From Eledone cirrhosa (lineage: Eukaryota): a stretch of DNA of 64,000 bases. The DNA is taken from contig OZ024740.1 in assembly GCA_964016885.1 (NCBI GenBank), positions 321,160,001 to 321,224,000 of the forward strand, given 5' to 3'. Position 1 is the stretch's first letter; each line of letters opens with the position of its first letter. Below, piece after piece: positions 1-64,000 of the stretch. The notes beneath the pieces were generated by a model. That model was not told where the DNA came from. It was given only the letters and a program-made list of their open reading frames with translations, and searched no databases. Position numbers and translations under genes: made by a program.

Positions 1-745
1 AAAAGTTTCCGGCCTAGCTCTTTTTATTTAAAGAAGGACTTTATTTACAAAAGTTTAAACACCAACTCATTCGAAATAGTCCCCTTGCACAGCAATGCAC
101 TGATCCCAGCATTTTTGCCACTCCTGGAATGCAGCCTCAAACTCCTCTTTTGTAAGCTTATCAAGGACCTTCTCTGATTCATGCTGGATCTCAGCAACCT
201 TTGAGCTTAATTTTCATCTTTTGGAAAATGAAGAAGTCCGCAGAAGCTATGTCTGGCGTGTAGGGTGGGTGCAGAAGCGATGGCATGTTGTGCTTGCTGA
301 GAAACTCATGGATAATGAATGCTTGGTGACAGGGTGCAATGTCATCATGGAGAATCCAGTTCTTTGCGCATCACAGATTCAAGGTTTTTTGCCGAATGTT
401 CTTCCTCAAATGCCTCAGAACTTCACAGTAAAACTCTTTTTTGATGGTCTGGCCCTGGGGGATGATAGACTATTCCATTGCGTTGACTGCTGCTTTGTCT
501 CTGAAGCATGTTCAATGTCTCTGTGGCTGATTTTCCAAGTCTAATGCAAAATTTCATGTTGGCCTTTGTTCCAACTTGATGTCCATGATGTAATCTGAGA
601 CTTGAACATAGACATGATCAGAAAAACACCAACTTAACAACTCACGATGTAAACAACGATGTCACTTGGTAAACTGACTTATGACAGTTACCATCCGTTG
701 GCGTACTACAGAGCTAGTCTGGAAACTGTTTGATACCACCTCATA
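1..745 (-). mobile_element. Mariner-family DNA transposon, internally deleted relic
   Basis: The minus strand near 70-120 encodes a mariner C-terminus (WDQCIAVQGDYFE). The partial TIR aaaagtttccggcctag at the window edge mirrors ctagtctggaaactgtttgataccacctcata at ~714-745. Confidence 0.75.
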
Positions 746-1805
746 TATCATCATCATTGTTTAACATCCATCTTCCATGCTAGCATGAGTATATATATAT
801 ATATGTGTGTGTGTGTATTAGTTGGAATTCTGTAACAAATAAATAGAAGATAAAACTTTGTGCAGTTGAGGTGGATTAGCTTGTTTCATAAATTAAAAAA
901 ATGATTGAGAAATATTTCATGAAAATAATTTATTGAAATTAAGTCAACAATATATCTAAGTTACATTTTTTTAATCTTATATCATAGAAAATATTTTATT
1001 TCTCCAGTTTGTTATATAATTCATAATTTGGCAGAATACTTATTAAAGTTTGCATGTTATATATTATATATACTTGTATATAAGTTATACTAGTAGATAA
1101 GTCCCTCCTTCATTTTTACATACATTTACACTGTATCATATATTGAATTGAGAGTGTGTAGGTCCAGAATATATGTCACATGCTGGGCTTTCACATATTT
1201 TCATGGAAAAAGGTGGGTCTTATACACAAGTATATGCATTAGTTTTTCTTATGCTTAACACATTATACACTGACGAAAAAATATTGTAAATAAAATGGAA
1301 TTTTATTATATGATAAATAAATATTTTATTTTACACTATACATATTTTCTTTTTTTTAAATATGGCTTGGAAATCATGGAAAGATATTTATCATCTGCTC
1401 TTTATAAATTATTGAACCAATTTGTGAGCATATTTACAATGAAACACACTGTCTATATGTTTTATTTAATTTTGAAAATAATAAAGAACTTGGAAGGATT
1501 TAGTAAAATAACAAAGCTTTTTAATTATTTAGTTGGTTTTTAGAACATAACTTAAAGGTTTTTCCATAAAAGTTATGCTAAAGGGTTTTACTTTAATATA
1601 AACTCTTAAGAATTAGAGGTTTAGTGTTATAAAACCAGAGGCAGCCTGAAGTGTTTTGGTATAAAAAAAAGTTAAACAACACTGAATGTCAGTAAATAAA
1701 TGGGGGCAATATTTCAGTAATATTCTTTTAACTAGATTTTATATATATGTATATATATATATATATATATACACATGTATGTATGTGTGTGTATGTTGGT
1801 TAAGA

Positions 1806-1856
1806 TCTGTCTGAAGAACCTGTAACACAGGAGAAACTAGCATTACTAGGCTACTG
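1806..1856 (+). ncRNA. Degenerate hammerhead-like motif
   Basis: CTGAAGA-aCCTGT(aac)ACAGGa-GAAA-CTAG(catta)CTAG. U16.1 is replaced by G and stem I is poor; it lies between TG microsatellites. Confidence 0.35.
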
Positions 1857-2089
1857 GCTTAACCGTAATAAATTATGTGTGTATGTAGTGTGCGTGTGTG
1901 TGTTAAAATACAGTTGACGAAGCTTATTTATATAGAAATAATTGTTAAAAAAATATAGAAAATGTTTTCAGAAATTCACAATAATTGTTTAAAGCTGGTG
2001 TTGTTGTCGTTGTTTAGCCCCAGGTTGACACTGATTAAGCAGATGTATGATCAAATGTATTGAAACCTTGAATATCTTATTATTTCACA

Positions 2090-2732
2090 GGTGTTGTACT
2101 AAATAACATTGATCGAATGGATTATACTTAAACATATTGATCGAGTGGATCATATATAAAGATATATTGTATGAGGTAACAGTTTGTGGGACATAACTTT
2201 AGATATTCTACTAAATATTTGGTGAATCATAACAAAATATACTGTATTATGTTTGATTGATTTTGTGGGTCATAACTAAAGCTATTGTGTTAAGTATAAT
2301 TGATTTGGTGGGTTATAATATTAGCTATTGTACAAAATATAGTTGATTTGGTGTGTCATAATTATAGCTTTTGTACTAAATATTGTTTGGTTGGTTATTA
2401 CTATAGCTATTGTTCTACATATAAATGATTTGGTGGGTAATAATTTTAGCTATTGTACTAAATATTGATTTGGTGGTCATAACTATAGCTATTGTACTAA
2501 ATATTTATTTGGTGGGTCATAATTATAGCTATTGTACTAAATATTGATATTGATTTGGTGGGTTGTAACTAAAGCTATTGCATTAAGTATAATTGATTTA
2601 TTGAGTCTTAAATTTAGCTATTGTACTAAATATTGATTTGGTGGGTCATACTTATAGCTACTACATTATGCAACATATGAGTCATAAACAAAATATACTG
2701 TATTCAGTATGAATGTTGTAATGGGTCATGAC
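2090..2732. repeat. ~38-40-bp degenerate minisatellite
   Basis: Recurrent tattgatttggtgggtcataactatagctattgtactaaa. Confidence 0.85.
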
Positions 2733-2742
2733 TATATATATA

Positions 2743-3134
2743 TATATTTGAAAAAAAGGAAAAGAATGACTTCACTTGTAGTTCTAAATAATTTGATTTA
2801 ATTTTATAATATTATAATATTATGAGTTGGTAGATCTAGTAAGTTCTTTGTTAACTTTGGTGGGAAGAATTTTAAAGATTTCTGGTTAACTTTCTTGGAG
2901 AACTTTCTTCAAACTGAGATCTCAGTTTGACAATCGCCACCGATGAATGCAAGAAAGTTAACCAGAAATCTTTAAAATTCCTCCCACCGAAGGTAACAAA
3001 GAACTTACTAGATCTACCAACTCATAATATTATAATATAAAATTAAATCAAATTATTTAGAACTACAAGTAAAGTCCTTCTTTTCCTTTTTTCAAATATA
3101 CCTAACTGTATCAAGCATCTCACACATTTTCCAA
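2743..3134 (+). mobile_element. Fold-back element family B (PLE-like inverted pLTR plus tail) in (TA)n
   Basis: ~155-bp inverted arms (2743-2897 / 2950-3100) and a one-sided 34-nt tail; same family as 47002-47179. Confidence 0.7.
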
Positions 3135-3136
3135 TA

Positions 3137-3177
<41 letters not shown>

Positions 3178-3249
3178 GATTGGGACTCAGAGTTACACCT
3201 TCAATGGGTAATTTGTATAGATATGAGGTAACTCTATCAATACATGTAC

Positions 3250-3460
3250 TATGTTATAGAAGTATGTTCATATTCTTGGTCCCTGAGTTTCCAAATAAAT
3301 TGAGACAATTTTGTGTTATTTAAATGAGTTAAGATGTTGATAGTAGTGACCTTTGAAAGTGTTTGCAGTAAGTTGTGTGTAATTTTTGTCAGTGCTTTCC
3401 AGGGGCATGATGGATGTTTGGCATATATTAACTCCTTTGGAAAGACATAATCTCCTGAGT
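3250..3460 (-). pseudogene. Penelope-like element GIY-YIG endonuclease relic
   Basis: Frameshifted CLSKGVNICQ...KNYTQLTANTFKGHYYQHLNSFK / NNTKLSQFIWKLRDQ resembles the PLE endonuclease pattern CxxxGVIY..YIGLTxxTFKxRYxxHxxSF..TxLSxYIWxLK; TA repeats on both sides. Confidence 0.7.
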
Positions 3461-4985
3461 GTATATATATATATATATTTATGTGTATGTATGTATGTAT
3501 GGATATATATATATGTGTGTATGTATGTACACACACACACACACACATCTATATATATAACTGTAAAACATATAACTAGGTTTATCATAAAGATATTAGC
3601 CATTCTAGAATTCTAGCTGGTTATGTCATATTATTATAATCATTATTATTTTTCCATGATCTTATTTTCATCATCATTCATTAATAGACTCTGCTACGGC
3701 ATATCCTAAATATAGAGATAACTCTCAGTATATAGAATACTGAAAGGGTGTTTACAGTGGTTCTTTCACTAAAACATTGTTGGTTTTGTTACTGAGTTAG
3801 AGATGTAACCAAAATGTTTAGCCTGTTACTTTTTGGTGTTGTTCATAGATAGATCTATAACTGATCAATTTGATAGATTCTATCATAGTTGGTGGTTGGC
3901 AATGAGGGTATGAGTGCAAGATAGTTTTATAAAAGTAAGTTTTCAATGGCTTCCAAAGTTGCTTCCAAAATGATGCTCATTATTCCTCTTCTTATTTTGA
4001 GTCAGGAAGGCTGCAACCTTTAATATTTCAAACTTGATGTTATAGTATTTACGCATCATCCATACTTTTATTCTGAAATTAGAAAATAAAATTAGATTGA
4101 ATTAAATTGAAAATAAAAATAAATATTGAAAATAATTTGTAATGGTCTTAAAATAAATATTGGGGTTATTTTCTTTATATTCATTATGTAATATTTACTG
4201 ATTCATTTTAATGTTCAAAGTAAAAGAAATATTTGTTTAGACTTAACTCTTAACATTTTGTATTACATAAAACCACATTTGGAAGACATTTTCAAAATGT
4301 AGAAAACAGTTCTATTATTGCATCACATTAAATATTAAAGTCTTTACTAAAATATTACAGATTTTCACAATGACTTGTCCTCTAGTAAAGATACCACAAA
4401 CCTTTGAATTAACAAACCTGATTTTTAGATATTTTTTGTTAAATATGAGAAGTTGGAATGATGGTTTCAATGATAGTCAAATGGAATATATATATAATCT
4501 AATCTCTTTATCAGAATTTTCAGGTCAAATTCTACGTGGGTTCTCTTTGTCTTTTCCCCTTCTTTTCCATCTAGGTTTGACAAAAAGTACCAGTAATATA
4601 CTAGTGTAAATGAAGTTGATTGTTCTTCCCACCTCCAACTGAAATGTTAACCTTATATCTTAGTAAGAAATCAATATTTTAGACAGTATCTGATGTTAGT
4701 GTGTTAGAGGGAGTTCCTGTTTAGATTCTGGTTTGCAAGTTTGGTTATTTCAATATACTTAAATCACTAATGTTCCCAAGAAAAGACTAATTTATGCTCT
4801 CCTAAAAAGCTGAGATATTTTGCCAGTATTCTTAGCCCTGAGGAAGTGTTGATGCTGTACAATGTTCCTAGTTAGTTATACAAGTTTTTAGCTGGCAACA
4901 GACACAGTATTGTTTATGCTGGACAATGTTGTTCTATGTTCCTAGCTATCTATATGTAGCTGACAATAGAATTCTCCTAGCTATC

Positions 4986-5382
4986 TACTGTATTTCCTGG
5001 CGTCGAAGACACTACTTTTTTGCTAATATAAGTCTAAAAAATCTACCATGCGTCCTGGAGGCTGAAGGTTGTTTTTTATTTTTTTTCAAATTAGGGCAGT
5101 TGATTGGCAGTATTAGTAGAGCGTCGGACAACATGCTTTGTTACAGCCCTTTACGAGCTGAGTTCAAATCTCGCCGAGGTTAATTTTGCCTTTCATCCTT
5201 ATGGGGTCGATAAAATAAAGTACCAGTCACGCACTGGGGTCAATTTAATCAACTTTCCCCTCCCCCCAAATTGCTGGCCTTGTGCCTATATAAGAAAGCA
5301 TTATTTTTTTTCAAATTTTTGGTTGTCAAAATTAGGGTGCATCCTCGAGGATGAAGCGTCTTTGGTGCCGGGAAATACGGTA
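4986..5382. mobile_element. Tc1/mariner/pogo-type MITE
   Basis: TIRs tactgtatttcctggc / gccgggaaatacggta with TA ends. Confidence 0.75.
5093..5300 (+). mobile_element. tRNA-derived SINE with 17-bp TSD
   Basis: B-box gagttcaaatc and family core tttgcctttcatcctt.tggggtcgataaaataaagtaccagt; TSD TTATTTTTTTTCAAATT at 5076-5092 and 5301-5317. Confidence 0.9.
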
Positions 5383-7125
5383 TATGTAACTGGCAATACA
5401 CAATATATTGTGTATGCTGTACAATGTTGTTCTATGTTCCTAACTATCTATATGTAACTGACAATAGACACAATGTTGAGGTATATTCTACAATATTCCT
5501 AGCTATCAATATGAATCTGGTAATACACATAATAATGTGTACATTATACAATATTCCTAGCTATATATATGTAGCTGGCATTAGACACAATATTGATGTA
5601 TGTTGTACAATATTCCTAGCTATATATATGTGGCTGGTAATAGATGCAATGTTGAGGTATGTTGTACAATATTTCTAGCTATATATATATATATATATAT
5701 ATATGTATCTAGTAATAGATGCAATGTTCAGGTATGTTGTACAATGTTCCTAGCTATATATATATATATATATGAATATATGTAGCTGACAATAAGCACA
5801 GTGTTGGAGTATGTTATACAATATTTCTAGCTATATATATATGTAGCTGACAATAAGCACAGTGTTGGAGTATGTTATACAATATTTCTAGCTATATATA
5901 TATATATATGTATCTAGTAATAGATGCAATGTTCAGGTATGTTGTACAATGTTCCTAGCTATATATATATATATATATATGAATATATGTAGCTGACAAT
6001 AAGCACAGTGTTGGAGTATGTTATACAATGTTTCTAACTATCTATATGTAGCTGATAATAGACACAATATTAGGGTATGATGTACAATGTTACTAGCTAT
6101 ATATATGTATCTAGTAATAGGTGCAATGTTCAGGTATGTTGTACAATGTTCCTAGTTATATACATGTAACTGGCAATACACACATTATTGTGTATATTGT
6201 ACAATGATTCTAGCTAAATATATGTATAATTATATGAAGCTGACAATAGATACAGTGTTGGAGTATGTTATACAATGTTTCTAGCTATAATATATGTAGC
6301 TGGCAATAGATGCAATGTTCAGGTATGCTGTACAATTTTACAATGTTCCTAGCTATATATATATATAGCTGGCAATAGACATTATTCCTAGCTAGTCATA
6401 TTCCACTGATGTTTATTTTATATGATGTTCCTGGTTATTTATATGTAGTTAGTATCAGACAAACCAGAACAGTCTCCATTTAACATTGATCAATTAACCT
6501 TCTGTAATCTGACAGTAACTAAAACAATCACAAACAAAAATCAAAACATGAAGACACACTGACAACACAACACTGACCTTGGACAGGGTTTAAACTAAAT
6601 AGAAACTAGTTTATACGTTATATTGAGGTGAAGAAACCACAACAATTTCCCTTTGATAATCTTCTTCCAAGTAATTATCATGTGAAAGATCAGTTTCTGC
6701 TCTTCTGGACATTCACAGTCAGTTACCTACTTCTAAACTAAATCATCTCATTTGTCTCTCTATCTTCTTTTACTCTTTATATTACTACTCATGGATATTG
6801 ACTGGTTTTTACAAGATGCCTTTCATTACCCTCAAACAATGCACCCCAGAGTAATTTACATCTAGAGGTCCTACAAAGATGATGTGTACAGTCCCTTTCT
6901 CCACACTAATTTTATGGAGGTCTTACAAAGACCAGGTGAACTGCTACTTTCTCTAGACCAAACCATTAATATATACAAGACTTTGTTAAATTTCATGGAA
7001 GCCTCTTCCTTGCTTCTTCCTTATCCACTCAACCATTGACTTTTAAAAGGTCAAATATTACCACTGTTTACTTTGCACAACTTAGACCCCCCCGCACGCA
7101 CACATACATCTATATATATATATAT

Positions 7126-7483
7126 CAGTGGCGAAGGGTAACCTGAAAAGCAGGGCATGCAGTCCAATCGCCATGGCAGAAAGTGGGGCTGTGCAGCCTT
7201 ACACCCTCCTCCCAATTCCCTCTAAATGACCCTCCTGGTCAAAGCCGCATGTAGTGTTATCTAGTGTGTGTGTGTGTGTGTTATCTTTTTATGTGTCTAC
7301 GATTTAGTAAACAACCAAAATTCTGCTTGCTTCAACCAATGTTATCATGTGTATGTGTGTATGTGTGTGTGTTATCTTTTTATGTGTCTACGATTTAGCA
7401 AGCAGCCAAAATTCTGCTTGCTTTAACCGACGCAATTGATCAACTCAAGATTCTATAACGCATGCACGCACATTTCGCCCCTG
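7126..7483. mobile_element. MITE with CAGTGGCGAA...TTCGCCCCTG ends
   Basis: Short imperfect TIRs, TA flanks, internal ~90-bp tandem duplication. Confidence 0.6.
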
Positions 7484-7497
7484 GTATATATATATAT

Positions 7498-7698
7498 CCG
7501 TATGTGACAGCTGAGAGAAAAAAGTAAAAAAAGTACTCAATACCGAAGTAGAGTTTTAATATTCATTTGTTAAGGTTAAATAGTGAGTCTTGTTACTCTG
7601 GAGTTTCACCTGTTTATCACAGGGTCATCAGACAGTTCTTGTGATAAACAGGCGAAATTCCAGAGTAACAAGACAATGTTTAGCCTTAATAAAATGTA
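7498..7698 (-). mobile_element. Fold-back PLE-like element with hammerhead
   Basis: Inverted arms ~7562-7621 / 7640-7698, tail on the left, TA flanks. Confidence 0.7.
7591..7634 (-). ncRNA. Minimal type I hammerhead ribozyme
   Basis: TGT-CTGATGA-cCCTGT(gataa)ACAGGt-GAAA-CTC(ca)GAG-TA-ACA, GUA site; the other arm repeats the 3' half ACAGGC-GAAA...GAGTAACA. Confidence 0.75.
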
Positions 7699-8529
7699 TA
7701 TATATGCTATAAAACAGCTGTTTTATACCAATTGACTGTAATTGTAGTTATTTTCTGTGCTTGAACATCCTACATCTTATAAATTTATTTCCTCAACACT
7801 TCATAAGGTAACAAATTCGAACTTCAAATGTTATATATATATAGAGAATTATAAAATAAGAGGAAATATTAGACAAAAATATACCTATTTTTTCTTCAAA
7901 ATCCCGACTGTACAGTTTCGCTGATCCATATGCAACAACTGTACATTATAGATAAGCACCATCATTGTGAGGCCAATCAGCTTGTCAAGGAACACCTCAG
8001 AGAAAAGGACTGTTCTCTAGACGTGTTTCCAGCGTCCAACCCTTGCAAGCAGGGAAAAACGGACGTAAAATGATGATGATGATGATGATATTTATAAAGA
8101 AATAAATTGATAGATAAAAATATTGTTAAAATATGAAATGGAAGACTGTATAGCAGATAGAAATATAAAGAATTGCTATGTATGAGGAATTACCTCAGAA
8201 ATACTCATATCTGATACACTTTGCTATCACAGTTGTATGTTGCTAGCCTTCTACCTTTGACCATGTGTTATCACTCTCTTTTACCACCACCTGTCTCTAT
8301 TACAACCCATCATAAGTTATCTCTCTTACCCTCTCTTTCTTTCCACACCAGCAAATATGTATCTGTCATCATTGTCTTTCCTCCAATACTCTCTCTCATT
8401 CTCTCTTCTACTATCTCTCACCTGCTGTCCACTCTGTTCCACCTAACATACTAATACTTCCCCCTCACTCTGGTTTTTGTATCATCAGTGAACCTCATTT
8501 CTATCCCTCTTCTGGGTCACAAAAAACCC

Positions 8530-8740
8530 CACCCACCACCTACTCATCACTACCACTGTCACCATCACCACTACCATCACTACCAGCAAAACCTGCACCT
8601 AACACAACCAATGGCAACCACACTCCAACCTCACAACTACCACAACCACCACCAACAACACCATCATCACCACCACCAACATCACCCTCACCACCAACAC
8701 CACCACTATCACCACCACTACCACCACCACCACCACCACC
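8530..8740. repeat. (CAC)n-rich low-complexity repeat
   Basis: Imperfect CAC/CAT/CAA triplets. Confidence 0.9.
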
Positions 8741-9407
8741 AGTTATAAACAGACAGAATAGAGGGATATGTCTAATGAAAAATATGAAATGAGATAATCC
8801 AAGCCACATTAGATGTTTCCAAGACAAAGAATGCAAAATATTAGACCAAAAACCAGTTTACAGAACTAGGAACACCATGTTAGACATGCAAGCCAAAATC
8901 ATTAGAATTTTCTTCAAATTCAACAACTTACCTTTACAATGCATTGGTCAGATACTGTCCCAAAGGAATAAATTTCAAAGAGATCTTTGGTAGCACTCAA
9001 ACTTAGAAGCAAGAACCACAATCTTTCATGTTTGAAGCTCAACTAGATATCCTTAACTCTCCCATGTTCAAAACATTCCACAGCAAGTGTCTAAAGCAAA
9101 TGATGTTATTCTCTGATCCCATGACCTTTTAAAAGGATACATAAACTTGTAAAACCTATTCTCAATCACAGTTATCTTTAGATAATGAATACCACACAAA
9201 CTACACACACGTTAAACACACAGATATTTATAGCAGAAATTCGTGAAAAAAAAGTAAAATGAATTGTAAAAATTCAGTTTAAAAAATCATATAAAGTGAC
9301 TAAAGGGGAATAAAACAATAGGATTTTAACATGTAAATATTAGTTAGAAGTTGCTCCTTTTATAAATCTCAGACATTTCTGATGTCTGTTTAGTTTCTGT
9401 AGTACAT

Positions 9408-9606
9408 ACTCTTGAGTCCCAAATAATAGTGGGAGGGATTGGAATAAGTGAGGGGGTGTTGCAAAATTGGTAATTTTTCAAGGTTGTACCCATCAATTTA
9501 AAAAAAAAACAGTATTAGTCATTTAGTTTATATACTGAGACCCTAACCCATCCTATTTATGCTATAACATATGGGATTTATAGGGTAGGGGTGATTATAC
9601 AAGAGT
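9408..9606. mobile_element. MITE, same family as 58220-58646
   Basis: Ends tactcttga.../...acaagagta; shares the internal taatttttc.aggttgt...gagacc..aacccatcctatttatg block with 58280-58373. Confidence 0.6.
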
Positions 9607-10440
9607 ATTAATCTCTCTTTGTAGCTGATAATAATAAGATATCATAGAGGTCCCATAGCAATCTAATACCTATTCTTATATTGAACTGAAGCTAAGTAAA
9701 ATGAAATGTCCTTGCTAGAAATCAACAAAGAAAGACCAGCAGCAGGTTTGAACTCATGACTAAGTAGTTAAATGAGTCAAGCATATTACCACACTGAACC
9801 ATTTTCTTTCAACATATAAATGTAGGTTCAATATAATCAGTTACCTCTATACAAAATATTGTATTAAGCTTTTTCCTTGATAGGTTTGGAGACAGGGGCA
9901 GTGCCTATGGCCTTCACTAGAAAGATTGTTGCTATTGATGTTCAATTTAAGCTGCTGTAGGTACACCTCATTTGGGAAAACATAAACAAACGGGGAGTAC
10001 AAGAGGGCTGACAATGTTCTGGACAGGAAGAACTGGGAGTAGAGGTTTGTGCAGAGCCTGAGAAAGGTAGTGGTGGTGGTGGGTTTAATACAGAAATAGG
10101 GGATGAGAAGAGAAGAGATGAGTGAGTCAAGAGTGTTTGGGTGGAGGTGGTATGACACTAGCAAGCTCTAAGGAGTAGACACTATTGTGATAATGGTAGA
10201 AGCAGAGGGAAGAGATAACACATGTGTAGATCAGAAAGTGGAGAGAGTCAGTGACTAACTTTATACCAATTAGCTGAGTAACTTTTCTATGGAGTTGGTG
10301 TTGAATGTTTGCATAAATAACTTCAGCAGCCCTGCTCCACATAGGAGAGAAGTTCTCTTTTAAGTGTTTAGGATGTCTGTGTAAACAACTTCAGCAGCAC
10401 TGTCCTGATGTGAGAGAAGTACTCTATTGGGGATCTAGCA

Positions 10441-10925
10441 CAGTCATGTGCAAACTGTGGCCTGCAAGCTGTGCGCAGTCCATTTGGATTTTTGAATGGT
10501 ACATCTAATTTCAAAATTGCTTGAATCTTTTAGTAGCGTGGCCCACCATATGATGAGCCACATCCTATGCAGCTTTTAGTAGCGTGGCCCACCATATGAT
10601 GAGCCACATCCTATGCAGCTTTTAGTAGCGTGGCCCACCATATGATGAGCCACATCCTATGCAGCTTTTAGTAGCGTGGCCCACCATATGATGAGCCACA
10701 TCCTATGCAGCTTTTAGTAGCGTGGCCCACCATATGATGAGCCACATCCTATGCAGCTTTTAGTAGCGTGGCCCACCATATGATGAGCCACATCCTATGC
10801 AGCTTTTAGTAGCGTGGCCCACCATATGATGAGCCACATCCTATGCAGCTTTTAGTAGCGTGGCCCACCATATGATGAGCCACATCCTATGCAGCTCATT
10901 GCTAAAAAAAGGTTGCCGATGCCTG
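10441..10925. mobile_element. hAT (Charlie-like) MITE with an internal tandem array
   Basis: Ends CAGTCATGTGCAAA / GTTGCCGATGCCTG; degenerate 8-bp TSD ATCTAGCA / GTCTAGGG. Confidence 0.6.
10528..10895. repeat. 8 perfect tandem copies of a 46-bp unit
   Basis: ttttagtagcgtggcccaccatatgatgagccacatcctatgcagc x8 = 368 bp, no spacers. Confidence 0.97.
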
Positions 10926-11719
10926 GTCTAGGGTGTCTGTGTAAACAAAAACAGCAGTACTTTTCCACATGGAGAGCAGTATTCTATTGTAGGTCTATGA
11001 TGTCCGTGTAAACAACAACAGCAATACTTCCCCACATGGGAGAGCAGTACTCCATAAAACATGTTTAGTAATTAACATTTCAGTATTTGATTAAAATATG
11101 AAAGTAAACAAAGGATCTTTAGGGGATTTGTTCTACACAGAAGTAGCTTCATCTCTCTGACTCACTAAATAACCTAATGCTCTTATTGTTGTTTTTACTG
11201 TGGTTTTGAGGTTGAAAGCAGTGCAGGTCCACTAAACTTTGCTCCCTTTAAATGGTTGATATCCCCATATATGGCAACATGCCCCTTTCATAAACAGAAG
11301 AGTGCCACTTGGAACCATGATCAGGTAGAATGGTGCTTTTGACCTTTTTCTGGTCTGTTTGGAATAAGAACTCCAAGTCAATTCCAAATTAGTTTTCCTA
11401 GTGTAGCTTGTATACTTATAGAACTGTCCCTTTACCTTCCTTGTCACTCAAAACAGCAGCCACAAGTCACCACATGTTTATTCCTGGTGATGTATTTATC
11501 ACTCTCACCTTCGTCACTCACCAGCCAGTATATGATAGGAGGATGAAATCTTCACTTATAATTGGGTAAGTAGATATGCTTCTTGTTTTACTGCTGCAAC
11601 TGACAAAGGTTTTATGATCCCTTATTAGCTTTAGGCACTTCTCCATTTAGGAATTTCTATTGTTCGTGGTGAAGATGAAGGTGATGGTAGTAATATTATA
11701 TCTCTCTATATATCTTTTT

Positions 11720-13760
11720 TCTTATATGTATGTATATATATTTCAATGCAGAAGTAAATGATAAAGTAGAAAATCAAACTTTCCAGTTGTTGTCTTCCTG
11801 TTTCTTCTACAACAACTACAATGGTACGCGATGGGGCCCACCCACAGCCCCGGCGGACAGAATGGAGAAGGCGTTTCCCCGGAGGACGGCAAGGGAGACA
11901 CGCTGGAAAAGCCACTCCAACTTGCAGGGCTCACACCTGCGGCTAGCCATCTCAGCCCCTATGGTGGTGAATAAGGAGGTAGCCCTGACCGAGGACATCA
12001 GAAGTTTCCACTGCCAGGGGTACAACTGCAAACTTGTTGGAGAGCGACCAGTATTTGAGGAGTTTGACCCCCTCAGCCCGACGTGCAGCAGAACCTGGGT
12101 CAGTCGCAGACTGCACCAGGTTGCGGCTGCAGAAAGTGTCGGTGCAAGTGGAATCCCAGACGAGGGGTTTGCCACCGTGGAATGGGAAGATGGTCATGCC
12201 ATCTGGCCTTTTGCCATCCCCTTGATCCAGCCCCACCGGCTCGAGCTGGGAAGGGAAGCCTGCAGCATCCAAGCCATGCTTAATGACCTTATTGAGGGCA
12301 GTATGGCGTGGAATGCAGCTGGCACTGTCGCGACAGGAAAGCGGGTGGAGGCCGAAAGAGTCCACGGTGGAACCGCAGCGACATTGGTGTGGCTGGCAGA
12401 TCCGGAGGCCGAGCCTCAGGCAAATGCCGATGCACAGGCTATGGTTGTCTAGCTGCGTGCCAGCGGAGAAGGAGGGCAGGGCATGGAGCCAGGCACCACT
12501 GTGGGGTTTGGAGCCCGCACGAAAACAAGCAAGGCGGTGCTGGTCGAGCTGCCGGGTCGAGCTGCCGCGTGAGCCTGTCTGAGGCCAGGCTGCACTGGAT
12601 GGCATCCCCTGTGCGTTGGGGGGACTTGACGTCAACAGAGGGAGAAGGAGGAGGGATGTCTACTGGGCTAAATCCCAGCTGGTCCTACATCTCACAGGCG
12701 GCCTCACGTTCTCTGAACACAGAGGGTTCTGTTGTGTTTTGAAGAACCCTGCTGACAAGGACGCGGCATGAGGTTACTGACAAAGCTAGTGAGATCAGGG
12801 ACCGGAGGCCAAGGCCGCCATACCTGACAGGTAAAGTGGCCTGTTGTCACCCTATGTGGAGGATAGGGGGTACCTGAGGGTGGGGTGTGTGGCGTCCCTG
12901 GGCACGCTTGAATGGGCGCTTGCCCAAAGGATGAGACATTGGCCTTGACGAAGGCCGTTTTGGACCGGCCGCCCCGGTCAGCGCCAGAGCTGGGGAGGCC
13001 GAGGGTGAGTGGGGCGAAATAGAATAGCCGCTCCCAGTCACTGGCTCGATTGGAGTCCAGGGCGCTCTCAATCGAGGAAGCAAGGGTATCGGCTACCGGC
13101 ACCCGTGCCGCTCTCGATATCCTGAGTGGAATATTCCGGAGCTGCCTGAGCCGAGCAATGTTGACCAGCGAGGCTTAGGCGCCAGGCAAGCTCGCTGTCC
13201 CAGCTGGTGGTGTGCCAGACAGCCATGGCTGGGAAGACGTGGGGAAGAGGCAGCTCCTGCACTTCCATGCTGCAAGGGCATTAGAAGCTCGGTGAGTCAA
13301 GCCAACGCAGGTGAGGTGGTGGAAGCAGCCACACTCCAAACAGTTCCGGCCCCTCTTCCGTTTGTTAGTGGTGCTGCAAGTGCTGCAGGTGTCGGCTTGG
13401 AGGGATGGGGGATGGGGCGTGGGGCCGGGGACTGGGCACCGAGCGGCATCAGGGGTGGGTGGCTGGCGTGTGTGGGTGGAAGGGAAAGTGCTGGTAAGAG
13501 GGCCTCATAGCTCACCTATATATATATAGAGGTGTGAGAAAAGAAGGGGCTGCATGGAGGGGGACACACAGGAAGGTAGAATGTTAGTAAATTAATGAGT
13601 GAATGGATGCATGTACAAACAGGGGGGGGGAAACAGGGGGTTGTTCCCAGCTGAAAGACCCAGAGTTCAGCATGCACACATGCGAGCAACTTAGCAGTTT
13701 GTCATAGGACCTTGTGGTTGGAGGTGAGTCACTGATGCTGGGGTTGGCTTCCTCTTGTTA
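11720..13760 (-). mobile_element. CRE-clade non-LTR retrotransposon relic, RT domain deleted
   Basis: SGAWLHALP...CRCGSTVDSFGLHPLSC..RH...RPDG...WD...AE..K..KY (Zn knuckle plus PD-(D/E)xK endonuclease), C-terminal QRVSLAVLRGNA, and an N-terminal VADTLASSIESAL..W..L segment; 5' boundary uncertain. Confidence 0.88.
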
Positions 13761-14079
13761 ATGGTAGAGTTGTTGTTATTGATGTCACTGTTGTCGTCGT
13801 TGCCTTCCTCTTGTTAATGGTGAAGATTGCTGGTGAGATGTTGATGTATACACATGTGTGTTGTTGTAATATTAGTGTTGTAGAAGTTAGTTGACTTGTG
13901 ACATCAGTGATGTTGTGTGTTGTGTTGCTGGCTGGAGGAAGGGGAAGCCTCTTATTAACAACCACCTCCTCACTACTATATCACATCTTTGTCCAAACAC
14001 AATGCTATCTTCACTGTTTATATTTTGTCTTTTCTTAATTTTGGGGAACAATTTTTTACTTAGGAGCTTGGACTAGGCT

Positions 14080-14290
14080 ATCAAAAGATCAACTTGTGGT
14101 GTGAGTAAGTTATACCTAGAAGGAAAGTTAGCCAGTAAGAGAAGCCAGGGTTGACAACCAAAACTCTGGCTTGATAATGTCAACTTATGGACTTGGACTT
14201 GACCTTTGCTCTTTAAACTCTGCTGTTGGTGATCAAACTTTGTGGAGAAGAATGTCTCATGTTGATGCACAGCATGTAACTGACAGAGTG
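14080..14290 (+). mobile_element. RTE-like LINE 3' fragment
   Basis: LYLEGKLASKRSQG*QPKLWLDNV...AVGDQTLWRR resembles the RTE C-terminus EGKxxGKRxRGRPxxxWLDN. Confidence 0.55.
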
Positions 14291-14507
14291 AGCATCTAGG
14301 AAGGACCTAAGATGGGGGAGAAACAAAGGGTCTAATCAGTGGTGGGTTCAGCAACAATCAGAAACTCAAAAATTAAGAAAAACAAAACCTTAAATGGGTG
14401 AATTATTAATATTTTTCAGACTTACAATATGGTAGAACTACGAAATAGACAGTCCAGAAACATAACAACTTTACTACCAGTAATAACAATAATAATAGTA
14501 ATAACAA

Positions 14508-15273
14508 TGTCCCATATCACTAAGTGTACACTTATCTCTGTCTATATGTCCCATATCACTAAGTGTACACTTACCTCTGTTTATGGTCCATATCACTAAG
14601 TGTACACTTACCTCCATCTATGTCCCATATCACTAAGTGTACACTTATCCCTGTCTATATGTCTCATATCACTAAGCTAAGTGTACACTTATCTCTGTCT
14701 ATATGTCCCATATCATTAAGTGTGCACTTACCTGTCTATGGTCCATATCACTAAGTGTACACTTACCTCCATCTACACGTATGTCCCATATCACTAAGTG
14801 TACATTTACCTCTGTCTATGGCCCATATCACTAAGTGTACACTTACCTCCATCTATGTCCCATATCACTAAGTGTTCACTTATCTCTGTCTATATGTCCC
14901 ATATCACTAAGCTAAGTGTACACTTATCTCTGTCTATATGTCCCATATCACTAAGTGTACACTTATCTATGTCTATATGGCCCATATCACTAAGTGTTCA
15001 CTTATCTCTGTCTATATGTCCCATGTCACTAAGTGTACACTGATCTATGTCTATATGTCCCATATTACTAAGTGTAAGCTTATCTCCGTCTATATGTTTC
15101 ATGTCACTAAGTGTAAGCTTATCTCTGTCTATGTCCCATATCACTCAATATACTCTTATCTATATCTATGACCCATGTCACTAAGTGTACACTGATCTAT
15201 GTCTATATGTCCCATATCAGTAAGTATACATTTATCTATATCTATGTCCCATATCTCTAAGTGTACACTTATC
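14508..15273. repeat. ~37-39-bp minisatellite
   Basis: Recurrent tgtcccatatcactaagtgtacacttatctctgtctata. Confidence 0.92.
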
Positions 15274-15849
15274 GATTAATTAGCAACTACAAGCTATCTC
15301 CATACTTTTTGACTTCCACTTCTACCAAATATTAACACCTGTCACTTTGCTATCTATTATATCATGAAAGGTTATATAATTATCGATCTTAGTTTTATGT
15401 ATCGATGACAATTGAAGTTTACCATCATTCAGACAAACTAAATAAACTATTGAACATTTGTCTTACTCATAAATGTTCTCCTAATAAATCAATTTTATCA
15501 AGAGAGATTTCATCTTCTACTACAAATAATATCATTTTACACCATATTATTTCGGAGCTCTTGTATTTCATTTGGTTTCTAGGAAACTTTTTAGAAGTGA
15601 ATAGAAATCAATGTGTTTAAAAGTCGGTAACAATGTACATCTATATCTTTTTTATTTGAACTAAAGGGCGTTCATTTCGTTTAATATGTCGATATTTTGG
15701 GCTAAAATGTCCAGTCAAGATAAAACAGGAATTAAAGAGCAGAGAATACAATTATTTAATTTTACAAGCCATAATAATATCGAAACGACACGGAATATAA
15801 TTTGGGACGGATTAGATAATTAATTTGTGTCGATATAATGCTATTACTA

Positions 15850-16110
15850 GGCGGCGCATTAGCAGTCGTTAGATTCTAACTATACTGGTACTTTTTTAAC
15901 AACCTTAAATGGACTCAGAGAGTAAATAGCCGAAACGAATACCACAAAGCAGTCTATCCGACGTTCTAACGGTCAGAACGTCGGATAGACTGATTTGTGG
16001 TATTTGTTTCGGCTATCTGCTCTCAGAGTTCAAATCCTGTCAAGGTTAACTTTGCCTTTCATCCATTTAAGGTCGATAAAAAAGTACCAGTCTAGTATTG
16101 GGTCGATTCT
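15850..16110 (+). mobile_element. tRNA-derived SINE with an inverted 5' duplication
   Basis: SINE core at 16025-16095; hairpin 15926-16015 (tagccgaaac...ccgacgttct / agaacgtcgg...gtttcggcta). Confidence 0.7.
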
Positions 16111-17029
16111 TCCTCTATACCTCTTTCTAACTTCCACTCTTTCACTCTCTATCCTTCTTTGGAAGAAATCTGCTGTATTTAGACCAGGAGAGGCGATGGG
16201 CTCCGTCAGGTTAAAAAAAAAAAGCACTAGAAACGTTGTATGTCAATACGGCGTCTGTACGATTCCCTGGGAGTTACTTGTCTATGCATCAATGCTATTA
16301 CTGATAAGCCCGAGAGATACGTACTCCGGTAGAAGTCTTACTTCACCTAAGTTCTTTCTCCTCTGTCAATGCTAGATACCTTTATCAACCGACAAATATG
16401 AATTTTTAATGAAATACTGGCACTACGAGGTAAAAAATTCGACACTATAGGCTCAAAGCTTATTTCTTCTCTATCTTTTTTTAAATTTATTTTCCTGTTT
16501 TCCTCTAGGGGCCTATGAGTTCGAAATACAGGGATGTTGTCCGAAATACATGATGTCACCTATTACACTTTAAAACGGAAAAATTACATTGCTGCCAACT
16601 TCTAAATTCACTAATTTATGCACATGCATACATACACAAACACATACACACACACAAATACACACGTACCTACATACACACACATAAATTGTTAATAGAA
16701 GAGTAAAAATATGAACATCTACCGATTAATTTGTAAAATACGAAAAGATGGCTTTTAGACAAAGATTAGCCCCAAATTATCTCTATTATACAAACCCTAA
16801 TAGAATATACATTATTCTGGATTTTCTGCTCACTTTAGCAAAAAATTAAGCATTCTTCAGATATTTTACGCGACCAAAATAAATTCGGAAGGATTTTGTA
16901 AACTCCTTCGCAAATGCTTATTTTTTTTGTTAAATTGAACAGAAAACGTAGAGTAACATGCACACTCAATTTTATTTTATTTACTTTACTATGCATTTCA
17001 CTCACGATTGTATTGAGTTCTCTATTTTA

Positions 17030-17485
17030 ATGAATGATTAGAAATTTGTTAGGATTTGCTAGAAAGACACGAAATTCAGCTAAATTTCTTGGATAAAATT
17101 ACCACAAAAGATGAATAACGAGTGTTCGAGTACGACCCAGAGATAAAACATCAAAGTAAGGAATGGCACTTAAAAAATTCTCCTAATCTGAAGAAAGCAC
17201 GCATGAGCAAATCCAGGGTGTAAACGAAGATTATCATTTTTTCGACATTCACAAAGAATTTTTATCTCCAGGGCAGACAGTTAATCACACCGTCTACAAA
17301 GATGTTTTGGGACGACTTCGAAAATGGGTCCAGCGAGTCCGAAAGGGCATTTCAAGAGATTGGGTACTGCGTCACGATAATGTGCCTGCTCGCACAGTAC
17401 TTTCAATTAGCAAATTCTCGTTCTTCCACATCCTCCACACAAACCAGATCTAGCTCAATAGGATTTCTACTTCTTCCCATATTTG
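17030..17485 (+). pseudogene. Mariner transposase (DD34D) relic
   Basis: FEYDPEIKHQSKEW...SP..KKARMSKS...PGQTVN...WVLRHDNVPA...HPPHKPDLA.DFYFFP with stops and frameshifts. Confidence 0.85.
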
Positions 17486-17799
17486 AACTATTTTATTACA
17501 ATTGTATAAATTTTACAGTAGAATAACGTTGCAAATATGTTTTAAATATATACATAAATAACATTACAAATGCGTAAATAACATTATAAATTGCTCGCAA
17601 TTCGTTCAGAAGGACAAATATAATGTCTAAACCGTGTATAACAACTCAATAATAAAAATTCATTGAACAAAAATGATTAAGGAAAGAAAAAAGAAGAGAT
17701 ATAATAATATAATGCTTACAGAACGAAATCACAAACAAATATGATATAAAGGAAAGGGAAAGGGAAAACAGAAAAAAAAGAAAGAGCCCCCCCCCCCCC

Positions 17800-19655
17800 C
17801 CCCCCCGCCATCTGGGATCATATACAGCAAAAGACAGGCAAAAGGGGCGGACAACCGAGCCGCTACCAGAGTAAAAGATAACAGTATCACGAGGAGTACT
17901 GGGAAACCTCTAATGATTTTTGAGACAAGCCAAGGTTTAGCTCCGTGTGCCGCGCGGAGCAATCGACATTCAGGCGGCAAGAAAGACCGTGGAGGCCTGT
18001 GGAGTCAAGGAGTTTGTCACATCGACACCTCAAACCCGTACAGACGTCAGCTCCCACTCTGAGGGCGATGGAGACACGAAGTTAATCCAAGCTGAGTAGG
18101 CCACCAACGTTAGGCATGGGTAGGGTATCAACCCAGTCATCTGAGTATTTGGCGTTGACAGACAGTAGGCGGCACCTTGAAAACTGATCCGACTGGACGA
18201 AGAGGGAGTCGAAGGTAGCCATCGAACCTATGCTGTCCCAAGCTCTCTGATTTCGACTGTCTTCCACCTTCTCAGAACAGATGGATAAGCCCAGCTCACT
18301 CGATTGCTGGAGAGCTTCATCCAACACCCTGTTGGAACTAGTCCATGTTGGAGAGTAGAGGATGTTGCTCACCAGGGTGGAGAAAAGGAAGCAGAAGAAA
18401 GAGAGATGGACGAACATTTACGAAGACCAAGACCCCCAAATCGCTTGGCAACGCAGTCTGATCGCGGGTCTCTGGTGTGAGCCTGACATTGACCAAGCAC
18501 TCGAGTCTTTCGAATATTAGGTCATCGAAGCGTTGGAGGCATGACAGAAATCTGTGAGGAGGGCTGACCCTGAGCATATATAGAAGCCTAGGAATCGAAA
18601 GTTAGTTTCTGAGTATGATTGCTTCAATATTCTTCAGCAACTGCTCAAGGCAAACCACCTTCGATTGGAAGATTGACTCGAAGGCAAGTCTGTAATTGGG
18701 GTTCCTAAGGAGCACCAAACCGACGGGGGAGGGATCGCAATGGAAGAGAAGGACTCTGTAAACAGGTCAATTGTCTGTTGATGTTGAGAAGCCGGGTGGT
18801 TGAGGATCCAGAGCTCACATTTGGATCTATTGACCTGGAGACCCCAACGGCCAAGCTCCTCAACCATTTTGTTAGCAGTGGCGAGAACCTTATCCAGAGG
18901 GCCCCCTAAACAAGCGTCCTCAAGATACCAGGCGTTGAGGTCCAACTCAACCCCCATGTTGGTAATGTCATCAATGCCCAATGCAAACAGAGCGGGCCCG
19001 AGTGGGTCGCCCTGTTGTACTCCTGAGGCAGAGGTGATGATTTGGTCACCAAAAGAGAGGTAGGAGGGATCCCGATAAGCCTGCCAAGCAAAGTGGTAGA
19101 GTTGTGGGACCCTCTCTCTTACTGAGCTGAGGACGGCATCGCGGCTGACAAAGTTGAAGGCATTCTTGAGATCAAGTTTGAGGATGACCCTGGGTCACAT
19201 GGACAGCAAGTTAGTAAAGGCTCACATCCCAACTTGAGTGAGCCAGAGACCGATAGCAAACATACCTTTGCAGTGAGACAGCGAAGGGTGCAACCAACCG
19301 CAATGGGGCGCAGGTCTCCGTTGGGTGTAGTGAGACCGAATAATTTCGCACCAAAGAACTGTGGGCGGATATAAGGGAGAACGTTCACTGAAGAGAACTG
19401 ATTCACAAACTGAGTCGGACTGTCGAAGAGATCGAGTCCAGCGCCACCGACCGATAAGGAGATACCATCCTTGAGGTGTTGAGTTCGAAGACCGTCAATC
19501 CCTGCGCCTGAACCAGCGGGGAAGGATGAAATCGCCTTTATGATGCTATCAGTGGTGTAGACCGGTCTCGAGTATTCTGGTGGTTCGGGCCAGTGTAACT
19601 GATCATCTGTGGGTGCCGATGGGTGCTTCTCTTTCAGTCACTCAAGAGAATCCCC
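17800..19655 (-). mobile_element. Second, divergent CRE-clade retrotransposon relic with RT
   Basis: GSGAGIDGLRTQHL, LRPIAVGCTLR, DLKNAFN, GVQQGDPLGPALF, WYLED (YxDD-like), then CRCDKLLDSTGLHGLSC..RH; many frameshifts. Confidence 0.9.
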
Positions 19656-20600
19656 TAAGTTGAAATCGAAATTAAAGGGTCATCATTTTGGGACTGTGGG
19701 AAACATACAAAAAAAATTGTAACCGACGAGATAAGGACACTCACAATGACTTCCGGTACTGCTATGATCAATGGGAAAACGTTGGAACCACTGTGTGACT
19801 TCCCAAGGGTCGTATTTTGAAGGAGATAACTTGTAATTTCATGTAGGTCTAATATACATTTAAATAAAACACCAGTACCCTTACTTTTGGGATAAACCTC
19901 GTATATCCTTCTTCCCGTCTCTTTTCTTCCCTTTTTCTCTCTTCCTACAGTCTTTCTATTGCTGCCGTCCACACTAATCAAATCCAATGCAGACCTATCA
20001 ACTCTCCCTGTTCGACGGGGAGATATCCCACTTTGGGGTGGCTGAGAGATATCTTCTTTTGTGGATATCTTCTTTTGTGAAAATGGGTATAGCTTTCATT
20101 ATGTAAAATCTTCCCATTTTGCCCCATTTCTCCCCGTTTTGGGGCATTTTTTCTCATGGTACTCCCCGTTTGGGGTTTTAGAGATTGGCAGGCCTGCCAA
20201 TAGATACTATGATACCACAATTGAATATGAGCTGACAGCGCCTTAAGTATATGTATAACGCTGACCATAGATATCTAGATAGAATCCACAAGACAAATGA
20301 GCTATCGATTCCAGAGTGTGCACGATCAATACTGATCGCACCTTGAACTGATCGATCTTTCTAGTACACCAAGAGCCACAAAAAAGAGCACCCTTTATAC
20401 GAAGTTCTAACCTCTATAATATCTGTCAGGAAACCAAGAAACCTTTTAGGTAGACACCCCGCTATATCTTTCCTGCCCACATAGATTTCGCAATTAATAA
20501 GTACGAACAAGTCCCTTCTGTTTTGCACAAGTCTAAGTAAGAAATAGCACCCCGCCCTTATCTAACTTGCAATAAAACCCGCCAAGTTCTCTCCCATTCC

Positions 20601-20707
20601 ATAAGAGCTCTCGCGTTTCAACAGCTAGTTCCAGACTCTGTAACTAGTTGTTGAAACGGCAAGAGCTCATGCTCCCAACTCTTTATAATATAGCCTACCA
20701 CAAATAG

Positions 20708-20708
<1 letters not shown>
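20601..20708 (+). mobile_element. Short fold-back element related to family A
   Basis: gagctc...cgtttcaacagctagtt / aactagttgttgaaacg...gagctc hairpin plus tail abutting the TA array. Confidence 0.5.
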
Positions 20709-24289
<3,581 letters not shown>

Positions 24290-24293
<4 letters not shown>

Positions 24294-24470
24294 AGAGTCA
24301 GGACCCCAACGGATGAACTCCGGTCGTTTCGACAGCTAGATCCGAACTAGCTGTCGAAACGACCGGAGCTCAGCCGTCAGGGTCCTGACTCTTTTCATAT
24401 TACCCACTCTACTACCTTAAGTATTGAGTACGTTATGGTCCACCTAGTATCTTACCACACCCTCTTTCAT
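24290..24470 (+). mobile_element. Fold-back element family A
   Basis: Arms gaaaagagtcaggaccc...cgtttcgacagctag / ctagctgtcgaaacg...gggtcctgactcttttc; tail is the reverse complement of the tails at 33133 and 46729. Confidence 0.75.
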
Positions 24471-25394
24471 ATATATATCAAATTAAAATGTCAAATTTAT
24501 AATCGAATAAGCTCAAGGAAGCAATTCTGAATTCTTTATGACACAGTATATATATATATATATATAGAATATCTTATACATATCGCTGATTGATGATCAT
24601 CTCAATCTATTGAAGGGGTCTGACTTATTTATTTTTCAATTCACAGAATGTTTTTGCGATCTGGGGTTTTGGTCAGGCTCCTTATGTATAAGTTGCTTGA
24701 GGTTGTATATATCCCTAGGGAAAGATATTTTATCGACTCTGAATAAGATATCTTAACGATCTCATTTCATTGAGATGTTATGTATATCTGTGATAAATTT
24801 TAATTATGTATTATTATATATACTAGCAGAAAAACCACCCGAAGGGTGGTTTTCTGCTAGCAAGTGTAGTGTGTATATTGATATTATACGCAAGTATATA
24901 TGCATGTAGATATGATCAAATAAAATCATAATTGACAATATACACAGAAATTGAACGAAGACTGTGTTACACTGTCTTATGTAATCAGTAACGTAATCCA
25001 TGACACATTAAAGTAAGACGATATTATATATAAACTGCATTAGGAGAAAATTAGTGACAGAAATATATGAATATTTAAACGATCGCTAACCGGAGGTGTT
25101 GACATTTGAACATTTTAAAGAAGTGAATCTTTAAATAAGTAATAAAATATATTTACATACTTTACAAATTATTCCCTGTGATTGTTCCATATGTTTATTT
25201 TATATATATATATATGTCAATCTATTTCTAGTTGATATGAAATGCTCGGATCTATTCATTGGAATCTTTGAGCTTATTCTGCAGTGGATATGGCGCATGT
25301 CTCTCAGACATGACAACCCTTAATTTAATTTTGGATATATATATATATATATATAATTAATTAATTAATTAATTATCATCATCACTATCCAGTT

Positions 25395-25752
25395 GTACAG
25401 AAGACCCGACTGCCATTGCATACAAACCTACAGTCATTAGGAACCTCTTAACCCAATGTACACCCCACCCCACACACCATACCCCATCCTCCCTTTCCCG
25501 TTCCGTCCACTGTGTCGATGACACAACAGTCCACACTGTAAGGTGGTCGTGTAGGTGACACGGTAAAAAAGTTCCCACCCCACACTGTAAATGTGGTTGG
25601 TGTTAGGAAGGGCATCCAACTGTAAACAACCTGCCAGGGACACTTCCGTACGAGCGAGACACGATCTCCCGACCACTCCCGCATCAAATGGAACAAAACC
25701 GTCTAACCCATGTTAGCGTGGAAGATGGTCGTTAAACGATGATGATGATGAT
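25395..25752 (+). mobile_element. SINE with aggaagggcatcc core and (GAT)n tail
   Basis: Reverse-complement match to 45622-45812; related tails near 745-790 and 8020-8088. Confidence 0.75.
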
Positions 25753-27447
25753 ATGATCATCATCATCATCATCATCAGTTTACGATCAAACATTCCATTT
25801 TGGGTACATGATTTCTACTGTTGGATATCCTTTCTATTGTCAACCACTTTATAGTGAGCACTGGGTGCATTTTATTGTGGCACCACCACGAGAGAAGTTC
25901 TTATATCCCTCTCTACTTTGTTATCAGCCAACCTCTTTACAGAGTGTACTGGGTGTATGTTATTGTGGCATTAATATTAGAAGGTCTGTCTTGTCCTTTC
26001 TTTTCATTCTATGCAGACTCCATTCTTTTAAGACAAAATGATTGAGGGCTTGAATAGAAGAGAAGTTATGACAAAGATGGTGGAAAAGGAGAGTGTACAA
26101 ATATGGAAAAACAGTGCGATAGGATCCTATTGGAGGCGAGACTGGCAGCTATCTGTTGGGTGATGGTAATTGGTAGGAGGTTGAATAGATAGCAACATTA
26201 TCAGTGTGGTGAGATAGCAATATAGATGAATCATGGTAAAGAAGAGTGTCTGGTTGATGACAATTGGGGTGGATGGTAACGAGGGTGACAGATATCAACA
26301 AAATGTCACACAAAGGAAGGGAATTTGAGGGTAATAGGTAATAGGGTGGCGGAAACCGGGATAAGCACCAGACTTATCAGCCTCCGGGTTCGAGACAGTC
26401 TTTAGAATAGGTAAGAGGTGCAAGGAGAACTATGGTTATCAGTAGGGGGTAATGGTCAGGGGTACTGAGTATGAACAGATCAGATACCTTCCTTTATTAA
26501 ATAACCGTCGTTATGGGACATCCGAATATAATGTCTGGTTCCGAAACAATAAAGGATGGAAGAAATGCTATTCCATTTTGTATGTTTACACACACACACA
26601 CACACACACCGACATACAAGCATACAAGCACACACACACATACATATAGAAAACAGTTTTTTTGGTGTTAAATATGTTATATTAAAGACAAAAGTGTGTT
26701 TGAGCCGCATGATGTCTGTACATGACTACACAAACATGAATATATATTCCACAAACGCACGTACCTTTATACATATATTCACACATTCACACACAAAGTA
26801 ATATATATATATATACATATTCATTCATAAAAATGTAGAAATCTCAGACACAGAATATAATTGTAAGCATAGTTGGTTGCTATATATATAATAGCTTCAA
26901 AAATCGGGTAAAATACCCCTATAGTCAGAAAAAAAGTGACCATCACTCTCTACGAGGAATCGAACCTCATATCTTTCAGATACTGGCTGACTGCTCTAAC
27001 CATTGGAATAGAAATACATATACATATATACATATATAATATCGTAAGAAATATTGAAATCAATACAGGTGTCTACATTATTGTGTTAATACACTTAATA
27101 AGACAATATATTTCTGTGTGAAGGTGCATGGCTTAGTGATTAGGGTGTTCAACTCACGATCGTAAGTCTATATTGATCTACCTGTAAATAAATAAATATA
27201 TACATGCATATATTTATATATATAATATTTTTGTGGCTTAAGCCCCTCCAATAATTTGTTTCAATATACTTGTGCTTTGATTTTTACAACAGTGATTTTC
27301 TATTGACTATTTTATTCTATGTTAGCATGATCATGTTTTTAATTTCTTTCTTTGTCTCGTATTAGTGATAAAAAAGCGTGAGCTAATAATTGTTTGTACA
27401 GTATATATGCATAAGCGCCATCCCTAATCCCAAAACTGTAACGGACG

Positions 27448-27529
<82 letters not shown>

Positions 27530-27656
27530 AAAGTTCTATTTAAATTGTTGGGATACAACAAGCAAATATTATTATAACTGATATAAAGCACTCGACAAAT
27601 ATTTGGAGTAGATATACGATATTAATAAATGGAAACTATATTTATAAAACCATATT

Positions 27657-27721
27657 TATTTCATTATATATATTTCAAGGATACCAAGTTAAATCATGGT
27701 ATGCCTTCATCAGACAAAATA
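27657..27721 (-). ncRNA. Minimal type I hammerhead ribozyme (left arm)
   Basis: Reverse complement of 28385-28449. Confidence 0.85.
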
Positions 27722-28384
27722 CAATATATAACAGTTTTACAAATAGATATTGATGTACCCTTTCAAAAAGGTGACCGTTGTTTTTGGAGGCCATCCGGAT
27801 AGTGGTTTGTTTACTTTAGTAAGTCATAGTGTTAAGAGTAAGTAAAAAGATGAAGAGAGAGAGAGAGAGAAACGTGGAGAAAAGAAAGGGAAAGATAGAT
27901 AAAGAAAAAGAAGAAAGCAAAAAGAAAAGAGAACAGAGGAAAAATAACGGGGAGATATCAAAACATTAGAAATATTAATATTCGTGAATGGAATATATAT
28001 ATTCCATTCACGAATATTAATATTTCTAATTTTATTCATTTCATCTCAATTGTTAACTCAACTTAATATAACTTAAGGTTTTCGTTCTCTCCCCCTCTCT
28101 CTATCTCTACATATCTCTCTCTTGAGTTCTTTCTCCGTCTAATGTTTTGATATCTCCCCGTTATTTTTCCTCTGTTCTCTTTTCTTTTTGCTTTCTTCTT
28201 TTTCTTTATCTATCTTTCCCTTTCTTTTCTCCACGTTTCTCTCTCTCTCTCTTCATCTTTTTACTTACTCTTAACACTATGACTTACTAAAGTAAACAAA
28301 CCACTATCCGGATGGCCTCCAAAAACAACGGTCACCTTTTTGAAAGGGTACGTCAATATCTATTTGTAAAACTGTTATATATTG

Positions 28385-28449
28385 TATTTTGTCTGATGAA
28401 GGCATACCATGATTTAACTTGGTATCCTTGAAATATATATAATGAAATA
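28385..28449 (+). ncRNA. Minimal type I hammerhead ribozyme (right arm)
   Basis: TATTTTGT-CTGATGA-AGGCATACCA(10 nt)TGGTATCCTT-GAAA-TATATA-TA-ATGAAATA: 8-bp stem I, palindromic stem III, AUA site. Confidence 0.85.
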
Positions 28450-28950
28450 AATATGGTTTTATAAATATAGTTTCCATTTATTAATATTGTATATATATAT
28501 ATATTCAACCCGTATTTTTCTCAACAAGAAGTCTTCCTCTTTTTTTAGAGGTCACGTGTTACAGCAACATTGAACTACTCGATTCAGTAGCTAGCATTCT
28601 GTGCAGATGTGTGCACTTTAAAGACAAAATGTTGAGATTGGTATCCTGCTGAGGACGTGCAGCAGCCCAAATTGCGTAATGTCTGCTGATATTACGCAAT
28701 TATCTACATATAACACTTTTAATAACTGTTATAGACAGAATGCTGCGCAGAAATGAGATTCGTCCAAGAATTTGATACAGAAGTATCATTACCACTGCCA
28801 TCTTACTCATTAATTAACTAAATGTGTACACTCTAATGATAGCCTGCACTTTCTCAGTTGCAAGCTATTATCTCGTTGAAAAAAAAAAATATCACTCTTT
28901 CTGTAAATACCTTATAAGATTATGAGTTACCGTTTTACCTGTAAACACAG

Positions 28951-28990
<40 letters not shown>

Positions 28991-28995
28991 GTATG

Positions 28996-29047
<52 letters not shown>

Positions 29048-29271
29048 AATGATGAATCAAAACATAACAGATATGTTTAGAATTTTGTGTTTCTCAAGAA
29101 GTAAGCTCAATAGACTTTATGTAGACTTTATTTAGAGCCATAATAACCAAATTAAAAGATATATGTTTATATAGAGAAAGAGCCCTATATCGTAACAAAA
29201 ACATGGTATATTGTATATATACCAAATACATATTCAATAGAAGAATATGTACACAGCTGGAATCGTAAGTG

Positions 29272-29428
29272 AAACTTTATAGCGCCATTTCATACCTGGA
29301 GAGTATGACTAAAAATCGATCTATGTAATCGATCATTGAAAGAAAAATCAATCAATATATTCGATCATCGAAGACAAACTATCGATTATGATTAAACCAA
29401 ATGAGACTCAGGTACTCTTCAGCGGTTT
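29272..29428 (-). ncRNA. Hammerhead with long stem II (left arm)
   Basis: aaaccg-CTGAAGA-GTACCTG...CAGGTAT-GAAA-TGGCGCTA-TA-AAGTTT. Confidence 0.65.
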
Positions 29429-29720
29429 AGTCTCATCATACTAAGGGAAATATGGAATGAAAATGGTAAATAAATCAATATACCTGGGAATATCACAGCT
29501 AAGTTCAACGCGACCACCATGCTGAGAAGCACATAATCACCGTTCCTATTTCTAGCGTTATTATCGTCCACCTTGTGGATATCTATTCGCCATAGGTTTA
29601 ATGTTATTTCACCATGTGCTTCTCAGCATGGTGGTCGCGTTGGACTTAGCTGTGATATTCCCAGGTATATTGATTTATTTACCATCTTCATTCTATATTT
29701 CCCTTCGAATGGTACGACTC

Positions 29721-29867
29721 AACCTCTGAAGAGTAACTGAGTCTCATTTGGTTTAATCATAATCGATAGTTTGTCTTCGATGATCGAATATATTGATTGA
29801 TTTTTTCTTTCTTTCGATGATCGATTACATAGATCGATTTTTAGGTATGAAACAGCGCTATAAGGTT
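29721..29867 (+). ncRNA. Hammerhead with long stem II (right arm)
   Basis: AACCT-CTGAAGA-GTAACTGA...(116-nt stem II region)...TTAGGTAT-GAAA-CAGCGCTA-TA-AGGTT. Confidence 0.7.
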
Positions 29868-30002
29868 TAATCTACGATTCCATCTGTGTACATATTCTTC
29901 TATTGAATATGTATTTGGTATATATACAATATACCGTGTTTCTGTTACGATATATGGCCCTTTCTCTTCTCTTTATATATAAACATATATCTTTTAATTT
30001 GG

Positions 30003-30037
<35 letters not shown>

Positions 30038-30040
<3 letters not shown>

Positions 30041-30268
30041 TAAAGTAAGTTTCTTTAATATATCCCACGCGTTTAGGAACAAAGAAGTTGAAAATGCAAT
30101 TGAAATCTTTAAGAAAGTTTATTTACAATAATTTATAATTTTACCGGTTTCACAAGTTTCACGATTTTCAAAAGTTAAGAGAAATAGAGAAATGGAAAGA
30201 CATATGGCTATGCATAGCTACACATAAACCTTCTTATAGATTCCAATTGCATTTTCAACTTCTTTTCC
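30038..30268 (-). mobile_element. Fold-back element with a variant hammerhead
   Basis: Arms aaagaagttgaaaatgcaattg...ttta / taaa...caattgcattttcaacttcttt; minus strand 30137-30176 reads AACTT-TTGAAAA-...-GAAA-CCGG-TA-AAATT. Confidence 0.6.
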
Positions 30269-30305
<37 letters not shown>

Positions 30306-30381
30306 TATACATATATATACATTTATATATACATATATATATACATACATATATATACATATATATACATTTATATATACA

Positions 30382-30421
<40 letters not shown>

Positions 30422-30422
<1 letters not shown>

Positions 30423-30780
30423 ATTAGTAAAAAGGAAAAGAAAATGCTGACAAATTTTTCCAAGTGAAAATTAGTTTAATTAGGAATAAGTATAAATTAG
30501 TAATAAGTATTAGTTAGTATTCAGTTTTAGTTTTAAGTTTTTATCGGTTGCGCATTTCTTATGCTTTTCAAAAATAATTTTGAGATAGAGCGCTCGTGGA
30601 GCACTTTATCTCAAAATATCGCAACCGGTAAAAACTTAAAACTGAAACTGAATACTAACTAATACTTATTACTAATTTATACATATTCCTAATCAAACTA
30701 TTTTTCACTGGGAAAAATTTGTCAGCATTTTCTTTTCCTTTTTACTAATATATTAATATATCACAACTCGTGTGTCACAC

Positions 30781-30783
<3 letters not shown>
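30422..30783 (+). mobile_element. Fold-back element with a variant hammerhead
   Basis: ~130-bp arms and a right tail; minus strand 30538-30575 reads TTT-TTGAAAA-GCAT(aagaa)ATGC-GCAA-CCGA-TA-AAAA. Confidence 0.7.
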
Positions 30784-30854
<71 letters not shown>

Positions 30855-30863
30855 AATAGAGGT

Positions 30864-30904
<41 letters not shown>

Positions 30905-31193
30905 GCATACACATATTGTATACTACTGAACAACGCGAACATGCATTATTATAAGCTATATATAAATACTAATACACTACATTAATTACTATTTTGACTG
31001 TAGGTACAATTATGTGCAGGTAGATAAAAAAAAAAGCAAAGTATTATTAATAATGAATAATAATAACAACAAGATGCATTTTAAATATTTTTTAACGTAT
31101 TAAAAGAAATTTTGAAAGGATCATAGCCAAGCAATAATTGGATCTAAGACAAGAGGAGTGAAATTACAAGCAGCAGTTATGTATTTATAGGCG

Positions 31194-31254
<61 letters not shown>

Positions 31255-31281
31255 TGTGTGTGTGTGCTTGTATATGTATAC

Positions 31282-31329
<48 letters not shown>

Positions 31330-31337
31330 ATACATAC

Positions 31338-31375
<38 letters not shown>

Positions 31376-31513
31376 ATATAGATACATACATATATATATA
31401 TATATCCACACACACACAAACGCACCCACACATACATATACTTTTTTCCAAGCGTGAAACTAATTAATACTTTGTTTTTTTTTTACTCTCTGCATTTGTT
31501 TTGTTTATTCTTG

Positions 31514-31572
<59 letters not shown>

Positions 31573-31683
31573 TAAAAGGAATTCCAACTTTGTCTGATTT
31601 ACTTTTTTTATTTACAATCCTTTAAAATTATAATGGTATTAGAATGAAATAGTATGGTAGAATATTAAATGTTAGGTGTTAAT

Positions 31684-31722
31684 TGAACAAGTACTTTCAT
31701 GCTTTCGCAATCTTCAGGTTCA
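31684..31722 (-). ncRNA. Minimal hammerhead ribozyme (left arm)
   Basis: Reverse complement of 31779-31817. Confidence 0.8.
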
Positions 31723-31778
31723 TATCCTGTGGTGACAGTCAAGTTGAAAATTGCAAACTTGACTGTCACCACAGAATA

Positions 31779-31817
31779 TGAACCTGAAGATTGCGAAAGC
31801 ATGAAAGTACTTGTTCA
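31779..31817 (+). ncRNA. Minimal hammerhead ribozyme (39 nt)
   Basis: TGAAC-CTGAAGA-tTGC(GAAA)GCAt-GAAA-GTAC-TT-GTTCA: 5-bp stem I, GNRA-capped stem II, palindromic GTAC stem III. Confidence 0.8.
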
Positions 31818-32078
31818 ATTAACACCTAACATTTAATATTCTACCATACTATTTCATTCTAATACCATTATAATTTTAAAGGATTGTAAATAAAAAAAGT
31901 AAATCAGACAAAGTTGGAATTCCTTTTATTAATATAATCTTCTATACACAATCATACACACCCGTGTATATTTATTTATCTATCTATCTCTCTCTCTATA
32001 TATATATACATACTACACACACACACACATATATATATACTATCTCTCTCTCTATATATATATATGTGTGTGTGTGTA

Positions 32079-32148
<70 letters not shown>

Positions 32149-32574
32149 TGTATTTGTGTTTTCTGGATTCAATGAGTTCAATACGAATCAACTTTAAGAT
32201 TGTGTAGAGCCTGTTACTACTATCTATTGTTTAAAGAAAAATATTTCCTTAAAACAAAAGGTTTCGTGCAGTTGACCTTAGTCAGTCAAACTCATCGGTG
32301 ATCAACTGAAATAATTGTTTCATACTGTCATTGATTAGTACGATTGCCTATGCCTAACGGTAGCTGTACGGAACCGTTGAGGATGAGGAAATTATCCCGT
32401 TTACCAACACCCAGTTGTATATATATATATATATATATATAGGGTGTCTCCAAAAATGTATACACACTTTGATAACCTCTACAGGCAATATGTATTTGCT
32501 GTTGAAGTGTGTATATATTATCTTGGGATACCCTGTATATATATATTTATATATATATATATATATACTTGGGG

Positions 32575-32723
<149 letters not shown>

Positions 32724-32855
32724 CATGTGTATGTATGTGTTTGTGTGTGTGTATTATACTTCTATCTATGATCATGCTTGATATGCACTTGCTCATTAGA
32801 CTGCAAAACCAGAACATGTGTGTAGTGTGTCAGACGAATGGTTCATAGAATCAAT

Positions 32856-33008
32856 TCACTTTTGTAAACTGATGTTGTCGAGTCTCATCTGATCATAAGA
32901 CATCAACAACATAGTCAGCTCATATTTGTCGATCTTGCCATCTCTGTTGAGGTCACATTGCTCCAGTAGGACACGTTTCGATTCTTGAAGATCTTCATTG
33001 CTGTAATC
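32856..33008 (-). CDS. Cbp53E: Calbindin-32-like last coding exon (EF6 and stop)
   Basis: ttgcag|GATTACAGC...CAAAAGTGA, 153 nt, contains [18 protein letters not shown]. Confidence 0.93.
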   Translation of the reverse strand, partial: DYSNEDLQESKRVLLEQCDLNRDGKIDKYELTMLLMSYDQMRLDNISLQK

Positions 33009-33075
33009 CTGCAAGAAGCAAATAAAAAAAAGATACGTTCATTATTATATTAGTTAGACAGATTCATATGCAGTC

Positions 33076-33133
<58 letters not shown>

Positions 33134-33348
33134 CGAAGGAAATGTGGTAAGGAACCAGGTGGACCATAACGCACCAAAGTACTCAATACTTAGGGTAGTG
33201 TGGGTAATAGGAACGAGTAGGACCCCGACGGCTGAGCTCAAGCCGTTTCGACGGCTAATTCTGAGTCCAGAATTAGCCGTCGAAACGGCTTGAGCTCAGC
33301 CGTCGGGGTCCTACTCGTTCCTATATATATATATATAGAGAGAGAGAG

Positions 33349-33383
<35 letters not shown>

Positions 33384-33637
33384 CCTGCAATGCAATTTCC
33401 ATATACGAAATTTCACTCCAAAGCATTGGTTGACCCAAGATATTTCCTTGCTCAACGTGCCTTGTAGTGAGAACCCGAAAAAATGTGGTTGCAAAGCGAA
33501 ATTCTTAACCACCAGCTATGCCTGCACTTAATAACCATTTATTTATTGTCTTACCTCTTCAATAAGCTCCATCAAATCTTTTAAAAACCCATACAATTCT
33601 TCATCTTCTATAGTTCCATTTTTATCCTGTAAAACAA

Positions 33638-33686
<49 letters not shown>

Positions 33687-36600
33687 TAGATATGAGTATA
33701 TAGCGAGTGTGTATAAGATGTTGGACTGACTGAGTGTATAATGATCAACCAAAATACATTTTATCTATCTACAAAATTTCTGCTTTCGTGATTTTTGTCA
33801 AAGCCTTCAAATTACTATTTTCTTTTTTGAATATGTCAAGGTTATTCATGTAATTTCTTGAACTTGGTACGATGTTTCAAATTCATTAATTAACGAAATA
33901 TTAAAACATTATTTCAGACAGAACAAGGCATATTCATTCCTCTCTGATGTCATATATTCAACAGCGGTTTTTGTGTACTTCCACGTACTTTAGAGTAAAT
34001 TACATTTCCCTCAAAATAGTAGAAAACACCCAGTAAACCAATCAGTTAAACATCACAAATATTTCAGTTAAATATATGAAGAAGTTCTGCCAAAGGGACA
34101 CGATCGGAGAAAAGTTTCTACTGTTGTTGAAGTATTTTCAAGTTTTAGCTGAATAAATAATCGTCGTACCGAGAAATACTAGTCGAGAAACAATATTTTA
34201 TTTGGCTAAAATGTCCAACTTCAGTTTAAAACATTTGATTTCAGTACAATACGTCTAACTTCAATACAAATCATTCAATTTCACTTTAAAGCATTCAACT
34301 TCAATTTAAAACACCCAACTTCAGTTTAAAATATCTAATTTCAGTACAAAACATCCAACTTTAGTACAAAACAGCCAATTTCAGTTTAAAACCTTCAGTT
34401 TCAATTTGACACAACATAATGAATGAGTTAGTATTTATTGTAAATGGCTGTTTGCCAGTCTTCAACTAAGGCATTACACAATGCATCTAAATCAGAAGTA
34501 TCAATTCGTAAACGACCAAAATAAAATATATTAAAAAAATTGTACAAGATGTTGTGTGAAGCTGTTATACAGTGTAGTTAACTGGAAGAAATGTATAAAT
34601 TGTGTGAAATTATTGTACAGTTCACTGGAAGGATTGCACAAGATATGTCGAGCTGTTGTACAGTGTAGTTGAGATGAGGGAGTAGAGAAGTCACCGTGGT
34701 TAGTAAGAATTTACTTACTCTGTCGTACAAAGCAAAAACATGGTCCAAGTCATCTGTTGTAAATCCCTTTTCTCCCTGCAATGAAATCAATTACGAAATT
34801 GTAGATAATATCATCATTGGCATCAACAAATCACACATACGTGCCCCCCCCCCCATATATATATATATTGCAGAGATGTTGGTTATAATACAAATCCTAA
34901 CCTAACCTGGTAGGAATCAATCGATTAACAATATTTTTTTTGTTTCTTACTTTAAACATGGGACGGCACAGGAAATTTTCTTTTACTGGAAGCAATCTGG
35001 AAAAATAAAGATAAAAAAGTTTTATAATCACTACAACAAAATCCCACACACCAAGGGAGACAAACAGTACAAAAAACTTCATCCACCACACCATGCATAG
35101 AGATAAGTACCACAACGAAATCCCACCTACAAAACCATAGTAAGAAGCTTCAAAATAAAGCCCCACCTTCCGAGTCATAGTGACAAGCATCACAACAAAA
35201 CTCCGCCCCTAAACCAAGGGAGACAAGTACCACAACAAAACCCCGCCCACCAAGCCATAATTATAAACTTCACAACAAAACCATGTCAACAACATCACTG
35301 TGACAACCACCACCACCATAATGGTAAATCGGAGTTGAGTGGAAAAATATCGATAAAAATATCAATAAATGGGTTTTTAAACCCGAAAATATTTGAGATA
35401 ATTAAATTTGCTAAGGTAAAATTCTGTTGTCCTTATTCTTTCCTCTATAACGCCTATTACCTTGGCACCTTTAATATCCTATGCATTGTAGTGCTTTTAA
35501 ACTTATTTGTATCAATAAATGTATTTTAAGTTTATTTTTATATTTCCAACTAAACACCCCACTTTTAAGCTATAAACAAATGTTTTAAGAACAGTTTTTT
35601 TTTAAATTATTTTTTTTTGAATTTTCCGTTTTTTTAAGCGATCTGTGTTCCCATTTTTTAATATTTGAAAGTTCAGTCTTATGATCGATCTGGATTTTGT
35701 TATTCGATGTTATGAGGTTGGGGGCACTGTTGTTTGGTGTTATGATATTGGGGGTACTGTTGTTATTCGATGTTATGAGGTTGGGGGTACTGTTGTTTGG
35801 TGTTATGATGTTGGGGGTACTGTTGTTATTCGATGTTATGATGTTGGGGGTACTGTTGTTATTCGATGTTATGATGTTGGGGGTACTGTTGTTTGGTGTT
35901 ATGATGTTGGGGGTACTGTTGTTATTCGATGTTATGATGTTGGGGGTACTGTTGTTATTCGATGTTATGATGTTGGGGGTACTGTTATTCCATTTTATAA
36001 TTGACACCTAATCGAAGCTATATCTTTGATTCTATGCACCGAATGTTTATCTCAGTCTATACAATAACGATATACAACCAAATTGGAAGGGAGACCACAC
36101 TGTGATGGTAGTGTGTTTATATCTTTGCAGTACATCAATAACTACACCTATAATCAATGGTGGGACCACACTGTAATGGTAGTGTGTTTATATCTTTACA
36201 GTACATCAATGGTGGTTGTGTATTTAGCTCAGTCTGTACAACAATAATCACATATAGCCAAGGTGAAAGAGGAAGATAATGGTGTCAGTTGTAATTCTTA
36301 CTTACTTGGCCATTTCACTAAGCTGCAGTTTACCGTCGTTGTTTCGGTCAAAGAGTTTCAGCTGTGGAAAAATTATATATAAAAAAAGAAACGATGATAA
36401 TTTTGTAAAAATATCTGATATCGACAATCATCATCATGATTATCATCCTCATATTATTATTATTATTGTTTTTCCTTCTCCTTCAGTATTGTTTTCGTTA
36501 TATGCTGAGTGTCTTCCTGACACCTTGGGCAAATAAACTCACTGTCTACATTGGTAAGCCAGTTAACACACCACATTGATTATAATTTTCAGAGAGATAA

Positions 36601-39600
36601 TGCTCATCTCAATGCGTGTGCAGTACCAGTTAAAACAATTGTATGCACCTCTTGCAGAGAGGGTAAACCAAGGATCATTCTCAAATACTGTTCTGTTCAT
36701 TCCCAGTGCTCCCACAATCACTGGTATTGTAACGGCCTTGAGGTGACACATTATTTTCAATTTCAATGAGCAAATCTTTATATTTTCTTAGTTTGTCAAA
36801 TTATTTTGCCGCGATATTGTGATCACATGGGATGCTCATATCAAAAAATAAACAGGCCTTGCTATATTGGTCTTTTACAATTGGTCTATTAGCTTTTATG
36901 GCCCGGTCAGTATGTACAGGAAAGTTATTAGGGTCGGACGCCATGCTTTGATGCATAGAGTTACGGCTCTTGCCATTCTGAATTTAAATCCCGCCGAGGT
37001 TAACTGTGCCTTTCATCCTTACGGGGTCGATAAAATAAAGTACCAGTAATGCACTGGGTAATTGCTGGCCTTGTGCCTAAAGTAGAAACAATTATTATTA
37101 TTATTATTATCATTATTATTATTGGTCTAATCGGACGTATTTTGCTCGCTCCCAGTAAGTCGCTTTATTTGCCTGTTAAAATTATTTGTTGTTAAATATT
37201 TCTTGCTGTGTAAGGGATATAAGCCCTTATACTTTACCCTGTGAAGGGGAAAGTATAATATTTGGGCCTTTTGGCCCAAATATTTGAACTTTTTTTACAT
37301 TTTAAAAAATTTACGGAGAAAAAAAATAAACATGGCTGAGCCACGCCCCCCAGCGATATGTCTGCTGTCGTGCGACAACGACGTAGAAGTTGAGAGGAGC
37401 GCTACAGCGAAATTAACACAAATTGATAACACAAACACCACCACAAACAATGTAAACAAAGACACCAATGATACCAATGAGAACTCTAATTTTGAAAAAA
37501 AATGACAGTAACAGCGACAACGAAAATACAAATAACAAAAAAAAAAATGACAAATGCAACAACAATATCAACACCACTAACATGAAAACAAATAGCGACA
37601 ACACAAACAGCAACAATACCAACTGCACCGAGAACAACGGTGGCAACAAAGACAACAATGATAACAGCGACAGTGATAACAACAACACCAATAAGAACAA
37701 CGACAACGACAACAACACCCCCAACGAAAACAAGAAGAACACTTTCGCTGCGGCAGCAGCAAAAAATAGGCCATGCTTCAACATGGACCTCTCAAACGAA
37801 GATGAAAAGTTGGCCCAGGCATGGAAGCTCATCAAGCAAGAGCAAACCTGGGCAAACTTAACTGTCCCGGTAGAAGCTATTGAGGCAGTGGAGCGCAGAA
37901 CGGTGCATTATAGATGCATCTCAGCACAAACCAAAAGGGCAGCTTTAATCCCACAAGCAGATGTCGAAGTCGCGCTGAGGTGCATCAGAGAAGACACCGA
38001 ATACATAGAGAGAGGCAGACAGTACGGCACCATTTCAGTGTTGTTCAAGTCAGAAGCCCTCGCTATGAAACACGCTATGACTCCTTGCAAAACTAGCAAG
38101 GTCATAATGTACCCATCCCACATGGGAAAAAGAACGGCCCGTCTCCGCATTCCCAGAATTCCACCAGGACTTGACATGTGATGGCTTCTGGGATGTGTGA
38201 TTGTGGAGGGGACGGATACCGTCCCTATAGAAGTGACCAGAACGGTCAGAGAGGACTGGTCCGGGGTTGACCTGGAGATCCTTCTCCAGATCAGGCCCGA
38301 GAATGGGAAGACAATCCCGGACCACATCCGCCTTCAGAATGGGACGGTCATTCACATTATGACCGAAGGCAAAAGGCCGCAGTGTTTTGTTTGTGGGAAA
38401 AAAACCCATTTGCGAGCCTTCTACCCTCAACTGCTGAAAGAGGCAAGGGGTCGAAAGGTTCCACTGCTGCCGACGCCGGGGCGAGGACCACAACCAATAC
38501 CAGCACCGGCAAAACCACCACCAACAACACCAATAGAAAGACCACCACCAACATTGACCACCCAGGGGGGAAACTAGGAAAGCTGTCACCCCCCCCCCCC
38601 CAAAAAAAAATACACACACCAATAAAACCATAAACATACATGCAGACACACTTACAGACACAGACCCCTCATCTACCAGTAGTGAAGATGAGGGAAAACC
38701 AAAATCCCTCAAAATACAAAAAAGGAAACACAAAAAGAAAAAGAAAACTCAACAAAGCACAAAATCACCCACAATAAAAAACGCAGACACCACCCACACA
38801 AACATCTCTCCAATAACACCAACATCAACACCAACATCAACACCACCATCACCATCACCAGAATCCCCCAAACGCAAACAACCTAAACAGACGCAAGAAC
38901 AAATATACACACAAACATCTAAAACCATAGACACCGCACTCACAACAAACACAGATACAACCGAAACAACACCACCAAAACCATCACCACCACAGACACG
39001 CAAACAAATAAAATCACACCAACAAAACATACAAAACTTCGTGCTCGTCAGGAGGGCCAACAAGGAACTGATGGCCCTATTAGCACGAAGTGAAAATATA
39101 CAAAAAGAGGGGGAAATTTTTAAATCGAGCACATTTCGCGTGCCGGAAGATTTGGTTCTGGTGCGAATGTCGCTCGATATATTCAAAGAAATACGAGACA
39201 GCTTTCCTCAGGACGTGGGAACACCGAACGTAAAACCCACTTCAAGACTTTTAAAGGGGTTCCCAAAAGAAACCCCACCAACTATGGAGGTCGAACAACC
39301 CGACCTTCACAAGAGCCCGGAAGGTAAGTAAACCTTCCTCTCTCTCTTTTTAACCTGCCAACATGGCCGTATTAAGAGTAGGATGTTTAAATGTTCGAGG
39401 CCTGGGACCGTCCTGGAAGCAGGGTCACCTGCTCAACGACCTCAGGTCTATAGAAATGGATGTAATTGCCGTCAGCGAGACCAGGATTTCCGACACGCGC
39501 GCACTAGCCCCCATTTTCGACGACTATCAGATCTTTGCATCTGTTAGTCGGCCGGGAATGGAAGGCAGGGTGGCAGTGCTGTTTAGGAAAGGCCTGGACC

Positions 39601-42600
39601 TCGAGGTAAGGTCGATCTTCCGGGACCCGGACGGGAAGCTGGTGGTCCTGGACGTGAACAATAATGAAGGTGGTGCCTTTAGACTGGTGGCCGTCTATGC
39701 TCCTACTGGGGAAGGACGGCCGGACTTCTTTAGACGCCTGGAAGCCTTTCTGGGTACGTCTCGCCCTTTACTGTTATCGGGGGACTGAAACGGCATCTTA
39801 GACGCACGCTGGGACTGTGTGGGAGTATCCGATAGGAGCGGGGGTGCAAAAGCCTCAAGAACCTGATCAGCCAGTTCCAACTGTCTGACAGGTACCGACT
39901 AGATTTCCCTAATGCGCCAGTGTGGACCTGGGCTAACCGCATAGGGTCATCTAGATCGTATATAGACAGGATATTCATTAGGAAAATAGACAGAAATAGT
40001 GTAAGCTGTCCACGTTTTGAAACGGTCGCCTATTCAGATCACAAGTTTGTGATCTGTATGGTCGGCCTAGATAAGACGCGTAGGTTAGGACCTGGTTACT
40101 GGAAGCTAAACATGTAATTTCCGGCACGTAAGGCTTACCGGGACCAGGTCAACAATTTAGTTAAGAAAAAGTTGACAGGGGGAATCGTCAACAATAGATG
40201 GTGGGGGGGGGGGGGGGGGGGGGGCTCTCAAAAGAGAGATTAGAGTAATGTCGATAGAGTTTAACAAAGAAGTAGCATTAGAGAAAAATAGAAAGGAGGG
40301 GGAGTTGGTAGATAAGTTAGACGAGGCTATTTGTAGTGGCATCGCAACTGACGTGCTAGCGGCGAGAATGGCATTAGACCATTTCTTCAATGCGAAACAC
40401 GAAGGTTGCATTGTCAGAGCTAAGGCGCGTGTTCTGAGAAACGAGGGAACCAAAGCTGTTCGATGGGCCCGCGTGCCAGAGGCGCAGCGTGGTAATAAAA
40501 CCACGATTCGGTCTTTGACGGACCGAGACGGGCACGAGCTGAGCGATTCCAAGAGGATGTGTGAGGCCTTTCGCCAACATTTTGCTCGGTTGTTCGGGGG
40601 AAGTGGCGGGTCAGAGATGGTGGCGGACTTCAGTCCCTACCTTGATGGCTTGCCGCAACTCTCGACGGCTGACGCTGGGCGCTGCGAAAGGCCAATTACT
40701 TCAGCCGAGATTCAGGATGCCCTTGTCGGCTTCATGAGGCGCAAGTCACCCAGTTTGGATGGTCTGCCCTACGAGCTTTACGTAAATATGCCAAATTTGT
40801 TCTCCAATCTCCTCGAAGCCCTCTACTGCAACTGGCAACAAAACGGGAGTAGTGACGCTGATAAGGAAAGACGAGAACAAGAGGGACACATTAGACAATT
40901 TCAGGCCCATAACTCTGCTCAACACAGAGTTTAAGATTTTGGCCAGGGTGTTAGCGAAGAGGTTGGCGCTTGTCGTCGGGGATTTGGTTGGGGAGGCGCA
41001 AACTTGCGCAATCCCAACCAGGTCCATACACGACAACCTCCACCTAATGCGATACATCATAGAGAGGGTAGGGTGTAAACCTGGCTTCGGTGGGGCTCTG
41101 ATCAATTTAGATCTATCGAAAGCATTCGATAGGGTCGACCATCGGTACCTGGAGGCTGTCCTCAAGGCGGCTGGCTTCGGCCCCGTCTTCAGAAGCTGGA
41201 TCGCTGCAATGCACAGCGGCACCTGCTCGATGGTCAAAATTAATGGCCACCTCTCGGAACCGTTTCAGGTCTCCCGATTGGTCCGTCAAGGGTGCCCTCT
41301 CTCCTCCCTTCTGTACGTATTGACTCTCGAGCCTTTACTGCGGAAGATGGAGCTGTTGCAGGGCATCCCGCTCGAACCGGGACGCGGAAAGGCTGTGTCG
41401 GCTTATGCGGACGACATCACCGTGACGGTGTCGGACACCTCAGCAATCGAGGTGGTCGGCAACTTATTGGAGGAATATGAAAGGTTGACGGGAGCAAAAC
41501 TTAACCCGGAAAAGTCAGTGAGCTTGCAACTCGGCACCTGGAGAGGCAAGTCCATGCCGTCCAACAGCGTCGTTAGGCGCTGGACGGACGGACCGGTAAA
41601 GTTGCTAGGGGTTTGGTTCGGGCCAGACCTCCAGGTGGATAAGAATTGGGACGAGGTGACGGGCAGGGTAGTCAGTCTCACCCAGAAATGGGCTGGGATG
41701 AAGCTATCACTGAAAGGTCGGGCGGAGGTGGCGAACGCGTACATCGCGTCCGTCATCTACTACCGTCTAACTGTCGTCCCTTGCCCCCGTTCGCGCCTCG
41801 CCATCTTGGAGCGGCTCCTCTTCAAATTCTTGTGGAGGGGTCAGATTCCACTGGTGAGGCGGTCCATCTGCTGCCAGCACTCTCTACGTGGAGGGCTGGG
41901 CATGCCGTGGCTAATGATGCGCAGGCACGCGCTGAGGCTGCGGCATCTCCAGATATTCTGCCTAAACGGTGAACAGGTGTGGTCGCCGTTTGTCAGACGG
42001 GCCTTTCCGCAGCTCGTTTCTTTGACTGAGTTGCAGTCCTGGGTCAAGAAGAGACCGAGACTGGGTGACTGGCATCTGGAATGTTGCCAGGCACTCACTA
42101 CCCTCTACCAGGCGGGCAATGCGGTCAGTGGAACTTCCACTCTCGAGTTCTATCGAGGATTAGTGGTGGGCAAGTGCGACGACGCATTCGGAGAGGCTCT
42201 GGGAGTCAACGAAGTCGAACTAACCAGTCTGTACCGGAGGACTTTCGAGCCGGGGACGATGGATAATTTCCAAAAATCCCTCGCTTGGCAGTGCTACGGG
42301 GGGGCACTGCCGGTTCGAGATAAACTCTACAGGCACGGAAGTGCTGTCAGACGGACCTGCCCGAGATGCGCGCAGAGCGACGAAACCGTTCTGCACGCAC
42401 TCGTCCAGTGTCCGTGCATTACTGACTTGTGGAGTTATGTTGAACAGCTGTTGTCGTGTGTAGAACGGATCCGGCTATCGGCCGAGTCCATAGTGAAGAT
42501 CGACCCGTCGCCTTCTTTTGGCCAAGAAGGGCAGGCAATTTTCCTCTGTCTGGTGGCAGTAGCGAAAGAGGTTGTATGGTGGACGAGGTTGAAAGGACTG

Positions 42601-45600
42601 AAGACAGACACTTTTCTCTTCGGCCAATCCCTCATCAACTTTTTCAAGTTTCACTTGGAAAGGAAGGTGAGGGTGGAGAGAGAAGCGCTGCCCCCCAGTA
42701 CATTTGCTGAAAGGTGGGTGATTGTGGCGAGAATGGCCCGTGTGAGTGGGCCTACTCTGGTCATGCGGCTGTAGGTAGGTAAATTTGAAGAGGAGAGGGG
42801 TGCCCTTCCAGGGTGCTCTCGAAGCGTCGGGTCGTTCAGGACTGGTGGGGTACCTGAGCGAACCCTAGGTGGTCATCCCCCCATTGGGGAATTTTTTCTT
42901 GTTGTAATTTTATTGTTACTTTATTGTTACTTTGTTATTGTTACTTTGTTATTGTTATTCATATTGTTTACTCGATTTTTCTGTAAAACCCCACTGTCCC
43001 AGTCTTTTGTATTGTCCCCTATATGTCGGCCCTTGTGGCCAATAAATGAAATCATTATTATTATTATTATTATTATTTCCATTATCATTTTTATTGCGCA
43101 TCATTAATGCTTTACCGAGCACAGCTCTGTGCGCCTAGGGTATTAACAGTGTTATTTGATATGCTGTGGTAAAGAGAACGTAAAGACAGTAGGCAACTTG
43201 TAATATCAAGATATGTGATATGACTGATATGACTGAGAAGATATATGATATAACTTACAATGGTATCAGCATATATTATATGACTGAGAAGATATATTAT
43301 ATAACTTACAATGGTATCAGCGTATATGATATGACTGAGAAAATATATGTTATAACTTACAATGATATTAGTATATATGATATAACTTACAATGGTATCA
43401 GCATATGTGATAAGTTCGTCTTCAGTGATATCCTTTTCTGTGTTGTTCTGTTTCAGCAGGTGACGGAGAAATTTCTGAAAATATCAACAAAAATAAACAA
43501 TTGTTAGCAACAATAACAACACGACGACAAAAGCCAAAACAACAACACCAACAGCAGCAGCAGCAGCAGTACCAGTAATAACTACAACAGCAGCAATGTC
43601 AACACCAAACACAACAACAACAATCACAACAGCAAAAACAACAACAGCAGCACAAGTAAGAACAATAGCTACAGCAACAACAACACCAAACACAACAACA
43701 GCGACAACAATTTTGGGATTCTATTAATGCTATTGTTATTGTTGTTGTTGATATGTAATAATAATTGTTTCTACTTTAGGCACAAGGCCAGCAATTATCC
43801 CAGTGCATTACTGGTACTTTATTTTATCGACCTCGTAAGGATGAAAGGCAAAGTCAACCTCGGCGGGATTTGAACTCAGATCGTAAAGGGACGTAACTAT
43901 GCTGGAATATGTAATAATAATGAAGTATCTACATTAGTTGTTATTTCTATTGAAGTACGATATAAACTTTATTATTTTGGATTGGCAGTATCGGTAGAGG
44001 GTCGGACACCATGCTTTTCAACATAGTTACGTCCCTTTACGATCTGAGTTCAAATCCCACCGAGGTTAACTTTGCCTTTCATCCTTACGGGGTCGATAAA
44101 ATAAAGTACCAGTAATCCACTGGGATAATTGCTGGCCTTATGCCAAAAGTAGAAACAATTATTTATACGTTTATTATATTAATTTACCAGATTTATGTGA
44201 AATGTAGGCCTCCAATGTTAGTGCTAATCCCAGTCCAGATGTGAAATGTAGGCCTCCAATGTTAGTGCTAGTCCCAGTCCAGATGTGAAATGTAGGCCTC
44301 CAATGTTAGTGCTAATCCCAGTCCAGATGTGAAATGTAGGCCTCCAAAGTTAGTGCTAGTCCCAGTCCAGATGTGAAATGTTGGTTTCCAAAATTAGTGC
44401 TAGTCCCAGTCCAGATGTGAAATGTTGGTTTCCAAAATTAGTGCTAGTCCCAGTCCAGATGTGAAATGTAGGCCTCCAAAGTTAGTGCTAGTCCCAGTCC
44501 AGATGTGAAATGTAGGCCTCCAAAGTTAGTGCTAGTCCCAGTCCAGATGTGAAATGTTGGTTTCCAAAATTAGTGCTAGTCCCAGTCCAGATGTGAAATG
44601 TAGGCTTCCAAAGTTAGTGCTAGTCCCAGTCCAGATGTGAAATGTTGGTTTCCAAAGTTAGTGCTAGTCCCAGTCCAGATGTGAAATGTTGGTTTCCAAA
44701 ATTAGTGCTAGTCCCAGTCCAGATGTGAAATGTAGGCTTTCAAAGTTAGTACTAGTCCCAGTTCAGATGTGAAATGTAGGTCTCTAAAGTTAGTACTCGT
44801 CCCAGCCCAGATGTCAAATGTAGGCTTCCAAAATTAGTGCTAGTTCCAATACAGATGTGAAACGTAGGCCTCCAAAGTTATGCTAGTTCCAGTCCAGATG
44901 TGAAATATAGGCCAGTGCAAAGCTGGTAATATGGCCGGACCAGATGTGAAATATAAAACCCCAAAGCTAGTGATAGTTCCAGACTAGATCTGAACTATAG
45001 GCCTGTGCAATGTTGGTACTAGGTCTAGATCATGTGAAATGTAAACCTCCAGACCTGGTAATAGGCCCAGTCCAGATATTTAAATTACCCTCACTTTAAA
45101 CCTCTATGCAACCAGTCATAAATACATTTGATTTATTTATGGGTTACAGGGCTATATACATGGACATGTATTGTATATGATGTAATAAGAAGAGTTGAAA
45201 TTAACGCATGCAAGATTTCACAGCTCTAACATCACTCCTTTTCAATCAGCCTATGAAGTTTTCAGCCCATTCTCGTATTTACATGGAGCAGAATACAACA
45301 AACGAATTAGAATTGTTGTTGCTGCTGTTGTTGTTGTTGTTGTTGAAGATGATGATGATGATCTCAACTAAAGTATTGATTATATCTTGTCTGTTATGTC
45401 TGTTATATATTTTCAATGACCACAGTCTGATATATATGGGTGGTTTCTTGGTCCCACAATAAAACATTGTATATAGGTGATAGATTCATTGCCATCAGAC
45501 TGTGGTCATTGAAAATATATAACTGACATAACAGACAAGATATAATCAATACTTTAGTTGAGAATATCATCATCATCATCATCATCATCAACAGCAACAA

Positions 45601-46694
45601 CAATAACATCATCATCATCATCGTTTAACGTCCATCTTCCACGCTAGCATGGGTTAGACGGTTTTGTTCCATTTGATGCGGGATTGGTTGGGAGACCGTG
45701 TCTCGCTCGTGCGGCAGTGTCTCTGGCTGGATGCCCTTCCTAACACCAACCACTTTTACAGTGTGGACTGGGAGCCTTTTTACCATGTCTCCTAGACGAC
45801 CACTTTACAGTGTATATACGAGGTGTGTCAGAAAAGTTCCAGGACTGATGCCACAAAAGATTTATTTCAAACCCAAACCTCACACTAAGAGTTTTCTCCT
45901 TCAAAGTAATCCCCCTGGAGTATGTAACTGTAATCTTAGCTCTCTGCAGCGATCAAACTTTTTTCTTCATAATTTTATATACATGTCCTCTGTTTCAGGT
46001 CGTCAAGCAATGAGCACAGAGCAACGAACTAACTTGAAGTTTCTGGTACGGCTGGGGAAAACTCCGTCAGAAGCACTGGGATTGCTGCAGCTAGTGTATG
46101 GAGATGAGACGATGTCACGCTCACATGTTTTTGAGTGGTGCAAGATGACCGCAGGAGCGGAAGGCTCTCAACAACCAGGACTGAGGTCAACGTTGAGCGC
46201 GTCAGGCAGATGGTACGTAGCGATCGTCGGCTGACTGTTCGACTGATGGCAAATGAGCTGGGCATGAATCGGGACAGCGTCTGAAAGATTCTCACTGAAG
46301 ATTTGGACATGCGGAAAGTCTACGCGAAGATGGTGACAAAACTGCTGAACGATAACTAGAAGGGTCGACGCATGCAAGTGTGCCAGGACATCCTCGAGCG
46401 TCTTGAAACCGAACCAGACTTGCTAGGGACAGTCATCACCGGTGATGAGTCATGAATCTTCGAGTACGACCCGGAGGAGACCCGTTTTGAAGACGTGGAC
46501 GACATCAAAAAGGCCGTGACGACAGAACTGCGGAGGATCCCGGAAGAATCCTTCCAGGAGTGCATGCAAGCGTGGCAGAAAAGGATGGAAAAGTGCACTA
46601 GACACCAGGGGGATTACTTTGAAGGAGAACACTCTTAGTGTGAAGTTTGGGTTTGAAATAAATCTTTTGTCCTGGAACGTTTCTGACACACCCC

Positions 46695-46730
<36 letters not shown>

Positions 46731-46928
46731 CGAAGGAAATGTGGTAAGGAACCAGGTGGACCATAACGCACCAAAGTACTCAATACTTGAGGTAGTAGAG
46801 TGGGTAATAGGAACCAGTAAGACCCCGACAGCTGAGCTCAAGCCGTTTCGACGGCTAATTCTGGACTCATTCAGTCCAGAATTAGCCGTCGAAACGGCTT
46901 GAGCTCAGCTGTCGGCGTCTTACTGGTT

Positions 46929-47000
<72 letters not shown>

Positions 47001-48033
47001 ATTGGAAAATGTGTGAGATCCTTGGTAGAGTTAAGTATATTTGAAAAAAAGGAAAAGAATGACTTCACTTGTAGTGTTAAAAAATTTATGATTTAATGTT
47101 ATAATATAATATTATAACATTAAATCATAAATATTTTAACACTACAAGTGAAGTCATTCTTTTCCTTTTTTCAAATATATATATATATATATATTTCTCC
47201 TCCTGTTCCGTGCTAACCACCATCCTAAACCTTGTTTTTAGTAACCACACAGCTCCTTTCGTTTCATAACTTTTGTATATATATATATGTATATATATAT
47301 ATGTATATATATATATGTATATATATATATGTATATATATATATGTATATATATATATGTATATATATACAAATATAACATTAAATATGTTTGAATTATG
47401 TGCTTCTCAATAAATTAGCTCAATAGACAATATTAAGTCAAAAGTAGAAGTACATAGCGAAAGAAAGAATCATATATCCAGAGATGACACAGTATATTGT
47501 ACATATACTAAATACATATTTCAGAGAAAAACATGTAGTCAAGATGGAATCAAAAGTCACTCTACGGCGCCATTTCGTTAACTGTAAATTGTGATTTAAA
47601 ACCGCTCTATGTGAACGGATATCTTGAGTATATGTTCTTCTCTCTAATATGTATTTAGTATATATATATACAATATACTGTGTCTTCTTTGGATATATGG
47701 TTCTTTCTCCCCCCCCCCCCTCTCTCTCTCTATATATATATATACATATATCTTCTACTTTTGACTATATATATATATATATATATATATGTAGTAATAA
47801 TTGTTTCTACTTTTGGCACAAGGCCAGTAATTACCCAATACATTACTGGTACTTTATTTTATCGACCCCGTAAGGATGAAAGGCAAAGTTAACCTCGGCG
47901 GGATTTGAACTCAGATTGGCAAGGGCCGTAACTCTATGCGTCAAAGCATCGTGTCCGACCCTCTACCGATACTGCCAATCCACCGCAATAATAATAATAT
48001 ATATGCATTATATATATATATATAAATAATACG

Positions 48034-48067
<34 letters not shown>

Positions 48068-48163
48068 CGTGTGTGTATGGGCGTTTGTTTGATCGCACAA
48101 TAAAACAAAATTTATAGGCGGTGGCGTGGTTCCACCATAAAACAATGTATATATACATCTATA

Positions 48164-48201
<38 letters not shown>

Positions 48202-48352
48202 TGTAGGGTGAACCAAAAGCCGCAATACATAGGAAAAAAATCACATTTTTAAGTTTCCACGTAAAGCACGTTATATGAATAAGTTGTTTCTTATAAAAAC
48301 AATTATTTTTCCCATGTATCGCAACTTTTGATTCACACTGTATATATGTATG

Positions 48353-48394
<42 letters not shown>

Positions 48395-51300
48395 CATACC
48401 CCCCCCCACACACACACAGACACACTATAAATATTGTTTATTATGAGACCAAATAGCCGCCCATAAGTATACATTGTTTTTTTTTTATTGTGAGAACATA
48501 TTTAGGGGTCAATGAATTGTAACAGCTTATTTAACATTGGTTGTTTATTTAATGATTTATCTAACAAATATTATCAATTTTAGTTTTCTAAGTGTGACTT
48601 CATGAAATATAGACACAGCTGCAAAGAAAAATTTGGGAGATATTGAATATTGAATATTAAAAAAAAAATCCATTTTGCTGGCATTTTTTGATAATACACT
48701 TTGAAAGTCGAAATATTAAAGTCGGCTTGTATCTTACACAGATGTTACAACAATCTTTTGTTGTATTGTTGCATCTGTTATATATTATATTTTATTGATC
48801 TGTGCAAGAAAAGAAGTGCAGTAAGCGTGTGACATACCACAAGATCAAAGTAATAAATATTTCGTGGTCATCAGCTGTTGTGAACTACACAGTTGAGAAG
48901 ATAAGATCCCACCTCCTCTATAATGGACTGCTCTGATCAGAGGTGGATATAAAATCGTAGTCAATGCACAATAGTCCAATACTTTGTCGACACTGTCATT
49001 TTGCTCCCGATGATGGATCCTCCGTCGGTTTTCAGTGATTAGTACTCAGTTATTCAATCAACTGAACATCCAATCTTAGGAATTAATGTGTAAGTGGTTG
49101 AATATTCCACAGACATGTGTACCCTTAACGTAATTCTCAGGGAGATTCATCCAGACAAAATATGTGACATGATTGGACCTTTGATTTACAAGTACAATCC
49201 ATCCATTAAGCTTCCATATAAATTCTGTCTCTCCAATTTCCGTCACATGGACTTTGGTCATCTAGTTAATGACATTTGACCAAGATGCATAAAATGGAAT
49301 CGAACCCGGGAGATCATGATTACGACGACCCAGTCTCGTGACAAAGTGTCACGCCGAATTTCCCTGAGAATCACCTTGAGGATACGTATGTCTGTAGAAT
49401 GGGCAGTCACTTGCACGCAGGGTTAGATTTAGACATTGGGGGGCCCGGAGCACTGGAGATTTGGAGTGGCCCACATACACAAAAAAATAGAATACGCAAC
49501 AAACCTCCCAATTTTACATATCAAAGTTAGCTTGGCGCAAGTAATTGGAATTGAAAAGTAATATATACAGGTATTAAATTCAAAAATTCTAACCATCCTA
49601 AAATCAAAAATCCCAGTTGAGGGCACAAATGAATTTCTACGGCCGTCGCTGGTGAGGCTCCCAACTGCAGGGGGGCCCGGGACAATTTCCACCCCCTCCC
49701 TTCATTAAATCCGAACCTTGCTTGCAGGTTAATTTCACCAGTAGGCTTTTTGCTGTTAATAGAACAACTGAAATAATCATCGTTGAAACCAACAGAGATC
49801 CATTCCATCCCAGAAAATAACAATAAATATCTTTCACTGAGATGAACATTGTAAGGTTATCGTTGAGTAATTTGAATATTTTCCCCCAGTATATCTGATG
49901 TATCATTTAAAAGTCTAAATATCAAAATATACGTCTAATATGTTATGACATGCATTTGTTTCGTCATATGATTAATTAATTCATTCATTCATATTTATTC
50001 AAAATACAGCATACGACATTTTTTTTTACCAACAGGTATCTTGGTCAGCCTATGAACCTTTCATCCAATCTTCGTATATTAGAAGATTTGAAATAATAAA
50101 TTTAATGTAAAGAAATAAAGAAAACTACATTTCTTGAAAATTAAAAGCGTCGCTGTGAAACAGGGAATAAAGGAAAGTATGTTTACACTTCTTTTTTTTC
50201 ACAGCGGGGCTTCTAATTCAAAAACTGTCATTGGAGCTAAGTTAAATTTACTTTAAATGAAAATATAAGATTGAGAAACTATATGAACCATTGTAGATTT
50301 TTCTATATTTAGTTAGATGATCTCTGCTTTATATTATTCTTTAAAATGTAATTTGGGCCACTGAGGGATCTTTATAGTATAAACAGAGGCGTAAACAAGA
50401 AAAATAGTGCCTATGGCAAGTAGTGAAATTGCGTCCCTGCTCAGCACTCCATTTTTAACTATAGACCTAATAATTCATACAAATAGTTTAGTGATCCAGC
50501 CACTATAGTGCTTCTCATCCATGTTAATCAAAGACAGATCATACATCTCACTCACCGACGATAGCTTATCTGACGAGCCACGCTTGCCATACACTAGTTG
50601 CACCTCTGGGTATGATATAATATACACATGGGCCATTGAGGGGGATCTTTGTGACATATAATATACATATGGGCCATAGAGGTGATCTATGCTGTATAAT
50701 ATATATATTTATTTAATCAATTTAAACGTCCGCATAGAGCTAGTACGCCATGAGAGACTAGGACAAGTATCTAGGTGTTCTTACAGCTGAGAAACCCAAA
50801 ACAAGGTATACAGAGATAAGTGAATATAAAAATAAAACAAAATAAGATAAAATAAATTAAATAGGGAAAGCCAACTGGAGGCAATATAAGCATAGATTAA
50901 AGATAAAGAAAACTTAGGAAACAAGGGAAGCTGTAAAGCAGCTAGGAGGTTCTGTTGTACATGTGGGCCACTGAGGTGTTCTGTGTGGTATGGTATAATA
51001 CACATGTGGGCCACTGAGGTGATCTGTGTGGTATGATATAATATATATGTGGTCCACTGAGGTGTTCTGTGTGGTATGATATAATATACATGTGGGCCAC
51101 TGAGGTGTTCTGTGTGGTATGGTATAATATACATGTGGGCCACTGAGGTGTTCTGTGTGGTATGGTATAATACACATATGGGCCACTGTGGTATTCTGTG
51201 TGGTATGATATAATACACATGTAGGCCACTAAGGTGATCTGTGTGGTATGGTATAATACACATGTGGGTCACTGTGTTGATCTGTGTGGTATGATATAAT

Positions 51301-54300
51301 ATACATGTGGGCTACTGTGGTGTTCTGTGTGGTATGGTATAATACACATGTAGGCCACTAAGGTGATCTGTGTGGTATGGTATAATACACATGTGGGTCA
51401 CTGTGTTGATCTGTGTGGTATGATATAATACACATGTGGGCCATTGAGGTGTTCTGTGCGGTATGATTTAATATTCATGTGGGCCATTGAGGTGATCTGT
51501 GTGGTATGATATAATACACATGTGGGCCATTAAGGTGTTTGTGGTATGATATAATATACATGTGGGTCATTGAGATGTTCTGTATGGTATGATATAATCT
51601 ACATGTGAGCTACTGAGGTGTTCTGTGTGGTATGGTATAATATACATGTGGGATACTGAGGTGTTATGTGTGATATGGTATAATATACATGTGGGCCATT
51701 GTGGTGTTCTGTGTGGTATGGTATAATACACATGTGGACCATTGAGGTGTTCTCTGGTATGATATAATATATATGTGGGCCATTGAGGTGTTCTGTGTGG
51801 TATGATATACTTGTGGGCTACTGAGGTGTTCTGTGTGGTATGATATAATATACATGTGGTCCACTGAGGTGTTCTGTGTGGTATGATATAATATACATGT
51901 GGGCCACTGAGGTGTTCTGTGTGGTATGATTTAATACACATGTGGGCCATTGAGGTGTTCTGTGTGGTATGATTAATATACATGTGGTCCACTGAGGTGT
52001 TCTGTGTGGTATGATATAATATATATGTGGGCCATTGAGGTGTTCTGTGTGGTATGATATACTTGTGGGCTACTGAGGTGTTCTGTGTGGTATGATATAA
52101 TATACATGTGGTCCACTGAGGTGTTCTGTGTGGTATGATATAATATACATGTGGGCCACTGAGGTGTTCTGTGTGGTATGATTTAATACACATGTGGGCC
52201 ATTGAGGTGTTCTGTGTGGTATGATTAATATACATGTGGTCCACTGAGGTGTTCTGAGTGGTATGATATAATACACATGTAGGCCATTGAGGTGTTCTGT
52301 GTGGTATGATATAAAATACATGTGGTCCACTGAGGTGTTCTGTGTGGTATGATATAATATACATGTGGGCCATTTAGGTGTTCTGTGTGGTATGATATAA
52401 TATACATGTGGTCCATTGAGGTGTTCTGTGTGGTATGATATAATATACATGTGGGCCACTGAGGTGTTCTGTGTGGTATGATATAATATACATGTGGGCC
52501 ACTGAGGTGTTCTGTGTGGTATGGTATAATACACATATGGGCCACTGTGGTATTCTGTGTGGTATGATATAATACACATGTAGGCCACTAAGGTGATCTG
52601 TGTGGTATGGTATAATACACATGTGGGTCACTGTGTTGATCTGTGTGGTATGATATAATACACATGTGGGCCATTGAGGTGTTCTGTGCGGTATGATTTA
52701 ATATTCATGTGGGCCATTGAGGTGATCTGTGTGGTATGATATAATACACATGTGGGCCATTAAGGTGTTTGTGGTATGATATAATATACATGTGGGTCAT
52801 TGAGATGTTCTGTATGGTATGATATAATCTACATGTGAGCTACTGAGGTGTTCTGTGTGGTATGGTATAATATACATGTGGGATACTGAGGTGTTATGTG
52901 TGATATGGTATAATATACATGTGGGCCATTGTGGTGTTCTGTGTGGTATGGTATAATACACATGTGGACCATTGAGGTGTTCTCTGGTATGATATAATAT
53001 ATATGTGGGCCATTGAGGTGTTCTGTGTGGTATGATATACTTGTGGGCTACTGAGGTGTTCTGTGTGGTATGATATAATATACATGTGGTCCACTGAGGT
53101 GTTCTGTGTGGTATGATATAATATACATGTGGGCCACTGAGGTGTTCTGTGTGGTATGATTTAATACACATGTGGGCCATTGAGGTGTTCTGTGTGGTAT
53201 GATTAATATACATGTGGTCCACTGAGGTGTTCTGTGTGGTATGATATAATATATATGTGGGCCATTGAGGTGTTCTGTGTGGTATGATATACTTGTGGGC
53301 TACTGAGGTGTTCTGTGTGGTATGATATAATATACATGTGGTCCACTGAGGTGTTCTGTGTGGTATGATATAATATACATGTGGGCCACTGAGGTGTTCT
53401 GTGTGGTATGATTTAATACACATGTGGGCCATTGAGGTGTTCTGTGTGGTATGATTAATATACATGTGGTCCACTGAGGTGTTCTGAGTGGTATGATATA
53501 ATACACATGTAGGCCATTGAGGTGTTCTGTGTGGTATGATATAAAATACATGTGGTCCACTGAGGTGTTCTGTGTGGTATGATATAATATACATGTGGGC
53601 CATTTAGGTGTTCTGTGTGGTATGATATAATATACATGTGGTCCATTGAGGTGTTCTGTGTGGTATGATATAATATACATGTGGGCCACTGAGGTGTTCT
53701 GTGTGGTATGATATAATATACATGTGGGCCACTGAGGTGTTCTGTGTGGTATGATATAATATACATGTGGGCCATTGAGGTGTTCTGTGTGGTATGATAT
53801 AATATACATGTGGGCTACTGTGGTGTTCTGTGTGGTATGGTATAATATACATGTGGGCCATTGAGGTGTTCTGTGTGGTATGATATAATATACATGTGGG
53901 CCATTGAGGTGTTCTGTGTGGTATGATATAATACACATGTGGGCCACTGAGGTGTTCTGTGTGGTATGGTATAATATACATGTGGGCCATTGAGGTGTTC
54001 TGCGTGGTATGATATAATATACATGTGGGCTACTGAGGTATTCTGTGTGGTATGATATAATATACATGTGGGCTACTGAGGTGTTCTGTGTGGTATGATA
54101 TAATATACATGTGGGTTACTGTGGTGATCTGTGTGGTATGATATAATATACATGTGGGCTACGGAGGTGTTCTGTGTGGTATGATATAATATACATGTGG
54201 GTTACTGTGGTGATCTGTGTGGTATGATATAATATACATGTGGGCTACTGAGGTGTTCTGTGTGGTATGATATAATATACATGTGGGTTACTGTGGTGAT

Positions 54301-57300
54301 CTGTGTGGTATGATATAATATACATGTGGGCTACGGAGGTGTTCTGTGTGGTATGATATAATACACATGTGGGCCATTGAGGTGTTCTGTGTGGTATGAT
54401 ATAATATACATGTGGGCTACTGAGGTGTTCTGTGTGGTATGATATAATACACATGTGGGCCATTGAGGTGTTCTGTGTGGTATGATATAATATACATGTG
54501 GGCTACTGAGGTGTTCTGTGTGGTATGATATAATATACATGTGGGTTACTGTGGTGATCTGTGTGGTATGATATAATATACATGTGGGCTACGGAGGTGT
54601 TCTGTGTGGTATGATATAATATACATGTGGGCTACGGAGGTGTTCTGTGTGGTATGATATAATATACATGTGGGCTACTGTGGTGATCTGTGTGGTATGA
54701 TATAATAAACATGTGGGCCATTGAGGTGTTCTGTGTGGTATGATATAATATACATGTGGGCTACTGAGGTGTTCTGTGTGGTATGATATAATATACATGT
54801 GGGCTACTGAGGTGTTCTGTGTGGTATGATATAATACACATGTGGGCCATTGAGGTGTTCTGTGTGGTATGATATAATATACATGTGGGCCATTGAGGTG
54901 TTCTGTGTGGTATGATATAATATACATGTGGGCCATTGAGGTGTTCTGTGTGGTATGATATAATATACATGTGGGCCATTGAGGTGTTCTGTGTGGTATG
55001 ATATAATATACATGTGGGCTAATGAGGTGTTCTGTGTGGTATGATATAATCTACATGTGGTCCAATGAGGTGTTCTGTGTGGTATGATATAATATATATG
55101 TGGGCTACTGTGGTGATCTGTGTGGTATGATATAATATACATGTGGGCTACTGAGGTGTTCTGTGTGGTATGATATAATATACATGTGGGCCACTGAGGT
55201 GTTCTGTGTGGTATGATATAATATACATGTGGGCTATTGAGGTGTTCTGTGTGGTATGATATAATATACATGTGGTCCACTGAGGTGTTCTGTGTGGTAT
55301 GATATAATACACATGTGGGCTACTGAGGTGTTCTGTGTGGTATGATATAATATACATGTGGGCCACTGAGGTGTTCTGTGTGGTATGATATAATATACAT
55401 GTGGGCCATTGAGGTGTTCTGTGTGGTATGATATAATACACATGTAGGCCATTGAGGTGTTCTGTGTGGTATGATATAATACACATGTGGGCCACTGAGG
55501 TGTTCTGTGTGGTATGATATAATATACATGTGGTCCACTGAGGTGTTCTGTGTGGTATGATATAATATACATGTGGGCTACTGTGGTGATCTGTGTGGTA
55601 TGATATAATATACATGTGGGCCACTGAGGTGTTCTGTGTGGTATGATATAATATATATGTGGGCCACTGAGGTGTTCTGTGTGGTATGGTATACTATACA
55701 TGTGGGCCATTGAGGTGTTCTGTGTGGTATGATATAATATACATGTGGGCTATTGAGGTGTTCTGTGTGGTATGATATAATCTACATGTGGGCTACTGAG
55801 GTGTTCTGTGTGGTATGATATAATCTACATGTGGGCTACTGTGGTGATCTGTGTGGTATGATATAATATACATGTGGTCCACTGAGGTGTTCTGTGTGGT
55901 ATGATATAATATATATGTGGGCCACTGAGGTGTTCTGTGTGGTATGGTATACTATACATGTGGGCCATTGAGGTGTTCTGTGTGGTATGATATAATACAC
56001 ATGTGGGCCATTGAGGTGTTCTGTGTGGTATGATTTAATATACATGTGGGCTACTGAGGTGTTCTGTGTGGTATGATATAATATACATGTGGGCCACTGA
56101 GGTGTTCTGTGTGGTATGATATAATATACATGTGGGCCACTGAGGTGTTCTGTGTAGTATGATATAATATACATGTGGTCCATTGAGGTGTTCTGTGTGG
56201 TATGATATAATACACATGTGGGCCACTGAGGTGTTCTGTGTGGTATGATATAATATACATGTGGGCCACTGAGGTGTTCTGTGTGGTATGATATAATATA
56301 CATGTGGGCCACTGAGGTCTTCTGTGTAGTATGATATAATACACATGTGGGCCATTGAGGTGTTCTGTGTGGTATAATATATTACACATGTGGGCCACTG
56401 AGGTGTTCTGTGTGGTATGATATAATACGCATGTAGGCCATTGAGGTATTCTGTGTGGTATGATATAATATACATGTGGGCCACTGAGGTGTTCTGTGTG
56501 GTATGATATAATATACATGTGGGTCATTGAGGTGTTCTGTGTGGTATGATATAATATACATGTGGGCTACTGAGGTGTTCTGTGTGGTATGATATAATAT
56601 ACATGTGGGTCATTGAGGTGTTCTGTGTGGTATGATATAATATACATGTGGGCCATTGAGGTATTCTGTGTGGTATGATACAATATACATGTGGGCCACT
56701 GAGGTGTTCTGTGTGGTATGATATAATATACATGTGGGCCACTGAGGTGTTCTGTGTAGTATGATATAATACACATGTGGGCCATTGAGGTGTTCTGTGT
56801 GGTATGATATAATACACATGTGGGCCACTGAGGTGTTCTGTGTGGTATGATATAATATACATGTGGGCCATTGAGGTGTTCTGTGTAGTATGATATAATA
56901 TACATGTGGTTCATTGAGGTGTTCTGTGTGGTATGATATAATACACATGTGGGCCACTGAGGTGTTCTGTGTGGTATGATATAATACACATGTGGGCCAT
57001 TGAGGTGTTCTGTGGTATGATTTAATATACATGTGGGTCATTGAGGTGTTCTGTGTGGTATGATATAATATACATGTGGTCCACTGAGGTGTTCTGTGTG
57101 GTATGATATAATACACATGTAGGCCATTGAGGTGTTCTGTGTGGTATGATATAATATACATGTGGTCCACTGAGGTGTTCTGTGTGGTATGATATAATAC
57201 ACATGTGGGCCATTGAGGTGTTCTGTGGTATGATTTAATATACATGTGGGTCATTGAGGTGTTCTGTGGTATGATATAATACACATGTAGGCCATTGAGG

Positions 57301-58914
57301 TGTTCTGTGTGGTATGATATAATATACATGTGGGCCACTGAGGTGTTCTGTGTGGTATGATATAATACACATGTAGGCCATTGAGGTATTCTGTGTGGTA
57401 TGATATAATATACATGTGGGCCATTGAGGTATTCTGTGTGTTATGATATAATATACATGTGGGCCACTGAGGTGTTCTGTGTGGTATGATATAATATACA
57501 TGTGGGCCACTGAGGTGTTCTGTGTGGTATGATATAATATACATGTGGGTCATTGAGGTGTTCTGTGTGGTATGATATAATACACATGTGGGCCATTGAG
57601 GTGTTCTGTGGTATGATTTAATATACATGTGGGCTACTGAGGTGTTCTATGTGGTATGCTATAATATACATGTGGGCCACTGAGGTGTTCTGTGTGATAT
57701 GATATAATATACATGTGGGCCACTGAGGTGTTCTGTGTGGTATGATATAATATACATGTGGGCTACTGAGGTGTTCTGTGTGGTATGATATAATATATAT
57801 GTGGGCCACTGAGGTGTTCTGTGTGGTATGATATAATATACATGTGGGCCACTGAGGTGTTCTATGTGGTATGCTATAATATACATGTGGGCCACTGAGG
57901 TGTTCTATGTGGTATGCTATAATATACATGTGGGCCACTGAGGTGTTCTGTGTGATATGATATAATATACATGTGGGCCACTGAGGTGTTCTGTGTGGTA
58001 TGATATAATATACATGTGGGCTACTGAGGTGTTCTGTGTGGTATGATATAATATATATGTGGGCCACTGAGGTGTTCTGTGTGGTATGATATAATATACA
58101 TGTGGGCTACTGAGGTGTTCTGTGTGATATGATATAATATATATGTGGGCCATGGGGTAAAACTACAAAAAAATCAAAGGTTTTCCGTTACAAAGAGAAA
58201 TTATATATTTCTGCTTTAAACAGTGGGGTGGAATAAGCGGGGGCGTTGGAATAAGTTGGGTGGGTGGGTGTAAAATAAGTAATTTTTCTAGGTTGTCTTC
58301 ATTGATTTTTAAAAAAAAATAGAATTAGTTGTTTAGTTTTCACATATTGAGACCCCAACCCATCCTATTTATGGAATTTCTAGTAACGTACTTTTTTTTG
58401 TCATGTATAATATTTTTTAATATCTAACGAAAATTAATTGTCACAGGAATGCTATCACCTAAAATAAAATTTTGCCGGAGATAGATTAGCAAAATTTAAT
58501 AAGTGGGGGTTGGAATAAGAGCGTGGGTGGTGGTGGTGGTGGTGGTGGGGGGGGGGGAATAAGGCGGACAAGGGGGTGGTAAAAATCTGAAAAATTGATA
58601 AGCGGGGGGTGGGGTTTTGGGGACGATTATTCGAGACCCGAGAGTACTTTATTTTATCGACCTCAGAAGGGTGAAAAGCAAAGTTAACCTTGGCAGCAGG
58701 ATTTTATCTCTGAACATAAAACCAGAGCGTATGTATTTGTCCATCTCTCTAATGACTCTGCCAATCCACCAATCTTACTTATAATAGAAATATATTTTTA
58801 TCTATTATTTATCTATTATATTGTGATGCATCATGCACTGATGGCAGTGTGTCTTACCTTCAATTCATCAGCTTCTATATAACCGCTGTGGTCAGTATCA
58901 TATTTCTTCCATGT
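32856..58914 (-). CDS. Cbp53E: Calbindin-32/Cbp53E-like six-EF-hand Ca-binding protein (calbindin/calretinin/secretagogin family), 3' seven coding exons; 5' exons not found in this window
   Basis: Exons 58914-58858, 43474-43391, 36361-36306, 34996-34951, 34775-34719, 33626-33555 and 33008-32856 have AG acceptors and GTAAG donors. They join in frame (525 nt) to [174 protein letters not shown]. Four EF loops and the family motif [15 protein letters not shown] are present. Confidence 0.95.
33133..33323 (-). mobile_element. Fold-back element family A in the last calbindin intron
   Basis: Perfect ~56-bp arms taggaacgagtaggacccc...ctaattctg / cagaattag...ggggtcctactcgttccta, left tail, TA flanks. 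Confidence 0.8.
33555..33626 (-). CDS. Cbp53E: Calbindin-32-like exon (EF5)
   Basis: ttacag|GATAAAAAT...GAAGAG|gtaaga, 72 nt, [24 protein letters not shown]. Confidence 0.94.
34719..34775 (-). CDS. Cbp53E: Calbindin-32-like exon
   Basis: ttgcag|GGAGAAAAG...GACAGA|gtaagt, 57 nt, [19 protein letters not shown]. Confidence 0.93.
34951..34996 (-). CDS. Cbp53E: Calbindin-32-like exon
   Basis: ttccag|ATTGCTTCC...TTTAAA|gtaaga, 46 nt, (K)[15 protein letters not shown]; its phase matches the previous exon. Confidence 0.94.
35695..35990. repeat. 30/33-bp minisatellite
   Basis: tgttatgatgttgggggtactgttgttattcga and a 30-bp variant, about 9 copies. Confidence 0.93.
36306..36361 (-). CDS. Cbp53E: Calbindin-32-like exon (EF4)
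   Basis: ccacag|CTGAAACTC...ATGGCCAA|gtaagt, 56 nt, [18 protein letters not shown](K). Confidence 0.94.
36500..36870 (-). mobile_element. R4/Dong-like RLE retrotransposon 3' fragment
   Basis: [28 protein letters not shown] / [15 protein letters not shown], a typical RLE C-terminus. Confidence 0.7.
36925..37108 (+). mobile_element. tRNA-derived SINE with (ATT)n tail
   Basis: Same core as 5093-5300. Confidence 0.85.
37332..39331 (+). pseudogene. Tx1-like ORF1 (Asn-rich N-terminus, Zn knuckle, Pro/Thr-rich C-terminus)
   Basis: ATG at 37332, TFAAAA motif, [15 protein letters not shown] knuckle; frameshifts at A and C runs and TGA at 38179. Confidence 0.8.
39363..42774 (+). pseudogene. Tx1-like ORF2 (APE endonuclease, RT, C-terminal Cys motif)
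   Basis: LNVRGL, VSET, VYAP, GD*N, YIDRIF, SDHK, PGYWKLN; [28 protein letters not shown]; [18 protein letters not shown]; stops at 39786 and 40115, frameshifts near 40210 and 40850. Confidence 0.93.
43215..43410. repeat. 30/51-bp tandem repeat containing the exon end and splice donor
   Basis: Four copies of tataacttacaatg(g/a)tat. Confidence 0.9.
43391..43474 (-). CDS. Cbp53E: Calbindin-32-like exon (EF3-EF4 linker)
   Basis: ttttcag|AAATTTCTC...GATACCATT|gtaagtt, 84 nt, [28 protein letters not shown]. Confidence 0.9.
43763..43907 (-). mobile_element. tRNA-derived SINE, 5'-truncated
   Basis: Reverse complement of the SINE core. Confidence 0.85.
43978..44160 (+). mobile_element. tRNA-derived SINE
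   Basis: ggattggcagtatcggtagag...gagttcaaatc...taccagt...agaaacaatt. Confidence 0.88.
44187..45078. repeat. 44-bp minisatellite, about 20 copies
   Basis: ccagatgtgaaatgtaggcctccaaagttagtgctagtcccagt, decaying toward the right. Confidence 0.95.
45315..45605. mobile_element. Fold-back element flanked by (GAT)n/(GTT)n
   Basis: Arms tctcaactaaagtattg...cacagtctgat / atcagactgtg...caatactttagttgaga; the microsatellites are mirrored too. Confidence 0.6.
45622..45812 (-). mobile_element. SINE (ggatgcccttcc family)
   Basis: Reverse complement of 25395-25752; cut off by the mariner insertion. Confidence 0.75.
45817..46697 (+). mobile_element. Mariner element, internally deleted, with long TIRs
   Basis: TIRs tacgaggtgtgtcagaaaagttccagga / tcctggaacgtttctgacacaccccgta, TA TSD; [22 protein letters not shown]...VFEWCK, ITGDES*IFEYDPE, C-terminal QGDYFEG. 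Confidence 0.92.
46729..46933 (-). mobile_element. Fold-back element family A
   Basis: Near-identical to 33133-33323; the centre carries CTGAATGA on the minus strand. Confidence 0.8.
47002..47179 (-). mobile_element. Fold-back element family B (short arms)
   Basis: Tail ttggaaaatgtgtgagat and arm start match 2743-3134. Confidence 0.75.
47385..47766 (-). mobile_element. Degenerate fold-back element family C
   Basis: Tail resembles 29070-29115; hammerhead 3' half GAAA-TGGCGCCG-TA on the minus strand near 47563-47576. Confidence 0.55.
47799..47985 (-). mobile_element. tRNA-derived SINE
   Basis: Full reverse complement of the SINE family. Confidence 0.88.
49418..49720. mobile_element. MITE (CAGGGCCGGATTTA-like ends)
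   Basis: CAGGGTTAGATTTA / TAAATCCGAACCTTG with subterminal gggggcccgg motifs. Confidence 0.55.
50957..58153. repeat. 7.2-kb 43-bp satellite inside a calbindin intron
   Basis: acatgtgggccactgaggtgttctgtgtggtatgatataatat, roughly 165-170 units; degenerate outliers near 50350 and 50605-50700. Confidence 0.98.
58220..58646. mobile_element. MITE, same family as 9408-9606
   Basis: Right TIR attattcgagacccgagagta and repeated ggggttggaataag motifs. Confidence 0.6.
58645..58772 (-). mobile_element. Degenerate tRNA-derived SINE
   Basis: tactttattttatcgacc...gaaaagcaaagttaacct...ctgccaatccacc. Confidence 0.75.
58858..58914 (-). CDS. Cbp53E: Calbindin-32-like exon (EF3)
   Basis: ttctag|ACATGGAAG...GAATTGAAG|gtaagac, 57 nt, [19 protein letters not shown]. 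Confidence 0.93.
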
Positions 58915-59099
58915 CTAGAATATAAAGGAGGAAAGAGAAAGTAAATAAATAATTTAATGACAAAACAGATTGTTTTTTTCCTTTCATTTATAAATAATCA
59001 ATTATCTTAAAGCTTAGCTATTGAAAATGGCCATCTATTATTAACTATGATGTCAGTGTTGAACCACACACTACACACCTCTAGTTAAAGACACCCGCT

Positions 59100-60450
59100 G
59101 GTATAATGTCGTGATGGTATGGAGCAGAGATGGTATGGTGTAGAGATGGTAAGGTGTGGAGAAGGTATGGCGTAGAGATGGTATGGTATGGAGACGGTAT
59201 GGTGTGGAGATGGTATGATGTGGAGATAGTATGGTGTGGAGACGGTATGGTAGGGAGATGGTATGGCATAGAGATGGTATGGTATGGAGATGGTATGGTG
59301 TGGAGATGGTATAGTGTGGAGATAGTATGGTGTGGAGACGGTATGGTAGGAAGATGGTTTGACGTAGAGATGGTATAGCGTAGAGATGGTATGGTGTGGA
59401 GATGGTATGGTGTGGAGATAGTATGGTGTGAAGATGGTATGGTGCGGAGATGGTATGGTGTAAAGATGGTATGGTGTAAAGATGGTATGGTATGGAGATG
59501 GTATGGTGTGGAGATAATATGGTGTGACGATGGTATAGTGCGGAGATGGTATGGTGTGGTGATGGTATGTTATGGAGATAGTATGGTGTGGTGATGGTGA
59601 TGGTATGGTGTAGAGATGGTATGGTGTGGAGACGGTATAATGTGGAGATGGTATGGTGTGGAGATGGTATTGTGTAGAGATGGTATAATGTGGAGATGGT
59701 ATGGTGTATAGATGGTATGGTGCAGAGATGGTATGGTGTGGAGATGGTATGGTGTGGAGATAGTATGGTGTGGAGACGGTATGGTAGGGAGATGGTATGG
59801 CATAGAGATGGTATGGTATGGAGATGGTATGGTGTGGAGATGGTATAGTGTGGAGATAGTATGGTGTGGAGACGGTATGGTAGGAAGATGGTTTGACGTA
59901 GAGATGGTATAGCGTAGAGATGGTATGGTGTGGAGATGGTATGGTGTGGAGATAGTATGGTGTGAAGATGGTATGGTGCGGAGATGGTATGGTGTAAAGA
60001 TGGTATGGTGTAAAGATGGTATGGTATGGAGATGGTATGGTGTGGAGATAATATGGTGTGACGATGGTATAGTGCGGAGATGGTATGGTGTGGTGATGGT
60101 ATGTTATGGAGATAGTATGGTGTGGTGATGGTGATGGTATGGTGTAGAGATGGTATGGTGTGGAGACGGTATAATGTGGAGATGGTATGGTGTGGAGATG
60201 GTATTGTGTAGAGATGGTATAATGTGGAGATGGTATGGTGTATAGATGGTATGGTGCAGAGATGGTATGGTGTAGAGATGGTATGGTGCGGAGATGGTAT
60301 GGTGTATAGATGGTATGGTGGGGAGATGGCATGGTGTAGAGATGGTATGGTGTAGAGATGGTATGGTGCGGAGATGGTATGTTGTAGAGATGGTATGTTG
60401 TGGAGATGGTATGGTGCAGAGATGGTATAGAATAGCTATGGTATAGAGTG
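59100..60450. repeat. 16-bp minisatellite
   Basis: gagatggtatggtgtg units with a 534-bp higher-order duplication. Confidence 0.95.
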
Positions 60451-60528
60451 GTTGTGTGAAGATTCTGGAATAATAGATTATTTACAAAAAATAAGAAATC
60501 TGAGGAAGTTCGTATTTTCAAAAGTTAA

Positions 60529-60756
60529 TTCTTCTTCTTCTTCTTCTTCTTCTTCTTCTTCTTCTTCTTCTTCTTCTTCTTCTTCTTCTTCTTCTTCTTC
60601 ACCTGCTGTCTGGCACATCAGTCCGACTTTGGACAATCCCAGTAACATGATCCGTTTTTTAATTTTTTATGAGAAGAGATTGTTAACTTTTTTATTCAAA
60701 CATTCACCATTTCTGGAGACAGGGACGCCGTGAGTGGTCTCACATGTCCCTTCTCG

Positions 60757-60829
<73 letters not shown>

Positions 60830-60857
60830 GAAATGGAAGAATAGTAAAGGGGTTGAC

Positions 60858-60894
<37 letters not shown>

Positions 60895-61140
60895 TAAGAG
60901 AAAGGGAGTGGGAGAAAGAGAGGAAGAGGGAGAGAGAGAAGAAAAAAGAAAGATAAAAGAAAAAGAAAGAGACAAAATAGACAGATACATAGACATAATG
61001 AAAGAGATGAGGAGAGGTAAGTAGGTAGACAGACAGATATAGAGAGAGGGAGGAGAGAGATACGCACGTACAAGAGGAAGAGAGAGAAAAAGAGTGAGAG
61101 AGAAAAATAGAGAGAGAGAAATGAGAGAGAGTGACAGAGA
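60529..61140. repeat. (TTC)n, (GA)n, (GATA)n and purine-rich low complexity
   Basis: Directly visible. Confidence 0.9.
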
Positions 61141-61799
61141 GGAACTCGGTTTCATTACTTGAATCATATTTTATTTAAGGGAAGGATGGAATACAAAGTC
61201 GACCATAGTGGGATTGGAACTCAGAGCAGATAGAAAGCTTTGCAGAAACACTGCAAAGTATTCTAGCCGATGTTTCAATGACAGCCAATTCACGAATTAA
61301 TACTAAAAAAATATCAATTATTTTCATATCGCCACTTATCTTGGTGGCTGGTTTACAAATCCTCGAAAATATCAATCAAGTGTTGTGGCAAGAGGAGGAT
61401 GTGTGTGTCTGTCGGGGAGATTTGGTACTCAAGATTATAAATTACTCGAGATATATATATTTCCTGGTTGTTAATTAGAGTTACCCCTGACAACCTAAAA
61501 AAACAATGAATTGGTGTGAAACACGTGATTGTTGGCAGCAACAGCGATAAGGTAGTGTATATACACACACTGATGAATAATTCAATATTAGTGTAGAACG
61601 GTTGTTTAATGTTATACCACGCCGAGATTCAAACGAGAATGAAATTGTTTTCGAAGCAAGATAAAAAAAATACAGGGTATAATAAAGACATTAATAGATC
61701 AAATGAGGTTCATGAACTGAATTAAATCAACTGAATCTACAACACCTGTCTAATTGACAGCTGGGTTAATTAATCAAATTGAACCACTGGTTTCCTTCC

Positions 61800-61985
61800 G
61801 TGAAGGTGCATAGCTTAATGGTCAAGGTGTTGGGCTCACGATGTTATGGTCATGAGTTTGATTCCCAGATCGAGTGACGTGTTGTCTATTTCACATTGCT
61901 CCAGTCGACTCAACTACAAAACAATGAATTGCAACGACACGGGTGCCAAGCTGTATCAGTCTTTGCTCTTTTTCTTGGGCAACAT
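61800..61985 (+). mobile_element. tRNA-headed SINE of a second family
   Basis: gaaggtgcatagcttaatggtc (A box)...gagtttgattccc (B box); head also at 27118-27165. Confidence 0.55.
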
Positions 61986-62689
61986 CATATATAGTTATAT
62001 AGTGTAAATATATAGTGTGTATATAGTGTGCGTAGTGTATATAGTGTATGGCTGTGTTGAGATGGTCCTTCTTTGATATGTAAAATTGGGGGGTTTGCTG
62101 TGTATTCTAATTTTCGTTTTGTGTGTGTATAACCCCCCCCCCCCTGAAGTGCCTGGGTTCCCCAAGGTCTAAATCCAACCCTGGGTCGACATGAGGCTAT
62201 GGTAAATGATGCCTGTTTAAGATATGCCACGATATCTGTGATTGAATACGGGACCTAATATCTACGTAACAAGCTCCTTAACCATTCAGCCATGATACGT
62301 TCACACTGATAGACAACGATATAAATGAATAAACAACAACAAACAAACGATAGCAAATAGTTATTTATCCTGAGTAAATATTATAACACTGACACATACA
62401 CAGAAACTGTACACAAAAACTGTACTCAAAAACTGGTTATTACGATTAAATGGCGGACGTTGTTAATCTCCCCCTCCCTCTCATCTTCTCTATCGTATTA
62501 CAAGCAGACGATAATACAAAGCAACAGCATCGAGTTAATCCAGATGAATTAACACTAAAAAATACGGTTTGTTAAGCAACACACAGCAGCATAAACATAC
62601 ACACTTTTAACAATCCCATACATGCATGCATACATACATACATACATACATACATACATACATACATACATACATACATACATACATAC

Positions 62690-63298
62690 ATGGTGGCTGC
62701 CAACTCGTTTTCGAGTACGGCCACTGCTTTATATCCATGTAGGAGAACCCCTACCAATGCGCTGAACGAGTGTGACTTTTTAGTCCAGCCAGCGACTTGA
62801 AAACTCTGGTACAAACACTACACTTGTGACAATTATTGACACATAGTGCTAGGCCCATGGTACCGTGTGACGACAAGTGCAGAGAGATCTCCAGATATAA
62901 AGCAATGCCTGTGCCGTGAAGCTTTTGTAGTGAGAAAAGGCTCTGCACAAAGCCAGTCCCACTCTCTTGACCAAGATGATATTTACCAAAATGAAGAACA
63001 AGTCAACATCATTGGATACCATCAGGGTTGCAGGTGTTATATCAGAGTTTTCCTTCTCATAGAATTCTGCCTTGACAAAGGCTAAGGGGTCATCTCTCCC
63101 GGTGATTTTTGATGGCCATTGACTCTTAAGAGCTGCTTTGCCCTTTGACAGGTTTTGTTTTTAGTCCTGCAGGATGTCCAAAGTCACCCTCCTCACCAAG
63201 AAACCTTGGTGGGGTTGCCAGTTTAGTCGCCAACGACCCGTCCACGAGACAGGTTGTACTGGGATACATGTTACCAGTAGCACCAACTGGTGACCTGA
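62690..63298 (-). mobile_element. Short non-autonomous RTE-like element in (TACA)n
   Basis: 5'UTR-like segment joined to CHKCSVCTRVFKSLAGLKSHTR (C-terminal Zn finger), (TATG)n at both ends. Confidence 0.55.
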
Positions 63299-63340
63299 CA
63301 TACATACATACATACATACATACATACATACATACATACA

Positions 63341-63369
<29 letters not shown>

Positions 63370-63371
<2 letters not shown>

Positions 63372-63652
63372 CCAGTATCCAAGATACACCTTTAGCTTCA
63401 TACCGATCATTATTGGAGCTACGGGTTATATACCAACCCGCTTTGACCAAAGTATGACTGAACTTGGATTTGCGGACAAAAAGCACAGCTCCCTAATTCA
63501 TAGTCTACAAATGGCTGCGATAGCTGGCACCTTCAAAATTTGCAAAACATTCTTGCGATTCAAGGGATGACAATTTCTTTTCTTTTACAACCTTGCCACC
63601 AGGAAGGTGGCCGGTCAAAAAAAATAAATACTCGAAATTAAGAGAAAGAGAT
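63370..63652 (+). mobile_element. R4/Dong-like RLE retrotransposon 3' end in (TACA)n
   Basis: YPRYTFSFIPIIIGATGYIP...LQMAAIAGTFKICKTFL*, then a short 3'UTR and (CATA)n. Confidence 0.7.
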
Positions 63653-63737
63653 AACATACATACATACATACATACATACATACATACATACATACATACA
63701 TACATACATACATACATACATACATACATACATACAT

Positions 63738-64000
63738 ACGCACAGAGCTACTGGAGATCTGTATGGGAAACAAATGATGGATTTAACAAACAAACTAAAT
63801 GGCTAAAAGAACTGGAACAGGAATACTGCCAGCATGTCCAGACAAAACGATTTGATGGGTCAATACTGGAAACAGCTCTACTGCTCCAATGGTTATCAAC
63901 TGCCATTAGTCCCCCCCCCCCCCCCAAAAAAAAAATTACCAAACCATCCTTGTTAAAAATTACAGCCCAATAGCCTGCCAAAACACCATGTATAAATTAT
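63738..64000 (+). mobile_element. R4/Dong-like RT N-terminal fragment, runs off the window
   Basis: SYWRSVWE...WLKELEQEY and, frameshifted, ENYSPIACQNTMYKL (NYRPIAC-like RT motif). Confidence 0.6.

Follow-up and report, generated by a model that had tools for sequence, protein, structure and literature searches.

Two neighbouring fold-back elements, called E1 and E2 here, raise the question whether they carry real hammerhead ribozymes, and whether a hammerhead changed at position 13 could be multiplied in a genome and still cut its RNA. The role of the hammerhead in Penelope-like elements (PLEs) is itself an open question (PMC8557442, PMC11167929). The first-pass annotation had proposed that both elements bear UUGAAAA in place of the usual first core box, compensated as a U3-A8 pair, and that E2 has C13 as well. 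The U3-A8 part alone is ordinary, and the new part is position 13. The window means the whole stretch of 64,000 nucleotides that was analysed, and the features of the two elements are collected in Table 1.

Table 1. Positions of E1, E2 and the adjoining TA-rich tracts in the window
Feature	Positions	Strand	Basis
(TA)n tract flanking E1	30004-30038	.	
E1 fold-back, motif within loop	30040-30268	-	
E1 motif: U3-A8, canonical GAAA, intact ACCGGU palindrome, degenerate stem II	30142-30171	-	
TA-rich microsatellite between E1 and E2	30269-30424	.	
E2 left arm: 5'-truncated inverted copy with motif and AT-rich 3' region, into (TA)n	30422-30598	-	
E2 type I minimal hammerhead-like motif	30542-30571	-	sequence and family letters
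E2 core I	U3 30571, A8 30566, A9 30565	-	sequence
E2 stem II	30564-30561/30555-30552	-	sequence
E2 second box	G12 30551, C13 30550, A14, A15.1 30548	-	sequence
E2 palindrome CCGA, U16.1 and A17	30547-30544, 30543, 30542	-	sequence
E2 right arm; keeps GCAA CCGG UA at 30621-30630	30599-30750	+	arm alignment
E2 one-sided tail, 33 nt, missing from other arm	30751-30783	+	
(TA)n tract right of E2	30784-30901	.	

Both UUGAAAA motifs were confirmed in the two dissimilar elements, and they lie on the minus strand, which had not been given before. Read on this strand, the motif of E2 is composed of UUGAAAA, GCAU-AAGAA-AUGC, GCAA, CCGA and UA, and that of E1 of UUGAAAA, 13 nt, GAAA, CCGG and UA. The first core box with a Watson-Crick 3-8 pair (U3-A8) was found in both, as were A15.1-U16.1 and an H17 letter (A...UA). 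Stem II of E2 was perfect as annotated, with four Watson-Crick pairs (GCAU/AUGC) closed by G-C and a predicted folding energy of -1.4 kcal/mol. The stem II of E1 started with U-U followed by weak pairs and was unfolded alone by prediction (0.0 kcal/mol), which bears out the suspicion that this copy is weak in stem II; it is probably dead. In stem I three of six pairs could be formed in E2 and five of six in E1, all of them A-U. E1 has the GAAA box with A13, and also A17, and E2 departs from the G12-A13-A14-A15.1 box by C13 in place of A13. The palindrome expected in PLEs between 15.1 and 16.1 is CCGG in E1, in the right arm of E2 and in most reads, and is broken in the left arm of E2.

The inverted repeat of E2 (30411-30552/30620-30761) covers 142 nt with 94% identity, and 146 of 157 letters were identical when the arms were aligned. 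The presence of GCAA in both arms (30551-30548 minus, 30621-30624 plus) had been used as an argument against a single-arm mutation; the letters are indeed there, but the two arms derive from one insertion and thus are not independent evidence for GCAA. In the right arm a deletion of about 21 nt covers core I together with most of stem II, so this arm is not a second hammerhead. In 51 contigs of sequencing run X5 the tail of E2 also appeared as a loose end. For E1, 64 of 75 aligned letters were identical between the arms inside 30081-30265, with a one-sided tail of about 41 nt (approximately 30040-30080). The AT-rich 3' region of E2 (30653-30750) has TACTAAC and then a pyrimidine tract, resembling the 3' end of an intron. 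Introns can occur within PLE repeats.

PLE insertions were described to consist of an inverted 5'-truncated copy with a 30-40-bp tail at one end, placed in microsatellite targets (PMC8557442), and the tail was described in PMC11167929 as well. E1 and E2 have this layout of inverted truncated copy, one-sided 33-41-nt tail and (TA)n flanks, as in the insertions of Craig et al. 2021 (PMC8557442) and Frangieh et al. 2024 (PMC11167929); unlike those, they are only relics of 230-360 bp, which are assigned to none of the PLE clades (Poseidon, Neptune, Naiad, Hydra). ORF lists and Pfam on 8 and 7 selected frames revealed neither a PLE reverse transcriptase nor a GIY-YIG frame in the window, so the link to PLEs is drawn from layout and motif. 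In addition, head-to-tail tandem units each with a hammerhead, the signature of non-LTR retrozymes, were not observed at the E1 and E2 loci. By layout and motif, E1 and E2 are likely PLE relics.

Canonical minimal hammerheads (min-HHRs) exist in neighbouring fold-backs. The fold-back 27609-28497 has CUGAUGA/GAAA in both arms (27713 minus, 28393 plus) and is young, with 362-nt arms of 98.6% identity, a long stem II, a TATATA palindrome and a nested 72-nt palindrome (27962-28033). In the near-perfect fold-back 31565-31936 each arm likewise has a canonical min-HHR (31717 minus, 31784 plus), with U-U at the base of stem II, a GTAC palindrome and five of six stem I pairs. A further CUGAUGA...GAAA C U C min-HHR was seen near 7631 (minus) in the fold-back 7559-7701, the other arm of which is without core I, like that of E2. 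No hammerhead was found in the fold-back 29143-30006 between (TA)n tracts, which has 192-nt arms of 94% identity, outer arms of 91% and a related sequence at 47462-47709. A similar 8-mer was observed in the one-sided tails of four unrelated fold-backs, at 28507 (AACCCGTA), 30073 (AACGCGTG), 30765 (AACTCGTG) and 31959 (CACCCGTG); its pattern has 16 matches in the window, and it may represent a conserved signal for PLE priming or recognition.

At 32856-34790 the minus strand holds the final exons of a calbindin-32/secretagogin-like EF-hand gene, which ends at 32856. The last of these exons has a relative (P0001, 78% identity), which came out closest to a calbindin-32-like cluster of mostly molluscan members; the DNA is therefore likely from a mollusc. 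The motifs of E1 and E2 lie on the sense strand of this gene, 2.3-2.7 kb past its stop, with five polyadenylation-like hexamers between. The window is repeat-rich animal DNA, in which LINE-type reverse transcriptase frames occur beside a mariner-like fragment. The repeats at 37456-42774, 11952-13174, 18634-19637, 63130-63973 and 45677-46234 comprise one near-complete LINE (endonuclease, reverse transcriptase, zinc finger), two other reverse transcriptase-like remnants, one further retroelement-like frame and the mariner-like fragment. A 7.2-kb satellite (50958-58152) has 168 copies of a 43-nt unit.

At gathering score Rfam matched no hammerhead anywhere in the window, and its 104 matches in 27500-32200, taken up to E=10, included none either. 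The neighbouring canonical min-HHRs were missed too, so the Rfam test is insensitive to this subtype. Scanning with the motif pattern gave 0 matches in metagenome contigs and 0 in viral contigs; two matches in prokaryote genomes were both inside 480-aa ORFs and were taken as chance. A loose U3-A8 descriptor was found twice in the window against 0.5 expected, and 9 of 100 simulations reached two, which is not significant; for canonical minimal hammerheads the numbers were 4 observed against 0.09 expected. The pattern common to E1 and E2 had two matches in the window and none in 100 shuffles, being written from those two copies. The main support for the motifs is the read data and the genomic setting, not the window statistics.

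Reads and contigs were aligned to 30425-30770 at 80% likeness from four of 18 listed runs, X16 (reduced-representation DNA, organism label A), X1 (label A), X5 (label C) and X4 (label B); the list contains no RNA run. On E2 there were 3017 reads of X16 and 2053, 1821 and 2 contigs of X1, X5 and X4. The family is dispersed and abundant, with thousands of reads and contigs (reads, not copies) having many start places. C13 was present in about 89% of X16 reads, and A13 was the minority letter (270 of 2533 X16 reads, 1.7% of contig depth in X1 and 34% in X5). C13 is a family trait, the majority letter in X16, X1 and X5 and under two organism labels, and the earlier view that it is not a one-off mutation held. 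CCGG rather than CCGA was found in 2339 of 2499 X16 reads (94%) and in 99% and 75% of the depth of X1 and X5; the CCGA of the left arm is private to the window copy and not a family trait. Labels A and C differ in the subfamily markers at 30512, 30529 and 30560 but agree in having mostly C13, which is therefore likely older than their split. The change at 30560 (84% in X16, 94% in X1, 0.8% in X5) adds a fifth pair to stem II.

An A13 sister family was revealed by one X4 contig (record 10), which matched only at 30540-30573 and diverged on both sides, and two groups of X16 loose ends (258 and 237) also matched only there, with divergence on both sides. This family has the 34-nt hammerhead in common with the E2 family but not the flanking sequence; read by eye, its downstream flank is similar to E1.

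Among the rows listed (40 of 90), differences occurred at 2 of 25 positions in core and stems, at 3 of 5 in loop II and at 15 of 50 in the tail (Fisher p 0.02 and 0.04), a conservation which may be overstated because of the partial list, the selection at 80% likeness, which favours similar copies, and the reduced library of X16; positions of the family cannot be phased. In the same 40 of 90 rows the four stem II pairs and the other core bases were unchanged in the C13 subfamilies, and C3 or G8 did not appear, so the 3-8 covariation that the first-pass annotation wished to see in family copies was not observed there. Several other signals in the read data were rejected. The sharp X16 ends at 30495, 30579, 30691 and 30716 were not accepted as element boundaries; three coincide with AATT in the window, and so does the fourth once 30694 takes its majority letter, so that a restriction enzyme is the likely cause. 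Peaks of depth at the hammerhead gave no proof of conservation, since reads of the tail are divided between the two arms. Also unsupported was an ORF that ends at the core TGA (...SALSQNYF-stop), since the loose-end consensuses, compared by eye, differed from each other mostly in ways that change the amino acid. Upstream of 30598, the X1 and X5 loose ends appear by eye to form a hairpin closely upstream of the hammerhead, pairing with 30583-30592, kept across variants, and the window copy of E2 appears truncated in the loop of this hairpin, where the inverted arm begins.

Natural U3-A8 hammerheads were reported in 2011 (Perreault et al., PMC3088659), and about 1,300 U3-A8 motifs were found in Schistosoma PLEs with a search descriptor of their own (Cervera and De la Pena 2014, PMC4209133). 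The U3-A8 core could thus be accepted as a known compensated 3-8 pair, and the novelty first attributed to it had to be given up. In PMC4209133 a UUGAAAA example is printed, and pairs of min-HHRs on opposite strands are 100-700 bp apart. E1 and E2 resemble the Cercyon U3-A8 min-HHRs of Schistosoma mansoni described there in type I order, palindromic stem III region, UUGAAAA, G10.1-C11.1, short stem I in U-rich or AU-rich flanks, and single or opposite-strand copies from truncated elements. Unlike those, most E2-family reads have C13, where Fig. S3 of that paper gives GAAA and once AGAAA as second box; moreover, E2 is without an extra base after A9, the palindrome is the 4-nt CCGG, and the window holds no PLE ORF. 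The compensated 3-8 pair is also shared with Perreault et al. (PMC3088659), in which, as far as that source was covered, the variation at position 13 is an insertion (U13a), whereas here it is a substitution. A likeness in the short palindromic stem III and the link to PLEs exists with the small hammerheads of Lunse, Weinberg and Breaker 2017, which cleave as dimers, according to the title and a review (PMC6765202).

Family-wide C13 is apparently unreported so far, and the kind of element and the U3-A8 core are already known. Substitutions of A13 sharply reduce hammerhead activity. GAAA, including A13, was listed among the strictly conserved bases (PMC10945747). No natural A13C or C13 hammerhead was found in the literature covered, which was mostly non-subscription and did not include Lunse et al. 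2017, and no measured effect of A13C was found in the accessible parts of PMC3088659 with its supplements, PMC6155905, PMC10945747, PMC2553840, PMC11014351, PMC7151607 and PMC11791167.

The window copies of E1 and E2 are likely both inactive by folding prediction. For E2 this follows from its private CCGA, which would pair at -1.3 kcal/mol against -8.3 kcal/mol for CCGG, and from burial in its own hairpin, as the minus-strand transcript is predicted to fold at -196.6 kcal/mol with G12-A17 inside. For E1 it follows from the lack of a stable stem II; its motif sits in the loop of its own hairpin in the predicted fold. In addition, C13 creates a competing self-complementary hexamer, UGCGCA, which prevails in the predicted dimer fold of the E2 copy. 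PLE min-HHRs are slow even if canonical, with low cleavage seen only in dimers or stem-III mimics (PMC4209133).

It is rather probable that the motifs of E1 and E2 are type I min-HHRs of PLEs and that the C13-majority E2 lineage spread with a weakened or dead ribozyme. An active ancestor with U3-A8 and A13 would have dimerised through the ACCGGU palindrome to cleave after A17, and A13C would have arisen once, in a master copy, before the subfamilies of the two organism labels split. Retrotransposition would then have continued and the lineage been amplified despite A13C because cleavage may be dispensable for insertion, with the fold-backs being the presumed inverted 5'-truncated copies typical of PLE insertion. 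Catalytic mutants of the hammerhead left insertion by purified PLE protein unaffected in vitro (PMC11167929), and Naiads spread without canonical HHRs (PMC8557442). That the rest of the core is conserved in the different C13 subfamilies could reflect continued selection for cleavage just as well as recent descent.

In the main rival reading the C13 family is a working variant, in which C13 and A17 would swap the A13-C17 core contact as a second compensation beyond U3-A8, and could give back a contact of purine and pyrimidine between 13 and 17. A non-canonical C17-A13 pair has been published (PMC7092961), E2 has A17 with no change at 30542 among the 40 of 90 rows listed, C13 is common to subfamilies that differ at three markers with stem and core unchanged in those rows, and one marker lengthens stem II. 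We consider this variant unlikely, since A13 copy E1 has A17 too, so that no 13-17 covariation is seen between the two copies, and the changes between C13 subfamilies are too few to prove constraint; the isostericity of C13-A17 is presumed, and the slowness of canonical PLE min-HHRs also counts against it. In a full pairwise scan of one hammerhead the U-turn region was rescued only by a G3-C8 swap (PMC9901934), so U3-A8 may be context-dependent or already cost activity. It is accordingly doubtful that a high-copy retroelement family of an invertebrate uses a doubly compensated core, U3-A8 plus C13-A17, in which nature would have swapped a core contact regarded as invariant, with a GCAA box which all GAAA-based searches would miss; if true, some of the 'missing' ribozymes in PLE clades could be GCAA-box hammerheads.

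The motif could also be kept as a structural or dimerisation signal, stem II, ACCGGU and UGCGCA serving to pair two RNAs or to bind the element protein. The predicted energy of the ACCGGU duplex (-8.3 kcal/mol), the UGCGCA pairing in the predicted homodimer, the retained CCGG in the three runs and the predicted dimer of purified PLE protein (PMC11167929) are in its favour, but the case is one of folding predictions only, a single master copy as common ancestor accounts for the data equally well, and such a role appears quite improbable. Still further from the data is the idea that the motifs resemble hammerheads by chance, in fold-back DNA that is AT-rich and MITE-like, and do not descend from them. 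The non-significant loose descriptor, the absent Rfam match and the two chance matches in prokaryotes would agree with it, but it is very improbable and already largely refuted: the motifs of E1 and E2 are identical at 21 of their 30 positions, and at 11 of the 12 in the core, against 7, 13 and 13 of 30 in the ungapped flanks, the sister family with canonical GAAA shares the motif only, and canonical hammerheads occur in neighbouring fold-backs that have this layout. The derivation of both motifs from hammerheads, as first annotated, is thereby sustained.

With the weakened or dead ribozyme as the preferred reading, the C13 family amplified beside its A13 sister is a natural experiment on the role of the hammerhead in PLEs. 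If C13 cuts, the hammerhead consensus would need a new allowed pair, and genome searches would have missed a class. If C13 is dead, the family would give genomic evidence that the spread of these elements does not need cleavage.

Follow-up and report, generated by a model that had tools for sequence, protein, structure and literature searches.

The window, by which we mean the whole 64,000-nucleotide stretch of Eledone cirrhosa DNA that was analyzed, carries on its minus strand seven exons of calbindin-32 and a distal alternative last exon, located by tblastn with named octopod and cuttlefish calbindin-32 proteins. The seven exons follow the order of the octopod proteins with 67–95% identity, and the translation of the last exon matches Octopus calbindin-32 with 78% identity. 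The loop motifs of EF3, EF4 and EF6 are found directly in the window. The exon at 43391..43474 is an 84-nt coding exon of phase 0-0 that encodes the EF3 exit helix, the linker and the first part of the EF4 entering helix; it is 79% identical to residues 150–177 of the Octopus vulgaris/sinensis protein P0001 (tblastn). The preceding 57-nt exon with the EF3 loop lies at 58858..58914, as placed by tblastn and its loop motif, and the next exon at 36306..36361 (56 nt, EF4 loop) starts at P0001 residue 178 with the acceptor that is joined to 43391. Four more exons, for EF5 and EF6, were located by tblastn at 34996–34951, 34775–34719, 33626–33555 and 33008–32856, all on the minus strand. No calbindin 5′ exons were found within the 64-kb window. 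The exons match in order those of calbindin-32 from O. vulgaris/sinensis (XP_029638064.2, CAI9715677.1), O. bimaculoides (XP_052830120.1) and Argonauta hians, and judged by this similarity the gene is an octopod calbindin-32 of the calbindin/calretinin/secretagogin (hexa-EF-hand) group. The window exons differ from all those octopod proteins, none of which has an insert after the 84-nt exon. Solved structures among the relatives are those of secretagogin and calbindin (2be4, 6jlh, 6fie, 2f33); the 28-residue exon alone has no solved-structure match, and Pfam gives no match for the exon plus its read-through translation. An earlier sequence-only reading of this DNA had named a calbindin exon with an acceptor at 36361, and both tblastn and the spliced joint described below show that it was right.

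Alternative forms of the gene are suggested at other points. The last calbindin exon can either stop at 32856 or continue from a likely internal donor after 32860 to the distal exon at 4072–3946 (minus strand), about 29 kb away, which is 88% identical to the end of the O. vulgaris protein P0001. The short ending is that of P0007 and the long one that of P0001, and related tails occur in squid-like proteins. P0002 is missing precisely the EF3-loop exon, which suggests exon skipping in relatives, and Mytilus calbindin-32 isoforms (P0032/P0034, P0033/P0035, P0043/P0048 and others) contain two versions of the EF4-loop exon, which suggests mutually exclusive exons.

The end of the 84-nt exon together with its donor, ATT|GTAAGTTAT, is present in four copies on the minus strand, with no further copies elsewhere in the 64-kb window, and an exact search of the same window finds the 12-mer ATTGTAAGTTAT four times on the minus strand and not at all on the plus strand. 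From –3 to +9 all four donors have the same sequence, and they set exon ends at 43391, 43361, 43310 and 43259. The copied donors are thus offset from 43391 by 30, 81 and 132 nt, in units of 30, 51 and 51 nt. All three units are in phase 0 and free of stop codons, and the open frame runs on to a stop at 43114. This fourfold recurrence, with its exon ends, offsets and open frame, had been proposed before and is confirmed here, including the translations. TRF describes the array as a period of 51 with 3.2 copies and 89% matches at 43225–43387.

The core of the repeat consists of 12 exon nucleotides and 18 intron nucleotides around 43391. In successive units, 9, 12 and 12 of the last 12 exon bases and 17, 17 and 18 of the first 18 intron bases are identical to the original. 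Unit 1 (43361..43390, 30 nt, minus strand) contains the authentic donor, 18 nt of intron start and a degenerate exon-end copy (9/12), and ends at the second donor. Unit 2 (43310..43360) and unit 3 (43259..43309), both 51 nt and on the minus strand, begin with the second and third donor, respectively, and end at the third and fourth; each has an exon-end copy that matches at 12 of 12 and 19 of 21 bases, and 21 extra bases that hold the motif TTCTCAG. This acceptor-like motif, noted earlier in the 51-nt units, is present in both and again in a partial fourth unit, with the AG ending at 43335, 43284 and 43233. The partial unit (43199..43258, minus strand) comprises the fourth donor, TTCTCAG, a 9-nt local duplication and, at 43219–43199, a stretch that matches the exon end at 15 of 21 bases but is followed by no GT and is either an old decayed copy or a look-alike that seeded the array. 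Units 2 and 3 differ from each other in ways that alter two residues and are silent at two codons, and a 34-nt exact repeat is common to the units (43406 and 43274).

Among six calbindin exon donors tested, only that at 43391 has its 12-mer recurring downstream with at most one mismatch, which argues that the array is not a chance occurrence. Words resembling the exon word ATCACATAT (43411) lie 30, 58, 81, 111, 132, 162 and 192 nt downstream of it, and the look-alike 9-mers at 30, 81, 132 and 192 nt continue the spacing in multiples of three past the last donor (192 nt). Tandem repeats abound in the window (112 TRF rows), so that copying events are common here. The TRF array, the anatomy of the units, the single repeated donor out of six and the look-alike words all support the earlier suggestion of a minisatellite born from a splice site.

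We aligned all 128 homologues fetched, with P0001 as reference numbering. None of the 128 has any residue between positions 177 and 178, and the stretch 168–177 is 10 residues long in every one of them, while the linker at 150–168 varies from 17 to 19 residues. The exon end at 43391 is therefore a conserved, authentic exon boundary. The words of the extension that the copied donors would add occur in 0 of the 128 homologues; an insert conserved in the proteins of relatives, as expected for functional alternative donors, is likewise present in 0 of 128, which speaks against such a function. No homologue in this set comes from Eledone cirrhosa or from a known carrier of the array, so the count shows constraint on the protein rather than non-use of the donors here.

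In the AlphaFold2 model of P0001, which has a mean pLDDT of 73.8 and values of about 90 around residues 171–190, the junction lies inside a predicted helix (167–181) that enters the EF4 loop at D182. An extension would accordingly fall within the predicted entering helix of EF4, four residues before the loop, and not in the linker. Its earlier placement just before EF4 is correct as to proximity to the loop, but the predicted position is inside the entering helix. The 44-residue extension is strongly hydrophobic, with a GRAVY of 1.18 compared to –0.78 for the exon, and contains 13 Ile and 8 Tyr. Both 51-nt units end in IIYADTI, which is identical to the last seven residues of the exon's helix end in O. 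bimaculoides (P0006), and they do regenerate the native end of the exon, as had been noticed. The forms with 27 and 44 additional residues would rebuild the end of the helix and, judging from their sequence, might be tolerated. The restoration of IIYADTI follows from the fact that the unit copies the exon end, and selection is not needed to account for it.

How surprising is the preserved frame? Two independent unit lengths are both multiples of three in 1 of 9 cases. When the intron-derived letters of a single unit are shuffled, 37% of the shuffles contain no stop, and a single substitution introduces one in 4% of cases. With two independent lengths and about 10 substitutions assumed, an array would be both in frame and open with a probability of ~0.03, which is low for a single array but applies to one chosen after the fact from a repeat-rich genome. 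Shuffling the whole extension (2.4% stop-free) was rejected as a null model, as it treats copied units as independent. Open frames are common behind such donors: of the 79 other GTAAG sites in the window, 12 are followed by a stop-free stretch of 44 codons and 32 by one of 17 codons. Of 33 minisatellite periods in the window (hand-picked from TRF, one per array, this array included), 10 are divisible by three. We also considered whether TTCTCAG could open cassette exons that keep the frame, and rejected this: all three possible mini-exons, preceded by introns of 26–107 nt, are 25 or 76 nt long, out of frame and interrupted by a stop at codon 6. That these mini-exons shift the frame and bear stops argues against a frame-keeping design. 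The in-frame, stop-free spacing is likely a by-product, and the earlier caveat that frame preservation could be due to chance is the likelier reading, given ~0.03 per array and the post hoc choice of the array.

Four of seven public runs were compared as contigs: X1 and X2, which are DNA-like and from the same sample, X4, and X5, a RAD-seq run from another sample. X4 comprises 88 million letters, compared to about 1400 million for X1 and X2, and its type is not on record. In X4 one contig with a depth of 165.3 joins 43391 to 36361 and skips 7029 bases. The joint, with 56 letters on its short side, has the ends CT..AC, which is GT..AG on the minus strand, and it is absent from X1, X2 and X5. 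As this joint is spliced, X4 is likely RNA and was taken as such. No joint from 43361, 43310 or 43259 is present among the 15 of 185 X4 joints listed.

A depth accounting gives a sharper view of the interval. The mean X4 depth over 43305–43520 is 65.8, and the spliced contig alone yields 65.81 when counted over 84+2 bases (the two extra bases are an AG found both at the acceptor and at the end of the upstream exon). This leaves –18 to +12 base-depth units, compared to the 120 that a 60-nt contig at a depth of 2 would add; by this accounting X4 has no contig on 43305–43390. Any form spliced from a downstream donor must cover part of 43305–43390, so none survives in the X4 contigs. The main contig passes the junction without a break, at a depth of 165. 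Over 43060–43304 the X4 depth is 1.01, in a bin that includes multi-copy sequence. The graph simplification of Minia3 drops minor paths from Logan contigs, according to the assembly portion of the Logan report (10.1101/2024.07.30.605881). X4 is a single run of one sample, with the tissue not on record and possibly from another individual or allele, and its simplified contigs lose rare variants. A dominant extended form in the X4 sample is unlikely. Isoforms with 10, 27 or 44 additional residues, as the sequence-only reading had proposed, gain no support from the sole joint seen, which uses 43391, from the interval 43305–43390 or from the 128 homologues, and one run viewed as contigs does not amount to their refutation.

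Arrays of this kind are known from human genes. The 37-bp VNTR in intron 7 of F7 has a first monomer that spans the exon–intron boundary and carries identical donors in tandem; in the minigene results presented by Borensztajn et al. (2006, PMC1557585), the copies are competent for splicing, yet only the upstream-most intact donor is used, even when the copies are in frame. As described in the same report, two pseudo-sites are used besides the authentic donor in the intron 2 minisatellite of 6-16 (IFI6) and in the 31-bp VNTR of CBS intron 13, and only the authentic donor is used in LMNB2 (100-bp monomer) and in PDGF intron 4 (81-bp monomer). By the definition in PMC1557585, the structural features of a junction-spanning minisatellite are present here: the first monomer crosses the authentic boundary, the donor is repeated exactly in the intron, and the units are arranged head to tail. 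As to usage, only the authentic donor is seen, in one contig-level run where minor use is invisible. We conclude that the array is a real junction-spanning (donor-reiterating) minisatellite of the kind reported for F7, IFI6, CBS, LMNB2 and PDGF, and that it is probably silent.

The comparison with the systems described in PMC1557585 also reveals differences. Like F7, the calbindin-32 array has a first monomer across the boundary and identical tandem donors of which only the upstream-most is seen in use, here in one contig-level run. Unlike F7, it has units of 30 and 51 nt, all multiples of three and stop-free, rather than 37 nt, three extra donors rather than four to eight, and an exon look-alike of 12–21 nt per unit rather than 4 nt, in a mollusc rather than a human gene. 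With IFI6 and CBS it shares a minisatellite that reiterates the junction into a ladder of donors; two pseudo-sites are used there, while here no use of a copy is seen in one run. In LMNB2 and PDGF, too, the exon–intron junction recurs in long monomers; the authentic donor is the only one used there, as it is the only one seen in use here, and the PDGF monomer length is likewise divisible by three. Those two arrays contain 10–18 copies compared to about three here. A literature search by title and abstract start found nothing on the calbindin-32 gene of octopus or other cephalopods.

Our favored explanation, which we hold to be likely, is that a short minisatellite copied the end of the calbindin-32 exon and its donor three times into the intron, and that the copies are silent pseudo-donors removed with the intron. 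The copies probably arose by slippage or unequal exchange between ATCACATAT at 43411 and its look-alikes in the AT-rich start of the intron, in which case the spacing of the look-alikes would set the unit lengths of 30 and 51 nt. Since the donors are identical from –3 to +9, site strength cannot decide the choice between them. The choice would instead rest on position, with the upstream-most donor winning as in human F7, and on exon context, and the unused copies would leave with the intron. The locus is a clear instance, in a mollusc, of an oddity already known. With four identical donors and only the first observed in use, it suggests that a cephalopod also follows the upstream-first rule of F7.

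The main rival is leaky, unregulated use of the first one or two copies at a low rate, because two copies are also used in IFI6 and CBS, as PMC1557585 describes. Minor in-frame transcripts with 10 or 27 additional residues would then evade nonsense-mediated decay and have no selected role. The identity of the four sites would allow it, and X4 is compatible with it inasmuch as Logan contigs lose minor paths. It is opposed by the interval 43305–43390, which holds no X4 contig, by the main contig that continues without a break at the junction, and by the lack of such use described in PMC1557585 for F7, LMNB2 and PDGF. We regard leaky use as unlikely.

A bolder proposal is that the 10-, 27- and 44-residue extensions are regulated and selected isoforms that retune EF3–EF4 calcium binding in some neurons, with the copy number setting the menu. 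Both independent unit lengths are multiples of three with the frame open (chance ~0.03), the 51-nt units restore the helix end, and isoform names and the distal last exon indicate that alternative splicing affects other parts of mollusc calbindin-32 genes. Yet no such isoform is seen in X4 (one run, contigs), none of the 128 homologues has an insert here, and the insert is very hydrophobic and breaks a predicted helix. In addition, the differences between units 2 and 3, although few sites, give no sign of coding constraint, and the spacing in multiples of three extends beyond the last donor to 192 nt, where frame is irrelevant. Selected isoforms are therefore highly improbable. We are also very doubtful of the broader notion that some neurons or individuals do use the copied donors, such that a young minisatellite acts as a heritable dial adding 10, 27 or 44 residues within the EF3–EF4 pair of a calcium buffer whose length does not otherwise vary; the protein would still fold as the 51-nt units rebuild the end of the EF4 helix. 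Should neurons use the copies, repeat expansion would have given a conserved calcium buffer in-frame isoforms at a site where none of 128 relatives tolerates an insert.

The idea that the extra copies are a mis-assembled exon end can practically be dismissed: the units do share the 34-nt exact repeat and the DNA runs that hold the array, X1 and X2, come from a sample that may be the assembly's own, but several substitutions separate the copies and short-read contigs cross the array without gaps, at 43245–43402 with two differences in X1 and at 43241–43402 with none in X2. The array is thus present in the DNA. The exact repeat exceeds the 31-letter words from which the contigs are built, so that a gain or loss of 132 nt would not show in X1 or X2. 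X5 has zero depth at 43305–43520.

The surroundings of the array are rich in repeats. The intron behind the donors contains, at 37100–43060, a multi-copy retroelement that lies on the plus strand, antisense to the gene; its open frame of 662 residues (40786–42771, plus strand) matches RVT_1 and zf-RVT. An inverted pair with 153-nt arms (43755–43907 and 44016–44168), 93% complementary and 108 nt apart, lies about 280 nt upstream of the acceptor of the 84-nt exon and could form double-stranded pre-mRNA at 43755–44168. In the intron before the last calbindin exon, a palindrome at 33207–33324 with perfect 57-nt arms, a 4-nt spacer and flanking TA runs looks like a small transposon-derived element. 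TRF also finds large intronic tandem arrays at 50958–58152 (43 nt × 168), 20708–24243 (a 3.5-kb TA run), 10527–10896 (a perfect 46 nt × 8), 59113–60428 (16 nt × 81) and 44195–45004 (44 nt × 18). A GC-rich stretch at ~18800–19400 on the minus strand has translations that we take to resemble reverse transcriptase.
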